DNA of 64,000 bases from NCBI GenBank assembly GCA_000092065.1, contig CP000582.1. The stretch is one strand, 5' to 3'. The notes below the pieces were generated by a model. It was not told the origin of the DNA. It worked only from the letters and a program-made list of their open reading frames with translations, and did not search any database. Below are positions 1 to 64,000 of the stretch, piece after piece (positions within the stretch are counted from its first letter, which is position 1; each line of letters starts with the position of its first letter). The DNA is from Ostreococcus lucimarinus (Eukaryota). The position numbers and the translations under genes are program-made.

Positions 1-1090
1 TTTTCTTCGGATCAGTCTCACGTGCCATCGCAATAACGGCGGAACGACATTTTGATCTCCGACATGATGATCTAGGGGTCGCGCGTAAGATATTGTGCGT
101 TGGTTGCCTACTTGCCAAAGAGTTCATCGCCGTCAATTATATGCCGCTTGAGATTTCTTTGTGGTAGGAGAAGTTGCCTGCGATTGCGAATGGGCGCATT
201 TCTAGAGTCAGTAATCGTGTGCATGTGCACACATCATCGCGGAGGAACGATAGTCCGCAATTTGCGTCGGCTTTGGTGCCTGGCGCACCGCACGTATGGA
301 GATAACGTTGACGAAGTGAAATAGATAAGGAAATAGTGATCCTCAGCGGATGACGCGACGCGCGTTTGCGGCACTCTGCAAACACACCGATCGATGGGCG
401 TACCTCAAGATCACACTGCCCGACGTTCCGGTCCGAACTCGAAGCGTTCAATTGCGGCGGACGTGAAAGCTTCACACTGAGGGTTTGTTCGGCCGACGTT
501 GGCGCGCGGCTCCATTTTTTCGGTTTTCATACTAGATTTAACCCACAGGATAGCGGAAACTCAAAACGCTCGAGTTGGATTGTTCATTGTGAAAAACATA
601 CCGCGTTACGTAAAAAAGAATTGGTTTCCCCTGTGATTTGATGATGACTACCGAGCTATCTGTAAACACGAAAGTAACTCGCCGTGCTTTCACTCCGCCC
701 AAGTCGCACCCAGCCGCGGTTGAAGCGCAAGTGGCACTGAGAGATATGCAGCTAAACTGTGTAGGCTCGATGAACTCGCGGTTGTCGGCCAATTTCAAAA
801 GTATCTGTCGACTCATCGAAGCTACAGCTAGTACGGGCCGCTCTTATTTCGTACGTATTCCCTTCACTCTCTGATAATTCTCAAGTCTTCGACGTAGACT
901 CATCCGCTCGATGCGGTTAGTGTATGCAAGGCTTCAAACGAACGTGCAAAGTCGAATTGGCACCGCTGCTCGCCCATAGCAAAGTGGTCAAACGCATTAA
1001 ATGGCTGGATAAGCGGACCGTCCACCAAGCTGAGTTCTCTACCGGGACGTGTTACCGACGTTAGTACTTTGCGCGATAGCACGTACGAAG

Positions 1091-2520
1091 CAGAATTTGT
1101 CCGCACGACACCGAGTTCTAATACTTATTCTCATACTGCGATCTTACCGGGAGTTCGAGGCGTACATCGCCCTAAATCGTATGGAGACAACTTCTCTGTG
1201 AACAGGAAAGGATATCCAATCTGGCCTTAAGTCTCCTGTAATATTGCAATTTTCATTGTACAAACTAGCTCTGCCGTCGTTCTAATCACTAAATTGAAGT
1301 TCACGCTTGCAGCTTCGTGTAAAAGTCGATTTCACGTTCGTAGGTATTTGCGTATTCGGATTCTCAAAGGTAGGCCCCTTGCCAGAGAGCCCCGTTATCT
1401 CTTGAATATTCGCCCAGTCGCCGCGCGTAAAGTTGTAGGTTTGCATCAAATTCAGGACGTCTGGTATACCATCTAGTTCTTTACCCCCTCGAGCTTGACT
1501 AAAAAGCGGACGAGTGAGCAACCGTTTTGTCAAAGAAGCGTACCAGAGGCAAAACTCAAGTTGAGTGCTGCAGCTCCTACCACTTGATCGAAAATGTTGA
1601 TACAACTCTGATAACAGCCGCTGCGATTTTGACTTTGACGACAACTTCCCCAAGAGACTTGGGAATCGATGAGTGTGGCGTTCAGCCTGACCAAATGTTT
1701 CTCTTGAGCCTCTGACGGCAGAGGTTGGCAGGACACATGAAACTATGTTCGCAGGAGGCATCATGGTCCAGTTTTGTGTCTTGTTTATTGTCGTCGCAAA
1801 CACATCTCCTTCTGCTACACGTGACGATGCCGCAGCAACGTGCACAATTCTTTGCAACTCGTTTGTACTGTCTCGCGGGCGCATACACGCATAGTTTTCT
1901 TGAACGAACAGAGGGATCATGTCTGAGTGCTGGAAAACCAGATTAAGCCTCTCATCGAGTGTTTTTAATGGGCTTGGACGAAAAAGAACATCTATTGCTT
2001 GAAAAACACTTGTGGCGACATCTTTTTTCGAAATTTCATTCCTTCCGTGATGCTTCGAGCTCATGCCCCATAGTTGTAGCTGGTTGATACTGGATCGAAG
2101 GTCATTGTTGTTTGCTTCTATGAGAGCATCAACTGCGTCGCTATCAACATCCAAGCGTTGTGAGGCTACAATTTGATTCAAGTACTTTCGGAGCTGGAGC
2201 TTATTTGGCCGTTGGAAAGGTAAATCGACACAATAGTTTGCAAGAGTCTTTAGTTTTTGTGAATATCGGTCGTTGCAGATGCATATGATGGGAATGCGCG
2301 TGTGTTTGATGACTTCTATCAACTCCGAGATACCACCCCGATCGCCACCAGCCATACCATCTACTTCATCCATGATCAGTGCAGTCTTTGTTGATCGCAA
2401 ACCATCAATACCGATGTTACGATTAGTTACAAACTCTCGAACAGTACTCGCCAATGTTCCCGCTATCCCATCACTTACTGCTCCAGTCTTACCTCTTGAA
2501 TCGCTTGCGTTTACGTTCAA
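1091..2520. repeat. Copy A of a 1.43-kb segmental duplication, identical to 3383..4812
   Basis: ORF-track pairs at a constant +2292 offset have identical translations (1294/3586, 1527/3819, 1530/3822, 1682/3974, 1725/4017, 2273/4565). Direct reading confirms identity from cagaatttgtccgcacgac through gcgtttacgttca. Divergence is sharp at both ends. Confidence 0.85.
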
Positions 2521-3141
2521 CGACGTGCACACGTCGTCGCCGAACAAATACCCCGCCCCTCGAGGGGAAAGCCCCCAGCCGGAGACGTCCTCGGGGTCGC
2601 TCCAAAGCAAATCGCACATCGCGCCTTCGTGCGGCACCTCTTGTTTACGATCGATCGTTCGAATCTGATCGATCGTCGTGATGCTCGGGGACAACCCCCC
2701 GTGCACGCAAAATATCTTGTTATCTATGAGCGCAGACAACGAAAGGTAATCGAACACATCCGTGCAATATCGCCACACGTTGACGCTCCCGTATTTGCGC
2801 AAACACTCGTCGTAAAACCCGTACACCTGCGTGATCTGTCGACACTCGTGATTCCCCCGAATGAGATACATTCGATCCGGGTACCTCACCTTCAGCGCCA
2901 GGAGCAACAAAAACGTCTCCACGCTGTAAAACCCGCGATCGACGAAGTCCCCCATGAACAAATAGTTTGTATCCGGGCAGTCGCCGCCGACTTTAAACAG
3001 TTCCAACAAATCGTAAAACTGCCCGTGAATGTCCCCGCATATCGTCATCGTTTGCTCGTTAATCCACCGCACGCGATCGAAATCGTCGCTCGAAAAGTCA
3101 CGCAGCGACGCCTTCGCGTCCCGCATCGCCGAACACATCAA
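1282..3141 (-). pseudogene. Chimeric in-frame ORF of 619 aa: a truncated PP2A/PP4-type catalytic core (about residues 25-230) fused to the RFC1 large-subunit region downstream of the P-loop, from the duplicated copy. Probably a non-functional chimera.
   Basis: The N-terminal 205 aa carry the PPP motifs GDIHGQ, GDFVDRG, GNHE, HGG and SPRGAGY but lack the C-terminal His and tail. The junction at 2520/2521 continues in-frame into [12 protein letters not shown], identical to residues 88-498 of the ORF at 3574..5070. The fragment lacks the Walker A motif GAPGIGKTT. Confidence 0.55.
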
Positions 3142-3350
3142 TGTTGAGCGAAATATCTAACGCGGTGACGCTGTGCGTGAGCGCACCGCTGGATATGTAC
3201 GTCACGCCTGTTTGGCCGATGGCGTGGACGGTGTCTAGGGTGACGTTACCCGACGCCTCGGTGTCGACTCTGCCGTCGATGAGACGCACGGCGGCGGTCA
3301 TGTCCTCCACGGACATGTTGTCGAGCATTAAACGAGTGACGCTGCCCGTC
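3098..3350 (-). pseudogene. C-terminal fragment, about 85 aa, of quinolinate phosphoribosyltransferase (NadC/QPRT). Truncated at its 5' side at the duplication boundary.
   Basis: [64 protein letters not shown] matches the conserved QPRT C-terminus (MLDN...EVSGN.TL......tGVD.IS.GALTHS...LD.S). No upstream QPRT sequence is present. It overlaps the PP2A-fragment reading frame by about 40 nt. Confidence 0.6.
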
Positions 3351-3382
3351 GGGACGTTCGGGTCGTGCAGAATTTGTTCGTG

Positions 3383-4812
3383 CAGAATTTGTCCGCACGA
3401 CACCGAGTTCTAATACTTATTCTCATACTGCGATCTTACCGGGAGTTCGAGGCGTACATCGCCCTAAATCGTATGGAGACAACTTCTCTGTGAACAGGAA
3501 AGGATATCCAATCTGGCCTTAAGTCTCCTGTAATATTGCAATTTTCATTGTACAAACTAGCTCTGCCGTCGTTCTAATCACTAAATTGAAGTTCACGCTT
3601 GCAGCTTCGTGTAAAAGTCGATTTCACGTTCGTAGGTATTTGCGTATTCGGATTCTCAAAGGTAGGCCCCTTGCCAGAGAGCCCCGTTATCTCTTGAATA
3701 TTCGCCCAGTCGCCGCGCGTAAAGTTGTAGGTTTGCATCAAATTCAGGACGTCTGGTATACCATCTAGTTCTTTACCCCCTCGAGCTTGACTAAAAAGCG
3801 GACGAGTGAGCAACCGTTTTGTCAAAGAAGCGTACCAGAGGCAAAACTCAAGTTGAGTGCTGCAGCTCCTACCACTTGATCGAAAATGTTGATACAACTC
3901 TGATAACAGCCGCTGCGATTTTGACTTTGACGACAACTTCCCCAAGAGACTTGGGAATCGATGAGTGTGGCGTTCAGCCTGACCAAATGTTTCTCTTGAG
4001 CCTCTGACGGCAGAGGTTGGCAGGACACATGAAACTATGTTCGCAGGAGGCATCATGGTCCAGTTTTGTGTCTTGTTTATTGTCGTCGCAAACACATCTC
4101 CTTCTGCTACACGTGACGATGCCGCAGCAACGTGCACAATTCTTTGCAACTCGTTTGTACTGTCTCGCGGGCGCATACACGCATAGTTTTCTTGAACGAA
4201 CAGAGGGATCATGTCTGAGTGCTGGAAAACCAGATTAAGCCTCTCATCGAGTGTTTTTAATGGGCTTGGACGAAAAAGAACATCTATTGCTTGAAAAACA
4301 CTTGTGGCGACATCTTTTTTCGAAATTTCATTCCTTCCGTGATGCTTCGAGCTCATGCCCCATAGTTGTAGCTGGTTGATACTGGATCGAAGGTCATTGT
4401 TGTTTGCTTCTATGAGAGCATCAACTGCGTCGCTATCAACATCCAAGCGTTGTGAGGCTACAATTTGATTCAAGTACTTTCGGAGCTGGAGCTTATTTGG
4501 CCGTTGGAAAGGTAAATCGACACAATAGTTTGCAAGAGTCTTTAGTTTTTGTGAATATCGGTCGTTGCAGATGCATATGATGGGAATGCGCGTGTGTTTG
4601 ATGACTTCTATCAACTCCGAGATACCACCCCGATCGCCACCAGCCATACCATCTACTTCATCCATGATCAGTGCAGTCTTTGTTGATCGCAAACCATCAA
4701 TACCGATGTTACGATTAGTTACAAACTCTCGAACAGTACTCGCCAATGTTCCCGCTATCCCATCACTTACTGCTCCAGTCTTACCTCTTGAATCGCTTGC
4801 GTTTACGTTCAT
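3383..4812. repeat. Copy B of the 1.43-kb segmental duplication. It lies inside the intact RFC1-like gene and includes about 190 bp of its 3' flank.
   Basis: Same as copy A. Copy B is embedded in a complete 498-aa RFC1-like ORF, so it is the likely parental copy. Confidence 0.85.
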
Positions 4813-5070
4813 CGTTTGAAATCCAAGTTCTCGGCAAATAAGGATGGCACTCGTGGTCTTGCCAATTCCAGGCGCTCCACTTATGAGTATTGCTTTTCGG
4901 GTCGACACTTTTGAAGCTTTTCCTGTGGCTTGATTCCCTGGCCAGTTTGAGAGCCAAGTTCGGAGAGTAGCGATGGCGCTACTATTTCCGACCAAGTCTG
5001 CGAGTACTCTCGGAGAAAATTTGTCAGTCCACAAATTTGCAGAATTTTCTATACCATAGTAGGCATGCAT
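3574..5070 (-). CDS. RFC1: Replication factor C large subunit (RFC1-like) AAA+ clamp-loader module. It has no BRCT region, which may be absent or on an unseen upstream exon.
   Basis: 498-aa ORF with LWTDKFSPRV...ILISGAPGIGKTT (Walker A), [15 protein letters not shown] (Walker B/sensor) and ICICNDR. The C-terminal domain resembles RFC1. An in-frame TAG lies 63 nt upstream of the ATG. Confidence 0.8.
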   Translation of the reverse strand: MHAYYGIENSANLWTDKFSPRVLADLVGNSSAIATLRTWLSNWPGNQATGKASKVSTRKAILISGAPGIGKTTSAILICRELGFQTMNVNASDSRGKTGAVSDGIAGTLASTVREFVTNRNIGIDGLRSTKTALIMDEVDGMAGGDRGGISELIEVIKHTRIPIICICNDRYSQKLKTLANYCVDLPFQRPNKLQLRKYLNQIVASQRLDVDSDAVDALIEANNNDLRSSINQLQLWGMSSKHHGRNEISKKDVATSVFQAIDVLFRPSPLKTLDERLNLVFQHSDMIPLFVQENYACMRPRDSTNELQRIVHVAAASSRVAEGDVFATTINKTQNWTMMPPANIVSCVLPTSAVRGSRETFGQAERHTHRFPSLLGKLSSKSKSQRLLSELYQHFRSSGRSCSTQLEFCLWYASLTKRLLTRPLFSQARGGKELDGIPDVLNLMQTYNFTRGDWANIQEITGLSGKGPTFENPNTQIPTNVKSTFTRSCKRELQFSD

Positions 5071-5458
5071 AGAAGTCCTCGCCAGTTTGCTGGCGGGATA
5101 CTCCTCGAAGCCAACTCTCTTCCTGCTGCTCAGTGGCTCCTATTCAAACTTGTCAAGGCAGTGCGTTTGTGCTTACTTATTATCGTACCATGATGCGCAC
5201 AGTCTTTGTGTCTACGATTCAGTCCAGTGGCGATGCGTATAGCGTTTTCACACCGCGAACTGCGCCGCTCGACGCGACGCCGCGGCGCCCCTCCGCCGCG
5301 CGTCGAGTCTAAATTTTCACGCCTCTGTACATGGGCTCAAAACGCCCACAATGCGCACATTTACGACCGCGCGACACCGCCGCGCGACCCCGCGCGCGCC
5401 CGCGTCCGCGCGCGCGCGCGCGCGCCCGCGCCGTCCGCGCCGTCCGCGACGCCGATCG

Positions 5459-6238
5459 ATGTCGACCTCGACCGCGACCGCGACGACGACGACGACGGCG
5501 ACGCCGTCGCGCGCGCGCGCGCGCGGACGCGGCGCCGTCGCGCGCGCGTCGTCGTCGTCGTCCGCGTCGTCGTCCGCGCGCGCGCGCGACGCGGACGACG
5601 CGCGGCGCGCGCGCGCGCGCGGGCGCGTGCACGTCATCTGCGGACCGATGTTCGCGGGCAAGACGACGCACCTGATGCGATGCGTCGAGCGCGAGCGCGC
5701 GCGCGGACGGACGGTGTTCGTGATCAAATCCGAGCTCGACGTCGAGCGGTTCGGCGAGGACGCGCGCGACGCGCTGATCGCGCACGACGGGAAGCGCGTG
5801 CGGTTCGACGCGAGCGACGACGGCGGAAGGGTGCGCGCGGTGCGGACGCTGGACGCGGCGGGACTGGGCGCGGACGCGGCGGCGTGCGACGCGGCGGACG
5901 TCGTCGCGGTGGACGAGGCGCAATTCATGGGAGACTTGGCGCCGTTCGCGCGACGGTGCGCGGAGGAGCTGGGACAGACGGTGTACGTGTGCGGGTTGGA
6001 CGGGGATTACAGGCGGGAGAGGTTCGGGGGGGTGTTGGATTTGATTCCGCTGTGCGACACGGTGACGCGATTGAGAGGGACGTGCGCGGAGTGCGGAGAC
6101 GAGAGTTTATTCAGTCGACGCGTCGAGGCGAGCGAGGACGTGGTGCGCGTGGGAGGGAGGGATAAGTACGCGCCCGTGTGTCGAGCGTGTTACGTCGCGG
6201 CGTCGACGCGGGAGAGAGGGTCGGCGTCGGCGCGGTGA
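5459..6238 (+). CDS. TK1: Thymidine kinase, TK1 type, with a low-complexity Thr/Ala/Ser-rich N-terminal extension
   Basis: VHVICGPMFAGKTTHLMRCV (P-loop), VVAVDEAQFM, LDGDYRRERFGGVLDLIPLCD, and a C-terminal zinc ribbon CAECG...KYAPVCRACY. The ORF-track start at 5351 is probably upstream of the real ATG near 5459. Confidence 0.85.
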   Translation: MSTSTATATTTTTATPSRARARGRGAVARASSSSSASSSARARDADDARRARARGRVHVICGPMFAGKTTHLMRCVERERARGRTVFVIKSELDVERFGEDARDALIAHDGKRVRFDASDDGGRVRAVRTLDAAGLGADAAACDAADVVAVDEAQFMGDLAPFARRCAEELGQTVYVCGLDGDYRRERFGGVLDLIPLCDTVTRLRGTCAECGDESLFSRRVEASEDVVRVGGRDKYAPVCRACYVAASTRERGSASAR

Positions 6239-6338
6239 ACGGGACGCGTGTAATCGATAAATCGTACCGGTGGCTATTCACGTTTCGCTAATCGTATCGT
6301 TTCTTCGTTCGTCGCCTCGCTCGAGGCGCGCGCGCGTC

Positions 6339-9300
6339 CTAAAATTTTAATCGTTTCTTCGACGCCGGTTTCGCCGCCTTTTGCGCGGAGTTGACGGCGC
6401 GCTTTTTCGACGTCGTCACGCCCGCGGAGCGCAAGCCCGGCAGCGAGGCGTCTTCGTCGTTTTCGTCCTGGTCGTCGTCTTCGTCTTCCTCTTCGTCGTC
6501 GTCGTCGTCCACCACGACGGCTGCGCGACGTCGACGTCGGCTCGCTGGAGTCCCCGGAGTCGCCTCGGCGTCGGCGTCGGCGTCGGCCTGCGTCTTCGTC
6601 GCGCGCTTCCGGCCTCGCTTCGTCGCCGTTTCTTTGAACATGTCTTCGGCGAAATCGCTCGCGTCGCGAGTCATGAGATCGCGGAACGTGTCGACCGCGC
6701 GCCGAGCCGAGCCGTAGGATTGTCCAGCGGTTGCGTCGACAATACCGGTCTCAAATTTCACGGTATCGTCGAATTTCACGACTTCTGCGTTTCTCGTCGC
6801 CTCCGTGGGGACGTACGACGCCACGCGAGCGTCGGACAACTCGTACGCCTTCTTGACGTGAGATTTGAGCAACAAAACGACGCTCAGCGCACACGCGAGT
6901 TCGACGTCGCTCTTGAATTCGTTATCTGGCACCGCATCGTCCGCCTTGGCCGCCGACGCTTCCACGCCCTTCGTGAGCTGTTCGAGCAACAAGCCGCCCT
7001 TGAGCGATATGACGCGATTGAGCTGAAAGACGACGTAGAGAGTCTCATCCACTGATGTGAACGGAAGCTCGGTGACGACGCTCGCTAGGAATCGCAAGAA
7101 TAGCGCATCGGACGATCCGCTCGTGGTTTCAAACCGACGCAAAAGAGTGTTCAAGAACGCGTTTCGGGACGTTCTAGACGAGTTCACCAAGCTGTAGACA
7201 AACGCGAAACCGTCCGAGGCGTCGGCGATTTTCTTTTGCCCGCTTTCGCTTCTTCTAGCCGCCGTTTCCAGACGCTTCTTGAAAGAGTACGCAAGCTCGA
7301 CGCCGTGAGTGAGCTGATGCTCAAAAAAGTCACCGTGTCGTTGAACTTGCGCCTTCAGGAGCTTACGCGCGAGACGCTTAACGCTCGGCACTGGGTCGAT
7401 TTGTAGCGCGATGAGCGTGGGGAACGCGCTTGCCGGGTGAACCAAGCCTTGACGAAGGACCACCTCGACTAAATGCAAGCCTTTCAACCGCACGCTGTAC
7501 GCGGAGTCGACGCAAAGCGCTAAAACATCTGTCCAATATCGTTGCGCGATACCGCCGGCGATAGAACGATCACTCTGGCCGTTGACGACTTGCAATTTTT
7601 CCGCGTCTCGCGAGCGCTTTTGCGCCGACTTGAGCACCGAAGCCTTAGTGGAAGCGTTGACTTCATTGGCCGCCGCCGATCCACTCGTCGCAGTCATACG
7701 AAATTCTTCCTCTCGAATGAGCTCGCTGAGATTCGTCAGCGCCTGCTCCTTCAAGCCACGCTCGGCGCTGGATGCCAACGCGGCTCGCATGATGGAATCA
7801 AAGCTTCCTTTGCCGAAACCGCCGTCGCGATTAAACATGAGTTCTGGTCGAGCGACGAACAAGTCTCCGCACGCCCCGAGCGCTCCACGAGTGAGATCGT
7901 ACTCTTCTGCAGGCTGAGACTCCAGGGTCTTGCGGAAGACTCGAAGAAGATCCTGAATCGAGATATCGCATTCACCATTTTCGACGGCCGCGTCCACGAC
8001 GTCGGCTCCAAATCGCGCAATATTACCCAATACGTACAGCGAACGCGCGCAGTGCGATTTGTTCTGAACGCTCAACGCTTCATCACTAGATATGGATTCG
8101 ATGACGATGGCAACGAATCGTTTCAGCATAGACATCGTTCCACTATCCTTACCGCCGCGAGTCTCCGCCACGGCGCACAACGTCTTACACGCGTAATAAA
8201 TGACAGCTTTGTCGTGATGGCGGAGTAAGAGGATGCGCAAGTCTCGTTCGATCTCTTTCGCAATCGGCGCTGGAAGACGACCAGCGTGTTTCGCAACAAT
8301 ATGCACGACGGACATGCAGCACTGGAGCTTCTCACCGACGAAAGGCGCGTCGTCGTCGACCCGCTTCAGATACGGCTGGAGCGCCACGGCGAAATACGAT
8401 GGGTCGCGTTTCGGAAGGCAGAGACACGGATCGACGACGGTCAGAATGTGGAGACCGAGTGCGTACTTGACGCTCATCGGCACCGACTTCGACGTGCCCG
8501 GCTCGTCTTTCACGACCACGCCATTGTGTGCTCCGTTCGATTTGACTCGTTCACCGTTTGGCGCGCGACTTTGCTCGTCGGATTCGCTCTCGATGAGCGC
8601 GTGCAACACCTGCACCGATAAACGCTTCGCTACCTTTCGCATACCGCGAACATTGACCCATGCATCAACCTTCTCGTCTTCGCTCGGATACAGCACCGCG
8701 CTGATGATCGCAACGACCGGAAACGTGGGAAGTAAAGGAAGCTTTTGTTTGCCGCTTCGGGAAACGAGTCGGTAGACGCCCCAAGCGACGGAGACCATTT
8801 GCCGCGCGCGAATCGCGATTGGATCATTATCCTCGATACCATCATGCCCAACGGTGGCTAAGTGCGCCGTAGATGCGTCTTCGTCATCACTGCCATTGTT
8901 TCCGTCCCCATCATCTTCGTCGTCATCGTGTTCATCGTCGGCTTCGTCTTCCAATGCAACCGGTGAAAACCAAAGCTCGCGAAAAATCTTCACAACGTGC
9001 GAACGGATCGTTTCTTCTTCATCCAGTATGCGAAACGCCAACACTTGCATCGCCTTATCCGCTTTAGTAAAGTCAGGATTACGCAGGCATTCTTGCAGGG
9101 TGGAAACCACGCGCTTGCGCACAGATACACCGACGTCGGATACGCGGTCTTCAATCAAGTCGTAGTACTTTTCGGCAAGACTGACGTTTCGCACCATCTG
9201 TCTGCCGATGACATCCACCACGGCGGCTCGCACGGACGATCCCGTATCTTTCAATCGGATTTTCAGCGCGCGAACGATATCCGGAGACTCTAACAGTTTC

Positions 9301-11762
9301 GGGTCTTCGTTCACGATACCACCGATTGCTCTTGTCGCTGATGTGCGCACCAAGACGCTCGCGTCATCGAGCATAGCCGTCACGCGCTGCACGAGCACGT
9401 CGAGCTGTCTTGCCAACGGTCGTCGAGCGTTGAGTTGAAGACACAAAGACTTGGCGAGCTCGCGCGGAAGTCCAGCCAGCGAGCCATTTGTAGCCTTTTT
9501 CGCAGTGTCCGCGACTCGCACCATGCTAGCGTGCAGAGCTGCGTACATCGCCCGCGAACCGCCAGCGACGACTTCTTGACGAAAACCGACGCCCGCGCGC
9601 TCAGCGTCCCGCGCAAACTGACACAAATGGTACGATACTGCGGAAGTGTTGAGCGTCACACGCGAATGAGACGCCGTATCGTCCGACATCCTCGCGCCTT
9701 CACGCGGTGCTGCGCCATTTTCGTCGTCTTCATCCGCGTCGTCGTCGCGAGTAAACGTCGTTGAAGACGGGCCTCGATTGTTCTCTGCCAAATAGCGCGC
9801 GATAATCGATTCCATCGCAAAAATATCCGCACTCGCCTCGTCGGCCTGCACCAACGCACTTTCCGTTTGCGCGTCGACTCGAGTTCGAACGCGCGCTGCG
9901 TCTTGATGAGCAAACATGACCGCTTTTTCGTGCAGCGTCTCGGCGTTTGACGTAAATTCTAAATCCTCCGCGCGTGGCAACTCGCGCCAGAACGCATCCT
10001 CCTCTACTGCTTTCGAGTCAGCGCGAAGTTTTGATGCGATTTGACCAAGGAAATCGAGCGCAATCTCGCGAATCTTGGAGTCTTTGCACTGCAGACCGGC
10101 AGACCCGAGCAGGTTCCCGGCGAGATTGAGCACAAGCAAGTTTGCCACGGGCCATTCGGGAAGGTTTCTGCATGTGAGCGCGTCCACGAGAGCGTTGTGG
10201 ATCACCGCGCGTATCTGACGCTCGTGTTCCGCCGCTTTCACCTTCGGCCACCTCGTCAGCAAATCTTTCCAAAAGTAGTTCGTCCAGTAAAACGCCGATC
10301 CAAACGCACGCGCGTGCACGTCTGTCGTCATTTCACCTTCTTTATCCGCCTTGGGCATTGTCGCTTCGTCGTCGGAAAATTCCACCGTGGCTTGGAAACA
10401 CTGCATCAACAGAGCGAGCAAGACTTGGATTTGCACTGAGTCTTCGCCTGGGACGTTAAAACATCGCACGCTACGCCCCTCAGTCGGAAGTTTCATGAGA
10501 GACGACAGAATATTGTCCACGACGAAGCCTCTGTGCTCAGAGTATTGCGTAAAAATGCTCGACACGAGTTCGACGGACTTGAGTTGCACAAAGCTCACGT
10601 CCTCAATTTCGAACGCCGAGAACGCCAAAGACGTCAGCTGCAGTACCGTCGCATCTGGAAGTGCGAGGAGGGAAATCAAATTGGCCAAGTGCGTGAAAAT
10701 GACGCCTATTTTCGCCCCCAACATTTTTGCTACCTTGTATCCCCCGCTGCCTGATTTCTTCGACGATGAGGGCGGCGGCGGCGCCGAGACGCCCTTACTC
10801 TTGCTGGCCGGTGTCTTCTTTTTCCCATCTTGCTCGACGTCATCTCCGTCTTCGTCACTGCCGCGATGAACGTTCCACATGCCGGCATCGTAAAAGACGA
10901 AGACATTCCGCACCAAGTGTTGCCTCGCGCACTCGATCATCTCGTCGATGCCTTCCTCGCGATAAATCTCCTTCGGCATGTCCGTCGCCGCCAATATGAC
11001 AAAGTACGCCCCGATAGCTTCCAACGATTTCAACACACGCTGTGCGTCGGCACCTCTGTACTGCGCGTTCGCGGCGATCAACGTTTCGTTCGCGCTCTTT
11101 GCGACTCGCTCCAACATTGACAGCGTCTTGACTAAATCTCGTTTCCCGACGCCCTTCAACAACCCGCGTTCTCGCAACAATTCACATCTCGAGCTAAAGT
11201 CGCGAAGTTCGCTCAGCATCACGGCGCCAGATGCGTCGTCCATGTCGTCGCCAGCGCTCGCGTCTTCATCATCCAATTCAATCCTGTCGCACAAATCTTC
11301 CGCCGCGCGCACAAAGTCTGCCACCAGCGCCTCGCCGTCTATCGACGTCACCAACTCCGTCGTCGTCATGACACTCTGCGGCGCCGCGATCGCACGCGCG
11401 ACTTCTTTACCCCTCGATCGCCCGACGTCATCCTCTCCATCCTCCATCGCGTCCGCGCTACCCTGAATCATCCCCGTCGACGCGTTCGTCGCCGCCGCGG
11501 GCAGCGTCGCGTTCGCTCGAACCGTCACGCACGCCTCGTCTCCCATCGCCTCCACGATCTTCGCCGTCATCGGGCAGTGCACCGCGTCTGTTTTCGCATA
11601 TTTTCGTTTCGCTCGCATCAGCGTCGTCGACCTATCGCATCGTCGTTTCGCGCGTCGTCCGTCCGTCAGTCGCTCGCTCGCTCGCTCGCTCGCTCGCCTC
11701 GCCTCGCCAATCGCATCCGTCCCCCTTCCGTCATCGCGCGCGCCTCGCTTCGCTCGACGCAC
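6339..11762 (-). CDS. SCC2: Cohesin loader SCC2/NIPBL (Nipped-B) family, about 1,800 aa HEAT-repeat protein
   Basis: Hallmark motifs VLRQGLVHPASAFPTLIALQIDPVPSVKRLARKLL and HEAT repeats IVRALKIRLKDTGSSVRAAVVDVIGRQMV. One continuous 1,807-aa ORF. The true start may lie downstream of the first M, since ASERASER derives from a (gctc)n repeat. Confidence 0.75.
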   Translation of the reverse strand: MRRAKRGARDDGRGTDAIGEARRASERASERLTDGRRAKRRCDRSTTLMRAKRKYAKTDAVHCPMTAKIVEAMGDEACVTVRANATLPAAATNASTGMIQGSADAMEDGEDDVGRSRGKEVARAIAAPQSVMTTTELVTSIDGEALVADFVRAAEDLCDRIELDDEDASAGDDMDDASGAVMLSELRDFSSRCELLRERGLLKGVGKRDLVKTLSMLERVAKSANETLIAANAQYRGADAQRVLKSLEAIGAYFVILAATDMPKEIYREEGIDEMIECARQHLVRNVFVFYDAGMWNVHRGSDEDGDDVEQDGKKKTPASKSKGVSAPPPPSSSKKSGSGGYKVAKMLGAKIGVIFTHLANLISLLALPDATVLQLTSLAFSAFEIEDVSFVQLKSVELVSSIFTQYSEHRGFVVDNILSSLMKLPTEGRSVRCFNVPGEDSVQIQVLLALLMQCFQATVEFSDDEATMPKADKEGEMTTDVHARAFGSAFYWTNYFWKDLLTRWPKVKAAEHERQIRAVIHNALVDALTCRNLPEWPVANLLVLNLAGNLLGSAGLQCKDSKIREIALDFLGQIASKLRADSKAVEEDAFWRELPRAEDLEFTSNAETLHEKAVMFAHQDAARVRTRVDAQTESALVQADEASADIFAMESIIARYLAENNRGPSSTTFTRDDDADEDDENGAAPREGARMSDDTASHSRVTLNTSAVSYHLCQFARDAERAGVGFRQEVVAGGSRAMYAALHASMVRVADTAKKATNGSLAGLPRELAKSLCLQLNARRPLARQLDVLVQRVTAMLDDASVLVRTSATRAIGGIVNEDPKLLESPDIVRALKIRLKDTGSSVRAAVVDVIGRQMVRNVSLAEKYYDLIEDRVSDVGVSVRKRVVSTLQECLRNPDFTKADKAMQVLAFRILDEEETIRSHVVKIFRELWFSPVALEDEADDEHDDDEDDGDGNNGSDDEDASTAHLATVGHDGIEDNDPIAIRARQMVSVAWGVYRLVSRSGKQKLPLLPTFPVVAIISAVLYPSEDEKVDAWVNVRGMRKVAKRLSVQVLHALIESESDEQSRAPNGERVKSNGAHNGVVVKDEPGTSKSVPMSVKYALGLHILTVVDPCLCLPKRDPSYFAVALQPYLKRVDDDAPFVGEKLQCCMSVVHIVAKHAGRLPAPIAKEIERDLRILLLRHHDKAVIYYACKTLCAVAETRGGKDSGTMSMLKRFVAIVIESISSDEALSVQNKSHCARSLYVLGNIARFGADVVDAAVENGECDISIQDLLRVFRKTLESQPAEEYDLTRGALGACGDLFVARPELMFNRDGGFGKGSFDSIMRAALASSAERGLKEQALTNLSELIREEEFRMTATSGSAAANEVNASTKASVLKSAQKRSRDAEKLQVVNGQSDRSIAGGIAQRYWTDVLALCVDSAYSVRLKGLHLVEVVLRQGLVHPASAFPTLIALQIDPVPSVKRLARKLLKAQVQRHGDFFEHQLTHGVELAYSFKKRLETAARRSESGQKKIADASDGFAFVYSLVNSSRTSRNAFLNTLLRRFETTSGSSDALFLRFLASVVTELPFTSVDETLYVVFQLNRVISLKGGLLLEQLTKGVEASAAKADDAVPDNEFKSDVELACALSVVLLLKSHVKKAYELSDARVASYVPTEATRNAEVVKFDDTVKFETGIVDATAGQSYGSARRAVDTFRDLMTRDASDFAEDMFKETATKRGRKRATKTQADADADAEATPGTPASRRRRRAAVVVDDDDDEEEDEDDDQDENDEDASLPGLRSAGVTTSKKRAVNSAQKAAKPASKKRLKF

Positions 11763-12104
11763 AGGTACGACACATCACACGTCTCCAGCAGCGCGCCGAT
11801 CGCTCGCGCGAGCGCCACGGAGCCCTCATCGTCGCCTTCGAGCGTCGCATCCGTCGACCATCGCTCGCCATCGCGTTCGACGTCGTCGGACGCCGCGAGC
11901 GCGACGTGCGAGGCGTCGACGCTCGGCAGCGCGCCGCAGACCGCGAGGTGATGTTCACCCGGACCGATCGCGGTGAACCGCGGGTGCGTCGCGCGCGCGG
12001 TACCCATGGCGTCGCGGTGTGACGATCGCGGGTGGTTTGAACTCGAGTTTTGGCGGGAAGCCGACGCCGACGCCGACGAGCGACGATTCGATTACACAAT
12101 TCTG

Positions 12105-13430
12105 CTAACGCTTGCGCTTCTTCTTCTTGGAAGAGGGCCAGAGAACGACGAAACCGCGACCCGGGACGTGATCGAGCGGGTGGAACGCGCCGGATTTGCG
12201 CTGGGCGGGATTCTTGCTCTTGGCGTCGTAACCGCGCACGGGGACGTAACACTTGCGAGCGAAGAGACGACGCTCGAGGTCGTCGGAGGACGCGCGCGCG
12301 GACGCGGACGCGGGCGCGGGCGCGGGCGCGGTGAAAGCGTCGTGGGTCATAACCGGAGCCAAACCCTCGAGCGCGGCGATCGGGTTGACGTCCACGGAGG
12401 TGCCGAGGAAGATTTCTTCGGGCTCGGTCGACGGCGGAAGGTCGCCGCCCCACGCGCGCACCTCGTCTTGCGTCATGAACCAACAGCACTCGATCATCAT
12501 CGATTTATCGTCGTCCTCGAAGCATCGCTGGATTTGAGCCAAGTACATGTTCTCCGTCGTGCGCTCGGGGAGGCAGTAGACGCAGTCGCCGTTTCTGAAC
12601 TCGACGCCCTCGCGACGGAAGCCTTCGTAAAACGTTCTATCGCGCCTGACGCCATCCTTCTTCCCTTCGCCGATCCAACTCACGAGCGCCAAGTGATTCC
12701 CAGCCTTTTCGTTCGCTAAATCCTTTCGTCTCTTCTTCACCACCGTCGTCGCCGCCGCCGTCTTGCCGCCCGCGCCCTCGGCGGTTGACTTCGCCTTGGC
12801 CTCCGCGCGCGCCCTCTCCTTCTCCGCCAACTCCGCCAACGGATTCGCCGTCCGCGGCGCCCGTCGCTTTTCCGGCGACGCCGCCGCTTCCCCGAACACC
12901 TTCTCCCTCGGCGCCTCGTCCGCGCCCTGCGTCTCCCGACACATCCGCAGCACCTCCCGCACGCTCGCGTGCGGCGCGCGTCGCCGCCGTTCCTTCCCCT
13001 TCCGCGCCTCCCCCCCCGTCCCCAACCACGACCTCGGCGGCCTGTACTCGCGCCCAGGGAAATCAAATATCGTCTCTCGCATCTCCTCTCGCGTCGCCGT
13101 CGCCCCCAACGCGTCCTCCGCGTCCGTCCGCTTCGTCCCGCTCGCGCTCGTCCTCGTCGTCCACCCCCCGTTCCCGTCCCTCCCCGCCGCCGCTCGCATC
13201 GCCTCGTACGCGCTCCGCTCGCGCGCGTGATCGACGTCGCCCTCCATCAGCGACTTCCGCGCGCGCTCGCACGTCATCTTCGTCAGCGCGTCCGCGACCT
13301 CGCGCGCGGTGACGCCGTCGCTGCCGCTCAGGATGCATCGCGCGGCGACGGACAGGATCGTCTCCGTCGCGCGCGGCGGCACGTCGAGCGGCGTCGGCGG
13401 CGCGCCGCGATCGTTCGCATCGCGTCGCAT
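12105..13430 (-). CDS. BAH (bromo-adjacent homology) domain protein with a low-complexity N-terminal region
   Basis: C-terminal RTFYEGFRREGVEFRNGDCVYCLPERTTENMYLAQIQRCFEDDDKSMMIECCWFMTQDEV is BAH-like. The start is set at MRRDANDR (13430). Further upstream the ORF is antisense to NudC and spurious. Confidence 0.5.
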   Translation of the reverse strand: MRRDANDRGAPPTPLDVPPRATETILSVAARCILSGSDGVTAREVADALTKMTCERARKSLMEGDVDHARERSAYEAMRAAAGRDGNGGWTTRTSASGTKRTDAEDALGATATREEMRETIFDFPGREYRPPRSWLGTGGEARKGKERRRRAPHASVREVLRMCRETQGADEAPREKVFGEAAASPEKRRAPRTANPLAELAEKERARAEAKAKSTAEGAGGKTAAATTVVKKRRKDLANEKAGNHLALVSWIGEGKKDGVRRDRTFYEGFRREGVEFRNGDCVYCLPERTTENMYLAQIQRCFEDDDKSMMIECCWFMTQDEVRAWGGDLPPSTEPEEIFLGTSVDVNPIAALEGLAPVMTHDAFTAPAPAPASASARASSDDLERRLFARKCYVPVRGYDAKSKNPAQRKSGAFHPLDHVPGRGFVVLWPSSKKKKRKR

Positions 13431-13533
13431 CGCGTATGGCGATCGCGCGCGCGGCGTCGCGCGGTGACGACGCGATTCAGCGACGACCGGGACGACGACC
13501 GGGACGCGGTTTGAATCCGCACACGCGCGCGCG

Positions 13534-15180
13534 ATGCGCGGCGCGAGCGCGGCGCGAGCGCGCGCGGTGCGACGCGGTGCGACGCGCGCGGCGTCGAACG
13601 CGGGCGCGCGATCGAGAGCGCGGGCGCGGGAAAATCCGCGAACGGCGGTCGAGCGCACGACGCTGCGGTACGACGGCCACGCGCGCGTCGACGGCGACGC
13701 CGCGGGACGCGCCGGGAGGGGCGACGCGATCGCGCGCGAGCGTGGGTCGGTCGCGTTCGCGTGCTCGGCGAGCGGGAGCGAGGTGCTGTGCGCGTCGAGG
13801 GACGGTGAGGGGTGGGAGGCGGCGTACGCGCCGACGGCGACGCTGCGGGACGGGGACGCGAGGGCGGATTTCGACGACGCGGCGAGCGCGGTGTACGTCG
13901 GGAGAGACCTGAGACGGGGAAAACGAGGGGTGTTCGCGATGGTGCTTCGGGGGGGGGAGGCGGGAGAGCGCGCGATGCGAGCGGCGTTCGAGGCGGCGGC
14001 GCCGGCGGGGACGAGGTTCGCGATGAAAAACGTCAAGCGAGCGACGGCGAGTTTCGAGGACGAGATCGACGCGGCGATCGTCGCGAACGGCGCGGCGCTG
14101 ATTGGATGGGGCGGGAGACAAAAGTTTTGTCGAAATTGCGGCGCGGCGAGGCCGAAAATCGTAAAGGGTGGGAGTAAGGCGACGTGTCGCGAGTGCGGGC
14201 GGAGCGCGTATCCCGAGTTGATGCCGTGCTGTTTGGCGCTGATCACCTGCGGTAATTACGTTTTGCTCGGACGAAATGCGAAATGGCCCAAGAACTTTTA
14301 CTCTTTACTCGCGGGGTTCGTCGAGGGGAGCGAGAGTTTGGAGGCGTGCGTCGCGCGCGAGGCGCTGGAGGAGGCATCCATCGTCGTCGACGCGTCGTCG
14401 GTGGAGTACATCGCGAGTCAACCGTGGCCGTTTCCGAACCAGTTGATGATGGGATTTCGCGCCGATGTCGCGCCGGAACGTCTAGGGCCGTTGAAAATGC
14501 CGCCAGAACCGAAGATGATCGACGGCGAACTCGCAGACGCGCGATGGTTTCACGTTGATTACCTCGCAGCGCGACTGTCGCCAGAGCGCGCCTTCGCCGA
14601 TCCGAGGGGCGGCGACGACGACGACGCCATTCCTTTCGGCGAGATCGCGCTTCCCGGCGAACACGCGCTGGCGAGAGTTCTGGTGCAGAACTGGGTGGAT
14701 GAGAAAATGATGTACAGAAGACGAAGATGCGACGATCGACTCGTGACCACGGTCGTGGAGGGATCGTTTTTCACCGAATGCGAATTAGCCAGCTTTGACG
14801 ACGACAAGGGCGACGCGTTTGTCTTTGAGAACGATAACGGGGAACTACAAGATTTGGCTTTGCACTTTGTCATGGTGGAAGTATTGCTTGCGCAAGAAGG
14901 TCAGGCACCCGTCGTCTTTCGCGCGGCACCGGGCGACGTATCCGCAATTCGCGAAGACGTCGTCGCAGAAGTCGAACGCGTGGGCCAAGGCGCTCGAGCC
15001 ATCGCCTTCGTGCGCGCGACGGGTCGAATTAAGTGCAAGCGTCGGTCGGATGGCGTGCAGTCCATACGCATCACAATGCTTAGCGAAGCGAGCGATGATG
15101 GGTTCGACGCGCGTCGATGCGTCGTCGCCATGCTTCAGAAAGCTTGTCCTTTCCACCTGTACGAGTTTGACCAGCCGTAG
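13534..15180 (+). CDS. NADH pyrophosphatase (NudC-type Nudix hydrolase) with an uncharacterised C-terminal extension of about 200 aa
   Basis: NudC N-domain, then zinc ribbon CRNCGAA...CRECG, then Nudix box GFVEGSESLEACVAREALEE and QPWPFPNQLMMGF. The exact start is uncertain; ATGs lie between 13534 and about 13900. Confidence 0.75.
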   Translation: MRGASAARARAVRRGATRAASNAGARSRARARENPRTAVERTTLRYDGHARVDGDAAGRAGRGDAIARERGSVAFACSASGSEVLCASRDGEGWEAAYAPTATLRDGDARADFDDAASAVYVGRDLRRGKRGVFAMVLRGGEAGERAMRAAFEAAAPAGTRFAMKNVKRATASFEDEIDAAIVANGAALIGWGGRQKFCRNCGAARPKIVKGGSKATCRECGRSAYPELMPCCLALITCGNYVLLGRNAKWPKNFYSLLAGFVEGSESLEACVAREALEEASIVVDASSVEYIASQPWPFPNQLMMGFRADVAPERLGPLKMPPEPKMIDGELADARWFHVDYLAARLSPERAFADPRGGDDDDAIPFGEIALPGEHALARVLVQNWVDEKMMYRRRRCDDRLVTTVVEGSFFTECELASFDDDKGDAFVFENDNGELQDLALHFVMVEVLLAQEGQAPVVFRAAPGDVSAIREDVVAEVERVGQGARAIAFVRATGRIKCKRRSDGVQSIRITMLSEASDDGFDARRCVVAMLQKACPFHLYEFDQP

Positions 15181-15207
15181 CAGTCATGTCGTTCTGTTTT
15201 TGGAGTT

Positions 15208-16194
15208 GTGACAGTTGGACGGCACAGACGCACGCGCGCCATGCCCGCGATTGCACCTACCTATGCGCAAAGGCGCGGTCCCATTCGAAGCAGTCAGTTC
15301 ATGGATCTAGTTCGCGCGTTCGGCTTGAACGGCGTCGATAGGGATCTGCAGCACGTCATTCGGGCTCTCAAGGCCGAGGAACGGCACGACGCCGCGGTGC
15401 TCGCGGTAGAGATGCGAAACTTGCGCGCGCTGCGCATCTGTCACGAAGAAGGCGCGTGGTTATCGGCCGAATGTCTACGCGCCGCTATTCGCGTCGACGA
15501 TTACGGCATCCTGATGTTTTTGTGGCAGAATAAGTCACCCGGCTTTGACGAAGCGTCGATGGCTGCGGTGGCTGCCTTCACCGGAAACGCTCGTTTCATC
15601 ACCGATTTCATGAAAGATCTCGTCGACGAGCGCACGACGAGCGCAGCGGCCGCGGGCGGTCAATTGGGATGCCTGCGACTCGCGCATTCGTACGGCGCGC
15701 CTATTAAGGCGTCGGCGATGTTGAACGCCGGTGAACGAGGCCATCTGAATTGTCTGAGATTCTGCGTCGCCGTCAGCGGCGAGGACTTCACAGCGGCGGA
15801 TATCGAGAGATGCGCGAACGCAGTCGCCGCCCAAGGAAATGACTTTATTGAGATATTTCAAGCGTTGCAGTCGGCGCCAGCGTTCAGGTGGAACCCTAAT
15901 TATCTCGTCGTCGCGGCGAGTACTGGTGCGTTTCACATGGCGCAGTTCATCCTCGAAAATGGCGGCAGGGAACTGAACACAAACCAAGCGCGCGACGTTG
16001 CGCGAGCCGGACGAACATCCGGCCATCGTGCTTGCTACGAGTTATTGGATCGCAATTCGAGCGGGCGGGCCAAACCGTCTTTGAGAGAGGAGGCGGCGCG
16101 CGACGTCGCCGCCGTCATCTTCATCGCCGCCGCGGCGTCGGTGTTCGTGAGCACATATCGCGTCCTCGGTCGAGCTTTTTCACGCCAAGACTAA
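15208..16194 (+). CDS. Hypothetical protein, possibly ankyrin-like helical repeats, with a C-terminal transmembrane segment
   Basis: 328-aa ORF of normal amino-acid composition with a C-terminal hydrophobic stretch VAAVIFIAAAASVFV. No confident family match by eye. Confidence 0.35.
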   Translation: MTVGRHRRTRAMPAIAPTYAQRRGPIRSSQFMDLVRAFGLNGVDRDLQHVIRALKAEERHDAAVLAVEMRNLRALRICHEEGAWLSAECLRAAIRVDDYGILMFLWQNKSPGFDEASMAAVAAFTGNARFITDFMKDLVDERTTSAAAAGGQLGCLRLAHSYGAPIKASAMLNAGERGHLNCLRFCVAVSGEDFTAADIERCANAVAAQGNDFIEIFQALQSAPAFRWNPNYLVVAASTGAFHMAQFILENGGRELNTNQARDVARAGRTSGHRACYELLDRNSSGRAKPSLREEAARDVAAVIFIAAAASVFVSTYRVLGRAFSRQD

Positions 16195-16308
16195 ACGCAG
16201 CGTTCCCAACGTTGCAACACAGCATACGCTCACCGCGAAGACGAAGTTTAGCGCGTCCTATAATCTAAAATATGCGTTACAACGAGACGCGTCGACGACG
16301 CCGCGCGT

Positions 16309-17040
16309 CTACACCGGCAGCGCGCCCCCCCCCCCCCGACTCGACGCCGCGAACCCGATCGCGCGCGCGCACGCCCCCATCACCGGCTGCGCGATCTGCC
16401 ACGCCGTCGCGCACACCGTCCTGAACCCTTGCGCGCCGTACGGAAAATAACTCACCTGATAATACCCCACCGCGCACGTCTGACACGCGCTCCAAAACAC
16501 CGTCTGCGCGTACGCGTGTCGATACGCCGCCGCGCGCACCGTCATCACCACCGTCGTCACCATCACCACCGACGTCACCGCCCGCTCCTCGCTCAGCATG
16601 TGCGTCACCTGCGCCTGCGCCCCTCGCAGCGCCCCCGTCGCGCACACCCCGCTCGCGCTCGCCGCCGACACGCACAGCCCAAACTTGGCCGGCGCGATCG
16701 CCAGCGTCGGCGCGCCCACGACGAACGCCAGCGCGTACATCAGCGCGCTCGTCGCGCTCAGCGCCAGAAACCACGCGACGCGCTCGGGCGTGAGCGACTG
16801 CAGCGCCGCCGTCGTCGCGCGCGCGCCCTGGCTCGTCCGCCGCGCGAGCGCGCGCGCGCGATCCGACAGATTCTCAAACTGCGCGCTCGCGCCGTCCGCG
16901 AACGCGCGCCAGTCGTCGGCGAACGACGGCGAGGGAGGTCGGTCGCCGACCGGCGCGACGCTCGCGCGCATCGCGCCCGCGTCGCGGAGTGGCGACGAAC
17001 GATTCGTCGCGCGATCGACGATGGTCGCCACCGTTCGCAC
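16309..17040 (-). CDS. SFT2/Got1-type vesicle transport protein (4-TM)
   Basis: Hydrophobic helices plus the C-terminal signature AVGYYQVSYFPYGAQGF typical of the SFT2 domain. A TGTAA sits about 35 nt past the stop. Confidence 0.5.
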   Translation of the reverse strand: MRTVATIVDRATNRSSPLRDAGAMRASVAPVGDRPPSPSFADDWRAFADGASAQFENLSDRARALARRTSQGARATTAALQSLTPERVAWFLALSATSALMYALAFVVGAPTLAIAPAKFGLCVSAASASGVCATGALRGAQAQVTHMLSEERAVTSVVMVTTVVMTVRAAAYRHAYAQTVFWSACQTCAVGYYQVSYFPYGAQGFRTVCATAWQIAQPVMGACARAIGFAASSRGGGGALPV

Positions 17041-19599
17041 TGCGCGACGCGCCGCGCGCGCCGAGATGCGCGAGGACGCGCGCGCGTCGCGCGTCGCGTC
17101 GCTGCTGTCGTCGTACTACGACGAGGACGCGCGAACGGCGCGAGACGCGACGTCGGCGCGCGACGAATCGACGACGCGCGACGGGACGCATCGCGCGACG
17201 ACGACGACGACGACGACGACGACGGGACGCGCGACGCGCGCGAGCGTCGATCTCGACTCGCCGGACTTCGACGTCGACGCGTACGTGCGGGAGACGCTGG
17301 CGAACGGCGACGGGGGGGGGGCGCGGGACGCGTACGCGCGCGTGAGCGCCGAACTCGGCGTCGTCGAGAGCCGGGCGCAGATGTTGGTGTACGACAACTA
17401 CGGGAAATTCATTCAGGTAATGCGGAAAAGCGCGCGACGCGCGATGCGAGGGACTGACGGATGGCTCGGTGGTGACAGGCGGCGAGCGCGGCGAGCGCGT
17501 TGCGAGAGGCGAGCGCGGCGATGCGGACGCGATGCGACGCGCTGCGGGAGAGCGCGCTGCGGGCGAAAGCGCTGAGCGAACGCACGCAGGAGCGATTGTC
17601 GGCGAGGAGGGAGGTGGTTGAACAGTTGCGAGGCGTGCGAGGGTTGATCGGGAAGCTGAGCGCGAGTTTGCGTTCGGCGCCGGCGTTGGAGGCGCTCGCG
17701 AACGCGTCGGCGGCGACGGCGACGGAGGGCGAGGACGCGAGGACGACGATCGCCGAGTACGTCGAGGCGAAGGAGGTGCTAGATGCGCTCGGGGCGGAAG
17801 GTTCAGACGCGATAGCGTTCGTGCGCGCGAAAAAGCGGTGCGATGCGGCGATGGAAAAGATTGTGGCGGTGTTGAAGGCGCGCGCGAGAGCGAGCGCGAT
17901 CGGGGGCGACGAAGATGACGGTGCGTCGAAGTCAGCGTTCGGGATGTCGGACGAAGTTTGTTTGGAACTGTTATCGGCGTTGAAGGTGTCACAGGACGAG
18001 CTCGTGGACGACTTCTTGATGTCAAGGAAAAAGAAACTCGACGACGCGATCGAGGCGTCGAGAAAATCGTTCGCCGAGCTCGCGTCGACGCCGGTGAGCG
18101 AACGGAATTTGAAGGATTTCATGAGCGCGTTGAATCAATCTTTCTTGGGCGAGTTTTCAAACGCGTCAGAGGCGTTCAAGAAACTGTTTTCGAACGTCAA
18201 CAGCGCGCGAAACGCCCTGGTAAAGTTTACCAAAGATGCGTTTGGCGAATATTTCGCCTTCATTCGAGAAATCTACGCACCGCACGTGGATAAGACAGAC
18301 ATGATCGCCGCCTCATCGAGCGCAGATTTGTTGAATCCCAAGCAGTTGATGTGTGCCATGGGTACTATGGCGGCTGACCTCGCGAGCGTGCACAGATCCG
18401 TTCCCGAGGCTGCGCTCGGCGACAGAGCCGTGGAGACTATAGAGCGCGCCGTGCGTAGTCGCGTCGGCGCTGCGTTCATGTGCCTAGAGCGTGACTTGGT
18501 GCGCGAGCTTGACGCCACGTATGTCGCGGCCAAGGCAGTCTCAGCGGCGGCGGCGAATCGCGCGTCGGGCGCAGACGCTGCCACGAGCAAGTCGCTGCTG
18601 CATCGTTTCATAGCGCTCTCAGACACCTTGCTCACGAGCGTGCAAACGCTGTTGAGTGACGTGGAATCTTTGATGGACGAACGTCCAATCTTGATTTCGA
18701 GTTGGCGCGAAGAATTCGCGTACGCCGTTCGCGGGCATTTTGCGAGCCTGATTCACGCGCTTGTCTCTCGACTCATCGTCGGATCGCCCATCGCGCCGAA
18801 TCCCGCGCCGAATCCCACGCCATTACGGACGCCTCTCGCGGTGGCGGTCGATGAAGCGCGGGAATCGAGTTCGAAAACTCCACCGCCGCCGAGCTTCCTA
18901 CTCGTATGCGCTCGAATGTGCGCGTTTTTGCACACTTCGGCGACGAAGCACATCGCGGATGCGTTGACGAAGATGTTCCCGGCGTCGTCGGCGATGGGTG
19001 GAAGTTTCAGCTTGGATGAGACGCGTGCGATGTGCGAGTCGGCGTCGCACGTATTATTGATGTGGTACGTCGAACAAAGCGCGCAGCGCATTAGCTTTAT
19101 GATTCGAAAATCGCTCACTGCGGTGGATTGGAGCAAGGCGCGCGAACCTCGCGAGGTTCGCCCGCTCGCGGATTACATCGCGGACGATTTGGCGACGATT
19201 GAGAACGAGTGCGCGCAAGTTTTGGATGTTGGAGAAATCGACAGCGGTGATGGCAGCACTTCGTTCGTCGCGGACGGCGCGTTCACGCCCGTGAGGTCGA
19301 CGCAGTCTTCGGTGATGTGCGCCGTGATCAAGCGCGCCGTCAAATCGTACGTCGAGTGCGTTCGTTGTCAAACCTTCCACACGAAATTTGCGTTCCAGCA
19401 AGTCTCGCTGGACGTGCGCTATCTCGCCGAGCGCGTGCTGTTTCGCTTCATGCCAAGCGGACAGTTCGAGTCGGATGTGTACGAGCGACGGGCGATCGAG
19501 ATTTTACTCAAGGAGTTGCGCTCGGCGTGCGAGCTTCGAGCGTGCGACCCGACGCCCATGGACAAAGCCGTCGGCGATCGCATTTTAGAAAAAATCTGA
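17021..19599 (+). CDS. VPS51: VPS51 (GARP/EARP complex subunit), two exons with a 62-bp GT-AG intron at about 17417..17478
   Basis: Exon 1 has the Vps51 N-domain LLSSYYD...DSPDFDVDAYVRETL...LVYDNYGKFIQ, then gtaatg. An in-frame TGA at about 17473 forces splicing. The acceptor acag| restores phase 0, and CTGAC lies 20 nt upstream. Exon 2 is the 699-aa helical ORF. Confidence 0.65.
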
Positions 19600-19682
19600 G
19601 CACATTACGATAGAAAAATAGAGTGTGAAAAGTACGTTTCGTAAGCGCGAGCGCGCGCGTCGACGTGAATCGTATCGGTCCG

Positions 19683-20582
19683 TCATTCACGTTCTCTCGC
19701 GGCGCGTTTCGACTCGACGCGACGACGCACGTACGCCGTGCGCGTTCTTCGCCGTTCATTCAACTTGACTTCGCTCGGACGTTTCTTTTCAGGCGCCCGA
19801 GCTCGCGAGACGAGCGACGAGACCCACGCCCCGTCCTCGCGTTCGAAACCGCGCGTTTCATTTTCATCGACGAAGGCGCGCCGACCGTCGTCGTCGACCA
19901 ATCTAAAGTGCAAGCACTCGCCCGGCTCAAACGGAAACACGAGATAATCCTTCCCGCACCCCCCCGGCGCGCGATCATCGCACCAGGACCACCCATCGCA
20001 CCGCCCGTCGTCCTCGCACGCCCCGCAGCACGCCGCCGCGGTCGCCGCCGCCCGCGCGCGAATCCTCCGCGCCCCTCGCTCGCGTTCGCCGTCCATCGGC
20101 GTCTCCGATCGAAACGCCCGTCCCTCGTCCTCGCACCTCTCCCTCGACCACTCCCGCAGCGCCTCGTCCAATTCCCCTCGCGCGCCGTCCCTAAAAAACG
20201 TCGGCGCGCATCCCATCGCGCGCGCCAGCGCGCTCGCTCGGATCGTCGCGTTCTCGACGGCGCCCATCGCCGCGAGCGCGCACGCGCGCGCCTCCGCGCC
20301 GCTCGCGTCGCTCGCCCCCTCGCCGTGCGCCTCCCAGAGCGACGCCGCGAGGCACGCGCCGCACGATCGCGTCGTCGCGCACGCGTCCGCGACGCGCGTC
20401 GCCGTCGCGTTCGCGCTCCCGGCGCGCGCGAACGCGCACCGACGCGTCGCCGCGCGCGCCGAACCGGGCACCGCGAGCGCCGTCATCATCATCGTCGCCA
20501 GCGCGCGTCGACGCGTCGCCCGGCGCGTCTCGGACGCGCGCGGCCGCGTCTCGAGCGCGCCTCGGCGCGCGTTCGCGCGCAT
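19683..20582 (-). CDS. Hypothetical Cys-rich protein with a signal- or transit-like N-terminus
   Basis: Diverse composition (W, C, F, Y, D, E), unlike the overlapping Arg-rich plus-strand ORF. Contains CEDDGRCDGWSWCDDRAPGGCGKDYLVFPFEPGECLHF. No family assigned. Confidence 0.3.
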   Translation of the reverse strand: MRANARRGALETRPRASETRRATRRRALATMMMTALAVPGSARAATRRCAFARAGSANATATRVADACATTRSCGACLAASLWEAHGEGASDASGAEARACALAAMGAVENATIRASALARAMGCAPTFFRDGARGELDEALREWSRERCEDEGRAFRSETPMDGERERGARRIRARAAATAAACCGACEDDGRCDGWSWCDDRAPGGCGKDYLVFPFEPGECLHFRLVDDDGRRAFVDENETRGFEREDGAWVSSLVSRARAPEKKRPSEVKLNERRRTRTAYVRRRVESKRAARERE

Positions 20583-21379
20583 CGCCGGGTCCCTCGCGTC
20601 GCGCGCGACGCGCGGCGCGGCACAGTGCGGATGCGACGCCGACGCGACGACGAGGACGACGACGACGGCGCGCTCGCGCGCGCGATGGACGCCGCGCGGT
20701 GCGCGACGTCGACGACGACGCGCGAGCGGTGCGCGACGACGCGCGACGCCGCGGGCGCGGCGCGGCGGACGTGCGCGCGCGAGCGAATCGTCGAGCGGAA
20801 ATGTCCGGGACGGTGCGCGACGCGCGACGACGCGACGAGCGCGCGTTCGACGACGTCGAACGCGCGATGCGACGACGTCGAACGCGCGCTCGACCGCGAC
20901 GCGCGCGACGCGCGGCGTCGAACGCGGGACTGACGCGACGGGACGCGCGCAGCGCGCCGGAGACGCTCGAGCGAACGCGCGAGACGGTCGAGCGCGACGA
21001 CGACGACGCGGAAAACGCGATCGAACGCTCGAACGCGTGGTCGACGACGTGGTCGACGACGTCGTCGCTCGGCGGCGGGTTCGGCGACGGCGAGGATGGG
21101 ACGGCGGCGCGCGCGGCGGCGGCGGCGGCGCGAGCGCTCCTCGGGGGCGCGACGGAGCGCGATCGCGGGAAAGATTTCGGCGCGATCGAGCGCGGGATGC
21201 TCGACGCGTTCGTCGCGGGCGCGCGCGCGGTGGCGGCGGAGGTATCGCGCGCGGCGGACGCGCTGGAGACGAGAGGCGCGGACGACGCGGCGGACGGCGA
21301 GGACGACGCGAGGCGAATTCCGCCGCGCGCGTGAGCGCGGTCGAGCGCGCGCGCGACGACGCGACGCGGACGACGTGAA

Positions 21380-22768
21380 ATGAAACTGAACGCTAGAACA
21401 CGCGAGCGAACGCCGCGACGCGACTCGGCGACGACGCGTCACATCATGACGCGCGTCGGCGTCCCGCTCGTCGCCGCCGCGCCGCCGCGCGCGTCTCGCG
21501 TCGCCGCGCGCGCGACCTCCGCGCGACCGATCGCGCCCGGCTCGGCGTATCCCGCGAAAGAGCACTGCAGCGAGTGCGGACTGTGCGACACCGCGCACGT
21601 CGCGCGCGTCAAGGAGGCGTGCGCGTTCCTCGGTCCCGGCCAGTCCAGGATAGAGACCTTGGAGCCGGTGGTTCACGGGCGCGCGCGATCGGCCGCGCCG
21701 AGCGACGAGAGCCGCCTGGGCGTCGCGCTCGAGACGTTCTACGGCGCCATGCGAACTCCGGTCGACGGCGCGCAGTGGACGGGGATCGTGACGAGCGTCG
21801 CGCTCGCGGCGCTGCGAAGCGGCGCCGTCGAGGGCGTCGTGTGCGTCGCGTCGCGCGAGGACGACTCGAGAGCGCCGAGACCGATATTAGCGACGACGGA
21901 GGAGGAAATATTGAGCGCGCGAGGCGTGAAACCGAGCCTGTCGCCGAATCTGAGCGTGCTGGCGGAGGTGGAGGCGAGAGGCTTGAAACGCGTCTTGTTC
22001 ATAGGCGTCGGCTGCGCGGTGAGCGCGCTGCGCGCCGTCGAACCGCACTTGGGCCTGGACGCGCTGTACGTCGTCGGCACGAATTGCACCGATAACGGGA
22101 GGTGGGAGGGATTCAACAAGTTCATCGACGCCGCGAGCGACGACCCGGACACGGTGATGCACTACGAATTCATGCAAGACTATCAGGTGCACCTCAAGCA
22201 CGTCGACGGGTCGTACGAAAAGGTGCCGTATTTCTGCCTGCCCGCAAAAGATTTGACGGACGTCATCGCGCCGTCGTGTTACTCGTGCTTCGACTACGTC
22301 AACGGTCTCGCCGACGTCGTCGTCGGCTACATGGGGGTGCCGTACATGGACAAACCGATGGATCGACATCCCCAGTACGTCACCGTGCGAAACGAGCGCG
22401 GACGCGAGATGATTGATTTGATTCGCAACGACATGGAGATCACGCCGTCCACGTCCAGCGGCGATCGTCGACCGTTCGTCATGCAAACCGTCGTCGCCGA
22501 CGACGAGGCGAAGCTCGGTCGAGGGCCGGATAAACCGGCGCCTCGCGTCGTCGGCAAGCTCCTCGCGTGGCTGCTCACCAAAATCGGTCCCAAGGGCAAA
22601 GAGTTCGGGATGTACTCGCTGGATTACCACACCATACGAAACTACATGTACGTCAACCGCGCGTGGGGCGCGAAGCGCGCGGAGGAGCACGTCCCCGAGT
22701 ACGCCAAGCGCGTCGTCCGCGAGTACGACGTCGACGGCGCGATATCCGCCCGTCTGCGCCTCAAGTGA
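21380..22768 (+). CDS. HCAR: 7-hydroxymethyl chlorophyll a reductase (HCAR; FrhB-family Fe-S flavoprotein), plastid-targeted
   Basis: Near-colinear with plant HCAR: YPAKEHCSECGLCDT..VKEACAFLG..SRIE.LEPVVHGR, GAQWTGIVT, GVKP.LSPNL, GVGCAVSALR, YVVGTNC.DNG, HYEFMQDYQVHLKH, APSCYSCFDY, HPQYVTVRNERG, SSGDRRPFV, SLDYHTIRNYMYVNR. Arg/Ala-rich transit peptide. Confidence 0.9.
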   Translation: MKLNARTRERTPRRDSATTRHIMTRVGVPLVAAAPPRASRVAARATSARPIAPGSAYPAKEHCSECGLCDTAHVARVKEACAFLGPGQSRIETLEPVVHGRARSAAPSDESRLGVALETFYGAMRTPVDGAQWTGIVTSVALAALRSGAVEGVVCVASREDDSRAPRPILATTEEEILSARGVKPSLSPNLSVLAEVEARGLKRVLFIGVGCAVSALRAVEPHLGLDALYVVGTNCTDNGRWEGFNKFIDAASDDPDTVMHYEFMQDYQVHLKHVDGSYEKVPYFCLPAKDLTDVIAPSCYSCFDYVNGLADVVVGYMGVPYMDKPMDRHPQYVTVRNERGREMIDLIRNDMEITPSTSSGDRRPFVMQTVVADDEAKLGRGPDKPAPRVVGKLLAWLLTKIGPKGKEFGMYSLDYHTIRNYMYVNRAWGAKRAEEHVPEYAKRVVREYDVDGAISARLRLK

Positions 22769-22863
22769 CCGCTCGCGTTCGCATCGCCGCGCTTCGCGCG
22801 CGCTCGTCTCTGCGTTACAACGCGCCTATAGTCCTATAGTCCTAGTGGTCCTATCCGTCCCGC

Positions 22864-23184
22864 TCAGCCGCCGCGCGCGTCGTCCCCGCCTCCCCGCCTC
22901 CGCGCTCGGTACTCGTGCGGATCCCGCGCCGTCGCCGCCGTCGCCTCGCGTCCGCCGTCCATCTCCAGGCTCGCCGCCGCGCCCAGCGCCGCCAGCGTCG
23001 CCGCCTGCGCGTACAAGCGCGAGTGAATCAGCTTGACGCTCATCGCGCTCGCGCGTCGCGCCCTGTGCTCCATCGCGAGCGCGCTCGCGATCCCGAGCGC
23101 CCAGAACGCGCCCAAGACGCGAAGTTTATTCTCGCGCGCGTAATCCCCGATCGCCGTCGCGAGCGACGGCGCGTCGGTCGGCAT
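22864..23184 (-). CDS. Small membrane protein, HIG1 (hypoxia-induced) domain-like
   Basis: 106 aa. KLRVLGAFWALGIASALAMEH...KLIHSRLYAQAATLAALGAAA resembles the HIG_1_N two-helix domain. A TGTAA sits about 45 nt past the stop. Confidence 0.4.
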   Translation of the reverse strand: MPTDAPSLATAIGDYARENKLRVLGAFWALGIASALAMEHRARRASAMSVKLIHSRLYAQAATLAALGAAASLEMDGGREATAATARDPHEYRARRRGGGDDARGG

Positions 23185-23618
23185 TCCGCGACGCGATGTC
23201 GCGCCCGACGACGACGGAAAGCGAACCGGCGCTCGACGTCGACGCCGTCATGACGCAGCTCATGGACGAGTTCAAGCGAAGAAACGGACGCGAGGCGACG
23301 GAGGACGAAGTGCGGCAGTGGATGGCGGAGATCTCGGCGGCGATCGCGGAGGGCGGGCTGTGAACGCGTCGCGGACGCGTGCGTGAATGAAAGAATGGAT
23401 GGATGGATGGATGAATGTTTCGGACGCGCGAGGACGACGAGGGCGAGGACGAGGGCGCGCGACGCGACGGACGCGCGCGCTCGAAAACGATCGCGGCGGT
23501 GGCGTCGCGCGCGGCGCGCGAAGACGGCGCGCGGATCGCCGAGGTGGGGACGCTCGTTTGAAATGATGAATAAAAGTTTGAAATTTTGAAATTACAGCGC
23601 GGCGAGACGACGCCGCGC

Positions 23619-24491
23619 TCACGCCTCGGTCGGGTCGTCGTCGCGCGTGGGGGTGAAATAATCCTCGCTCGCCGTCGGCGTGGACTGGTAGTAGTGATCG
23701 AACGTGTCCTCGGGCGAGGGCTTGATCAAGTGATTGGCGTCGTCGAAACACGCCGCGTTTCGCGTCATCAACGCCGAGGCGGCGACGAATTCGAAATCCC
23801 TAAAATCAAACCCCGGGCTCACCCCCTCGCCGATCAGCGCGAACTCCGCGCCCGGTTCTAACACCGCCGCCTTGTACGTTCCGCCCGCGACGACCAACTG
23901 CGGCGTCTCGCCGTTCTCCACGTCCGATCCCAGCGTCCGTCGCTCGTACGTGCCGTCCGCCGACACCAAGTGATACGTCACCGCGCCTCCCGCGTGATGA
24001 TAGTGCACGTGATCGCTCGCGTTCAGCGCCCACCACTGATGATCGCTGTCCCTCGTGAGCATGTAATATATGCTCGTCATCTGATTTCGCTTCCCGTCGT
24101 CGTTCGGTTCCGTCCTTCGCGTCGTCGCCGCGCTCGCGTCGCCGCGTTCCCGCGCGTCTTCGTCGAACGCCGTCTTCCCTCGGCTCGACATCGGCGCGCA
24201 CCCGGCGCGATACGTTTCCACGAAAAATCCTCCCTCGGGGTGCGGGATCAGTCCCAGGCGAGTGATCAGCGCGTCCTTCGCTCGGCGCGCCGCGTCGTCG
24301 CCGCGCCGTCCTCCGTCGCCGCCGCGCGCCGCGCGCAGCAGCGCGTCGCGCGCGCGCGCGCTCGTCGCCACCATCGTCAGCGCGCTTCCGAGGACGACGC
24401 CCATCGCGAGACCGCGCGCGAGCGCGTCGGCGCGCGCGTCCGCGCCCATCGTCAGCGCGTCGCGGTGTGCGGGACAGCGCGCTTTCGCCAC
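23619..24491 (-). CDS. Cupin-superfamily protein of the DUF985/YML079-like family, with an N-terminal targeting-like extension
   Basis: LIPHPEGGFFVETYRAG is the signature opening of DUF985 cupins. The downstream beta-rich region is consistent. Confidence 0.55.
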   Translation of the reverse strand: MAKARCPAHRDALTMGADARADALARGLAMGVVLGSALTMVATSARARDALLRAARGGDGGRRGDDAARRAKDALITRLGLIPHPEGGFFVETYRAGCAPMSSRGKTAFDEDARERGDASAATTRRTEPNDDGKRNQMTSIYYMLTRDSDHQWWALNASDHVHYHHAGGAVTYHLVSADGTYERRTLGSDVENGETPQLVVAGGTYKAAVLEPGAEFALIGEGVSPGFDFRDFEFVAASALMTRNAACFDDANHLIKPSPEDTFDHYYQSTPTASEDYFTPTRDDDPTEA

Positions 24492-24736
24492 TCATCGACG
24501 CGCCGCGACGCGCGCGAGCGTCGCGCGGCACCGCGACCGCGTTCGAGCGTCGCGGCATCGCGTCGCGGAACGGCGCGCGCTCGAGCGCGGCGTCGCGCTC
24601 GAACGCGCGCGCGCGAAGGGCGAAAGATTTGATTTCGATTTGAAATCATCGATTCGCGAACGCGAAGTAAAATCGAACGCGGAGCGCGCGCGCGCGCTCG
24701 AGACCGCGCGCGATCGCGGCGACGGACGCGCGCGAG

Positions 24737-26854
24737 ATGTCCGCGTGGCCGGACCCGCGCGCGGGGCTGCTGCGCGCGAACGCGACGGCGCGGGGGGGTG
24801 ATGAGGCGGCGCGAGGACGCGACGGCGCGCGCGGCGGCGGCGCGGCGGCGTTGACGCTGGATGATTTGATCCTGCGACGCGCGGGCGACGCGAGCGCGGG
24901 CGCGAGCGCGAACGTCGTCGACGCGGGCGCGCGCGGGACGGGCGCGAGCGGGACGGGCGCGAGCGGGACGCTGTTTTCGAGAGCGCGCGCGCCGGTGGTG
25001 GTGACGGGGTGGGCGAATCCGCACGCGGGCGGCGACGAAGCGCGGGACGGCGCGCGCGGTCGCGACGGAGTCGATCGCGCGTTTTCGGACGCGCGCGATC
25101 GCCGTGGCGCGGGGAGACAGCCGTTGGAGCTCGCGGGACGGCGAAACGCGGTGGGCGTGGTGCGAGACGCGGTGGATTACAACGCGGGATATTTGTCGCC
25201 GGACGAAGTAAACGCCGATCTCGACGGGCCACCATCGCCCGTGCGAGGGTTCGCGCAGCGGTTGATGTCGCTCGATGCGTCGCCGACGCCGCGAGGGAAG
25301 CACTCGCGGAAGCGTGGGACGACGAATCGAAGCGCGGAACCGGATGGGGCGTACGAGTACGAGCAAAGGCGAAAGCGCGCGCGCCGCGCGGCGATGAAGG
25401 AGGCGGAGGCGCTCGCGGCGGCTGCACGGCGGATGCCCGTGAGTCCAGGAAGCGATTCGGGCGCGCCAGGATCGGCGTCGCGATCGGGCCGCGCGTTGCG
25501 CGCGCCTGGAGCGTTCTGGACGGGTGCGGGTGTCTCGAGAGATGAGCGCTCCTGGCGGCAGCCGGCGTCGCCGCCGAAACGCGGACGAGGCAGACCGCCG
25601 AAGAACGCGAAACGATACTCACCGCCGTCGTCGGAGGACGAATACGAAGACTTCGGCGGTGCGGAGGAAGGTGAGCGAGGCTGGAGCGAGGACAAAGACG
25701 CGCACGCGCGAGGTGGTCGTGCGCCCGCGAACGCGGCGCGCGCGCTGAATAGCATTAGAGGACACGCAGCGCCGACTCGGCGACAACCGCAGGCGCCGCG
25801 CGAGCGCGGCACGCGCAAGGGTAAGCCCGGACCGAAGCCCGGTGTTGCGGCAGCGAAGAAGGCTGCCATGATCGCCGCTGGGATTCCGATCCCCGTGCTT
25901 CCACCGGGCGTCAAGCGCGGTCGCGGTCGCCCGCCGAAGAGCATGCTTATCATCCCGGACGGCCCTCCGAACGCAAACCTTCCGGACACCGTCATTCGTT
26001 CCATAGCCGAGGTCGACCCAAGAGTGATCGAAAAGGTGAAACCCGAACGTTTTCGCGCGGTCTCTACGACGAATTCAGCGCTGAGATCTTCGTACGTGGC
26101 GCCGCCGCTTCAAGAAGAGCGAACGGCGTGCATCGCGTGCGGCCGCGTCGACGGCGAAGACAGAATGCTCCTGTGCGATGGATGCGATAAGGGCTATCAC
26201 ACGCACTGTTTGGTCCCTCGACTAGACAAAGTCCCAGAGAATGAATGGTTTTGTTACGAATGCGTGACGCAAAATCGACCGAAGACAGCCGCGGCGGAGG
26301 CGTTTGAACGCCGCCAAGCCTCCAAGGCGCGGTTCGCGCCGGAGACGACGTACGACGAATGTCAGCGCGTGAGCGACAAATTGAAGCTCAACGGCGAACG
26401 CAAGCTCAAACCCGGACCGAAACCAGGGTCGAAAATGAAAAAGAATCACCGCCGCGACGACGAGTTCGATGACGACAGATACGCCGCGGCGCCGTCGACG
26501 GAGAAGCGCCCGGTCGGTCGACCGAAAAAGGACCCCAACGCTTGGTCGGACGAGCAATTAGAGGCGTTACAAAACGCTCAAGTGCGCGTGGATCTCGGTC
26601 GTAAAAACTTTTGGACCGAAGTCGCGAGTTACGTTCCTGGGAAAACGGCACAGCAGTGCAAAGAACAAGTGTACGCTGGCTTGAACATCGGCGCCGACGA
26701 CGCCGACGACGCAGACCGATCCGATACCGACGAAGACGTCGAAGATACCCCACACAACCAGCATCAACAACGAACGTTTCGAACGCCCACCAAGCCTAAC
26801 TCATCGCGCGAAAACGCAGAGCGCTGGCGCAATCGCGCGCCCCAGCGCTCGTAG
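24737..26854 (+). CDS. Chromatin protein with AT-hooks, a PHD finger and a C-terminal SANT/Myb domain
   Basis: AT-hooks KRGRGRPPKN, KRGRGRPPKS, RPVGRPKKD. PHD finger CIACGRVDGEDRMLLCDGCDKGYHTHCLVP...WFCYEC. SANT WSDEQLEALQNAQ...KNFWTEVASYVPGKTAQQCKEQ. Confidence 0.7.
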   Translation: MSAWPDPRAGLLRANATARGGDEAARGRDGARGGGAAALTLDDLILRRAGDASAGASANVVDAGARGTGASGTGASGTLFSRARAPVVVTGWANPHAGGDEARDGARGRDGVDRAFSDARDRRGAGRQPLELAGRRNAVGVVRDAVDYNAGYLSPDEVNADLDGPPSPVRGFAQRLMSLDASPTPRGKHSRKRGTTNRSAEPDGAYEYEQRRKRARRAAMKEAEALAAAARRMPVSPGSDSGAPGSASRSGRALRAPGAFWTGAGVSRDERSWRQPASPPKRGRGRPPKNAKRYSPPSSEDEYEDFGGAEEGERGWSEDKDAHARGGRAPANAARALNSIRGHAAPTRRQPQAPRERGTRKGKPGPKPGVAAAKKAAMIAAGIPIPVLPPGVKRGRGRPPKSMLIIPDGPPNANLPDTVIRSIAEVDPRVIEKVKPERFRAVSTTNSALRSSYVAPPLQEERTACIACGRVDGEDRMLLCDGCDKGYHTHCLVPRLDKVPENEWFCYECVTQNRPKTAAAEAFERRQASKARFAPETTYDECQRVSDKLKLNGERKLKPGPKPGSKMKKNHRRDDEFDDDRYAAAPSTEKRPVGRPKKDPNAWSDEQLEALQNAQVRVDLGRKNFWTEVASYVPGKTAQQCKEQVYAGLNIGADDADDADRSDTDEDVEDTPHNQHQQRTFRTPTKPNSSRENAERWRNRAPQRS

Positions 26855-26915
26855 TCCTGGTTGCAATTCACACCTCGACACGCCACACAACCCTGCGCGC
26901 GCCGACCCACCGCGA

Positions 26916-27152
26916 ATGCGCGACCGAACCTTCGGTGCGCTCGCCCTCGCCGTGCTCACCGCGCTCTTCGCGTACTACACCGTCTGGGCGCTCGTGACGC
27001 CGCTGATCGACGTCGGACACCCGGTGTTGAAACTGTTTCCCAGTCCAGAGCTCGCGGTGGCCATCCCAGCCTACCTCGGCGCGTGCGTCGTGTGCGCCTC
27101 AGCGTGCGTCGTTGGCGTGGCCATGATCACGCACAAGCCCAAGCGCGCGTGA
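26916..27152 (+). CDS. DPM2: Dolichol-phosphate mannosyltransferase subunit 2 (DPM2)
   Basis: 78-aa two-TM protein with YYTVWALVTPLIDVGHPVLKLFPSPELAVAIPAYLG, matching the DPM2 pattern YYT.W...LPFID..H....YF.PR.YA..IP. Confidence 0.65.
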   Translation: MRDRTFGALALAVLTALFAYYTVWALVTPLIDVGHPVLKLFPSPELAVAIPAYLGACVVCASACVVGVAMITHKPKRA

Positions 27153-27170
27153 GCGGCGAAGCGCGCGGCG

Positions 27171-28829
27171 ATGGCGGCGCAGGCGAGGGCGTTGGAGTCC
27201 CAGGTGTGGCGCGAGCGGGACGAGGAACAGGACGACGACAAAGCATCGACGGCCGACGACCGGCGCGCGCAGGAAGAGGAGATGTCGATTCTCGTGAGTA
27301 TTTTCTGCGACTGCGCGAGAGGCGACGACGCGAACGCCGTGAGGGAGGCTTTGGCTTCGGGACGCGACGTCGGCGACGCGACTTCGAGCGGGCGGTTGTT
27401 TCGCGCAGAACTGGAGATCGACGTCGAGATCGACGGCGAAGCAGAGGTCTTGAACGGAGATTCCACGCATCTTGTTGCTGCTTTACCGCCGATATTTCTG
27501 GAATTCATCTTCCCGAGAAGGTATCCCTCGCGCGAGGCGCCGAAGTTCGTCATTCGTAGTGATTGGTTGTCGAACAGCCATTTGAGCGCGATGTGCGCGA
27601 GATTGGACGCCATATGGGAAGACCAGCGTCCAAACGGTGAGCCAATAGTGTATGAATGGACTCAATGGATAAAGAACGACGCGATGCGAGACGTATTGTT
27701 GAATGCGCAGGGCGCGCTCGACGTCTCAGCTCGAGGTCTTGGGTGGGCGGACGGCGAGTTTGAAGTCGACGCGAGAGCCGTCGTTACGGCTCGAGACGCG
27801 AATGAGGCGGTGTTTACGATTTTACGTGCAGACGCACATGCTAGACGACGAGCATTTCTGATCAGCTGCGATAATTCGTGCTCAATGTGCCTCGCGGATG
27901 ACATCAAAGGCGTCGACGTTCGACGAGTGTCGAGCGCCTGCGCGCACACGTATTGCGTCGAGTGCGTGACGCGCATGGCGCGCGTGCACGTGAGCGAAGG
28001 CTCTGTCTTACGCTTGGTCTGCCCGGAATGTTCGTGTGCGTTCGATCCTCATGTGCTGCGCGCCATTCTGAACCATGATGAGTATGAAAAGTATGAAGCC
28101 ACGCTGCTCGCGCGCACGCTCGACTCGATGGCGGATCTCGTGTACTGCCCTCGATGCGAGCATCCCGTTATTGAAGAAGAAGATCAAAATTTTGGGCGAT
28201 GTCCCGGTTGCTTCTTCGCTTTCTGCACGCTTTGCCGCGCGTCGTGGCACGCTGGGTCCGAGTGCCTCAACGCTGAGCAAAAGCTCGCGGTGCTCGAGGC
28301 GAGACGTCGCGGTGACTCGAAAATGTCCGAAGAAGCGTTGCGTCAGTACAAAGAACAAATCGCCGACGTATCCGCGGCCGCATACGTCGAACGGAACGGC
28401 CGCAAGTGCCCAGTGTGTGGTCAAGGGGTTGAGAAAAACGAAGGCTGCAACAAGATGACGTGCGCGTGCGGCGCCTACTTTTGTTGGAAGTGCGGTCAAA
28501 AGCTTGAAGGCGACGGGTATTCTCATTACCGAAACGTCAACGGCGAACCCGGCACGAGCACGTGTCAACTCTTCGACCTCGACGCCATCGAAGCGTGGGA
28601 GCGCGATATGGCCGCGCTTCGCGTCGACGGTCGCGCGCCTCGCGCGCCGAGAGCCGCCGACGTCATCTCCTGCATCCGCTGCAAGGCCCAAAACGTCGCC
28701 TTCGATCGAAACAACCACGTTCGATGTTGGGCCTGCAACTCTTCTTTTTGCGCCGCGTGCAGGCGCGTCGTTCTGAAGACGTCCGAGCACTACGCGCCGA
28801 GCGCCCCGTGCAAGCAGCACCGAAAGTGA
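27171..28829 (+). CDS. RBR-type E3 ubiquitin ligase (RING1-IBR-RING2) with an N-terminal RWD domain, RNF14/ARA54-like
   Basis: RWD-like N-terminus (EEEMSILVSIFCDC). RING1 CSMCLADD...CAHTYCVECV. IBR CPRCEHPV...CPGCFFAFCTLCRASWH. RING2 CPVCGQGVEKNEGCNKMTCACGAYFCWKCG. It starts 18 nt after the DPM2 stop. Confidence 0.75.
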   Translation: MAAQARALESQVWRERDEEQDDDKASTADDRRAQEEEMSILVSIFCDCARGDDANAVREALASGRDVGDATSSGRLFRAELEIDVEIDGEAEVLNGDSTHLVAALPPIFLEFIFPRRYPSREAPKFVIRSDWLSNSHLSAMCARLDAIWEDQRPNGEPIVYEWTQWIKNDAMRDVLLNAQGALDVSARGLGWADGEFEVDARAVVTARDANEAVFTILRADAHARRRAFLISCDNSCSMCLADDIKGVDVRRVSSACAHTYCVECVTRMARVHVSEGSVLRLVCPECSCAFDPHVLRAILNHDEYEKYEATLLARTLDSMADLVYCPRCEHPVIEEEDQNFGRCPGCFFAFCTLCRASWHAGSECLNAEQKLAVLEARRRGDSKMSEEALRQYKEQIADVSAAAYVERNGRKCPVCGQGVEKNEGCNKMTCACGAYFCWKCGQKLEGDGYSHYRNVNGEPGTSTCQLFDLDAIEAWERDMAALRVDGRAPRAPRAADVISCIRCKAQNVAFDRNNHVRCWACNSSFCAACRRVVLKTSEHYAPSAPCKQHRK

Positions 28830-29018
28830 AGCGAAAGCTTGAAAACTGAACGAAAGCTCTCACAGCGCCCTCGCGTTCCCGCACTCGCGCGCGCTCGATG
28901 TGATGGGCGCCGAGCGCCCCGTGCAAGCAGCACCGAAAGTGAAGCCAAAGCTTGAAAACTGAACGAAAGCTCTCACAGCGCCCTCGCGTTCTCGCACTCG
29001 CGCGCGCTCGATGTGATG
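28793..29018. repeat. Tandem duplication, 2 x about 113 bp with 2 mismatches, spanning the RNF14-like stop codon and the UreF start
   Basis: gcgccgagcgccccgtgcaagcagcaccgaaagtgaagc[g/c]aaagcttgaaaactgaacgaaagctctcacagcgccctcgcgtt[c/t]tcgcactcgcgcgcgctcgatgtgatgg occurs twice back-to-back. The second copy supplies the UreF ATG. Confidence 0.8.
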
Positions 29019-29843
29019 GAAGCGTTCGTTTTAATCGACCCGTTGCTACCGACGGGCGCGTTCGCGCACTCGCTCGGGCTCGAGCCCGCGCGAATCGCGC
29101 GCGCGGTCGGGACACTGGACGAGACGTCTCGCGAAGCCTCGCGCGCGGTCGAGACGTACGCGCGCGAGTGCGCGCAGAGCGCGATCGACGGTCAACTTCC
29201 GTTCGCGCTCGCCGCGCGCGCGCTCGCGGTGCGAGCGAACGAAAAACGCGCGCGCGAGGGAGACGAGGACGGGACGACGCGCGCGTGGCGAGCGGCGAAC
29301 GCGGAGTGCGCCGCGCTCTGCGCGTCGAACGCCGTGAATCGACGCGCGAGCGCGGGCACGGGCGCGGCTTTACTACGAGCGTCGATAGTGGCATTCGGCG
29401 AGGACAGAAGTTGGTACTTGAGGGCGATTAAAAGAACGCTGCGACGACCGCCGCCGCTCGGCTTGGGCGAGGCGCACCACGCGTGCGTCTTCGGCGCGGT
29501 GAGCGCGATCGCGAATTTAGACGCCGAGGCGTGCGCGCGCGCGTACGTGTACTGCATCATGCGCGATGTGTGCTCGGCGGCGACGCGATTGAACGCGAGC
29601 GGACCTTTGGAAACCGTCGCGGCGTTGCGGCGTTGCGTCGAAGACGCCGAGGCGGCGTGCGCCGTCGCCGTCGCCGAGTTCAACGCCTCCACCGTCCGCG
29701 CGTCGACGATCGACGACGACGACGACGATGACGACGACGCCATCATGAATTATCTCCGTCGCGCGCCGGCGACGTCGGCACCGATATACGAAGCCGTCCA
29801 GGGCGCGCACGACCACGCGCGCGCGCGCCTCTTCAACTCCTAG
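29013..29843 (+). CDS. UREF: Urease accessory protein UreF
   Basis: LIDPLLPTGAFAHSLGLE, CIMRDVCSAATRLNASGPLE, and C-terminal YEAVQGAHDHARARLFNS are colinear with plant UreF. Confidence 0.85.
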   Translation: MMEAFVLIDPLLPTGAFAHSLGLEPARIARAVGTLDETSREASRAVETYARECAQSAIDGQLPFALAARALAVRANEKRAREGDEDGTTRAWRAANAECAALCASNAVNRRASAGTGAALLRASIVAFGEDRSWYLRAIKRTLRRPPPLGLGEAHHACVFGAVSAIANLDAEACARAYVYCIMRDVCSAATRLNASGPLETVAALRRCVEDAEAACAVAVAEFNASTVRASTIDDDDDDDDDAIMNYLRRAPATSAPIYEAVQGAHDHARARLFNS

Positions 29844-30063
29844 CCTTCGCGTCGCGCGCACCTCTTCGACGGCCCGCGCGCGCGCGTCCCGCTGTATTTT
29901 CATTCATAGTTGTATTTTCATCCTCTGTACGTCACTCGCGCGCATTCGCGAACGCGCGAATTCGCGCGTAAAAAGGTCCCTTCGCGTCCGGAGGTCGGCC
30001 GCCCTTTCGGAAATCTCGTCAATCTCGACGCCCACTGTTTACCCATATCAGAAAATATGAGCC

Positions 30064-30133
30064 CGACGTTTCGAAACGTCGTTTCGGAACGTCGTTCCGA
30101 AACGACGTTTCGAAACGACGTTCCGGAACGACG
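30064..30133. promoter_or_regulatory. Array of 5.4 tandem 13-bp units G(A/T)CGTTYCGRAAC. Each unit contains a 10-bp perfect palindrome (GTTTCGAAAC or GTTCCGGAAC). The array lies about 270 bp upstream of the DUR3 ATG.
   Basis: Read directly: gacgtttcgaaac gtcgtttcggaac gtcgttccgaaac gacgtttcgaaac gacgttccggaac gacgg. Units 2 and 3 are reverse complements of each other, so the whole array is dyad-symmetric. The motif is not found elsewhere in the window. Confidence 0.5.
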
Positions 30134-30400
30134 GCGCGTGCATCGCCCGAGCCGACGCCGGCGCGGCAGTGCGAGACGCGCGAGTCGACTCCAAAGGTGC
30201 GACCGCGAGCGCTCTTCGCGCCATCTTCGTCACCGTCCATCGCGCGCGCGCGTTGTCTTCGTTCGAGCGCGCGGCGACGCGGCGACGATGGAGGCGAATC
30301 ACGATGGCGGCGCAAGTGACGACGCGATGACGTCGCGATGATTGCGCGATGCGGGGACTGACGATGACGCGCTTCGATCGGGCGACGCAGACACGCACAC

Positions 30401-32545
30401 TTGACATCAGCACACATGTCTTGCGAACAGTATGAAACCCTGGTCGGGAGCTCGTGCGTTCGCGACACGAGCTTCTTCGGCGGGAAAGCCGTGCTCCCCG
30501 AAGGCGCGGGCTACGGTATCGTCATCGGTTTCGGTTTGTTCTTCTCCCTCGCCACGGCGATCATCATGGGTCTCGATAAGCGTTACGGTGGGACGAACAT
30601 CTCGTCTGAATACTTCAACACCGCCGGTCGTAACGTGAAGACGGGTTTGACGGCGTCCGTCATCGTGTCCCAGTGGACGTGGGCGGCGACGCTCTTGCAA
30701 TCGTCCAACGTCGCGTACCAATATGGTGTCTCCGGACCGTTCTGGTACGCGTCCGGTGCGACGATTCAAGTTTTGCTCTTCGGTATGCTTGCCATTCAGG
30801 TGAAGCGATACGCGCCTAACGCGCACACTATTTGCGAAATCATCGACGCTCGATGGGGCGCGAACGTGCAAAAGGTCTTCATCTTCTTCTGCTTCTTGAC
30901 CAACGTCATTGTGTCTTCGATGCTCGTGCTCGGTGGTGCCGCCACGGTGAACGCGCTCACGGGTATGAACACCACCGCCGCTGGTTTTTTGATCCCGATC
31001 GGTGTCATTGCGTACACTATGGCTGGTGGCTTGAAGGCGACCTTCTTGGCGTCGTACATCCACACCGCCATCATCTTCGCTATTCTCATCACCTTCATCT
31101 ACATCGTGTACGCGGCCGACACCAAGCACGGTCTCGGCTCTCCGAGCAAAGTGTACGATCTCCTCCAGAGCGTCGCTCAGCGCAGTCCGACTTCAACCGA
31201 ATGCGTCGCTCGCCTTGCCGCCGACCAAAACTGCGGTCCGGTGGCCAAAAACCAAAAGGGCTCTTACTTGACCATGCTCTCTGAGGGTGGTGTCATCTTC
31301 GGTATCATCAACATCGTTGGTAACTTCGGTACCGTTTTCGTCGACCAATCGTACTGGCAATCCGCCATCGCGGCCAAGCCGAGCTCCTCCACCAAGGGTT
31401 ACCTCCTCGGCGGTCTCGTTTGGTTCACCATCCCCTTCGCCCTCGCCACCGCCATGGGTCTCGCCACCGTCGCTCTCGACTTGCCGGTCACCTCTGACGA
31501 AGCTGGTAAGGGTCTCGTGCCGCCCGCCATCGCCACCCACTTGATGGGTAAGGGTGGTGCCGCTGCGATCACCATCATGCTCTTCATGGCCATCGTGTCC
31601 ACGGGCTCCGCCGAGCAAATTGCCGTCTCCTCCTTGTTTGCGTACGATGTGTACCGCAAGTACATCAAACCGAACGCCACGGGTGAAGACATCCTTCGCG
31701 TGTCTCGTTACGGTGTCGTCGCCTTCGGTATTTTCATGGGTATCCTCTCCTTGATCCTCGACGAGCTTGGATTGTCCCTCGGTTTCGTGTACCTCATGAT
31801 GGGCATCTTCATCGGCTCCGCCGTCATGCCCATCTCTTTCGTTTTGACTTGGGACAAGGCGAACGCCAAGGGTGCCGTCATCGGCGCCATCAGCGGCCAA
31901 GTTCTTGGCTTGGTCACGTGGATCGTCACCGCTCAAGGCCTGTACAAGGCGGTCACCATCAAGACGCTCGGCGAAAACTACCCGATGCTCGCCGGTAACA
32001 TCGTCGCCATTTGCTCCTCGGGCATCATCCACGCGTTCATGTCCTTCCAAGATCCGCAAAACTTTGACTTCAGCACGCTGAACGATCGCATTCAACTCAT
32101 CGACGACAAGCTTCCGGAATTCGAACAAGATGAAGATTCCAATCCGAAGCAGCTCGAGGCCGCGCTCGCGTGGATCAAGAAGTGGGGCATTGGCTTCACC
32201 TTCGTCATGATTGTCCTCTGGCCGGTCTTCTCGCTCCCGGCGGGTTGCGGCACCTCCGCAGGCTGCGGTGTCTTCAACAAGGGTTACTTCAACCTTTGGG
32301 TTGGCATCGCCCTCGCGTGGGGCACCGTCGCCACCGCGGTGATCATCCTCCTGCCTGTGTACGAATCTTGGGATTCCATCTCCGTCGTCTTGAAGGGCAT
32401 GTTCACCAACGACGACGTGCACATGCGCATGGATGTCCTCGAAAGCAAGATCGACGCGCTTCTCGCGCCGGGCTCCACGAAGTCTACCGAGAAGTTGTCT
32501 CAGCAACCGGGTTACCGTGCGAAGCTCATCGCCGGCCACCTGTAA
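30401..32545 (+). CDS. DUR3: High-affinity urea transporter DUR3 (sodium:solute symporter family)
   Basis: 714 aa with about 15 TM helices and SSS-family features. The urease accessory genes flank it. Codon GC is moderate. A TGTAA sits about 130 nt past the stop. Confidence 0.85.
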   Translation: MTSAHMSCEQYETLVGSSCVRDTSFFGGKAVLPEGAGYGIVIGFGLFFSLATAIIMGLDKRYGGTNISSEYFNTAGRNVKTGLTASVIVSQWTWAATLLQSSNVAYQYGVSGPFWYASGATIQVLLFGMLAIQVKRYAPNAHTICEIIDARWGANVQKVFIFFCFLTNVIVSSMLVLGGAATVNALTGMNTTAAGFLIPIGVIAYTMAGGLKATFLASYIHTAIIFAILITFIYIVYAADTKHGLGSPSKVYDLLQSVAQRSPTSTECVARLAADQNCGPVAKNQKGSYLTMLSEGGVIFGIINIVGNFGTVFVDQSYWQSAIAAKPSSSTKGYLLGGLVWFTIPFALATAMGLATVALDLPVTSDEAGKGLVPPAIATHLMGKGGAAAITIMLFMAIVSTGSAEQIAVSSLFAYDVYRKYIKPNATGEDILRVSRYGVVAFGIFMGILSLILDELGLSLGFVYLMMGIFIGSAVMPISFVLTWDKANAKGAVIGAISGQVLGLVTWIVTAQGLYKAVTIKTLGENYPMLAGNIVAICSSGIIHAFMSFQDPQNFDFSTLNDRIQLIDDKLPEFEQDEDSNPKQLEAALAWIKKWGIGFTFVMIVLWPVFSLPAGCGTSAGCGVFNKGYFNLWVGIALAWGTVATAVIILLPVYESWDSISVVLKGMFTNDDVHMRMDVLESKIDALLAPGSTKSTEKLSQQPGYRAKLIAGHL

Positions 32546-32716
32546 GTCGTGACCCGACTGACGCGGCGAACGCCACGAGCGAACCGCGCAAAGCTACATT
32601 TATTCACTTTACAGCAGTACGAAGTCATCCGTTGTTGCTTCAGATAGATTTAGTGATCGAAATTCTTCATTCAGTATTGTAATTTTTTACATTAATATCT
32701 TTCCTGCAACCGTCGT

Positions 32717-35239
32717 TCACACGATAAAGTATCTTCTCGCGAGGGGCAGCTCTTGCGCAGGCTGACTTTTCAACACGACACCGTCTGCTCGAACCTCATA
32801 TGTTTCTGGATCGACTTCTATCCTCGGGCACGCGTTATTCAAAACCATATCGTCTTTGCTAAGGCCTCTGCATTTGACCACAGCCTCGACGCGTTTATTG
32901 AGACCGTACTCGGCGCCAACATCCGCGGCGGCGGCCGCGGCGCTCACGAACGCTATGCAAGTCTTCCCCGGTTTGAGAGCACCGAACATTCCTCGCATGA
33001 TGACAGGCTCAGGAGTCGGAATACTTGCATTTGGATCACCCATCTGCGCCCACGCGATTTGTCCGCCTTTAACGACGATTTCTGGCTTGGCGCCGAAGAA
33101 AGCTGGCTTCCAAATGACGACGTCGGCGAATTTTCCCACTTCTAGGCTGCCGACCTTGTGCGACATGCCATGAGCTATGGCAGGATTGATGGTATACTTC
33201 GCTACATACCGTTTCACCCGAACGTTATCCGCACCCGAGTTTGCATCTTCTTCAAGAAAACCTCGTTGTTCTTTATTAGAGTGTGCGGTTTGCCACGTGC
33301 GGCGAATGACTTCTCCGACCCGTCCCATGGCTTGCGAGTCGCTCGCCATGATACTAAGCGCACCCATATCGTGAAGAACATCTTCGGCCGCGATAGTTTC
33401 TGCACGAATGCGTGATTCAGCAAACGCAACGTCTTCCGGGATCTCGGGATCGAGATGATGGCACACCATGAGCATATCCAGATGCTCGTCCACGGTATTT
33501 TTTGTGTATGGTCGTGTTGGGTTCGTGGATGAAGGAAGGACCATTTTTTCACCACAAACCTTGATGATATCCGGCGCATGGCCACCACCAGCACCTTCAG
33601 AGTGATACGTATGAATAGTGCGACCTTTGAAAGCCTCAATGGATTTTTCGACGCAGCATGATTCGTTGAGCGTATCCGTGTGAATGGTGACGGCGACGTC
33701 GTACTCTTCTGCAATGGTGAGACAGTTGTCGATCGCAGCCGGTGTTGTGCCCCAATCCTCGTGTAGTTTCATACCGACAGCACCAGCTTTTATGATTTCG
33801 TGCAAGCCTTCGGGCGACGCCGTGTTTCCCTTGCCAGTGAACGCGAAATTGAGTGGTAGCGCATCCGTCGTCTCAAGCATGAACTGCATGTGCGCAGCAG
33901 AGGGCGTACACGTGGTCGCGCACGTTCCCGACGCTGGTCCTGTACCGCCGCCAAGGAGGGTTGTGATGCCGCTAGCGACAGCCTCAGTGCACAGTTGCGG
34001 ACAAATGTAGTGAATGTGCGTGTCCAGTGCTCCCGCGGTGACGATACATCCTTCCGCGGCAATGGCTTCGGTATTCACGCCGACAACCATCCCAGGGGTC
34101 ACGTCAGCGACGTCTGGATTACCACCGTGACCTATACCAACGATGTGACCATCTTTAATGCCGATATCAGCCTTATAAATACCACTATGATCGACTATCA
34201 GTGCGTTCGTGATGATTGTGTCGAGAGAATCAGCGTCGCCGACACCCGCCTGCTGCGACATTCCCTCGCGAAGCGTCTTACCGCCGCCAAATTTGGATTC
34301 TTCACCTTTCATCGTCAAGTCGCGCTCGGGGGTGATGTAAAGGTTCGTATCTCCCAGTCGTACGCGATCACCGATTGTGGGTCCGTACATGTGCGCGTAC
34401 TTGTGTCTCGGAATCATCAACGGCTCACCTTCGCCCAAATCGTCAGCGTCGACGTGCCCGAAGCCGCCGTCGATCACCCGCTTCATGACTTCGTCCAACC
34501 GATCCGCGGTCGCGGGTCCATTCACCAAATTGTTCCCACCTTTGACCACCCGGTTACCAGCGATATTCACCATATTCACAGTTTTCGACTCTCCAGGCTC
34601 GAATCGCACCGCCGTGCCGCTCGGAATGGCCAAACGCGCTCCGTACGCTCGCCGGCGATCAAACGTCAGAAACCGATTCGCCTCGATGAGGTGAAAGTGG
34701 CTTCCCACTTGAATCGGTCGATCACACGTGTTCGTTACCTTCAGTTTTCGTTTCGGTCTTCCCGCCAGGAGCTCTAAAGAATCCTTCGACGTACGAACCT
34801 CCCCCGGCGCCGGTGTCTTCTCCTTTGTCGCCGGAGGAAACGCCTTCTCGCTCGGTTTCGGTAAAAACGATCCCAGCAGCGCGAGTTCGAGATCGACGTC
34901 ATCCGCACATATCGCATCGTGAATCGTGATCAACTTCGTCCCATCGTCGAACGTCGTCTCTATCTGCACGTCGCCCACGAGTTCCGGGACGCCGTCGAGC
35001 ACGTGTCGTCGTCCGAGCACGCGCTTTCCCAAATCCTGCACCTCCACCGACGTCAGCGCGCGCCGTTCCCCGTCCTTATCGAACTTTGGATCTCTCACGA
35101 GCTCGACGCACTGCATCGCGATCAACGCCACGGCCTCCGGGTGGTTCAAACGCATTCCACGCGCGAGTCTTCGCTGCGCCACGCGTCCCGCGGCGAAGAG
35201 AATGTTCAGTTTATCGATCTCACACGGCGTGAGACGCAT
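32717..35239 (-). CDS. URE: Urease, single-chain eukaryotic type (fused gamma-beta-alpha), 840 aa
   Basis: Starts [41 protein letters not shown] (gamma), then the beta and alpha domains with metal-centre motifs (HTHYICPQ, the MVCHHLD His pair, GGGHAPD). The ORF-track start at 35869 is a spurious upstream extension. The ATG was re-estimated at 35239 in ORF-track coordinates. Confidence 0.9.
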
Positions 35240-35485
35240 CGTTCGCGCGCCTTCTTTCGCCGACGACGCCGCGAGCTTTGATATGTTCGTCCGCGTTGGC
35301 GCCCGCGACCCGGCGACGCTTCCGCGCGCGAGAAAGTGCCGCGCGACGCGCGATGCGAAAAGCGCACTTTTCCGCGACCTTTCGCGACGCGTCACCGCGC
35401 GACGCCCCTGGGCGCTTCGACGGCCCGCGCGCGCGACGGCGGCGCGACGGTGGCTCAAAAATCGATCGCGCGACGGCTCGGCGCG

Positions 35486-36286
35486 ATGTCCGGCGACGCG
35501 CACGCGCACGCGCACTCGCACGGGAGCGATGAGGTGGAATTCGGCGAATTGCACGCGCACGACGGCTTGAAGCCGCACCGACACGAGCGGTTGTACGGAC
35601 CGGGATCGTTCGCGAAGCGCCGGAAGGGCGCGAAAGTTCGAGCGCAAACGTTCGCCGATCGCGCGTACACGGTCGGGATCGGAGGACCCGTGGGCACGGG
35701 GAAGACGGCGCTGACGCTGGCGCTGTGTCGAGCGCTGCGGGACGCGTACGACGTCACGGCGGTGACGAACGACATCTTCACCAGGGAGGATGGAGAGTTT
35801 TTGATCGCGAACGATGCGTTGGGAGATGCGAATCGCATTCGAGCGGTTGAGACGGGAGGGTGCCCGCACGCGGCGATCCGGGAGGATATATCGAGTAATC
35901 TGAACGCCGTCGAAGACCTCACGGCGGCGTATCCGGATTGCGATTTATGTTTGATGGAGAGCGGCGGCGATAATTTAGCGGCGAATTATTCGCGCGAGCT
36001 CGCGGATTACATCGTGTACGTCATCGATGTGTGTGGCGGGGATAAGATTCCGCGAAAAGGTGGACCAGGGGTGACGCAGGCGGATTTATTAGTCGTCAAC
36101 AAGTGCGAGCTCGCCGACGCCGTCGGCGCGTCGCTCGAAGTCATGGAACGCGACGCCAAGATCCAGCGCGAGGACGGCCCGGTGGTCATGGCGCAGGTCA
36201 AGAAAGGCGTCGGCGTGCGAGAGATCGCTCAGCACATCCTCGACGATTGGGCCGCGCAGACCGGGCGCGAGAAGAAACCGTTCTAG
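35486..36286 (+). CDS. UREG: Urease accessory GTPase UreG with a His-rich N-terminus
   Basis: [16 protein letters not shown] (His-rich, plant-like), P-loop [30 protein letters not shown]. Divergent from urease with about 245 bp between the start codons. Confidence 0.9.
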
Positions 36287-36474
36287 TTTTAGTTTCGGTT
36301 TAGGGTTTAGGGTTTCCCGAAGAGACCTTTGCACTTTTTCACTTTTTCGCCGCATTAAAACTCTTCACTCTTCGTCGTCGAGCGCGCCGCTCGCCGACGT
36401 CGAGCCTCGCGGCTGAGCGTGATCACGCGTCTGTCCTCGCGCGCGCGGCGCGCGCGGCGCGCGAGACGGCGCAG

Positions 36475-37485
36475 ATGCGTCGCGCGTTCGCCGGTGACTC
36501 TTCAGCGCGGCGCGCGTGTTCCATCGCCGCGCTCGACGTCACGCGCGCCAACGGCCGTTCCGCGGTGACGCGATGCTACGCGGAGTACCCGGTAAAGTAT
36601 CTCACGCCCAAGCGCGGGATCGATGGCGATTGCGATTGCGCGTGGGCGTACGCGGTGAACATGGGCGGCGGTTTGGTGAGCGGCGACGCGAGCGGGACGA
36701 CGATTCGCGTGGACGACGGATGCGCTTTGGCGTTGGCGACGCAAGGCACGCAAAAGGTGTATAAACATAATAAACGACGATGGAATGACGATGCGAAGGC
36801 GGGCGAGGGTGATGGACGATCGAATGTGGGGGAGACCACGTCGGCGCTGTACGCGAGCGTCGGCGACGGCGGGTTGTTGGCGTTGCTACCAGATCCTACG
36901 CAAATATTCGCCGATGCCGTGTTTCGACAGACGCAAACGATCGATATGCACGAACATGGGTCGTGCGTGTGCGTGGATTGGATAACGGCGGGAAGGGTCG
37001 GGTACGGAAACGAGCGATGGGCGTTCAAGAGGGCGGACGTGCGCACGCGCGTGACGTCAAACGGCGAACCCGTCGTCGTCGAAGCCACGCGTCTAGAGGC
37101 GTCTTCGCGCGATTCACTGAACGCCGAAATCTCGCTCGCGATGAGAATGGGTGCGGTGAACGTGGTCGCGTCGCTCATCATCGTCGGTCCCCGCGTGCGG
37201 GAACTCGCGAAATCGTGCGGCGATTGGGCCCGCGATTCGGCGACGCGCAGTATGGCTCACGGCGGCGCTTCCTGGGTGCGCGCTTCCCCTGGCAGCGTCA
37301 CACAAACCGACCCACAATCAAAATTTTTCGTTTCTGCGAGCGATTTACCCCTCCCACACTCCGGCATCGTCCTCCGTTTCTTCGCCGCGGATTCCGAATC
37401 CGTGCAAGACGTCCTCCGCTCGCTTCTCGCCCCGCTCGCGTCTCAGCTCGGCGCTCCTCCCTACGACGAGCGCGGCGGTTCCTGA
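36475..37485 (+). CDS. URED: Urease accessory protein UreD
   Basis: RSAVTRCYAEYPVKYLTP, GGGLVSGD, LALATQGTQKVYK, LLALLPDP, VDWITAGR, and C-terminal SLLAPLASQLGAPPYDE are colinear with plant UreD. Confidence 0.85.
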   Translation: MRRAFAGDSSARRACSIAALDVTRANGRSAVTRCYAEYPVKYLTPKRGIDGDCDCAWAYAVNMGGGLVSGDASGTTIRVDDGCALALATQGTQKVYKHNKRRWNDDAKAGEGDGRSNVGETTSALYASVGDGGLLALLPDPTQIFADAVFRQTQTIDMHEHGSCVCVDWITAGRVGYGNERWAFKRADVRTRVTSNGEPVVVEATRLEASSRDSLNAEISLAMRMGAVNVVASLIIVGPRVRELAKSCGDWARDSATRSMAHGGASWVRASPGSVTQTDPQSKFFVSASDLPLPHSGIVLRFFAADSESVQDVLRSLLAPLASQLGAPPYDERGGS

Positions 37486-37524
37486 TTACATTCTCCATCA
37501 TTTGTACACTACACTTCTAGTTTT

Positions 37525-37935
37525 CTAGTCATTCTTCGGCGTCCCCATTCCCGCCGCGGCCTCCGCGTCTCGCTCGTCGTGCGGCCGCTCGCCCGTCTTC
37601 AGTCGCTTCACCGCGCGCTTGTAATCCTTCGTCTTCATGTGGCTCTCCAGCCCCTCGCGCGTGCTGAACCTTCGACCCGTGGCGACGGCAAAGTACGTCC
37701 CGACGTCCTCATCGATCGCCGTCTGATTCGCGCCCTCGATCAGGTCGAGCGCGGTCGCGCCGCGTTTCAGCGGTGTCCCGTTCGCGGCGGCGGCGGCGGC
37801 GTGAAACGCCTCGAAACGCACGTCCGCGTGCGTCGAACTGGCGTACCCGACGCGGCGAGCGGTTTTACATAAATGCGTCTTCGTCGCGCGACCGGCGGTC
37901 TTGCGCTTGACCTTGCTGCCCTTCTTTTGACCCAT
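37525..37935 (-). CDS. Small basic protein, Bud20/ZNF593-like, with a degenerate C2H2-type motif (ligand residues replaced)
   Basis: MGQKKGSKVKRK... N-terminus. YFAVATGRRFSTREGLESHMKTKDYKRAVKRLK fits the C2H2 spacing YFC..C...F.....L..H....H, but with A/T in place of Cys and Y in place of the second His. Confidence 0.3.
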   Translation of the reverse strand: MGQKKGSKVKRKTAGRATKTHLCKTARRVGYASSTHADVRFEAFHAAAAAANGTPLKRGATALDLIEGANQTAIDEDVGTYFAVATGRRFSTREGLESHMKTKDYKRAVKRLKTGERPHDERDAEAAAGMGTPKND

Positions 37936-38007
37936 GGGACAGAGGCGAGGTGTGCGGGACGGCGAGAGACGCGAATTCGCGATGATGCATATTGATTGAT
38001 GAGCGCG

Positions 38008-38592
38008 CTAAGACGCGGGCGTGGTGAGGAGATGACCGTCTGGATGCATCGTGCGCAGGGTGAGGCTGACGCGATGGGCGCGAGGCACGGCGATGGCGTC
38101 GAAGACGTCTTCGTAACGCGCCGGGATGGCGTGGGTGAACCGGCGACGCGCGTCGCCGCGGATGAAGAGCAAATCACCGTGATCGAGACGCACCGCGGTC
38201 GTCGCGATTGAACTATGTTCGCGCTCGACGGGCTCGAATTCCATGGTGATGGTCGATCGGAGGCTGAGAGAGACGACGACTTCGCCGAAGGCGGCCAAAT
38301 CGACGTGCTTCGACAACCCGCCTGGCGGAACGTACTGGTTCACGATGCACTGGGAAAATGCGAATAAATCGCCCTCGTGCGTGTCGATGAATTTCGTCTC
38401 CAGAGCGATGCCGCGCAGTCTGCGGGCGAATGCGTTGAGCCAGTCGGGTAGAGGCGAGAATCGCATCGCCTGCTCGTTTTCAAGCCATCCCTCGTGCGCC
38501 AGCGCGGCGTCTATGGAGGCTAACTCATTCGCCGTGAACGCGTGCTTGATGTGCATCAACCCTTGGGGGACATCATAGGCTTTATAAATCAT
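38008..38592 (-). CDS. AlkB-family 2OG-Fe(II) dioxygenase
   Basis: IVNQYVPPGGLSKHVD (HxD), HGDLLFIRGDARRRFTHAIP, RVSLTLR (2OG-binding Arg). Confidence 0.65.
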   Translation of the reverse strand: MIYKAYDVPQGLMHIKHAFTANELASIDAALAHEGWLENEQAMRFSPLPDWLNAFARRLRGIALETKFIDTHEGDLFAFSQCIVNQYVPPGGLSKHVDLAAFGEVVVSLSLRSTITMEFEPVEREHSSIATTAVRLDHGDLLFIRGDARRRFTHAIPARYEDVFDAIAVPRAHRVSLTLRTMHPDGHLLTTPAS

Positions 38593-38619
38593 CTCATGGG
38601 GCGCACCATGCCCTCGCGG

Positions 38620-39450
38620 TCAGTTTCCCGCGAACATCGCGTCGAGCGCGTCGAGCGCCACCTTGGTCTCGGCGTTGGCGCTGGCGTCGCCCTCGTCCGT
38701 CATCGCCGCGATCATCTCCCGAGTCTTGGCGATGCGAGCGATCGTCGCTGGGTTTCGAAAATCGTCCACCGCCTTGGGATTCTTTTCGAAGTCCACGCAT
38801 CGAGCTATGTCGAGGAGCACGCGCGCCGCGGCTTCTCTGCAGTTGATGTCGGCTGATTCGAGACACTTGGCCGCATTCGCGATCGCCCCGAACTCCACCG
38901 CCGACGCCATGTTCCCCTCGCTTTGCGTAAAGACGTGTTTGCCCAGAACCAAAGCCTTCACTCGCACGCGCTCAGCGCCGTCGTGCCCGATCAATTTCGC
39001 GCACGCGGCCGCGCCGCCTCCCAACGAAAACGCTCGCTGCGCGTCGTCGCAACCGCGTGTCAGGGAACTCAACGCAAACAGCGCCTTGCCTCGCACCTCG
39101 TCGTCCGCATCGGATATCGCGGCTTCGATCAATACCCCCATCGCGCCCTCCTCCAGCGCGTGTTTCTGCGCCTTGGGATGATTTTGCGTCGTCGTCGCCA
39201 GCGCCTCCGCCGCGAGCGCTCGCACGCTCGCCCGAGAGCACTTCATCGTTCCAATCAGCGCTTCCATCCCCCCGATCGTGTGTAAATCCCCCGCGTTATC
39301 TACATTCTCCACGCGTTCGATCAAATCCTCCAGAACCATCTCCAATCGCTCCCCATCCTCCTCGCTCGTCGTCTCTCCGCGCGCCGCGTTCCGCAGCGCC
39401 TCCACGTCCTCCTTCATCTTCTTCACCTCATCCACGAGCCCACTCGCCAT
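38620..39450 (-). CDS. FES1: Hsp70 nucleotide-exchange factor Fes1/HspBP1 (armadillo-type)
   Basis: LEDLIERVENVDNAGDLHTIGGMEALIG and EVRGKALFALSSLTRGCDDAQRAF align with the HspBP1 core ARM repeats. Only 28 bp separate its stop from the AlkB start on the same strand. Confidence 0.7.
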   Translation of the reverse strand: MASGLVDEVKKMKEDVEALRNAARGETTSEEDGERLEMVLEDLIERVENVDNAGDLHTIGGMEALIGTMKCSRASVRALAAEALATTTQNHPKAQKHALEEGAMGVLIEAAISDADDEVRGKALFALSSLTRGCDDAQRAFSLGGGAAACAKLIGHDGAERVRVKALVLGKHVFTQSEGNMASAVEFGAIANAAKCLESADINCREAAARVLLDIARCVDFEKNPKAVDDFRNPATIARIAKTREMIAAMTDEGDASANAETKVALDALDAMFAGN

Positions 39451-39780
39451 GGCGTCGTAGAACCATTTGCGCTCCTCGTCCGTGAACTTTCGCGCCTTCG
39501 GCGCGTCTTTCGCGTCCTCGGCGTCGTGTTTGCCCTGCTGCGAGAGCGACCTGCGCGGATTCGTGTGTCACTCAGTCTGCAGTCAAATTTCGTCAAATAT
39601 CTGTCCGTCCCGCGCGACGCGCGTGTCACCGTCTTCGTTCGTCGTCGTCGTCCCTCGCGTCGCGCGTCGCGCGTCGCGCGCTCGCGCGCACCATTTCAAA
39701 AGCGCGCTCCACGTCGAGTTATCCGGCGCGTCGTCGCGCGCGCTCGCGCCGTCGTTCGACATTTCGCGACGCGTCGCGCA

Positions 39781-40119
39781 ATGCCGGCCGCGCTGTCCCG
39801 AGCCGTGTTTCGCGCACCGCGCGTCGCGCGCGCGCCGCGCCGCGCGCCGCGCGCGCGCGCGCGACGCGCGCGGACGTTCGCCGAACCGGAGAAGTCGTCC
39901 GAGGGCGAATACGGGCTGAATCCGCTCACGGGGGAGCCGCTGGAAGCGAAAGGGCAACTCACCGCCATCGTCACGGGCGTCGTGAGCGTCGCGCTGGCGC
40001 TCGGGTACTTGGCGTTGGTGCAGGTGATGGACTCGAGGGAGATGGTGGCGCCGCCCGAGGAGGCCTTCGGCGACGGGAGCGTGCGGCCGGCGGATGAGCG
40101 GGCGCGTAGGGGGGAGTGA
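39781..40119 (+). CDS. Small single-TM protein with an Arg/Ala-rich transit-peptide-like N-terminus (hypothetical)
   Basis: MPAALSRAVFRAPRVARAPRRAPRARARRARTF... then GQLTAIVTGVVSVALALGYLALVQ. No family assigned. Confidence 0.3.
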   Translation: MPAALSRAVFRAPRVARAPRRAPRARARRARTFAEPEKSSEGEYGLNPLTGEPLEAKGQLTAIVTGVVSVALALGYLALVQVMDSREMVAPPEEAFGDGSVRPADERARRGE

Positions 40120-40330
40120 GACGCGCGAGCGGGACGCGAGGGCGAGCGGAGCGACGCGCGAGGCGAAAAAAAATGTTTTGTGTAGTAGAGATGTTGAATA
40201 TGAAAGAATGGCGCGCTGTCTGCGTGATGTTCTATCGTCGTTCGTTCGCGCGAGACGCTGTGGACGGATCGGTGTGGATGGACCGGCGTCGACGACTCGA
40301 CGCGACGCGAGACGCGGAGGACGCGCGGTT

Positions 40331-41932
40331 TCAGTCTCGCGAGGCGGGCAAGATTTCAACCTTGCAGTTCTCCTTTAACCACTTGAACGCGAGCTTACCC
40401 TCCAAAGCATCTTGCGCTTGGAGGTAAAGCTGATTCTCGTTGTACTCCGTACCGAACTCCTCGAATTCTAGCTTGGCTTTTTCGACCTCTTCGTAGAGCG
40501 CCTCGCCGGTGACTTCGAGGTTTTCGAGCTTGGCCAAGTGCTCGCACGCGATGGTGCGTCGGCACACGCGCTCGATTTCGTCCTTTTGCTTGGTGAGGTA
40601 CTCGTTCACCATTTTCGCCGACGCTAATTGCTCGAGCTGCTTGGGGGCTAATTTCTGCTTGACTTGCATGGCGAGAAGTTGCTCCGAGTACATGTTCCTG
40701 CCTTGCTCTTCGATGAGCGACTTGGGAATTTTGACATCGCAAATATCAGCCAAAGCGTCGACACACGCCTCGTCGATCGCTCGTTCCAAATCATACTCAT
40801 ACTTTGCGGTGATGCTATCCAAAATTTTCGCCTTAGCGTCGGCGATGGAGGTGGAGCCGGGGAAAATCTTCTCCGCCAAAGCGTCCGTCTCCTTCGGGAA
40901 CTCGCGCCCGAAGAGCTCGCTCACGGTGACGGTGAATTTTGCCTTTACGTTTCGCACGTACTCCTGCGGCCAATCGCCCGGGAACACGATCTCGAACGAC
41001 TTCTTGTCGCCGACTTCCATACCTACGATATTCTCGAGCAAACCGGGAAGCTTGATGTTGCCGCCGTCAGTGTCGAGTTGGAACGCCTTTTGTTGCATCC
41101 CTTGCAACGCGGCGCCGTCGGTGCCGTCGTCGTTGACGCGCACGGCGTCGATATCAACCACCGCAGCGTCTCCAGAGACGAGGCCACGATCGGTCACGAC
41201 ACGCAAGGTAGATTGATCCTTGAGCGCGTCGTTCCAAAACTTATCCGCATCGTACTGGGCGGTGGCATCATCCCCCGGGCTCTGCACCTTGACGCTCAAG
41301 CTCTTGTGATCCCCCGTAAACGCGACGGTCGGTTCCATCTCGACCATGACTTCATACTTCATGTCCTCGCACGGCGCCGAGTGCACGCCCGCGAAAGACG
41401 AAAACATATCCATAAAGTGCGTCGTAATTCGCTCGGAATCCTGCAACGCCGTCGCGGCGACGAGTTCCATCGCCTCCGGCAACGAGTTTTGCAACGCCTC
41501 CTCCACGCACGCGCTCTGGAATTCCTTCTTCCCCACGTGATTTATCAACAACTGCATCGGGATCTTCGTCGACGCCTTCGACCCTTTCTTCGACGCGTTA
41601 AATCCCGGCACCGTGACCGTATCGTTGAATCCATCGACGACGTTATCGTAGCACTTTTGCAGCAACGCCTCCGGGACGCGCACCGTGAGCTTCACCGCGC
41701 CGTCGCCCGCGTCCTCCTTATCCACCACGCATCCGCTCTTCGTCGTCACCGTCTCCGCGCCGCTCACCGCGCGCGTGAGAACGCTTCTCCGCGCCCTTCT
41801 CGTCGTCGCCGCGCCCTTCGTCGCGCGTTCGGCGACGCGCGACGAAGATTTTCGCGCGTTTGAGGTTTTAGGTCGGCTTCGCGCGTTCGTCCCGAGCGGC
41901 GTCGCGCGCGGCGCCGCGGTCGCCGCGAGCAT
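40331..41932 (-). CDS. TIG: Trigger factor (plastid-type ribosome-associated chaperone/PPIase)
   Basis: Transit peptide, then TF N-domain (TVPGFNASKKGS), FKBP-like domain (VVDIDAVRVNDDGTDGAALQGMQQKAFQLDT...EIVFPGDWP) and C-terminal arm. Confidence 0.75.
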   Translation of the reverse strand: MLAATAAPRATPLGTNARSRPKTSNARKSSSRVAERATKGAATTRRARRSVLTRAVSGAETVTTKSGCVVDKEDAGDGAVKLTVRVPEALLQKCYDNVVDGFNDTVTVPGFNASKKGSKASTKIPMQLLINHVGKKEFQSACVEEALQNSLPEAMELVAATALQDSERITTHFMDMFSSFAGVHSAPCEDMKYEVMVEMEPTVAFTGDHKSLSVKVQSPGDDATAQYDADKFWNDALKDQSTLRVVTDRGLVSGDAAVVDIDAVRVNDDGTDGAALQGMQQKAFQLDTDGGNIKLPGLLENIVGMEVGDKKSFEIVFPGDWPQEYVRNVKAKFTVTVSELFGREFPKETDALAEKIFPGSTSIADAKAKILDSITAKYEYDLERAIDEACVDALADICDVKIPKSLIEEQGRNMYSEQLLAMQVKQKLAPKQLEQLASAKMVNEYLTKQKDEIERVCRRTIACEHLAKLENLEVTGEALYEEVEKAKLEFEEFGTEYNENQLYLQAQDALEGKLAFKWLKENCKVEILPASRD

Positions 41933-42184
41933 CGCGCGCGCGTGCGAGCGCGGCGCGAGAGAGCGCGGAGGCGTTCGGCGGTTCGGCGGGCGCGCGGATG
42001 GCGCGCGTCGTCGTCTGCGGCGCGCGCGGCGGCGCGCGGAAGCCCCCTTCGCGATAAGGTTTATACCTCATATTATGAGTGTCATATACGGTATGTAGTA
42101 CGTACACTGCACACACACCTAGGGTTCAGGCTCGCGCGGCAGAATCCAACCGACGACAGACGACGACGCGCGGCGCGCGCGCGC

Positions 42185-44341
42185 ATGGCGTCCGACGTCG
42201 CCGCCGCCTCGCGCGCGCGCGAGGACGCCCGCGTCGCGTTCTTCGACGCCGTCCGACGCGCCGTCGTCGCGCTCGGGACCGCGGACGACGACGAACCATC
42301 CGCGAACGATGCGCGCGCGGCGTCGACGGAACGCGACGACGCGGCGACGCTCTCGCGCGCGGCGTCCGCCGCGCGCGCGCTCGCGGCGACGGCGAATGCG
42401 CTGGCCGTCGCGGACGACGTCGCGGGGTCGGTGAGCGAGCTGGAGGACGAGGACGGGGCGATGGCGAAGCTGGAGCGCGCGAGCGCGAGCGCGGCGAGCG
42501 CGGCGGAGACGTTTCGGACGCTCGCGAGCGAGGACGGGGCGCGCGCGCGGGCGATGATCGGTGAGCGTGGACAGCTGACGTGCGATGCGGTGCGAGACGC
42601 CGCGTGGGGGGGGCTTCGAGCGAGGCTGGCGGCGAGCGGGTGGCCGCCCGGTTTGCGGCCGACGGAGCTGCGCGCGTACGGGTGGTCGTTGGCGCGAGAC
42701 GGCGGCGAGGACGACGACGCGGACGCGGCGTTGAGGGAATTGCGCGCCGTGCGAGCGTTTCACGTGCTGCGAACGACGTCGGAGGCGAGAGCGGCGTTCG
42801 CGGGGGAGGCGTCGTTCGCGCACGACGACGTCGCGTTGGCGTTTGTGGAGGATTTAGCCGAAGCCTTGCGCGTGACGTTTGCCACGCGCGGATCGTTGAG
42901 CGATCCGAGGAAACCCGAGCGCTTATTCGCGTGCGCGAAGGAGTTGACGATCAAGACGCCGATGTTGGTGCGCGCCGAGCTCGATCGCGCGGTTTTCGTC
43001 GACGAGCCAAAAATCGCCGTGGCGACGACTCGACACTACTTGTCGCTGTTGCTTCACGCCGTTTCGGACGTCATTCGAACGCACGTGTGCGTCGCGTGCG
43101 CGGCAAGCGAAGAACCGTGGTGGTTGCACGTCGCCGACGAGTGTCGCGCGTTTGACGATCACGTGTCTCGTAATCCGTACGCGGACGTCGAGGAGACGCC
43201 GAAGGTCCTCGACGCTTTGGTGTGCGAGCAGGCGCACGCCGAGGCATGGCTCGACGCCGAGTGCGAGCACGCGAGAGTGCGGGCGAGCAAGTCATGGAAC
43301 GAGGCGAAGAATTGGGCCGCGAGCGCGGAAGACGGGGACGTGGAATACAAGGCGCCGTACGTCGCCCAAGTCGTCGTGGAGGAAACAAAGAACGCGTTCG
43401 AGAGCGCCAAGGGGCTGTCGAGGGCAGACTGGCGGTTATATTTCGTAAACAGAGTGGCGATACCAGTCTTAGATGAGTTTATAGACGAGTGTGAGTGTCG
43501 TGCGGTGGGTTCGAAAGGATTAGGTTCGCTCGTCGCGGCGACGGGGAGCTGGCGCTCCGGCACGGAGGGCACCGCAGTCATCGGCGCCGCCGTGAACGCA
43601 TCCACTTTCGTCGCTCGAGCGTTGCGCGTGTTGGCAGAAGACACGTTTGTTTTAGAGTTTGGTGGAGAAAAGTGTTTGGAGACGTACGCGAGCAAGTTCG
43701 AAAAGTTCACCGCGCGTTGGATCGACGCCGTCGCGGACGCCGCCGCGTCGCAATTCACGGATAAAGTACTCGGCGACGCCTACGTCGGTTCGACGCACTT
43801 GCAGGCGTACGAAACGCTCGGTGACGAAGATGCACGTGATGCTAGCGATGATGGATCGTCCCGGAACGTATCGGCGAGCGGGTACATGCTCGCCGCTCTC
43901 GCGCCTCTTCGCGACCGCGTCGACGACGCTCGAGCGGCGTTCGGCGTCGCGGCGTTTGAAAAGTGTTGGCGCGCGATCGCGAGCAAGACGACGCGCGTGA
44001 TCGTCGATCGCATCGTGTGCGTCGCGACGTTCTCTCGCGCGGGCGCGAAGCAACTCGAGCGCGATCGCGACGCCCACGCGAACGTCTTCGTCGAGTGCGC
44101 CAAGCGGCCGTCGGCGCTTCGAGCCAAAACAAAGACTCTCGCCGAATGCGTCTCCGCGCTTTCGTGCGACGGTCCCACGGCGCGCGAGCTCATCGAGGCT
44201 CTTCGTAGCGACGGTATGAAGGGCCTAGCCGTGGTCAACGCCCGTAAGTCATCGCTCGACGTCACCGCGCTCGACGACGCCTCGCTTCTCCGAGTCCTTC
44301 GCCGCCGCCGCGACGTCGTCGACGGCGACGCCGTCGCCTAG
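42185..44341 (+). CDS. Large alpha-helical hypothetical protein. A weak resemblance to RINT1/Tip20-type tethering factors is very uncertain.
   Basis: Continuous 799-aa ORF. The first 80 aa are an Arg-rich artefact, and a plausible ATG is at 42185. No diagnostic motif recognised. Confidence 0.3.
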   Translation: MASDVAAASRAREDARVAFFDAVRRAVVALGTADDDEPSANDARAASTERDDAATLSRAASAARALAATANALAVADDVAGSVSELEDEDGAMAKLERASASAASAAETFRTLASEDGARARAMIGERGQLTCDAVRDAAWGGLRARLAASGWPPGLRPTELRAYGWSLARDGGEDDDADAALRELRAVRAFHVLRTTSEARAAFAGEASFAHDDVALAFVEDLAEALRVTFATRGSLSDPRKPERLFACAKELTIKTPMLVRAELDRAVFVDEPKIAVATTRHYLSLLLHAVSDVIRTHVCVACAASEEPWWLHVADECRAFDDHVSRNPYADVEETPKVLDALVCEQAHAEAWLDAECEHARVRASKSWNEAKNWAASAEDGDVEYKAPYVAQVVVEETKNAFESAKGLSRADWRLYFVNRVAIPVLDEFIDECECRAVGSKGLGSLVAATGSWRSGTEGTAVIGAAVNASTFVARALRVLAEDTFVLEFGGEKCLETYASKFEKFTARWIDAVADAAASQFTDKVLGDAYVGSTHLQAYETLGDEDARDASDDGSSRNVSASGYMLAALAPLRDRVDDARAAFGVAAFEKCWRAIASKTTRVIVDRIVCVATFSRAGAKQLERDRDAHANVFVECAKRPSALRAKTKTLAECVSALSCDGPTARELIEALRSDGMKGLAVVNARKSSLDVTALDDASLLRVLRRRRDVVDGDAVA

Positions 44342-44471
44342 CCCCCACGACCGCGCGCGCGTCGCCCCTCGCGATTAGAACACACTCAAACAAGCACAAC
44401 CATAGTCAAAAATCATTCACGCTATTCGGATTACAACCGCGCCGCGACGCCGCTCGACCCTCGACCGCGGT

Positions 44472-44918
44472 CTACGTCCGCCTCTGGTCCGGGTCGTGCA
44501 CGATCAACTCGTCGATCCCCCAATCCTCGTAACTCCCGTCCGGCATGTACCGCCGCACCACAAACGGCACTCTTTTCTCCCTCAACTCCTTCCCGGCGAT
44601 CTCCAGCGGATCCGTCTCTCCCTCGAGCTGCACCAACACCGGCGCGTTCATCGAAATCTGCAGCGCCCTCGTCCCCAGGATGCGCGCCCGCTCGTACTTT
44701 GTCATGTACGGCGTCGTCGTCCGCTCGTGCCTCGGCACCGCCCCACCGCCGCCTCGCCGCGTCGACCCTCGCCGCGCCCCTCCCGCGCGCTCGTCGCTGT
44801 CCACGATCGTCGGCGCGTCGTCCGCGTCGTCGTCGTCGGCGATCGCGTCCGCGTCCGCGAGATCGTCATCGATCGCGACGTCCTCGTCGCCGTAATCGCG
44901 CTCCTCCGCGTCCTCCAT
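44472..44918 (-). CDS. RPB6: RNA polymerases I/II/III common subunit RPB6 (RPABC2)
   Basis: Acidic N-terminus [19 protein letters not shown].., then [66 protein letters not shown], which is near-invariant RPB6. The 389-aa ORF-track version is an upstream artefact. A TGTAA sits about 38 nt past the stop. Confidence 0.9.
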
Positions 44919-45081
44919 GGCGCGCGCGCGATCGAGCGCTCTTCGCCGCGTCCGTTCGCGCGTCGAGCGACGCTCGCGCGCTCGCGCGCGGCGCGGAGTG
45001 CGGCGACGCGCGCGCGCGGGACGCGCCGCACTGTCGGCGGCGCGACGATTCATCGGCGCCGCGCGCGCCGCGCGGCGTCGC

Positions 45082-46125
45082 ATGGCGCTTCGACGCGCCT
45101 CGAAGGTCGCGACGGCGGTCTCGCGCGCGCGCGCCGCGTCGGCGGCGCACCGCGGCGCGCGCGCGACGCGCGAGGGGACGTCGCGCGCGTCGAGGGCGGG
45201 CGGCGTCGACGCGGCGTCGTCGTCGACGCGTCGCGCGGGCGCGCCGACGCGCGCGCTCGCGAGCGCGAGCGCGCCGTGGTACGCGGCGTCGCCGAGCGGG
45301 CGCGCGGTGACGCTGCTGTGCGCGTTCGCGTCGGCGACGGACCGAGGGCGATGGGACGTCTTCGGCGATTTCGAGCACGGCGGCGCGAGCGCGTGCGAGC
45401 TCGTCGCGGGACGCGACGACGATGAGGATTCAGACGACGCGGGCGAAGATAACGGCGGTGCGACGATGGAAAGAATGGACGACGCGCGACGCGAGGCGCT
45501 GCGAAGGCGATACAGCACGCTGCGAGGGCGCGTCGACTGCGCGCCGCCGCCGAGCGGGACGAAGTCGCGGTTGAAGCGAAGCGGCTTCGCGGGCGCGCGC
45601 ACGAAACCGCTGACGCGAACGCTCGTGAATCCAGATCCCACGCTCGATTTCGACGCGTACGACGCGCTGAGTTATCGCGTGCGCGGCGACGGTCGGATGT
45701 ACGTGGCGAGCGTGCGAACGGAGAACTGGATGACGGGCGACTCCGCGGAGGACGTGTGGCAGGCGGCGTTTCGACCGCCGAAGGACGAGTGGGTGGACGT
45801 CGTCGTCCCCATCGAAGCGTTCGTGCAGACGCATCGCGGACGCGCCGTGCGCGATCACTCGCGCATGAGCGCCAATCGCGTGGTGTTTCTCGGCTTGGCC
45901 GTCGCCGGGAGCGCCGAGAAGAGCCTCGAGGCGCGTCGCGCCGAAGCCGACGGCCCGTTCCGTCTCGACGTGCACTCCATCTCGGGCCTGCGCATGACGG
46001 AAGAAGAGCTCGAAGCGCACGCCGCGGCTCGCGAGGGCACGCGCGAAAACTACCCGTGCGGCGGTTTCGCCGCGCGCGCCGTCGAAGCCCTCGACGCGCG
46101 CGACGATTTCGTCAATCCCTTCTAG
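45082..46125 (+). CDS. CIA30 (NDUFAF1-like complex I assembly factor) domain protein with a transit-like N-terminus
   Basis: [19 protein letters not shown] and [26 protein letters not shown]...[20 protein letters not shown] match CIA30 motifs. Confidence 0.55.
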
Positions 46126-46334
46126 CCTCCTCGCGCCGTCGCGCGAGGCGTGTACACCGTTGCAGTTGTCGATTTTTAGATTTATCGCGTCGTTCCTCGC
46201 GCGCGGCGTCGCTCGCGCGTCGCTCGCGCGTCGCGCGCGTCGTCTCGCGTCGCCGTCGCTCGACGCCCGCGCCGCTCGTCCGCGCGTCGACCGCACTCCT
46301 CGACGCCCGCGCCCCTCGATCGCGCCCGCGCGCG

Positions 46335-47186
46335 ATGACGACCACCACGCGCACCGCGCGCGCGCTCAGCGCGCGATGCCTGCCGCGCGCGATGCGCCGC
46401 GCCGTCGCCTCGCCGATCCCTCGACCGACGTCCCGACCGCGTCGCGCGCGCCTCCACGAGCTCGCGCGCGCGGGCTGGAACGATTTCGCCTGGTCCAAGG
46501 CATCCGTCGTCGCGAACGATCGCCGCGCGCGCGCGGGCGAGGCCGAGCTGCGGGCGATCGGGGTGGAGATCGGGGCGGCGGCGCGCGCGGCGTACGCGAC
46601 GCCGGGACAATTTTTGCAGATACGCACGCGAGAGGACGGTAAAGCGGCGTTCATCGCCATCGCGAGCGCGCCGGGTGAGTGCGCGTTCGGTGAGGGGGCG
46701 GTGGAGCTGCTGGTGAAGGCGCAGAGCGGGGCGACGGCGGGAGAGATTTGCGCGCTCGACGTCGGCGCCGAGGTGGAGGTTTCGCCGGTGATGGGGAAAG
46801 GATTCGATCTGACGGCGGTGCGCGGACGATCGAAGGCGGTGCTGTTCGCCACGGGATCGGGAATTTCGCCCATTCGCGCGCTGCTGCGAAGTGGGACGCT
46901 GAAGACGGACGCGGGCGCGACGACGCTGTATTACGGGACGCGCGACGCCGAGGCGACGGCGTTTTTGGAGGAATCCGCGTCGTGGCCGTGCGACGTCGTG
47001 CGCGTGTATTCCGAAGATTCGGGCAAACACGTGCAGGATGTGTTGCGCGAAGACATCGCGAGCGGGAAGATCGACGCGAACGACACGTTTGCGGTGTTGT
47101 GTGGTCAAAAGGAAATGGCGGACGAAGTCATCGAGATGCTCACCTCCGCCGGTTTGCCGCGCGAGGCGTGCGTGATGAACTTTTAA
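46335..47186 (+). CDS. FNR-like FAD/NAD(P)-binding oxidoreductase (pKIWI502-like), plastid-targeted
   Basis: Transit peptide MTTTRTARALSARCLPRAMRRAV. RxYS-like FAD motif QIRTREDGKAAFIAIASAP. NAD(P)-binding LFATGSGISPIRAL. C-terminal VLCGQKEM. Confidence 0.6.
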   Translation: MTTTTRTARALSARCLPRAMRRAVASPIPRPTSRPRRARLHELARAGWNDFAWSKASVVANDRRARAGEAELRAIGVEIGAAARAAYATPGQFLQIRTREDGKAAFIAIASAPGECAFGEGAVELLVKAQSGATAGEICALDVGAEVEVSPVMGKGFDLTAVRGRSKAVLFATGSGISPIRALLRSGTLKTDAGATTLYYGTRDAEATAFLEESASWPCDVVRVYSEDSGKHVQDVLREDIASGKIDANDTFAVLCGQKEMADEVIEMLTSAGLPREACVMNF

Positions 47187-47266
47187 TTTTATTCGTGCGT
47201 GAAGAATTATTTTATACAATACATTTGAAGGCTCTACTGTGCGTCTTTCTATCGTGTGCCTTCTTT

Positions 47267-50200
47267 TCACGGTGAGCCCGAGCCCCCGGACGTTCGCTTG
47301 CGCGCCTCGCGCGCTCTCTTGATGGCCTCCTCTAGAGCGCTCATGTCCGTGACGGACGTCGAGCGGTTCACCGCGCCCACGCGTCGCATGGGCACGCCGC
47401 CGTCTTCCTCGGAGATAAGATCCGATCTCGACGGCGATCGTCCGAATGCATTGCGCGAGAATGGGATGTCGCGAATGTCGCGTTCACCCTCGGCGTTCGT
47501 TCGATACGACGGGCCCGACAAGTTGCTGACGCTACTCGATCGCGGTAGGCCCACCGAGCTCGATCGCTGTAAGTTCGAACCAGCTTTTGCACTGTTCGGC
47601 TCGGACGCGCCGTTGGCTTGCGGTCGCTGAGTGAACATATCGAAGAATTGCTGCCCGTAGGAGTCTCGTCGTCGCAATGAATTTTGCGTGTGGTATCGAG
47701 GCGAGTCCGGAATCGTCGAGCTTGGTCGCTCATCGAGCACTTGATCGTAAATTTCAATTGGGCTCTGCGCTTTCCAAGCCGGAAGCTCACCCTTGGTGGT
47801 CGACGCCGGCGCCGACGACGATAAACTCGATGCATCGGACATCCGACCCGTTCGTAACGGCGACAAGTAGGACGAAGGGTTCACCGGCGCGCGCGAATTC
47901 GCCGTCTCTGAAACCGCATCCATCGCAGCTTGCAACGCGCTCTTTCCTCGAGGGGGCGTCATCGGTGCCGTAGGCGTCGATGGACGCGAAGGCACGCCTT
48001 CACCGTCTCGGGTCTCTACCTTTGGTGACGGGGGCTGCGGCTGTTTCGCCGGCTCAGCAGAACTCGTTGCAGGCTCGTTCGATGTGAACGCGAACGGACT
48101 CTCCTTGCTCAGCGCCGCGACGGAAGCGGCATCTAAGCGATCGCTCGAAAACGAGACTGTGTTGTCCTTGCGCGCCGTCGGAATAACGACGGATGACTCC
48201 GAAATCGGCGGCGCCGCCGCCGCCTTGAGCGCAGCCGCAGAAGGCGCGGGCGTGACGAAAGCGGCCGGCGGCGGCGGTGGTGGCGTCGGCGGTTCAGACG
48301 TCTTCAACGTCTGTGGCAACGTCTTCGCCGACATCGCCTCCTTCGACGGCGTTGAGCCTTCTGGAATGAACGGCATCTTCACCCCGTTTACGAAGCCCGT
48401 CATTCCGATCACCTTTTCGCTCGTCTGCTCGAGGTCTCGCGAGTTGCTATTCATCAGCGCGCGCACGGGCAAATCGTACGGTCTGTTGCCAAACGGCTGC
48501 TCGATTTGCTCAGCCGCAGCCTCAATCCCGAACAGGGCGAGAGAAAGAATGGTGGTGACGGGGACGACGCCCCATACTCCGACTTCATGCACTAAAATCA
48601 TCGGTAACGAGCACACGTACACCATGAGCGTAGACTTCAAGTGGGTGATGATGCAACCCGGAGGCGGTTGGTTGACGACTTTTTCGCAACTCCCGTAGTT
48701 ATCCATGATCATCGCCACCTCGCTGTGGATCGTGCTCGCGATGGCGGGAGGGACGTAACCTTTGTTGAATGCTTCTTGGACGCAGCCGCGAATCTTTTCG
48801 AGGCAGTACAACACCTTATTCTCGGCGAGAAATAATCCTTCCAAGTCTCCCGCGTCAAGCGGTGTGGTGAGCTGACTCAAAATCGCTCCGTCGTTCAGCA
48901 CTGTACCATTCAATCGATCAGCCACGGTTTCTTTCAAAGCACCAATCAGACCCAGCGTTCGCGCGGCGAGTATCGGGTCGTCCGGCGCGACCCACGTGCA
49001 GAACGTGCCGCCAAGATTTTTGCAGTAAAACAAAATGTTTCCGAGACACGTGCGGCCGTACCACCAGCGCTCGTGCGCGTTGTTCCATCTAAAGACTAAC
49101 ATGAAACCCATGGGGAGGCCCAGGACGCCGTGCATGAAGGGTGAGAGCTTGAACATGTTCGCACCGAGACGAACCTTGGCGAAAGCCACGGCACACGCGC
49201 ACGTTGTGCTCAACAACGTCGGCTGCACAGGACCGAGTTCACGATTGATCACCCAGCGAGGGTTACGACCGAACACAGAGCTAAACAATCCATTATCGCT
49301 AAACTCGAGAGGATTCTCGGGGTAAAGTAGCAGCGAAGCTAAGAATAAACCGGTACCCATGACGGAGAACAAAACGAGTCGCGTCGTCTTGCTCGGGTCG
49401 CGCGTGATCCAAATATTGAGCAACCTTTGCATGATGCGAACAATCTCGCGCTCGGTTTCTTCCCACGCGAGTTTGTACCAGGGATCGGGAAGCACGACCT
49501 CGTCGTCGTCATCTTCCTCTTCGTCCTCGTCGTCTCCGTCATTCTTATCGTCTCCTCCTCCTCCTCCCCCGCCGCCGCCGGACCGCGCGTCGTCGCCATC
49601 ATCGCCACCGCCCACGCCCGCTAACACGGGATCAGCACCAGATTCTGCGGCCATTCCCGCCGCGGACCTTATCGCGCCTCCGCTCACCACCGGCGCGCTC
49701 TTCGGCGTCGCCAGCTTCTTCTCCCCCGTCTCCTTCTCTCCGTCAGTTTTCGGTTTCGTCTTCGTCGTCGCGCCTCCCTTCGTCGCGCTTCCGCTCGGTC
49801 CTTTCCCATCACCGTCTGCGGCGTCCCCCCCTTCCTTATCTCCACCGTCTTCTTTGTACTCTTTCCCTCTCGGTTCCCGCTTCGACGGCGGCAACAGTTC
49901 TTCCTCGCTCAACACCGGCCGCGTCGTCGACTCCGCGCGCGCGGGCGTCGATTTCGTCGGCTCATCCCGCGCCACCGCCGGCGTCTGCGCCACCGGTCCC
50001 GTGCCCACGATCGCCGTCGTGTTCGCGCGCCGCTTTTCGATGGCGTACGAGTCGTTCGGCTTGGAGGCGCCGCTGACGACGCCGGCGCCGTCGTCGCCGT
50101 CGCACGGCTCCACCATCGCGTCGCTCGCGCGCGGCGCCGGCGCCGCGTCGTCGACGGCATCGGAACGAATCGCCTCGCTCGACGATCGCGCGTCGTCGTC

Positions 50201-50389
50201 GTCGCTCGAGAGCGCGCGCGGCGGCGTGATTTGCACACCTCGTGGAATCGCGACACGGCGAACGAAAACGCGCGCGCGCGGGCTCGCGTGACGCGCGATG
50301 CGAGCGGCGCGCGGTGGAACGCGCCGTGGAACGCGCGCCGAAGCGCTCGACGCGCTCGACGCGCGAACGGTAGGCGCGAGGCGCAGCAT
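47267..50389 (-). CDS. Bestrophin-like (UPF0187/VCCN-type) anion channel homologue with long low-complexity N- and C-terminal tails
   Basis: Core RWNNAHERWWYGRTCLGNILFY..., several TM helices, and the family motif PFGNRPYDLPV. Flanked by a Gly/Asp/Glu-rich region and a Ser/Pro/Ala-rich C-tail. The start is uncertain. The ORF runs to 50638, but MLRLAPTV at about 50389 looks like a transit peptide and leaves room for the neighbour's 3'UTR. Confidence 0.6.
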   Translation of the reverse strand: MLRLAPTVRASSASSASARVPRRVPPRAARIARHASPRARVFVRRVAIPRGVQITPPRALSSDDDDARSSSEAIRSDAVDDAAPAPRASDAMVEPCDGDDGAGVVSGASKPNDSYAIEKRRANTTAIVGTGPVAQTPAVARDEPTKSTPARAESTTRPVLSEEELLPPSKREPRGKEYKEDGGDKEGGDAADGDGKGPSGSATKGGATTKTKPKTDGEKETGEKKLATPKSAPVVSGGAIRSAAGMAAESGADPVLAGVGGGDDGDDARSGGGGGGGGGDDKNDGDDEDEEEDDDDEVVLPDPWYKLAWEETEREIVRIMQRLLNIWITRDPSKTTRLVLFSVMGTGLFLASLLLYPENPLEFSDNGLFSSVFGRNPRWVINRELGPVQPTLLSTTCACAVAFAKVRLGANMFKLSPFMHGVLGLPMGFMLVFRWNNAHERWWYGRTCLGNILFYCKNLGGTFCTWVAPDDPILAARTLGLIGALKETVADRLNGTVLNDGAILSQLTTPLDAGDLEGLFLAENKVLYCLEKIRGCVQEAFNKGYVPPAIASTIHSEVAMIMDNYGSCEKVVNQPPPGCIITHLKSTLMVYVCSLPMILVHEVGVWGVVPVTTILSLALFGIEAAAEQIEQPFGNRPYDLPVRALMNSNSRDLEQTSEKVIGMTGFVNGVKMPFIPEGSTPSKEAMSAKTLPQTLKTSEPPTPPPPPPAAFVTPAPSAAALKAAAAPPISESSVVIPTARKDNTVSFSSDRLDAASVAALSKESPFAFTSNEPATSSAEPAKQPQPPSPKVETRDGEGVPSRPSTPTAPMTPPRGKSALQAAMDAVSETANSRAPVNPSSYLSPLRTGRMSDASSLSSSAPASTTKGELPAWKAQSPIEIYDQVLDERPSSTIPDSPRYHTQNSLRRRDSYGQQFFDMFTQRPQANGASEPNSAKAGSNLQRSSSVGLPRSSSVSNLSGPSYRTNAEGERDIRDIPFSRNAFGRSPSRSDLISEEDGGVPMRRVGAVNRSTSVTDMSALEEAIKRAREARKRTSGGSGSP

Positions 50390-50671
50390 GATGCGCGCGA
50401 GTCGCGGTCTGGGGACGCGCGCGCGAGAGCGCGGCGGCGCGCTCGACGACGTTCGAGCGACGCGCGCGGTGAAGCGCGAGACGGGGTGTACAGATGGTGC
50501 GCGATGGTATTGAATCGAGAGCGACGCGCGCTGGAGCGGCGATGGGACGACGGATGGAATCGCGTCGCGCTCGCCGAGAACCGCTTCGGTTCGTCGGTTT
50601 GAGAACGCGTCGGTCATAATTTTCCGTCGTCCTCTCATCGTCGTCGAAGCCGTCGTCGTCGTAAACTAAGG

Positions 50672-51391
50672 CTAAAGTTCATCTCGAATGTCTCGCGCGA
50701 TCGCCTGGGCGTCCATCTTCGGCGGATACCGACGAACCACGCGCCCGCGATCGTCTACTAAAAATTTCGCAAAATTCCACTCCGCCGGCGCGCCGCCCGC
50801 GGTGAGCTGCGCGAACATCGGATTGTGCGCCAAATCCAGCGCGGGTTCGAATAACACATCCATGACGTCCGCGAAATCGCGTTTGATTTCCTCATTCGTT
50901 CCTTGCTGATGTCCGAAGTCGTCGCTCGGAAATCCCAATATGCGCAACCCGTCGCCGAATTCTTCGCGAAGCGCGCGAAAGCCCTCGACGTTGGATTGCT
51001 TGTATCCTCAGTGCGATGCGACGTTGGTGACGAGCGTGAACGCGCCTCGCGAAGACTCGCGTTTGGCGACTGGAAATCCCAGGAGCGCTTCGTCGCGCAC
51101 GACGCCGCCGTCGATGTCGTGAAGCACGCCGCTCAACACCGCTTCAAAAACCCCCAGCGCGTCTCGCGCCGCCAGCGCGTCCGCGGAGACGAACGACGCG
51201 GTTTGCAGCGCGCGCGCGTGCGCGCGAGCGTCCGTGAACGGGCGCACGACGACGTGAAGGAAGAAACCACCCAGAACGGTGGTTAGAAGAATCAAAACGA
51301 GTGGGCCGTGACGCGCGCGATTCGCGCGCGCCGTTCCGGGATAGGCGGCGGCGAACGGCGCGGTGCCGCTTGATTCGACGTCCGGAGGCAT
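50672..51391 (-). CDS. GPX: Membrane-anchored glutathione peroxidase with an in-frame TGA at 51008..51010 at the catalytic position, a putative selenocysteine
   Basis: ORFs 51008..51391 and 50672..50947 share one frame. The join reads ...GAFTLVTNVASH-[TGA]-GYKQSNVEGFRALREEFGDGLRILGFPSDDFGHQQGTNEEI...WNFAKFLVDDRGRVVRRY, colinear with GPX (NVAS.[C/U]G, FPCNQFG.QEPG, W.NF.KFLV). The N-terminus has a TM anchor. Confidence 0.75.
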
Positions 51392-51465
51392 GGCGACGCG
51401 CGACGCGCGAGAGCGCGGCGTCGCGATGTGGCGCGGTCTACTTATGGTACACTTGCGTTACACAG

Positions 51466-52881
51466 CTACAGGCTCCGACCCGCCTTTGCGGACGCGAGCT
51501 GACCTTCCCAGTTGTTTCTAAATTTCCTATAAATCGCGAGCGCGGCCAAGGCGTCTTCGGCGGGATCGTGAGCATCTCCACACTGAATGCTTAGCGCGCA
51601 AAAGTCACGCGCCAGATGCCGCAAGCGACGAGGCTTGCGGAAGTGCGGCGGACGCAACAGCGGCCGCCATTTCGCGGTATCTCGCGTGTCTTCCCGTGGA
51701 TGGTGGAGCTGTAAAGCCGAAAAGTCGTTCTCCAGGGCGTGGCCGACGACGATGCGACCTTTTATGAGTTCAGCAACGTCGCGCTTGACGTCGGCGAATT
51801 CGCGCGCGCTCGACCCTTCGACGTGACGAGGAAGGATGCCGGAGACGTGCGTGCGATAGTCCGTGACTGTTTTGTACGCGCGTGAATAACTCAAATACAC
51901 TGTGTTTCCGTATTCGTTGATCACGCAGACCTGCGCGAGCATGGATTCCACGCCTCCTTCGCCGACGCCGACCATCTCGCAATCGAGCGCCAACACGTCG
52001 GTGACGGAGCAATCGTCGCTGAATGGCCTCGGTCGTTCGAGTTTGGTGCGATTCTCTAACCGTTGCACGTTTTCGTAAACGTCCCTGTGCGACTTTTTCC
52101 GCGCCTCACTCACGCCCGTGCCATCCAAACATCCGTTTCCGAACGGGTCTTCGCGCGCCGTGTAAAATCGCGCGACTTCTGCGACGACTTCGCGTCTCCA
52201 AAGCGCCTTTAAAACGCGCGAAAAATTCTGAAAAAATCCAGCGCTCTCAAACGTTGCTCGCGGAATAAATCCCACCATCGACGCTTCTTCGCTCGCTCTC
52301 GAACCGACCAAAGCGAGCTGATCCGCGCGCGCGTTCGCCGTGTGCGCTCCGCCTTTATGCGCCGCCACCTTCGCGATCAAAGTCTTCTCCCGCCTCTTAC
52401 TCAGCACGAACGCCGTCAGCACCGTCACCGCGTTCACAGCGATTTCGTCCACGTCTCCCCTCGCTATTATCTCCACGCACTTGCACACGTATCGCGAATC
52501 CGACATCACCGCCAACTTTTCGTCTCTCGGATGTCGAACGAGCGCCGCGAAAACCGCGCACATCTCCACCGCGTTGATATCGCACGATTTCCTCGCGCAC
52601 GACCCCGCGAAATTCAAATGATGTCCAAACTTATACCACACGCCCACGCCGCTCGCCGCGCCGCTCGCGTCGACGCTTCCGTCGACGTAACACGCGTCGT
52701 CGCCCGCGCTCGCGCCCCGTCGACGCCCCACCCCTCCGCCTCCGCGCCCGCCGCTCGCGGACGCCCGCGCGTCGCACCGTCGAAACCGCATCGCGAACGC
52801 CGCGCGGACGCGCGGTATCGCGCGTCCGACGGCGCGACACGCGAAGAACTCGACGACGAACCAAAAGATGCGCAGTCGCAT
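51466..52881 (-). CDS. Fusion protein: RNase H (type 1) domain plus REX4/ISG20-like DEDDh 3'-5' exonuclease
   Basis: RNase H catalytic pattern CYVDGS (D), INAVEM (E), VMSDSRYV (D), AHKGGAHTANARADQLA (H..D). Exonuclease LALDCEMVG, IVVGHALENDFSAL, HDPAEDALAALAIY. The start is taken at MRLRIFWFVVEFF (52881). Upstream ORF sequence to 54006 is spurious. Confidence 0.6.
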   Translation of the reverse strand: MRLRIFWFVVEFFACRAVGRAIPRVRAAFAMRFRRCDARASASGGRGGGGVGRRRGASAGDDACYVDGSVDASGAASGVGVWYKFGHHLNFAGSCARKSCDINAVEMCAVFAALVRHPRDEKLAVMSDSRYVCKCVEIIARGDVDEIAVNAVTVLTAFVLSKRREKTLIAKVAAHKGGAHTANARADQLALVGSRASEEASMVGFIPRATFESAGFFQNFSRVLKALWRREVVAEVARFYTAREDPFGNGCLDGTGVSEARKKSHRDVYENVQRLENRTKLERPRPFSDDCSVTDVLALDCEMVGVGEGGVESMLAQVCVINEYGNTVYLSYSRAYKTVTDYRTHVSGILPRHVEGSSAREFADVKRDVAELIKGRIVVGHALENDFSALQLHHPREDTRDTAKWRPLLRPPHFRKPRRLRHLARDFCALSIQCGDAHDPAEDALAALAIYRKFRNNWEGQLASAKAGRSL

Positions 52882-53140
52882 CGCGAGCCGTTCGAGGCGC
52901 GTCGTCGCGCGCGTCGCGCGCGGCGTCGCGTCCATCGCGCGCGCGACGCTCGAACCTCGCGCGCGTCGCGTCGCGTCGCGTCGCGGCTCGCCGGCGCGCC
53001 GGCGCGCCGCGCGCGCGCGAGGTGCGAGCGCGCGAGTGCGGCGGCGGCGCGTCACTCCGCGCCGCGACGCGCCGCGACGCGCGCCGGCGACCGCGCGGCG
53101 CGACGCGGACGCCGCCGAGACGCGCGACGCGTCGATCGCG

Positions 53141-53953
53141 ATGGAGTACGTCAGCTTCGAGGGCTTGCGCGCGGACGGACGACGGGCGAACGAGTGTCGA
53201 CGCGTCCGGCACGAATTCGCCGTCGACGCCGACGCCGACGGGAGCGCGCGGTTCGAGATCGGGAACACGGTCGTGCAGGCCACGGTGCGAGGACCGCGCG
53301 AACGGCGCGGCGGACGCGCGGAGGAGGGCGCGAGCGACGCGTGCGCGGTGACGGCGACGTACGCCGCGAGCGGGGCGGCGGCGGACGGCGCGAACGGACG
53401 ACGAAAGGGGGATCGAAAGGCGCTCTCGCACGCGGAGACGCTGACGAAAATACTGGATAGGGTGGTGATGACGGAATTGATGCCGCGGAGCGCGATCGCG
53501 GTGACGTGCACGGTGCTGTGCGACGACGGAGGGGCGAAGGCGGCGAGCGTCAACGCGGCGACGTTGGCGCTGGCGGACGCGGGAGTGCCGCTGAGGGACA
53601 CGGTGGGCGCGGTGACGTGCGGATACCTCGATGGAGAGGTGTTGATCGATCTCAATCGCGAGGAAGAGCGCGGACGAGGGCCGGAGCTGTTGATGTGTTC
53701 GACCGGCGCGGGCGCGACGAGCCGCGCGGCGGCGGCGAGCGACGACGAGGAGGAAGAGGACGAGGGCGTGGATATCTCGGGCAGAGAAATCATCGCCGAG
53801 GAGCTCGATCGAGGGAAAACGACGATGGAAACGTACGATGCGATGCACGATCTCGCGCTCGCGGCTTCGGCGGTGATATCGGCGCGCATGCGCGAGGCGA
53901 CGCTGGAGCGCACGCGTTCGCTCGCCGCGACGCGCGCCCTGGAGAAGTTTTGA
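53141..53953 (+). CDS. Exosome complex RNase PH-like subunit (Rrp46/Mtr3/Rrp41 class)
   Basis: MEYVSFEGLRADGRRANECRRV..DADGSARFEIGNTVVQATVRGPRE...PRSAIAVTCTVLCDDGGAKAASVNAATLALADAGVPL is the RNase PH fold signature. It diverges from the RNase H-REX4 gene, with about 260 bp between the start codons. Confidence 0.7.
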   Translation: MEYVSFEGLRADGRRANECRRVRHEFAVDADADGSARFEIGNTVVQATVRGPRERRGGRAEEGASDACAVTATYAASGAAADGANGRRKGDRKALSHAETLTKILDRVVMTELMPRSAIAVTCTVLCDDGGAKAASVNAATLALADAGVPLRDTVGAVTCGYLDGEVLIDLNREEERGRGPELLMCSTGAGATSRAAAASDDEEEEDEGVDISGREIIAEELDRGKTTMETYDAMHDLALAASAVISARMREATLERTRSLAATRALEKF

Positions 53954-54563
53954 CTCCGCGCGTCGACTCGTCTCGACCCGACCGCCGCGTCGTCATCAAA
54001 TATCATATTAGTTCAATCAGCGCGCGCGAGCCTCGAAATCATCACCGCGACGCGAGCCGTCGATCGCCGCCGCCGCGTCCCGAACCCGAACCGTCCCGAG
54101 CGTCGCCTCGACCGCACACCGCGCCGTTCCGGCCCGATGCCCGAATCCAGCGCGCGCTCCCGCGACGCCGTCTCCGGCTCGTCCGACGTGTTGTCGAGCA
54201 GCAATCGCGGTCGACGCAAGCGCGCGCGCGCGGCGGACGACGTCACGGGACCGAGTTTGTTGGGCTTCGTGCAGGTGGACGTGCGGTCGCTCGACGCCGC
54301 CGCGGTGCGCGCGCCCAAGTACGAGGAGCCGTTGGAGTGCGGACAGGTGCGTGAGACGATTTCGCGCGCGCGGGCGCGCGGGCGACGCGCGCGGAGGCGT
54401 GCGACGACGGCGTGAGGAAGATTGCGTAGAATTCGGCCCGGGCGCGAGCTAACTGTCGCCGCGGCGCGCGACGGCGCGATTCGTGGGCGCGTTCGCGAGC
54501 GCGCGCGAGGTGCGCGCGAATGACTGAAATGCATCGACGCGGAATGTCGAGTCGCGCGCGCAG

Positions 54564-55997
54564 GTGAGCAAGAGACGGGACGAACGATTGACGACGTACG
54601 ACGCGACGAATTTGCGGCGGCTGCGCGGCGTCAACGCCGGCGCGGGCGCGGATCTCAATCAAGGATTCGGCACGTTTCGAGATCGCGATCGGCGAGAGAT
54701 TTATCCGGCGCCCGTGCACGTGATATTTGGTGCGATCGAGGCGAGCGGGCAGACTAAAGTGTTAGAAGACGTGGACGTGATCACGTGGCGAGGAAACATG
54801 AGCAAGTTGCTGACGACGGCGTGGAACGTCTCCGAGGCTTGGACGATGGAGGCCGAATTGGTCAACAACAGGACGATCGTTTTGAACGTCAAAGAAACGG
54901 AGGAAGGGTTGCGAAAGGCGCTCACTCGCGACGGGAGAGACGAGCGGATGTGTTACTGGGGATACGCTTTCGAGGAGGCCGCGTGCTCGGAGAAGCCGTT
55001 CGAGGAACCGGTGGATTGCATGGAATGTTTTTGCTGCGTCGTCAAGACGAAAATGGGTGATTTAAACGTCTTAATGGCTGGAGAAGTCGATTGTTTCGAA
55101 GGTGACGCCGAGCTGGCGAATTACGTCGAGTTAAAGACGTCGAGGGTGATGAACGACGAGCGACAGGTGAAACGTTTTGAAAAAGAAAAGCTCTTGAAGT
55201 GGTGGGCGCAGTCGTTCGCGCTGGGTGTAAGGAGAATAATGGTTGGATTTCGCGACGACCACGGGCGCGTGGTGAAAACGCAAATGTTAGAGACGCTCAA
55301 GTTACCGGGATACGTCGTCAAGCATGCGAACTCGTGGACGCCCAAGGACGCTCTTCGATGCGCGTCAGCGGTGCTGACGAAGCTCAAAGAGTTACTCGCC
55401 GACGAACCCAGCGGGACGCGAGTGCGAGTTGAGTACGAACCGAAAAAGGCGAAGCATCGCGTGAATTTCATTCGAGATGATTCGATCCCTGACTTTTTAC
55501 CCGCCGACGCGCGCGCGAAACTCATGAACGACGGGTCCTGGCGCGAGAGAGGACCGCAGCCTACCGCGAGGCCAACTTCCGCTTCGGAGCCGCCGCGAGA
55601 TGCGCCAGCGCCCGAACTTTCGGAAACTGCGTCCGCGATGAGCATTCGGGCGCGAACAGAGGGCAGAACGAACAGAATAGAGTACATCCGCTCGCTCGGA
55701 CCGGCGGCGCTTTTGTACATGCAAGGCAAAGACCCTCGAAGAACGTTGCGAGGACGCGTGGACGACGACACGATGGGTGGTATCGGCATCGACCCTTCGA
55801 TTTGGATACAACAAAAAGCCAACTACACCGGTATCGACGCCCAAACGAGCCCACAGATGATGAATTATGATCACAAAGCGGCGCCGGCGTCGTCGGCGAA
55901 ATCGAGCGGCGCGCGGCGCGCAAGTTCTTCCGGTGTCGGCGACGCGCACGATCGCGCGTCAACGGAAAATAGCGATCGCGAAAACTCACAAAATTGA
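54564..55997 (+). CDS. DXO/Rai1-family decapping exoribonuclease
   Basis: GYAFEEAAC, EPVDCMECFCCVVKT, AGEVDCFEGD, ANYVELKTSR, KLLKWWAQSFALGVRRIMVGFRDDHGRVV match Rai1/DXO motifs (E.D...E.K active site). Confidence 0.7.
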   Translation: MSKRRDERLTTYDATNLRRLRGVNAGAGADLNQGFGTFRDRDRREIYPAPVHVIFGAIEASGQTKVLEDVDVITWRGNMSKLLTTAWNVSEAWTMEAELVNNRTIVLNVKETEEGLRKALTRDGRDERMCYWGYAFEEAACSEKPFEEPVDCMECFCCVVKTKMGDLNVLMAGEVDCFEGDAELANYVELKTSRVMNDERQVKRFEKEKLLKWWAQSFALGVRRIMVGFRDDHGRVVKTQMLETLKLPGYVVKHANSWTPKDALRCASAVLTKLKELLADEPSGTRVRVEYEPKKAKHRVNFIRDDSIPDFLPADARAKLMNDGSWRERGPQPTARPTSASEPPRDAPAPELSETASAMSIRARTEGRTNRIEYIRSLGPAALLYMQGKDPRRTLRGRVDDDTMGGIGIDPSIWIQQKANYTGIDAQTSPQMMNYDHKAAPASSAKSSGARRASSSGVGDAHDRASTENSDRENSQN

Positions 55998-56099
55998 TTC
56001 AGATTGATTACACTGTAGAACAGAATACTGTAGCATCGGCGCTCAAAGATATGTCGTACAGAGACGCTCAAAGGAGAACACGCCCGTCCGCGTCCTCGT

Positions 56100-56230
56100 T
56101 TACTCCTCCGCATCCGCATCCGCATCCGCATCCTCCTCCTCCTCCTCTTCCTCCTCTTTCTCCTCTTCCTCCTCTTTCTTTTCCTCCTCTTTCTCTTTCT
56201 TCTTGCCGCACTCCGATTCCTCGTCCTCCT
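56100..56230. repeat. Microsatellite: (CATCCG)n followed by a (CTC/TTC)n pyrimidine tract
   Basis: catccgcatccgcatccgcatcctcctcctcctcctcttcctcctctttctcctcttcc... read directly. Confidence 0.8.
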
Positions 56231-56984
56231 CGTCGCATTCGTCGTCGTCGCCGCCGCCGCCGCTCGCCCGGCCGATGCGCGCGCGCGACCCACCACTTCG
56301 TCGCATGTACCGCGCCCGCGATTTATCCACCGCCGCCTTGCGATCGTACAACAACGAGCGTCGCGCGCCCGGCGTCGGCCTCGCGACGTCCGCGTCGTCC
56401 GCGTCCGTCGCCCGCGCCTCCGTCACCGCCTCCGCGTTCGCCAGCGCGATCGCGTTCGCGAGCGACGACGCGCCCGTGAGCGCGACGCACGCGACGCCGG
56501 CCGTCGTGGCGAGCGCGAACAGGCGCGCGCGCGCGCGGCGTCCGCGCGAATGGTGTTCGCGAGGTCGAGACATTCTTCGACGATTCGCGTCGCTTCGGCG
56601 CGCGTTCGACCGCGCGGTTCGTTCGGCGCGCGCCGCGAGACGTCGAGCGTCCCGGGTCGTCGAGCGCGGGGCGTCGAGCGCGCGCCGCGCGTCGGCGTGC
56701 GGTCGCGCGTCGCGTCGATCCGAGGCGTCCGCGGTGTGGTCGCCGCGCGGAAAAATTTATATATCGCCCCTTTAGAGAGTACCTACACACATGACGAGTC
56801 ATGAACCGTGGATATATACGTATTTTACACCGTTTAGTTCTAAAAGTTTGATTCTACAACATCTACGAGAGGTAGTTCCTAATGCTAATTTGCTCGCCTT
56901 TGCTTGCCTTGCGTTTGTGTTCATCGACCATCTTCTCGTGCAGAGATGATTTCAAGTGCGATTAAATGATTGGATGACGTGTTA

Positions 56985-58301
56985 TCAAAAGGACCCGTGT
57001 CGGGCGACGATTTCTGATACTGATGAACCATTAAGTATGTCTTGACGTATACTGCTCTCAGAAAATACTCGCTTTAAAGCTTCTTCAATCACGATATTTC
57101 CAAACCGTCTTGGGATAATCAGTGTTCCTTCTTGATCACTGAAAATCAAATCTCCCGGACAGCACGAGACGCCATCCAAGCTAATACACTGATTTGTTGA
57201 CTCTACTGTAGCAACACCTCTCACATCAGAGCAGGTTGAACCGGCTGCGTAGACGGGAAAGTTCGAACATTTCACTTCCACTGTATCGCGTGTAAAACCA
57301 TTCGTGACGAAACCGGCGGCTCCCCTCGTTATGGCAATGTGAGCATTAAGATCGCCAAAATATGCTCGTCCCTTCATCGGATTTTCTACTACGATAACGT
57401 CACCGAAGCCGACGTAGTTGTATGATTTTAGAGCACCATAGATTCCCCTGAGATCTTCACTTTCACGAAGAGGCCTTAACTTAAGTGTGCAAGCACGACC
57501 GAAGACCTTGCTCAGTGCGCCTTGTGGTTTTAAGCCGAAGACCACTCGTCCACTTACGCCCATATCATCCAGCGTGTCTGATAAAATGGCACTGGTGAGA
57601 TGTAGTTTGGCGCACCTCAAGCGAGATAGACCAGCGACGCGGTGCGCTAAAGCGATATTGTTTGCAAGAGCGAAGTCAACTTCGTAGTTGATATCAACTG
57701 CTTCTTCTGGCGTAACATGCAGCATGTGTGGTTTGTTCCCTATCCTTCGCCGAGTCAGCTTCGCCGCATCTCTCGTAATGTTGTACAGCCCCATGGTCTC
57801 CACGGTAGTCGTTGGCAAATCAACTGAGTTGGGAATATTTTGGATATCATAGCTCGGCCCTGCCTTTGTCCACGTATACAGTTTATCATCGCGAACAGTG
57901 CACGCGGAGTCATAAACACCGGACATCACGCTCTCGACACCTTTCTTAATCGTTTCTGGATGTATGAACGGGCTTGTGCACAGCGCCTGCACATAGATTT
58001 CGGCATCGAATCGCTCAACTTCGTTCATGAACAGAGTGTTACCGTCCGTCTTGTTCGTGGCCAACGCCTCGTCCCGCTTTAGGAAAACTAACTTTGGATT
58101 ATCGCTCGCAAGAAATTCCGCCACCTTGAAAACATCATCGGACTCAGAGTCCAAGACAACTTTGTCAATAAAAGGACACTCGAAGAGCAACTTTTCCAAA
58201 GTGTGCAGGAAGAGTGGTTTGGAATCCAGCAGTTTCGTGTTCTTGCTCTCTACGCGACTCGATGTACCTTTGCACGGCACAAACGCAACGATCCGCGCCA
58301 T
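56985..58301 (-). CDS. Fusion: N-acylneuraminate/CMP-sugar cytidylyltransferase (CTP_transf_3) N-domain plus RraA-like (class II pyruvate aldolase/MenG-like) C-domain. It lies in a low-GC island.
   Basis: N-terminus RIVAFVPCKGTSSRVESKNTKLL..KPLFLHTLE...VVLDSESDD matches the CMP-NeuAc/KDO synthetase family. C-terminus VGFGDVIVVEN...GDLNAHIAITRGAAGFVTNGFTRD...FPVYAAGSTCSDVRG...CPGDLIFSDQEGTLIIP matches RraA/HMG-CHA aldolase. Local GC is about 47% against about 68% in the flanks. Confidence 0.6.
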   Translation of the reverse strand: MARIVAFVPCKGTSSRVESKNTKLLDSKPLFLHTLEKLLFECPFIDKVVLDSESDDVFKVAEFLASDNPKLVFLKRDEALATNKTDGNTLFMNEVERFDAEIYVQALCTSPFIHPETIKKGVESVMSGVYDSACTVRDDKLYTWTKAGPSYDIQNIPNSVDLPTTTVETMGLYNITRDAAKLTRRRIGNKPHMLHVTPEEAVDINYEVDFALANNIALAHRVAGLSRLRCAKLHLTSAILSDTLDDMGVSGRVVFGLKPQGALSKVFGRACTLKLRPLRESEDLRGIYGALKSYNYVGFGDVIVVENPMKGRAYFGDLNAHIAITRGAAGFVTNGFTRDTVEVKCSNFPVYAAGSTCSDVRGVATVESTNQCISLDGVSCCPGDLIFSDQEGTLIIPRRFGNIVIEEALKRVFSESSIRQDILNGSSVSEIVARHGSF

Positions 58302-58640
58302 GAGAACGCAACACGATCGCCGGTGTCTCGAGAACGATCGTTTGAAGCGTCACAGCCGGGATGGGACCGCCCGGAGCGCGCGGCGTGATTAACTCTGGAA
58401 TCAGACGTCGGCGCTCGTGACTTCGAGCCGAAAGCGCGGCGAAGCCGCGAGTGTGGACAGCCGGTTTGGACGTCGGAGAACACATTCGTCGGCCAAAGTT
58501 TTTTTTAAATCGCCACTCGCGCGAATGGCCGCGTGACTCGACGACCGCGTGAACTGCGGTGACATCGCGACCGCGCGGCGCGACGCCCGCGCGCGCGCGC
58601 GACCGCGCGGCGACCGCGACCGCGCGACCGCGCGCGCGCC

Positions 58641-59207
58641 ATGTCCGCGACGCACGGCGCGTGCGCGCGCGCGCACGACGCCGCGAACGTCCCGGTGCTG
58701 ACGCTCATCGCCCTCGCCTGCGTCGCCGGCATCGCCGGCGCGCTCGACCCGCTCGTCGTCACGAAGGGGTTCCTGGCGTACATCGTCCTCGACGGGCTGT
58801 GGATCGCGCTCTGGCCGCGGTGCGTGCCGAGCGCGGCGGCGGTGGTGGTGGCGCACCACGTCGTCACGGCGGCGCTCTTGGCGTACCCGCTGCGACATCC
58901 GGAGCGCGCGATCGAAACGTGTAGGAACGGATTGGTGGAGGCGAACACGTTGTTTTTGATACTGCGGCGCCGGGTGCGGCGCGGGAGCGCGATGCACGCG
59001 GTGTGGAATGGGTTGTACGTCGCGACGCTGGCGCCGGTGCGATTCGCGTGGCAACCGTATTTGTTGTGGCACTTTTATGCGAACGTCACGAAGGACGACG
59101 TTTGGTGGGAGAAGGTGCAGGTGTGCGGGGCGCAGATGTTTTTGATCGGGTTTAACGTGTTTCTCGTCGCGCGACGACGCGTCGCGCCGGCGAAGAAGGA
59201 GGCGTAG
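58641..59207 (+). CDS. Multi-pass membrane protein, possibly TLC-domain (TRAM/LAG1/CLN8-like)
   Basis: 5-6 predicted TM helices. VEANTLFLILRR resembles the TLC motif. Weak call. Confidence 0.3.
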   Translation: MSATHGACARAHDAANVPVLTLIALACVAGIAGALDPLVVTKGFLAYIVLDGLWIALWPRCVPSAAAVVVAHHVVTAALLAYPLRHPERAIETCRNGLVEANTLFLILRRRVRRGSAMHAVWNGLYVATLAPVRFAWQPYLLWHFYANVTKDDVWWEKVQVCGAQMFLIGFNVFLVARRRVAPAKKEA

Positions 59208-59251
59208 GGAACGCTAATGTTACAACAGTTTAATATCAATACCGGTAGAAT

Positions 59252-61015
59252 CTATCGCGCGTCTTCCTTCAGATCTTTTGGTTTGTCGTAGCCCCCGTCG
59301 CGCCAATCGCCCTGACACGCGCGGCACGACATCGCGCACGACTTGAGCATGAAGCCGGGATTTTTGTCGCACTCGCCCGATTCAGCCCATCCTCGACACG
59401 CGTCGTCCGTGTCTTTGCACGATTCCGTCGCCTGCGGTCCGCCTTCGTAAAAAATCTTGTGCACGTCATCGCCATGTTTTCCGATCGCGTTGACGTGCAT
59501 CCATTTCGTCGCCGTCCACTTCACGCCTTTGATCACGGGGCACCCGGCGTGCGAGCTCCCGGGATCGAGCTCGCCGCCCGGCTTCATGCTCCAAAACAAC
59601 AACGCGTCGCCCTTGCGCGCTTTGACGCTCTTACCACCGTTGCCACACTCTGAGTATTGCGATCTGTCGCGATCTGTCGGGACGTCAGTGTTCGGAAACA
59701 CGGTCTCCCCACCCTCCTCGACGTCGGAGAGGTAGAGCAAAACCGTGGCGATGCGATTGTTCCGCTTGCCTCCCTTGTGAAAGAAGTAATCGAAGTGTGC
59801 CTTATATTCCTGGCCGTTTTCGTAGCGCAACACCTGAAGGGCCTCACCGTGATCGACTGGAATTTGCGACCACAGTTCGATGCGCTCTTCGATCGCGGTG
59901 ATCGTGGGGTCATGCGCGCGACTGATGAACGTCCCCGTCGACGTGCGAATGTCGCTCGTGGTGGATCCGCCCGTCTTGGCGTCCACAACGCCTGACTTGT
60001 GTAAGTGCCCTTTCGATAGCGCGAGTATGTGGTCACACTCCTCATCCGTCAAGAATCCTTCGTACACGAACGCGCGCGGCGCGTTCAACGAAATCGTTCG
60101 TATGCGCGTCGGATCGATGGCGTTCTTCGGAACGACCTCGTTCACGAACGGCGACTCTAATTCCGGATGCGGTGCCGAACGAATGGCGCGCAACTCATCT
60201 TCCAAAGAACCTATCACCACATCCTTCGCCGGTTCCCGCGACACTTCCACGTGACCGCTAAACATTCCGGTTTTGGAAGTCGCGTCGTCGTCGTCGTCGT
60301 CTCGCGTCTCCCCGTTCTCATTCTCCGTCGTCGTCGTCGTCTCCGGTGGAAACACCACGCCCATCTCCGCCTTCTCCATTCGATTCTCTTCGACCGCTTT
60401 CTCAGCGCTCTCCAGCACGCGCTCGACGTCCAGCCCCGCGCTCGCGTCGCCCAGATGTTCGTCTCGCAACGTCTCCAACTCCAGACTCGCCCGCGCCGCC
60501 TCCGCCCGCACGTCCTCCCGCGCGCGCTCCATCGCCGCCGCCACCCGCGGTTCATTCTTCGCCTCCCTCTCCACCTCTCCATCGATCGTCCCGCGAGATT
60601 CGCGCGTCACCGTCGTCCTCGGCGCCTCGCGTCTCGCGTCCGCCGCCGCCGCGAACCGCCGCGCCGCGCCGCGCGCGCGCCCCCTCTCCTCGCCCTCTCT
60701 TCGCCCTCCCAGCGCGAGCCACGCGCACAGGCACATCGCGCAGACGCGCGCGAGCCAGGCGCGGTAGACGCGTCGATCTCGGCCGCGCGCGCCGTCGTCG
60801 CGCGTTCGCGCGCGCGCGGTCGCGCGTCGGTGGTGCGTCGGTAATCGCTCGTCGCGGTCGCGTCGCCGCGCGTCTCGACCGCTCGCGCTCGAGCCGTCGC
60901 GCGCGGACGCCAGGGCGAGCGCGACGCGTCGGAGCGCGCCGGCGCCGAGCGCCATGGCGCGCGCGCCGCGTCGCGGACTCCGGCGTCGGCGCGATGCGCG
61001 CTCGAAAATGTCCAT
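59252..61015 (-). CDS. P4H: Prolyl 4-hydroxylase (2OG-Fe(II) oxygenase) with a C-terminal ShK-like Cys-rich domain
   Basis: FVYEGFLTDEECDHI, HFDYF, VLLYLSDVEEGGETVFP, KGDALLFWS, GCPVIKGVKWTATKW. C-terminal CKDTDDACRGWAESGECDKNPGFMLKSCAMSCRAC (ShK). Signal-like N-terminus. A TGTAA sits about 30 nt past the stop. Confidence 0.75.
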   Translation of the reverse strand: MDIFERASRRRRSPRRGARAMALGAGALRRVALALASARDGSSASGRDARRRDRDERLPTHHRRATARARTRDDGARGRDRRVYRAWLARVCAMCLCAWLALGGRREGEERGRARGAARRFAAAADARREAPRTTVTRESRGTIDGEVEREAKNEPRVAAAMERAREDVRAEAARASLELETLRDEHLGDASAGLDVERVLESAEKAVEENRMEKAEMGVVFPPETTTTTENENGETRDDDDDDATSKTGMFSGHVEVSREPAKDVVIGSLEDELRAIRSAPHPELESPFVNEVVPKNAIDPTRIRTISLNAPRAFVYEGFLTDEECDHILALSKGHLHKSGVVDAKTGGSTTSDIRTSTGTFISRAHDPTITAIEERIELWSQIPVDHGEALQVLRYENGQEYKAHFDYFFHKGGKRNNRIATVLLYLSDVEEGGETVFPNTDVPTDRDRSQYSECGNGGKSVKARKGDALLFWSMKPGGELDPGSSHAGCPVIKGVKWTATKWMHVNAIGKHGDDVHKIFYEGGPQATESCKDTDDACRGWAESGECDKNPGFMLKSCAMSCRACQGDWRDGGYDKPKDLKEDAR

Positions 61016-61204
61016 CGCACTGATTGCGCGTACACATCTACGTTAACATCGTTCGGACTGAATGCGTCATACACAATTCGGACATTCGGAGCCAGAAACG
61101 ACCGCGATCGCGCGCCGACCCTCATACATAAACAGATCGAACACCGAACGCGAGAGCGAATCTGATTCGCGCGCGCCCGCACTCCACGCCTCGATCGCAC
61201 GACG

Positions 61205-62318
61205 ATGTTCGCCGCCGCTCGCACGTTCACCACCGCCGTCGCCCCGCGCGCGGCGCCGACGCACCGCGGACGCGCCGTGAGCGCGCGCGCGGAGAAGCCG
61301 TCCTGGGCGCCCGGGTTCGACACGCCCAAGTACCTCGACGGAAGCATGCCGTGGTGCGTGAAAGATACGCTCGAAAATGTCGACGCGATGACGCCGCGCG
61401 ACGGCCGCGCGAGGACGCTCGCGAGCGCGCGACGCGCGAGAGGGGCGATGAAGTGATCGGTCGTCGATGGACGCGCGCGAGACGGGCGTCGGAAGCGCGC
61501 GCGGGACGGGGGGGGAGGGGAGACGCGCGCGAAGACGCGATCATATCGGGACGACGCGGCGAAGACGCGAAGACGCGAGGACGCGGGCGACGCGCGCGGA
61601 CGCGACGAGAGGGTGGATGCGGAGAAGAGCGAGCGCGAGGGGAGACTGACGGTGAAGCGGTTCGACGACGCGCGATAGCGACTACGGGTTCGACCCGCTC
61701 AAGCTCGGCGAAAAGCCGGAGAACCTCGCGCGCTACCGCGAGGCGGAGCTCATGCACGCGCGATGGGCCATGCTCGGCGTCGCCGGTGTGATCGCGGTTG
61801 AAGTGGCCGGTCAAGGTGACTGGGTCAGCGCGCAACCGACGACGTGGGATGGTACGGCGAAGTACCTCGGTAACGAGACGCACGCGCCGTTGTTCGCCGT
61901 CATCGGCGTCAACACGCTCCTCATGGCGTTCGCCGAATCCCGACGCGGTGCCGCCTCGGCGGAAGAGCGCTTGTACCCGGGCGGCAAGTTCGACCCCATG
62001 GGCATGTCCAAGGGCAAGGACTTTGAAACCTTGAAGCGCAAGGAACTCGCCAACGGTCGCGTCGCCATGATGGCCTTCTTCGGCGTCATGGCCCAACACC
62101 AAGCGGCCGGTCCGGGCGGTCCGGGCCCCGTCGCGGCGCTCTTGGCGCACATCGCGGACCCGTGGCACGTGAACGTCGGCACCAACGCGGCTGCCATCCC
62201 GTGGTTGTCCACCGCCGGCGCCCCGCTCGGCTTCTGGTGCGTCTTCGAGCCGTCTCGCCGCGACGCGCTCGACCGACTCGACGTCCGCGACGCCGCTTTC
62301 CCGCCGCTCAAACTTTGA
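61205..62318 (+). CDS. LHC: Light-harvesting chlorophyll a/b-binding (LHC) protein, two exons with a phase-2 intron of about 325 bp near 61354..61678
   Basis: Exon 1: transit peptide plus ...PKYLDGSMP. Exon 2: (C)DYGFDPLKLGEKPENLARYREAELMHARWAMLGVAG ... KELANGRVAMMAFFGVMAQ (helices 1 and 3). Exon 1 ends in donor gtgcgtg, and an in-frame TGA in exon 2 precedes the acceptor atag|. CTGAC lies about 30 nt upstream of the acceptor. Confidence 0.7.
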
Positions 62319-62661
62319 CTGACCCTCATTTTTCTTCCCACTCCTCGCAGAGCGACGATTTTGCGTTCTCCCTAGTCGCGTTTTAATCGGAACGTTCCAA
62401 CAAAATAAAATATCCGCGTCGCCGCGCTCGCCCGCCCGCGCGCGGCGACGTTCGCCGCACTCGACCGCGCGCCGAGCCTCGCCGCGCGTCGCCGCGCGAC
62501 GCGCGCCCGTCGATGTCCCTCGCGCGTCGCGCCGCGCCCTCGCGCGCGGTACCGTCGACGTCGACCGCGCACCGTTCGAAACCACCGCGCGCGTCGAGCC
62601 GATGCCGCGCGCGCGCCGACGCGGACCACGCGCCGCGAGGCACGATCGCCGACGCCGCGCG

Positions 62662-64000
62662 CATGGTCTTGCACACGAAGCGCGGCCGCGCGATCGCGAT
62701 CGCGGTGTCGAAGACGCCGCGGGAGACGTTCGCGGTGACGGCGACGCTCGAGCGGGACGGGACGCGGGCGACGACGCCGACGCGGGAAAGCTTGGCGGCG
62801 CTGAAGATGCACTTTGGACTGACGAGAGAGTCCGTGCGGGAGTGGATGTGCTTGGAAGATTTGCCGGAGGGCGCGGTGTACGATGAGAAGACGGAGGCGA
62901 CGAGGATTGGGTTCGACGCGGAGACGCGGTCGGCGACGGTGGAGGTGCCCGAGTACGCGGCGCCGGCGAGTCTAGATTTCGTGCTTTACGACGAACGCAC
63001 GCGCACGTACGACGAACCGAGCGGTGGGTGGGGTGGATCGGCGTTTTCGGTGCCGATCGGGATCGGGTGTGGACACGCACGCGAGCTCGGGGCGTCGGTG
63101 CTGACGCGAGACGAAGCCGCGGGATCGGGCGAGTTCAACGTCGCCGTGCTTTCGCGTCACGCCACCGCGTGCACGCTCGTGCTTCAGTACGGGGAGAACA
63201 CGCTAGAGCTGGCGTTGAATTCGATCTCACATCGCACCGGGAACGTGTGGCACGTGAGTGTGCCTTTCGGTGGACCGAGCGACGTTTTACACGCGCCGAC
63301 TCGGGAGGACGACGTGACGTACGGCTTTCGGTTTGAGGGCGACCCCGAAGGGCGCGCGGGGTCGCGTTTTTTTCCGGCGCAAGTCCTTTTTGATCCACGC
63401 GCGCTCGAAGTTGTGCGTCCTCTGAACGAGATGGACGAGCCAACGCCGACGCCGCGCTACATGGGATCGCTCGCCGCCGTTTTAGAGCGACGCGCCGTGG
63501 GCGACGCGAACCTCGCGCCCGCGGCCTCGGATGCGCAAGCGATCGCGTTGAACGTCGACTTGGCGTCATTAACCGCGGAAGGGACGCTTCAAGCGGCGGC
63601 AGCTGAGCTTCAGCGCTTGCGATCGACCATGCACTTCACCGCCGTCGCGCTCGCGCCGATTCAGACGCGCTCGGCGGATGGAGACGCAAACGCGCCGGTG
63701 AGCTTTTTCGCCATCGATCCGAAGTTTGGCACGCGCGCCGATCTTCGTGCTTTTGTGGCGACGATGAAGTCTATCGGCGTGGATGTGTGGATGCGATTCG
63801 TGCTGACGCAGACGGGTGAGGGCACGGATGCGTCGCCGCGTAGCGAAAGTCTTCGTGGCATCGACGCCGCGACGTACTTCCAGCTCGGTTCTAGCGGTGG
63901 CTTAGACTCTGCTGGTGTGCCCATGACGACGGCACTGAACCCTTGCTCGGCACCGACGATCTCTCTACTAGTCGACGCGCTTCGAACGTTCACATTATAC
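62662..64000 (+). CDS. ISA: Isoamylase-type starch debranching enzyme (GH13 with N-terminal CBM48). Partial; it runs off the window end. Possibly ISA2-like and non-catalytic.
   Basis: Manual translation gives an open frame from the ATG to 64000. It is absent from the track because no stop lies in the window. FNVAVLSRHATACTLVLQ..GNVWHVSVP..VTYGFRFEG...RFFPAQVLFDPRA is the CBM48/isoamylase N-domain. Conserved region I reads VDVWMRFVLTQTGEG instead of DVVYNHT.EG. Confidence 0.55.

Follow-up and report, generated by a model that had tools for sequence, protein, structure and literature searches.

A gene fusion of an RNase H1-type domain and a REX4/ISG20-type exonuclease in Ostreococcus and other algae: a candidate single-chain nuclease for RNA:DNA hybrids

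Introduction

In the window analysed here (a stretch of 64,000 nucleotides of contig CP000582.1 of Ostreococcus lucimarinus), a single gene encodes a type-1 RNase H catalytic domain followed by a 3′-5′ exonuclease of the REX4/ISG20 type. The coding sequence lies at 51466..52935 on the minus strand, with its stop codon at 51466-51468, and specifies a protein of 489 amino acids. It is an uninterrupted open reading frame holding two Pfam domains, PF00075 and PF00929, and is matched by a near-identical 489-aa database protein (P0001) and by full-length homologues. There are no stop codons between the two domains, and both occur together in open reading frames derived from Tetraselmis transcriptomes; thus, the fusion is one real gene, as the original prediction for this DNA had supposed. 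On balance, and with modest confidence, the fusion can be seen as an endo/exo ribonuclease that would act on RNA:DNA hybrids as a single chain, i.e., a covalent version of the pair formed by REXO4 and RNase H1.

The RNase H half

The RNase H catalytic domain comprises residues 80-213 (52297..52698, minus strand) and has the fold of a type-1 RNase H. The Pfam model RNase_H (PF00075) matches residues 82-209 with E=1.2e-14 and 55.1 bits (cut-off 25.8), and scores 35-68 bits in homologues, so that the assignment of this domain holds in an HMM search. The catalytic carboxylates D85, E124, D146 and D205, together with H193, do not vary among 18 homologues with 32-92% identity to the window protein, and the catalytic residues are also kept in the pelagophyte and Tetraselmis members. 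In sequence, the domain resembles cellular RNase H1 more than its retroviral counterparts.

Two elements of RNase H1 are missing. A Pfam search of the fusion protein gave no match to the hybrid-binding domain (HBD, PF01693) at E<=0.1, and no basic protrusion (the W/K-rich helix C region between catalytic D3 and His) is recognisable in the fusion. The human segment WvqgWkkngWk aligns with non-basic, variable sequence, and the AF2 model has at this site a 9-residue loop (GDVDEIAVN) between two helices, which is short and acidic in the window protein and corresponds to variable inserts in relatives. With the HBD and the basic protrusion lost, hybrids could be bound weakly or in an altered way.

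The linker and the exonuclease half

The linker between the catalytic domains (residues 214-310; 52006..52296, minus strand) has predicted helices and the motif GNGC(I/L)DG of Mamiellophyceae-like members, and matches no Pfam domain. The exonuclease domain follows at residues 311-489 (51469..52005, minus strand). The Pfam model RNase_T (PF00929) is marginal in the window protein (residues 316-469, E=7.5e-6, 27 bits, cut-off 24) and scores 38-58 bits in the fusion homologues; the DEDDh residues D318, E320, D404, H456 and D461 (H-x4-D) are invariant in 18 homologues. Among proteins in the PDB, the domain matches ISG20L2 (8.5e-27) and ISG20 (2.2e-22) ahead of SDN1 (2e-12) and PAN2 (about 5e-9), and Foldseek gives a TM score of 0.90-0.92 to 7yw5. 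The named relatives that are not fusions are called 'RNA exonuclease 4', in plants, animals, fungi and oomycetes. By these matches, the exonuclease is nearest to the REX4/ISG20 type and not to other DEDDh families, and the fusion of an RNase H1-type domain to such an enzyme, which had been proposed from the sequence, is upheld for both halves. The basic, non-catalytic N-terminal region of REX4 is replaced in the fusion by the RNase H module.

Comparison with a 92%-identical relative gives a dN/dS of 0.07 for the linker and 0.10 for the exonuclease domain, values that point to strong purifying selection on both. The AF2 model of the full-length protein has a pTM of only 0.54 and does not fix how the catalytic domains are placed with respect to each other.

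Proposed function

Human REXO4 and RNase H1 bind each other directly, synergise on RNA:DNA hybrids, and degrade R-loops by coupling endo- and exo-cleavage (Yang et al., Sci Adv 2026, PMC12915616). Given this precedent, action as a covalent pair would be the most likely function of the algal fusion. In a hybrid, be it an R-loop or a primer remnant, the RNase H domain would nick the RNA strand, leaving 3′-OH ends from which the tethered exonuclease would then degrade the RNA in the 3′-5′ direction. The coupling would be that of the non-covalent human proteins, fixed by gene fusion (a 'Rosetta-stone' fusion). As the RNase H domain is without HBD and basic protrusion, binding of the substrate would probably fall to the N-terminal hairpin with its many Arg residues, to the Gly/Arg spacer and to the exonuclease half. 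The enzyme may be located in the nucleus or nucleolus. Thus, the earlier suggestion that one polypeptide could remove RNA from RNA:DNA hybrids gains support from the invariant active sites and from the human analogy.

The classical role of REX4 is in the processing of pre-rRNA (ITS1), and a role of the fusion on RNA:DNA hybrids could therefore be secondary. Taken further, the fusion would be the plain REX4 of these algae, acting in nucleolar pre-rRNA (ITS1/5.8S) processing, with the RNase H domain an accessory that clears rDNA R-loops or only binds nucleic acid, and with the divergently transcribed RRP41 gene completing a set of co-regulated ribosome-biogenesis nucleases. This is possible but rather unlikely. 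The closest named relatives of the exonuclease are REX4 proteins, no separate Mamiellophyceae REX4 was present among the 120 best matches, and ISG20L2, the best match with a solved structure, processes ITS1 according to the title of 7yw5. In addition, RRP41 is still paired with the fusion in four Ostreococcus-like species and one Bathycoccus-like contig, although the surroundings have been rearranged, and loss of human REXO4 or RNase H1 raises the hybrid signal in nucleoli too (PMC12915616). However, the invariant RNase H catalytic residues favour an active enzyme over a mere binding module, and the RRP41 pairing is missing from three other fusion-bearing clades. A role in pre-rRNA processing overlaps with the hybrid-nuclease explanation and does not exclude it.

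Neighbouring genes

All three genes of RNA decay that had been predicted in this region are present where they were placed. The gene diverging from the fusion (53141..53953, plus strand, 270 aa) has RNase_PH (E=7.6e-26) and RNase_PH_C domains. Its matches to solved relatives are to human RRP41 (7e-38), archaeal Rrp41 (about 1e-27) and yeast Ski6 (6e-22), with MTR3/RRP46 at about 1e-9 to 2e-9, and the O. tauri gene likewise encodes 270 aa. Thus, the expected RNase PH-like exosome core subunit is confirmed and can be named as the orthologue of RRP41 (EXOSC4/Ski6). In Arabidopsis thaliana RRP41, the plant-type phosphorolytic site consists of R131, S132 and D174 (PMC5735172); the RRP41 of the window, in the sequence DDGGAKAA, has K-A at the place of R131-S132, where the human protein has Y-A and that of Sulfolobus R-L. 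Further downstream, the window RRP41 retains the Asp, within LIDLN.

The start codons of the fusion and RRP41 are separated by 205 bp (52936..53140), a putative bidirectional promoter that may permit co-expression of the two genes. A distance of about 260 bp had been given for this gap; it is 259 bp if the fusion starts at ATG 52881, and 205 bp with the preferred ATG 52935 (see below). Among four species, no conserved intergenic motif was found except the context of the RRP41 ATG, ATGGAGTACGTC.

The third gene, DXO/Rai1, is on the plus strand and has two exons. Exon 1 (54137..54346, 70 codons, ATG...CAG/GTGCGT) is recognised by homology to exon 1 of O. tauri (GPSLLGF...KYEEPLECGQ) and by its GT donor; it is followed by a GT...AG intron of 217 nt (54347..54563, ending in GCGCAG), which the O. 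tauri gene model has at the same position, and by exon 2 (54564..55997, 477 codons and a stop). The spliced protein of 547 aa has a RAI1 domain (PF08652; 279 bits, E=6.3e-83) and PD-(D/E)XK-type motifs (E-x-D and E-x-K, here GEVD and VELK). Exon 1 had been overlooked, both originally and in ORF-based gene calls; the open reading frame at 54564, which opens with GTG, is exon 2 and not the true start. Thus, the identification as DXO/Rai1 stands, but the spacing of 600 bp that went with it does not, because ATG 54137 had been missed: the gene begins 183 bp after the RRP41 stop codon. The other neighbours in the window are functionally unrelated (a Sec-GPx, a bestrophin, NAD_binding_1, CIA30, RINT1, trigger factor, CTP_transf_3/RraA and a 2OG oxygenase).

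In genomes with readable flanks, the order fusion-RRP41-DXO occurs in three Ostreococcus-like species, i.e., the window species, O. tauri and the species with homologue P0004. RRP41 also pairs with the fusion in the P0002 and P0010 species and in one Bathycoccus-like contig, while CIA30 stands in the place of DXO in the P0010 species, and a glycosyltransferase does so in the Bathycoccus-like contig. Neither RRP41 nor DXO lies beside the fusion in the P0013-P0019 clade, in Prymnesium, or in another haptophyte-like contig. The neighbourhood of RNA-decay genes is therefore present as described, but as a trio it is conserved only in Ostreococcus-like genomes, and as an RRP41 pair also in the Bathycoccus-like contig.

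The three genes could be read as a functional, co-regulated cluster for nuclear RNA surveillance, combining hybrid removal, the exosome and 5′-end quality control. That the trio is kept in three species, with gaps of just 205 bp and 183 bp, would fit such a cluster, yet we judge it decidedly unlikely. DXO has been replaced in two of the genomes and both neighbours are missing from the P0013-P0019 clade and the haptophytes, and the intergenic sequence is not conserved. Further, a nearby 2OG-oxygenase/ShK gene is also common to the Bathycoccus-like contig, and thus the RRP41 pairing may be no more than leftover synteny. By a rough reckoning, if RNA nucleases make up about 2% of roughly 8000 genes, one such triple anywhere in a genome is unlikely but, given how loose the category is, not extraordinary. 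That the fusion lies next to RRP41 and DXO is an arrangement local to these lineages and not part of the system, and the gene neighbourhood has little general importance.

The N-terminal module

Upstream of the RNase H domain, the fusion has an Arg-rich extension (residues 1-57; 52765..52935, minus strand) consisting of a helix, a second helix and a short strand, and holding the hydrophobic sequence FWFVVEFFA. A Gly/Arg-rich, low-complexity spacer follows (residues 58-79; 52699..52764, minus strand), which is predicted to be disordered (pLDDT below 50); other Mamiellophyceae-like homologues have Gly-rich runs at the equivalent place. The start codon that defines this extension is most likely ATG 52935, the first ATG of the open reading frame outside the RRP41 coding region. 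It is preferred because database gene models use it and because it better fits the N-terminus of the O. tauri protein. The ATG chosen originally (52879..52881, minus strand; MRLRIFW...), which may serve as an alternative start, is 18 codons inside the frame, and both the O. tauri protein and an AF2 helix (residues 13-36) reach upstream of it.

In the AF2 model of residues 1-232 alone (pLDDT about 97, pTM 0.81), helices at residues 13-36 and 41-51 and a strand at 54-57 form a helical hairpin and strand that pack on the RNase H core even in the absence of the exonuclease domain. A hydrophobic N-terminal helix is present in 18/18 homologues, although its sequence is not conserved, and no counterpart of the hairpin was found in solved RNase H structures.

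The hydrophobic N-terminus had been taken as a sign of targeting. RNase H1 isoforms are sent to organelles in plants and animals, the extension is rich in Arg, Ala and Thr around its hydrophobic helix, the helix exceeds 1.6 on the Kyte-Doolittle scale over 19 residues in about half of the homologues, and the fusion family is confined to photosynthetic lineages. All of these would suit an enzyme that removes primers or R-loops in mitochondria or plastids, with the N-terminus as transit or anchor sequence. Against this, the maximum 19-residue Kyte-Doolittle value of the window segment is 1.26 (0.75-1.95 in homologues), under the usual transmembrane threshold, and the segment contains 3 Arg and 1 Glu; the haptophyte N-termini are amphipathic and acidic, unlike presequences; and AF2 confidently places the helix in the ordered hairpin. 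The targeting role is thus doubtful, and an organellar enzyme is very unlikely.

Distribution of the fusion

The fusion family forms about 12-15 clusters at 50% identity, from Mamiellophyceae, Tetraselmis, haptophytes and a pelagophyte, whereas most REX4 matches in the databases carry PF00929 only. The fusion proteins are already public, labelled merely as 'RNA exonuclease 4', and no paper describing an RNase H-REX4 fusion was found; the view that this architecture is uncharacterised therefore appears correct.

Such a patchy distribution over unrelated algal lineages, an ISG20-like exonuclease, and a stand-alone REX4-like exonuclease (43% identical) encoded on a giant-virus-like contig might call to mind a defence nuclease against viruses or retroelements that has spread horizontally among marine algae. 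This is highly improbable: the fusion was not found on any viral contig, within Ostreococcus the gene is single-copy and keeps its synteny, its exonuclease and linker are under strong purifying selection by the dN/dS estimates, and its RNase H domain is of the cellular and not the retroviral type. Finally, GC-rich sequence gives many long spurious open reading frames, which is all that speaks for separate RNase H and REX4 genes misread as one; this artefact is effectively refuted by the continuity of the frame, by the same architecture and linker in >20 independent sequences (transcriptome-derived ones included), and by the linker being the most constrained part between close relatives.

A more far-reaching proposal can be made, although we regard it as rather doubtful when taken as a whole: that the fusion is the sole RNase H1-type and sole REX4-type enzyme of these algae, doing the work of the animal RNase H1 and REXO4 complex with a previously undescribed N-terminal hairpin module in place of the HBD, and that it was passed by gene transfer among green algae, haptophytes and pelagophytes and is co-expressed with RRP41 from the shared divergent promoter in Ostreococcus-like and Bathycoccus-like genomes. 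In that case, the partnership of RNase H1 and REXO4 would be of ancient origin and widely shared among eukaryotes, and not a feature of human cells.

Comparison with known systems

The exonuclease half of the fusion has all the DEDDh residues of Rex4, REXO4, ISG20L2 and ISG20, is 36-37% identical to ISG20L2 with a TM score of 0.9, and is 40-50% identical to plant and animal 'RNA exonuclease 4' proteins; however, yeast Rex4, human REXO4, ISG20L2 and ISG20 have no RNase H domain. Eukaryotic RNase H1 consists of HBD, linker and catalytic domain, whereas the fusion is without PF01693 and has an additional hairpin at its N-terminus and an exonuclease at its C-terminus.

In Escherichia coli, a type-1 RNase H is linked to a DEDDh 3′-5′ exonuclease by the divergent genes rnhA and dnaQ, which are 64 bp apart. 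These are separate genes, and DnaQ is the DNA proofreading subunit of Pol III and not an RNA exonuclease, so that the likeness is one of analogy only. Retroviral reverse transcriptases with RNase H (e.g. HIV-1), which are among the structural matches, also have an RNase H domain without basic protrusion, and retroviral RNase H relies on a fused partner domain to hold its substrate; there, the partner is a polymerase and not an exonuclease. The new N-terminal module of the algal protein may replace the hybrid-binding domain.

The closest parallel is the human REXO4-RNase H1 complex, whose two members belong to the same enzyme families as the halves of the fusion (RNase H1 catalytic domain, REXO4-type DEDDh exonuclease). 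In humans these are two separate proteins, whereas in the algae their association is covalent, in one open reading frame and, in homologues, one transcript. The algal part corresponding to human RNase H1 lacks the HBD and basic protrusion and has a new helical hairpin, and the fusion is without the long basic N-terminus of animal REXO4. The RNase H module precedes the exonuclease in the fusion; the one purified human REXO4 truncation listed in the methods (del1-219) is without the region N-terminal to its exonuclease domain, and natural fusions are not mentioned in that paper (PMC12915616). The compact enzyme of about 490 aa, in genetically tractable Ostreococcus, offers a route to the biochemistry and structure of coupled hybrid degradation. 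When two proteins are found fused in nature, this is classically taken as evidence of joint function. Thus, by linking exactly the human pair, the algal fusion lends the partnership independent support from distant eukaryotes and suggests that it is old.

The Fusion Gene and Its Two Catalytic Domains

The window is GC-rich (about 0.6–0.7, with a range of 0.54–0.75 outside positions 1–4000) and gene-dense, with ORFs that are mostly uninterrupted; at positions 1–4000 the GC content falls to 0.49–0.50. On the minus strand, an ORF of 846 codons ends at 51466, and its upstream portion overlaps the RNase PH gene on the plus strand. The first ATG outside the RNase PH coding region, at 52935, gives a minus-strand gene (51466–52935) encoding 489 amino acids. 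The original prediction had used MRLRIFW (52881, minus strand), 18 codons inside this gene, and its spacing of about 260 bp between the divergent starts holds from that ATG (259 bp) but becomes 205 bp from the ATG at 52935.

The protein has an RNase_H domain (PF00075, amino acids 82–209; Pfam E = 1.2e-14, 55 bits against a cut-off of 25.8) followed by an RNase_T domain (PF00929, amino acids 316–469; E = 7.5e-6, 27 bits against a cut-off of 24). Pfam matches were obtained for all three RNA-decay genes that had been predicted here, and the RNase H assignment was upheld. No Pfam match to the hybrid-binding domain (HBD) of eukaryotic RNase H1 was found in the 489-amino acid product. Human and E. 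coli RNases H have a basic protrusion rich in W and K, whereas the fusion protein does not: at this position two helices are joined by a short, acidic loop, where its relatives have variable inserts.

A profile of the RNase H module alone retrieved fragments of the fusion family and then, after a large gap in score, bacterial-type RNase HI of the ordinary kind; a close relative outside the fusion, which would point to the donor of the module, was not found in this search. A retroelement origin of the domain was considered and rejected, as the profile is nearer to cellular RNase H1 and reverse transcriptase is absent nearby.

ISG20L2 (8.5e-27; Foldseek TM 0.90–0.92) and ISG20 both match the exonuclease domain, and among named proteins its closest relatives are of the REX4 type. 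That the protein is mainly a REX4 enzyme of pre-rRNA processing is nevertheless less well supported than its placement with the human REXO4–RNase H1 pair (see below). The same can be said of a defence nuclease. A scan of viral contigs based on the exonuclease side, the RNase H alignment varying too much for this use, revealed no fusion and only one stand-alone REX4-like exonuclease. This is a REX4/ISG20-like DEDDh protein of 246 amino acids (positions 4896–5636 of the 91.6-kb viral contig IMG/VR UViG_3300046786_001078), which has no RNase H domain, is 43% identical to the exonuclease domain in the window, and directly follows an ORF of 587 amino acids resembling a capsid protein of large DNA viruses.

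Distribution and Conservation of the Fusion Family

A database protein of 489 amino acids differs from the fusion by one residue, and about 40 clusters have both Pfam domains, including O. tauri entries labelled “RNA exonuclease” or “RNA exonuclease 4” and proteins from Prymnesium parvum and Phaeocystis antarctica. Most of the remaining matches have PF00929 alone and represent ordinary REX4 proteins. Searching 1.84 billion cluster representatives with a profile of the family gave 1,940 matches at E ≤ 1e-30, only about 12–15 of the best of which covered both halves of the profile; further named members come from Tetraselmis sp. GSL018, T. striata and Pelagophyceae sp. CCMP2097. Five REX4-like proteins of 733–850 amino acids (P0184, P0186, P0192, P0194 and P0196) appear to carry tandem exonuclease domains, four separate stretches of each matching the exonuclease part of the family profile.

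In an alignment of 18 members (32–92% identical to the fusion protein), the RNase H residues D85, E124, D146, H193 and D205 and the exonuclease residues D318, E320, D404, H456 and D461 are invariant, and the catalytic residues of both domains have also been kept in the pelagophyte and Tetraselmis proteins. Thus, both active sites are intact. Selection is evident from comparison with the 92%-identical relative (locus L016), for which dN/dS is 0.31 in the RNase H domain, 0.07 in the linker and 0.10 in the exonuclease domain; for the first 60 residues it is about 0.9, the changes being mostly in residues 1–9 and beyond residue 53. Three transcript-derived ORFs from MMETSP (P0181, P0310 and P0332) contain both domains, so that the prediction of a single transcript is borne out for homologues. 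Taking together the single ORF, the aligned family, these transcript-derived ORFs and the dN/dS values, an artefact joining two genes is effectively excluded, and the fusion is a single gene.

The N-Terminal Region

Close to the N-terminus, all members of the family have a helix, hydrophobic or amphipathic, and after it a short strand (e.g., RLTVxVKG in haptophytes), although the sequence here is poorly conserved. The maximum hydropathy over 19 residues is 1.26 in the window protein, in a stretch with three Arg and one Glu, and ranges from 0.75 to 1.95 across the family. The helix is long and confident in the predicted full-length model. When residues 1–232 were modelled alone (pTM 0.81), helices 13–36 and 41–51 had pLDDT of about 97 and strand 54–57 was retained. 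The pTM, pLDDT and DSSP assignments of this truncated model, from which alone the packing was read, suggest that the N-terminal hairpin packs on the RNase H core. As regards localisation, an organellar enzyme would be the less well supported reading.

Neighbouring Genes

The divergent neighbour (53141–53953, plus strand) has RNase_PH and RNase_PH_C domains (Pfam RNase_PH 7.6e-26) and is an RRP41 orthologue, because RRP41-type proteins match it far better (human 7e-38, archaeal Rrp41 about 1e-27, yeast Ski6 6e-22) than do MTR3 and RRP46 (about 2e-9). The context of its ATG, ATGGAGTACGTC, is conserved in four species. In A. thaliana RRP41, R131-S132 is the phosphate-binding pair which makes the plant protein phosphorolytic (PMC5735172); the corresponding pair is Tyr-Ala in the inactive human protein, Arg-Leu in Sulfolobus and Lys-Ala in the window (DDGGAKAA), where the downstream Asp has been kept.

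The RAI1 domain (Pfam 6.3e-83) of the DXO/Rai1 gene lies in an ORF at 54564–55997 (plus strand). The first codon of this ORF is GTG, and an in-frame ATG comes no earlier than residue 78, where a start would truncate the domain. A 5′ exon (MPESS...KYEEPLECGQ; 54137–54346, plus strand) emerged when the region was compared with the gene model of O. tauri; it is separated from the ORF by an intron of 217 nt (donor CAG|GTGCGT, acceptor GCGCAG|GTG) whose position O. tauri shares, and the spliced product has 547 amino acids. With this exon, the distance from the RRP41 stop to the start of DXO is 183 bp, rather than the 600 bp originally given.

The order DXO – RRP41 – fusion – GPx-like gene – bestrophin, with RRP41 and the fusion divergent, is the same in O. 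tauri and in the species of P0004 (another family member), and is unchanged in contigs of near-identical strains. The RRP41 pair is present in the P0002 species, whose 5.3-kb contig ends before anything beyond RRP41; in the P0010 species, with CIA30 in place of DXO; and in a Bathycoccus-like contig, where its neighbours are a glycosyltransferase and a 2OG-oxygenase/ShK gene, the latter of which also occurs near the window cluster. Neither neighbour is present in the P0013–P0019 clade, in Prymnesium or in a second haptophyte-like contig. The predicted neighbourhood is therefore real and kept in Ostreococcus-like genomes but absent from that clade and from haptophytes: judging from this comparison, the trio is a local arrangement, and a functional three-gene cluster is less well supported. 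The RRP41–fusion intergenic sequence is not conserved, no conserved promoter motif was found in its alignment across four species, and an Rfam scan of 49800–56400 gave no relevant structured RNA in the intergenic regions. The fusion and RRP41 may be paired because they share a divergent promoter, or their pairing may be no more than residual synteny. As a finding, the gene cluster is ordinary. In the P0010 species (locus L004, about 5900–6750), this intergenic region measures about 1 kb, having been enlarged by a tandemly repeated unit of roughly 130 bp, present in several copies (…TGAGTCATGACTCGACGAGTGGACCACTCGGG…GAAAGAAAACCCGTACGCGTG…), a repeat absent from the other species.

The GPx-like gene (50672–51391, minus strand) has an in-frame TGA at 51008–51010, precisely where the catalytic motif NVAS-x-[Sec/Cys]-G has its Sec or Cys (…LVTNVASH*GYKQ…), and from its sequence is very likely a selenocysteine GPx; a split pair of GPx ORFs also lies between the fusion and bestrophin in three related contigs (L007, L013 and L016). 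The Rfam scan of 49800–56400 found no SECIS element. The bestrophin-like ORF (47267–50638, minus strand) starts 33 bp past the GPx stop and encodes 1123 amino acids, compared with 828 in the O. tauri model, the first roughly 400 residues being of low complexity. Translation of bestrophin probably begins further downstream, so that a GPx 3′ UTR and SECIS element could fit in between. Another gene (56985–58301, minus strand; 438 amino acids) is an unusual fusion of an N-terminal CTP_transf_3 cytidylyltransferase (3.4e-11) with a C-terminal RraA-like/aldolase domain (3.4e-23).

Proposed Mechanism and Comparison with Known Systems

Human REXO4 was recovered by proximity labelling with RNase H1, to which it binds directly and whose endonuclease activity it stimulates, and digests the RNA strand of RNA:DNA hybrids 3′–5′, from ends and nicks; the two proteins co-regulate R-loops genome-wide (Yang et al., Sci Adv 2026, PMC12915616). 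An unnamed REXO4 deletion mutant lost both interaction and stimulation, and the only purified REXO4 mutant in the methods is del1-219 (PMC12915616); we infer that these are the same. Because the human proteins bind and cooperate, the window gene is, on our analysis, a Rosetta-stone fusion of this pair. Its RNase H domain would nick the RNA of RNA:DNA hybrids, and the tethered exonuclease would digest the nicked fragments from the new 3′-OH ends. We further propose that the lack of an HBD and of a basic protrusion is made up for by the Arg-rich N-terminal hairpin together with the Gly/Arg spacer.

PMC12915616 mentions neither natural fusions nor algae, and no published description of an RNase H–REX4 fusion was found in a literature search mostly outside subscription journals. 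The architecture thus stands as uncharacterised in the literature searched, but the proteins themselves are already in databases as RNA exonuclease 4.

The fusion is best classed within the REXO4–RNase H1 system, as a newly described form whose sequences were already public. On evolutionary grounds it independently supports a mechanistic model that is very recent and, with its function predicted, could offer a tractable single-chain form of the system. In the fusion, the RNase H module takes the place on the N-terminal side of the exonuclease domain. Among bacteria, the divergent gene pair rnhA–dnaQ of E. coli, 64 bp apart, is an older analogy.

Follow-up and report, generated by a model that had tools for sequence, protein, structure and literature searches.

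The closest described counterpart of the gene analysed here is crov266 of Cafeteria roenbergensis virus (CroV), whose product was reported as an N-terminal CMP-NeuAc-synthetase-like cytidylyltransferase followed by a C-terminal 'demethylmenaquinone methyltransferase' domain; its function is a prediction, and it belongs to a predicted Kdo cluster, crov265-267, beside API/KdoPase and KdoPS genes (PMC9614988). Each half of such a protein has structurally described relatives: NeuA and CMP-Kdn synthetases (9t4z, 6ifd, 1qwj) and KdsB/KpsU (1vic, 1h7e) share the fold of the first half, while HMG/CHA aldolase (3noj) and two active RraA-like aldolases/decarboxylases, Yer010c (2c5q) and a Thermus thermophilus protein (1j3l), share that of the second (TM to target 0.65-0.88). 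In E. coli group 2 capsules, kpsF is paired with kpsU. In a 64-kb stretch of Ostreococcus lucimarinus DNA (contig CP000582.1, hereafter the window) a solitary gene encodes both halves as one protein and, compared by published description, has the same architecture as crov266, 'demethylmenaquinone methyltransferase' being the old name of the RraA/MenG family. Kdo genes adjoin crov266, whereas none is adjacent to the window gene. Literature searches returned a mention of 'crov266' only in a 2022 review, and nothing relevant for 'RraA' combined with 'cytidylyltransferase'.

The gene occupies 56985..58301 on the minus strand (ATG start, stop codon at 56985-56987) and encodes 438 residues. An original prediction, made from the sequence alone, had described this ORF as a cytidylyltransferase joined to an RraA-family domain, and Pfam matches both: PF02348 (CTP_transf_3) at residues 6-129 with 43.8 bits (cutoff 22.6) and PF03737 (RraA-like) at residues 238-394 with 83 bits, far above the threshold of 24.5 and covering profile positions 2-151 of 152. 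The ORF is colinear with 16 homologues from end to end without breaks, and we therefore take it, as predicted, to be one intronless gene and not two. The same ORF was found in four run assemblies and six environmental contigs, is identical in loci L108-L111, and is intact in the window and at five further solitary-copy loci (L114-L117, L119). An assembly artefact is ruled out, since environmental contigs of up to 488 kb cross both junctions of the low-GC island in which the gene lies. The reference annotation, XP_001416485.1, is a 133-aa partial model holding only residues 300-432 and needs correction to the 438-aa gene.

Residues 1-216 (57654..58301, minus strand) form a NeuA/KdsB-type cytidylyltransferase domain. 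By phmmer, residues 2-216 match the CMP-Kdn synthetase 9t4z, and Foldseek with an AF2 model of the fusion protein (pLDDT 86.7) matched this domain to 6ifd, 9t4z, 1qwj, 1eyr and 1vic at probability 1.0. The family-invariant residues of this half are K11, G12, S14, R16, K20, N21, R76, Q105, T109, S110, P111, D203 and N205; the K11-N21 set, the N-terminal nucleotide-binding motif, and Q105-P111, the Q-x-TSP motif, align with the same motifs of 9t4z. In sequence the domain is nearer to NeuA, PseF and CMP-Kdn synthetases than to KdsB, and it failed every NCBIfam equivalog cutoff (36.5 bits against 205.7 for PseF and 17.9 against 193 for the KdsB subfamily), so that assignment to Kdo depends on gene context alone. 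What sets the protein apart from NeuA/KdsB-type synthetases is an additional 200-residue domain of catalytic appearance.

This RraA/HMG-CHA-aldolase-like domain spans residues 234-438 (56988..57602, minus strand). Its sequence matches are 3k4i (E=1e-19), 5x15 and 3noj, with Foldseek TM(target) values of 0.83-0.88, and its nearest structures are 3k4i and RraAS2 (5x15). In the 3noj alignment, G316-D317 (codons at 57351..57356, minus strand) correspond to Gly-101 and Asp-102 of Pseudomonas putida HMG/CHA aldolase, in the pyruvate pocket and metal site, and R338-D339 (57285..57290, minus strand) to the essential Arg-123 and the metal ligand Asp-124; E415 (57057..57059, minus strand) is the probable counterpart of the metal-site Glu-199, a match extrapolated two residues past the end of the printed alignment (residue roles in PMC5065237). 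G316, R338, D339 and E415 are invariant in the family, which has either D or E at position 317. By this alignment the RraA-like half thus keeps the catalytic and metal-binding residue set of a class II pyruvate aldolase, with E415 by extrapolation, and the pyruvate-aldolase likeness originally proposed for it holds at residue level for the four aligned positions. The domain nonetheless scored under the equivalog cutoffs for LigK/PcmE (TIGR02798, 55.1 vs 304.5) and RraA (PRK09372, 33.5 vs 136), and while HMG/CHA aldolase belongs to aromatic catabolism, the fusion carries a cytidylyltransferase and is found in a glycan context.

The architecture, which had been thought new, is widespread in prokaryotes and large viruses; the expectation that it would be absent from characterised enzymes was correct, the family being uncharacterised. 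Homologues colinear with the window protein, 31-55% identical to it, are spread over many bacterial phyla, some archaea and large viruses. A sequence search gave 465 matches, among them homologues with 100% query coverage at 47-60% identity (47-55% for full-length bacterial ones), dozens of 50%-identity clusters match residues 3-438, and the fusion was recovered at 80 prokaryotic and 19 viral loci. Bacterial members from Vibrio vulnificus, Photobacterium damselae, Aliarcobacter butzleri and Stutzerimonas, recorded as 'RraA family protein / cytidylyltransferase domain-containing protein', are colinear over residues 3-438 at 47-55% identity and share both Pfam domains and the invariant residues. 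Across the family alignment the domain order is the same over the full length, and mean column identity is 65% along the whole protein. In bacteria the genes belong to loci for capsule, O-antigen or flagellin glycosylation that also contain Kds genes, whereas the algal sequences form a clade of their own.

The proposed role of the family comes from its gene context. Among 70 prokaryotic loci the recurrent neighbours, all counted on the same strand as the fusion, are KdsD-like (KdsD/KpsF, 33 loci), KdsA (23), GT2 (17), KdsC (12-13), MptE/Maf (12) and TylF (8); the partner proteins clear their NCBIfam cutoffs, KdsA as an equivalog-level Kdo-8-P synthase. Kdo-pathway genes or ulosonic-acid transferases are associated with the fusion at 37 of the 70 loci. 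At the other 33 no Kds gene lies within 8 kb, yet these too are loci for O-antigen or capsule. LPS-less Firmicutes carry KdsD, KdsA, KdsC and the fusion with no other cytidylyltransferase, a Vibrio capsule locus has the order KdsA-KdsD-fusion-polyST-like, and the KdsD-plus-fusion pairing of Gram-negative bacteria resembles the kpsF/kpsU pairing. In two algal relatives (algae B and C, both marine picoeukaryote contigs) the fusion is clustered with KdsA, KdsD and GT29. Given these recurring Kdo-pathway enzymes and surface-glycan transferases, CMP activation of a Kdo-type sugar is the most likely function of the fusion.

The original prediction of an ulosonic-acid pathway therefore stands as far as Kdo-type surface-glycan pathways are concerned, but its compact two-step route fares less well: the sugar is usually supplied by canonical KdsD, KdsA and KdsC encoded beside the fusion, so that the aldolase-like domain is unlikely to be its only source. 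On that proposal the fusion alone would provide a PEP-independent route from pyruvate and an aldose to an ulosonic acid and on to a CMP-activated Kdo-like or novel acid sugar, and the complete conservation of the catalytic and metal-binding residues is what one would expect of it, as is the lack of nearby KdsA, KdsD and KdsC at the 33 prokaryotic loci. A second cytidylyltransferase beside the cluster of alga B is fused to a non-homologous HMGL/DmpG-type lyase fold, which suggests that the pairing of activities was itself selected. Yet KdsA and KdsC share an operon with the fusion at many loci, the LPS-less Firmicutes, in which the whole pathway must be local, have both, CroV has KdoPS and KdoPase next to crov266, and the Gram-negative hosts without local Kds genes mostly have housekeeping ones; we consider the two-step route unlikely. 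At loci with KdsA and KdsC, Kdo can be made without an aldolase, which leaves the role of the RraA-like domain speculative. Replacement of the Kdo-8-P phosphatase KdsC by this domain was rejected, as a KdsC-like gene is in the same operon at 12-13 of the 70 loci and CroV itself encodes a KdoPase. The C-terminal domain of vertebrate CMP-sialic acid synthetase is HAD-like and non-catalytic, and by analogy the RraA-like domain might be an oligomerisation or regulatory module without action on the sugar. RraA-family proteins are trimeric or hexameric and include regulators that bind other proteins, E. coli RraA for example, and the Stutzerimonas locus contains a NeuA-HAD fusion of the vertebrate type; the invariance of the catalytic and metal residues across phyla and the high column identity would, however, be unexpected for a mere scaffold and make such a module very unlikely.

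The window gene contrasts in composition with its surroundings. In 300-nt windows, GC content is 0.40-0.53 over about 56750-58400 and 0.70-0.78 directly to either side, and the fusion ORF has a GC of 0.479 and a GC3 of 0.494, compared with a GC3 of 0.66-0.90 for its neighbours (RAI1, TLC, P4H, RNaseH-exonuclease, bestrophin and trigger factor). The predicted low-GC island is thus present, although it is AT-rich on its 3' side only (56750-56984, GC 0.39; the 5' flank at 58302-58400 has 0.62) and the window has a mean GC of 0.62 and not, as stated, 0.68. Positions 1-5000 of the window form another low-GC stretch. The composition of the island equals that of the alga's own low-GC compartment (0.44-0.50). 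Most of it, 56940..58427 (minus strand), is a 1,490-bp segment shared at 97.4% nucleotide identity with a gene copy in a sister Ostreococcus lineage (L112/L113), the homology ending abruptly on both sides; it includes 126 nt of upstream non-coding DNA (58302..58427, minus strand) that moved with the gene. An AT-rich tail at 56829..56939, inside which all four run assemblies stop (at 56912), has no match in the sister locus, and the distal 79 nt (56750..56828) are 97.5% identical to intergenic DNA of the low-GC compartment of the window's own lineage (L121/L123, 17532-17610). A search for target-site duplications and terminal repeats at the island edges turned up nothing beyond chance matches of CG-rich, low-complexity sequence, and the junctions break cleanly.

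In the sister lineage the gene sits in a KdsD-fusion-GT29 cassette within a uniformly low-GC (44-50%) part of the same chromosome: the proteins flanking the cassette are at least 90% identical to CCE9901 proteins encoded on the 895-kb chromosome to which the window belongs. We rejected the notion that L112, at 48% GC, is Bathycoccus and that the copies reflect transfer between genera, its flanking proteins being 97.7-99.4% identical to those of O. lucimarinus CCE9901 on the same chromosome. Loci bearing the cassette and loci with an empty cassette site were both found, while an RAI1-TLC site without the fusion gene was sought in related loci and not found. Synonymous divergence between the solitary and cassette copies (dS 0.037) is 3.5-fold lower than that of six flanking genes (0.119-0.142), which rules out plain vertical divergence and suggests that the two copies split recently. 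Changes in the solitary copy favour G/C by 23 to 6 (p=0.002), and at all 12 of 12 fixed differences in the non-coding stretch the window has G/C where the cassette has A/T; this bias and the composition indicate that the move probably ran from the cassette to the RAI1-TLC site. A parallel may exist on Ostreococcus chromosome 2, whose low-GC candidate mating-type region is reported to gain and lose genes (PMC8557840), the cassette being low-GC as well, although the 895-kb chromosome is not equated here with chromosome 2. Unlike MT+ and MT- haplotypes, moreover, the flanks of L113 and L121 align at 92-94%, and we do not place the cassette inside the mating-type locus proper.

These observations support a recent insertion, the part of the predicted horizontal acquisition that stands by virtue of the 1,490-bp homology and the low dS, but not the bacterial or viral donor proposed with it. 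A sharp compositional island and a family that is mostly prokaryotic, with members in large viruses, would fit direct acquisition from a bacterial or viral source. The closest relatives, nevertheless, are algal: three algal sequences form a clade with 100% bootstrap, apart from the main viral group (nine sequences at 35-38% identity, itself a 100% clade), the best other viral contig reaches 51%, and the best non-algal sequence, from a prokaryote, about 54-55%. A single-sequence scan of IMG/VR found no close viral relatives and a profile scan distant viral copies only. With the 97.4%-identical copy placed among Ostreococcus genes on an Ostreococcus chromosome, such a donor is largely refuted and, in our estimation, barely tenable.

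Whether the solitary copy still works is a separate matter, and it shows signs of relaxed constraint. Between the window and L119 the fusion gene has 10 differences, 6 of them non-synonymous, vs 0-1 in RAI1 and P4H, and 38 of the 101 differences over 17.4 kb lie within the 1.7-kb island. Residue 174 is N in the window where all other Ostreococcus copies compared and the aligned family consensus have I, and in one natural population (L118) a 35-nt deletion at a site (57200..57239, minus strand) that is intact in the window shifts the frame. A tblastn search of the 64-kb window found no KdsA, KdsD or GT29, and GT29 is reported missing from the annotated CCE9901 genome, so the solitary copy may serve no pathway. 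That it is a non-functional relic being lost, whatever the family does elsewhere, is a real possibility, if one we would bet slightly against: the ORF remains open in the window and the five further solitary-copy loci, all catalytic residues are kept, and dN/dS relative to the cassette copy stands at 0.30 rather than 1, in estimates based on only 10-22 differences. A canonical CMP-Kdo synthase homologue is also reported in Ostreococcus genomes, which may therefore allow Kdo to be made. With its KdsD-like and GT29 partners lost and constraint relaxed, the link to surface glycans and virus resistance drawn in the original prediction is weakened for this copy.

Taken together, the best explanation, to which we assign a probability of roughly 0.6, joins a Kdo-type CMP-activating two-domain enzyme with relocation of the solitary copy from the cassette. 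The N-terminal domain would, from its conserved gene context, activate a Kdo-type 3-deoxy-2-ulosonic acid with CTP, and the activated sugar would pass to surface glycans through GT29, polysialyltransferase-like or Maf-like transferases. With low confidence, we suggest that the RraA-like domain may catalyse a reversible aldol reaction of the same acid in its open-chain form, with pyruvate and D-arabinose or arabinose-5-phosphate as aldol partners, in which case irreversible CMP activation would pull the equilibrium towards synthesis. The solitary gene would be a fragment of about 1.5-1.7 kb of the three-gene low-GC cassette (KdsD-like, fusion, GT29), copied without its partners into high-GC DNA between TLC and RAI1, where it would since have gained G/C and come under weakened constraint.

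For the family, these results describe a two-domain enzyme spanning dozens of bacterial lineages, some archaea, large viruses and green algae, whose aldolase-like half looks catalytically competent by its residues while complete Kdo pathway genes adjoin it. A bolder joint reading, which we regard as quite unlikely, is that the RraA-like domain truly acts as an aldolase for ulosonic acids, that lyases were fused independently and that the cassette is a mobile glycan cassette. If so, the domain might account for Kdo aldolase activity (on pyruvate and D-arabinose) or might instead be a synthase for another green-algal acid sugar, such as Dha or methylated Kdo; the RraA-like and HMGL-like folds, unrelated pyruvate lyases, would have been joined to this cytidylyltransferase on separate occasions, the irreversible activation by its own CMP-synthetase driving the aldol reaction forward. 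The KdsD-fusion-GT29 cassette would then be a mobile surface-glycan module in 'naked' Ostreococcus, its presence or absence affecting recognition of the cell surface by viruses or mating partners. GT29 is reported absent from the reference Ostreococcus genomes, yet the cassette with its GT29 is polymorphic for presence or absence in the sister lineage, and some 'naked' Ostreococcus may therefore make a Kdo-type surface glycan. The island itself offers a compact and datable case of a gene that probably left a low-GC compartment and was recoded towards G/C, and should help in working out what maintains the two compositional compartments of Mamiellales genomes.

The original prediction, which described a 438-residue ORF joining a cytidylyltransferase to an RraA-like domain within a low-GC island, was correct as an observation. 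The ORF occupies 58301-56985 of the minus strand, opens with an ATG, and carries a CTP_transf_3 domain at residues 6-129 (Pfam, 43.8 bits; cutoff 22.6) and an RraA-like domain at residues 238-394 that clears its HMM threshold (83 bits; cutoff 24.5) with the profile covered almost entirely. The ORF aligns without a break over its full length with 16 homologues (mean column identity 65%), indicating a single intronless gene rather than two merged ones. An AlphaFold2 model of the protein was confident (mean pLDDT 86.7, pTM 0.84), and structure comparison related its first half to CMP-Neu5Ac and CMP-Kdn synthetases and its second half to the RraA-like proteins 3k4i, RraAS2 (5x15) and Yer010c and to HMG/CHA aldolase (3noj). 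The reference annotation missed the fusion: the ORF's 90%-identity cluster includes XP_001416485.1, from the 895,087-bp chromosome of Ostreococcus lucimarinus CCE9901, a 133-aa 'predicted protein, partial' equal to residues 300-432 only.

The architecture had not been recognised from characterised enzymes, but it is common in prokaryotes and large viruses. A word-indexed search with the fusion protein returned 465 matches; most of the 120 listed have both domains at full length (430-435 aa; 47-55% identity) and come from Vibrio, Photobacterium, Aliarcobacter, Pseudoalteromonas, Stutzerimonas, Solidesulfovibrio, Marinitoga and a large number of metagenomes. Several carry the label 'regulator of RNase E activity RraA/CMP-N-acetylneuraminic acid synthetase'. 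Scanning one genome per species yielded 80 prokaryotic loci in Proteobacteria, Firmicutes, Bacteroidota, Acidobacteriota, Planctomycetota, Melainabacteria and two archaea, and HMMER, run exhaustively against 1.84 billion cluster representatives, matched residues 3-438 in dozens of 50%-identity clusters, with each half also existing stand-alone. IMG/VR added 19 loci from viruses, several of whose contigs span 160-256 kb. On one large viral contig (L018, 5638-12672; 256 kb, 34% GC) the neighbours are GDP-mannose 4,6-dehydratase, FkbM methyltransferase, sulfotransferase and GT8 genes and, nearby, a cytidylyltransferase-like/mannose-6-P-isomerase fusion, with no Kds genes in the ten ORFs examined around the fusion. 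We take 'demethylmenaquinone methyltransferase' to be an old name for the RraA/MenG family. A domain so named is joined to a CMP-NeuAc-synthetase-like domain in CroV crov266, described in a 2022 review as part of a predicted Kdo cluster, all functions being predicted, next to crov265 (KdoPase and arabinose-5-P isomerase) and crov267 (Kdo-8-P synthase and methyltransferase) (PMC9614988). Our literature search found no paper characterising a cytidylyltransferase-RraA fusion.

Gene context is the clearest evidence on function. We called ORFs in the 80 prokaryotic loci, clustered the neighbours and counted same-strand genes in the 70 loci with a full-length fusion ORF. A KdsD/KpsF-like isomerase, mostly immediately upstream, was present in 33 of the 70 and KdsA, mostly immediately downstream, in 23, followed by GT2 (17), a KdsC-like phosphatase (13), an MptE/Maf-like protein (12) and a TylF O-methyltransferase (8). 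Representative partners passed the NCBIfam models for Kdo-8-P synthase (equivalog, 362-400 bits; cutoff 314), KpsF/GutQ (218-303 bits; cutoff 203.7) and KdsC (192 bits; cutoff 107). The full set of KdsD, KdsA, KdsC and fusion occurs in seven loci of LPS-less Firmicutes, in six of which no further cytidylyltransferase was found, while KdsD and the fusion alone occur in many Gram-negative loci, a pairing that resembles kpsF and kpsU in E. coli capsule loci. The Vibrio vulnificus order is wza-wzb-wzc, KdsA, KdsD, fusion, a polysialyltransferase-family gene, a flippase and glycosyltransferases. Where Kds genes are missing (33 loci), the neighbourhood is still that of a surface-glycan locus and contains TylF, GT2/GT1, Wzm/Wzt with Wzt_C, and nucleotide-sugar dehydratases. 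The inference that this context supports is that CMP activation of a Kdo-type ulosonic acid is the task of the N-terminal domain. In sequence, however, the domain is nearer to NeuA, PseF and CMP-Kdn synthetases than to KdsB and reaches none of the equivalog cutoffs tested, so the identity of the sugar rests on context. A TylF-type O-methyltransferase often adjoins the fusion (loci L041, L058, L062, L091, L093 and L095-L097; also L002), and 5-O-methyl-Kdo is a known constituent of prasinophyte scales; the TylF neighbours and the methyltransferase domain of crov267 hint at an O-methylated Kdo as the activated sugar.

The RraA-like domain looks catalytic rather than a scaffold, judging by its conserved catalytic and metal-site residues. 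G316, D317, R338 and D339 align with Gly-101, Asp-102, Arg-123 and Asp-124 of Pseudomonas putida HMG/CHA aldolase, in which Gly-101 lines the pyruvate pocket, Arg-123 is essential, as it stabilises the pyruvate enolate, and Asp-124 and Glu-199 supply the acidic metal ligands; of the homologues with these motifs, most are probably class II pyruvate aldolases (PMC5065237). Across the alignment with 16 homologues G316, R338, D339 and E415, the probable equivalent of Glu-199, are invariant, and position 317 is always D or E. The proposal that the two halves form a compact two-step route to an activated ulosonic acid was chemically reasonable, but it is the canonical Kdo pathway that usually provides the sugar: frequent KdsA and KdsC neighbours argue against the RraA-like aldolase as sole sugar source, and KdsC, often present alongside, rules out the domain as its substitute. 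We propose, at low confidence, that the RraA-like half catalyses a reversible aldol reaction of the ulosonic acid in its open-chain form, with the CMP-activation step drawing the reaction forward. A real functional coupling of the two activities is favoured by a marine picoeukaryote (alga B) in which, beside the Kdo cluster, a low-GC 644-aa gene (L004, 14359-16219) fuses a second cytidylyltransferase (CTP_transf_3) to an HMGL-like, DmpG-type metal-dependent lyase fold not homologous to RraA.

The island itself stands, with GC of 0.40-0.53 across about 56750-58400 against 0.70-0.78 just outside, although the AT-rich flank lies on the 3' side only and the window mean is 0.62, not 0.68. GC3 of the fusion gene is 0.49 against 0.66-0.90 in six neighbouring genes, and the fusion gene lies among housekeeping genes of eukaryotic type (RAI1/Dxo, a TLC-domain protein, a prolyl hydroxylase with a ShK domain, Nipped-B and plastid trigger factor). 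RAI1 and the fusion are convergent; the gap of about 1 kb between them (56000-56750; 58-77% GC) is CG-rich and of low complexity, with a purine-rich repeat, and holds a 157-aa ORF (56100-56573, minus strand), also called by some metagenome annotations, whose N-terminal segment is hydrophobic and whose E/K/D tail is acidic. Each of four independent public-run assemblies with the whole ORF (L108-L111) ends at base 56912, 73 nt beyond the stop codon, which could be a transcript 3' end or a repeat edge. A second low-GC stretch (1-5070; 46-50% GC), perhaps at the margin of the low-GC compartment of this chromosome, encodes on the minus strand an RFC1-like protein (3574-5070; AAA and RFC1 C-terminal domains) and an ORF (1282-3141) joining a PP1-type Metallophos N-terminus to an RFC1 C-terminal 413 aa, 411 of them identical to the former; the latter looks like a chimera that arose when about 1.25 kb was recently duplicated in tandem.

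The low GC of the island had suggested a bacterial or viral donor; it is instead that of the alga's own low-GC compartment. When 83 family members were placed in a neighbour-joining tree with 200 bootstraps, the window protein and two other algal sequences formed one clade with 100% support and the main viral group (nine sequences) formed a separate 100% clade. The best prokaryotic match reached 54% identity, so none of the sequences sampled points to a recent donor among bacteria or viruses. The two algal proteins (from alga B and a second marine picoeukaryote, alga C) are 58-60% identical to the window protein and 70% to each other, and in both algae the fusion is clustered with KdsA, KdsD and GT29, the cluster of alga B being a low-GC island itself. 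A natural variant, P0131, differs from the window protein at 11 amino acids and is flanked by a KdsD-like and a GT29 gene in DNA of uniformly 44-50% GC, among genes for BiP, GPAT, ERD2, glucokinase and SNF2. BiP, GPAT and ERD2 are 97.7-99.4% identical to CCE9901-type proteins of the same 895-kb chromosome or metagenomic equivalents, with which the remaining surroundings share 90%-identity clusters. This cassette, in an O. 'lucimarinus'-type lineage (L112, 8669-12320; L113, 8286-11937), places a 350-aa KdsD-like and a 278-aa GT29 gene on either side of the fusion. Homology between window and cassette locus is limited to 56940-58427 (1,490 bp, 97.4%), starting about 126-128 nt before the ATG and ending 45 nt beyond the stop. 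Over its outermost 79 nt the island is 97.5% identical to an intergenic low-GC-compartment stretch of the window's own lineage, which again points to that compartment as the source.

In the common genome type BiP lies directly beside glucokinase with no cassette (56 bp, against 4,236 bp in L113), and this glucokinase is also on a 487,933-bp contig bearing the solitary copy. The gene upstream of the cassette is GPAT in L112 and BiP in L113, so the site is rearrangement-prone. The solitary order P4H-TLC-fusion-RAI1 is no assembly artefact, as environmental contigs cross both junctions. Simple co-divergence of the two copies does not fit: dS between the lineages is 0.119-0.142 in six genes flanking the cassette site and 0.037 in the fusion gene, so the copies split well after the flanks diverged, which implies that the gene moved between lineages or haplotypes that are closely related. 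In Ostreococcus the low-GC portion of chromosome 2 is a candidate mating-type region that genes are reported to enter and leave, CCE9901 being assigned to MT- (PMC8557840). The 895-kb chromosome may be chromosome 2. The flanks of L113 and of the window-lineage locus L121 align with each other at 92-94%, unlike MT+ and MT- haplotypes. Among 29 fixed differences, 23 have G/C in the solitary and A/T in the cassette copy and 6 the reverse (binomial p=0.002), and in 126 upstream non-coding bases the ratio is 12 to 0. Since the composition of the cassette copy matches its surroundings, the bias is best read as the relocated solitary copy drifting towards the G/C-rich composition of its new surroundings.

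Evidence on whether the solitary copy is still functional is mixed. The ORF is intact in the window and five other solitary-copy loci, all catalytic residues are kept in the window protein, and dN/dS between solitary and cassette copies is 0.30. However, a search within the 64-kb window found no KdsA, KdsD or GT29, and published CAZyme counts report no GT29 in Ostreococcus reference genomes, CCE9901 included. Between the window and another solitary-copy locus (L119), 10 differences (6 non-synonymous) fall within the fusion gene, against 0-1 in RAI1 and P4H; 38 of 101 differences over 17.4 kb sit in the 1.7-kb island, and one natural population carries a 35-nt frameshifting deletion.

Taken together, the island is of interest on three counts: a widespread, putatively bifunctional enzyme with a function predicted from sequence and gene context, an unreported polymorphism for a KdsD-fusion-GT29 cassette where GT29 is reported to be absent from the genus, and a datable case of a gene compositionally recoded after a move between genomic compartments.
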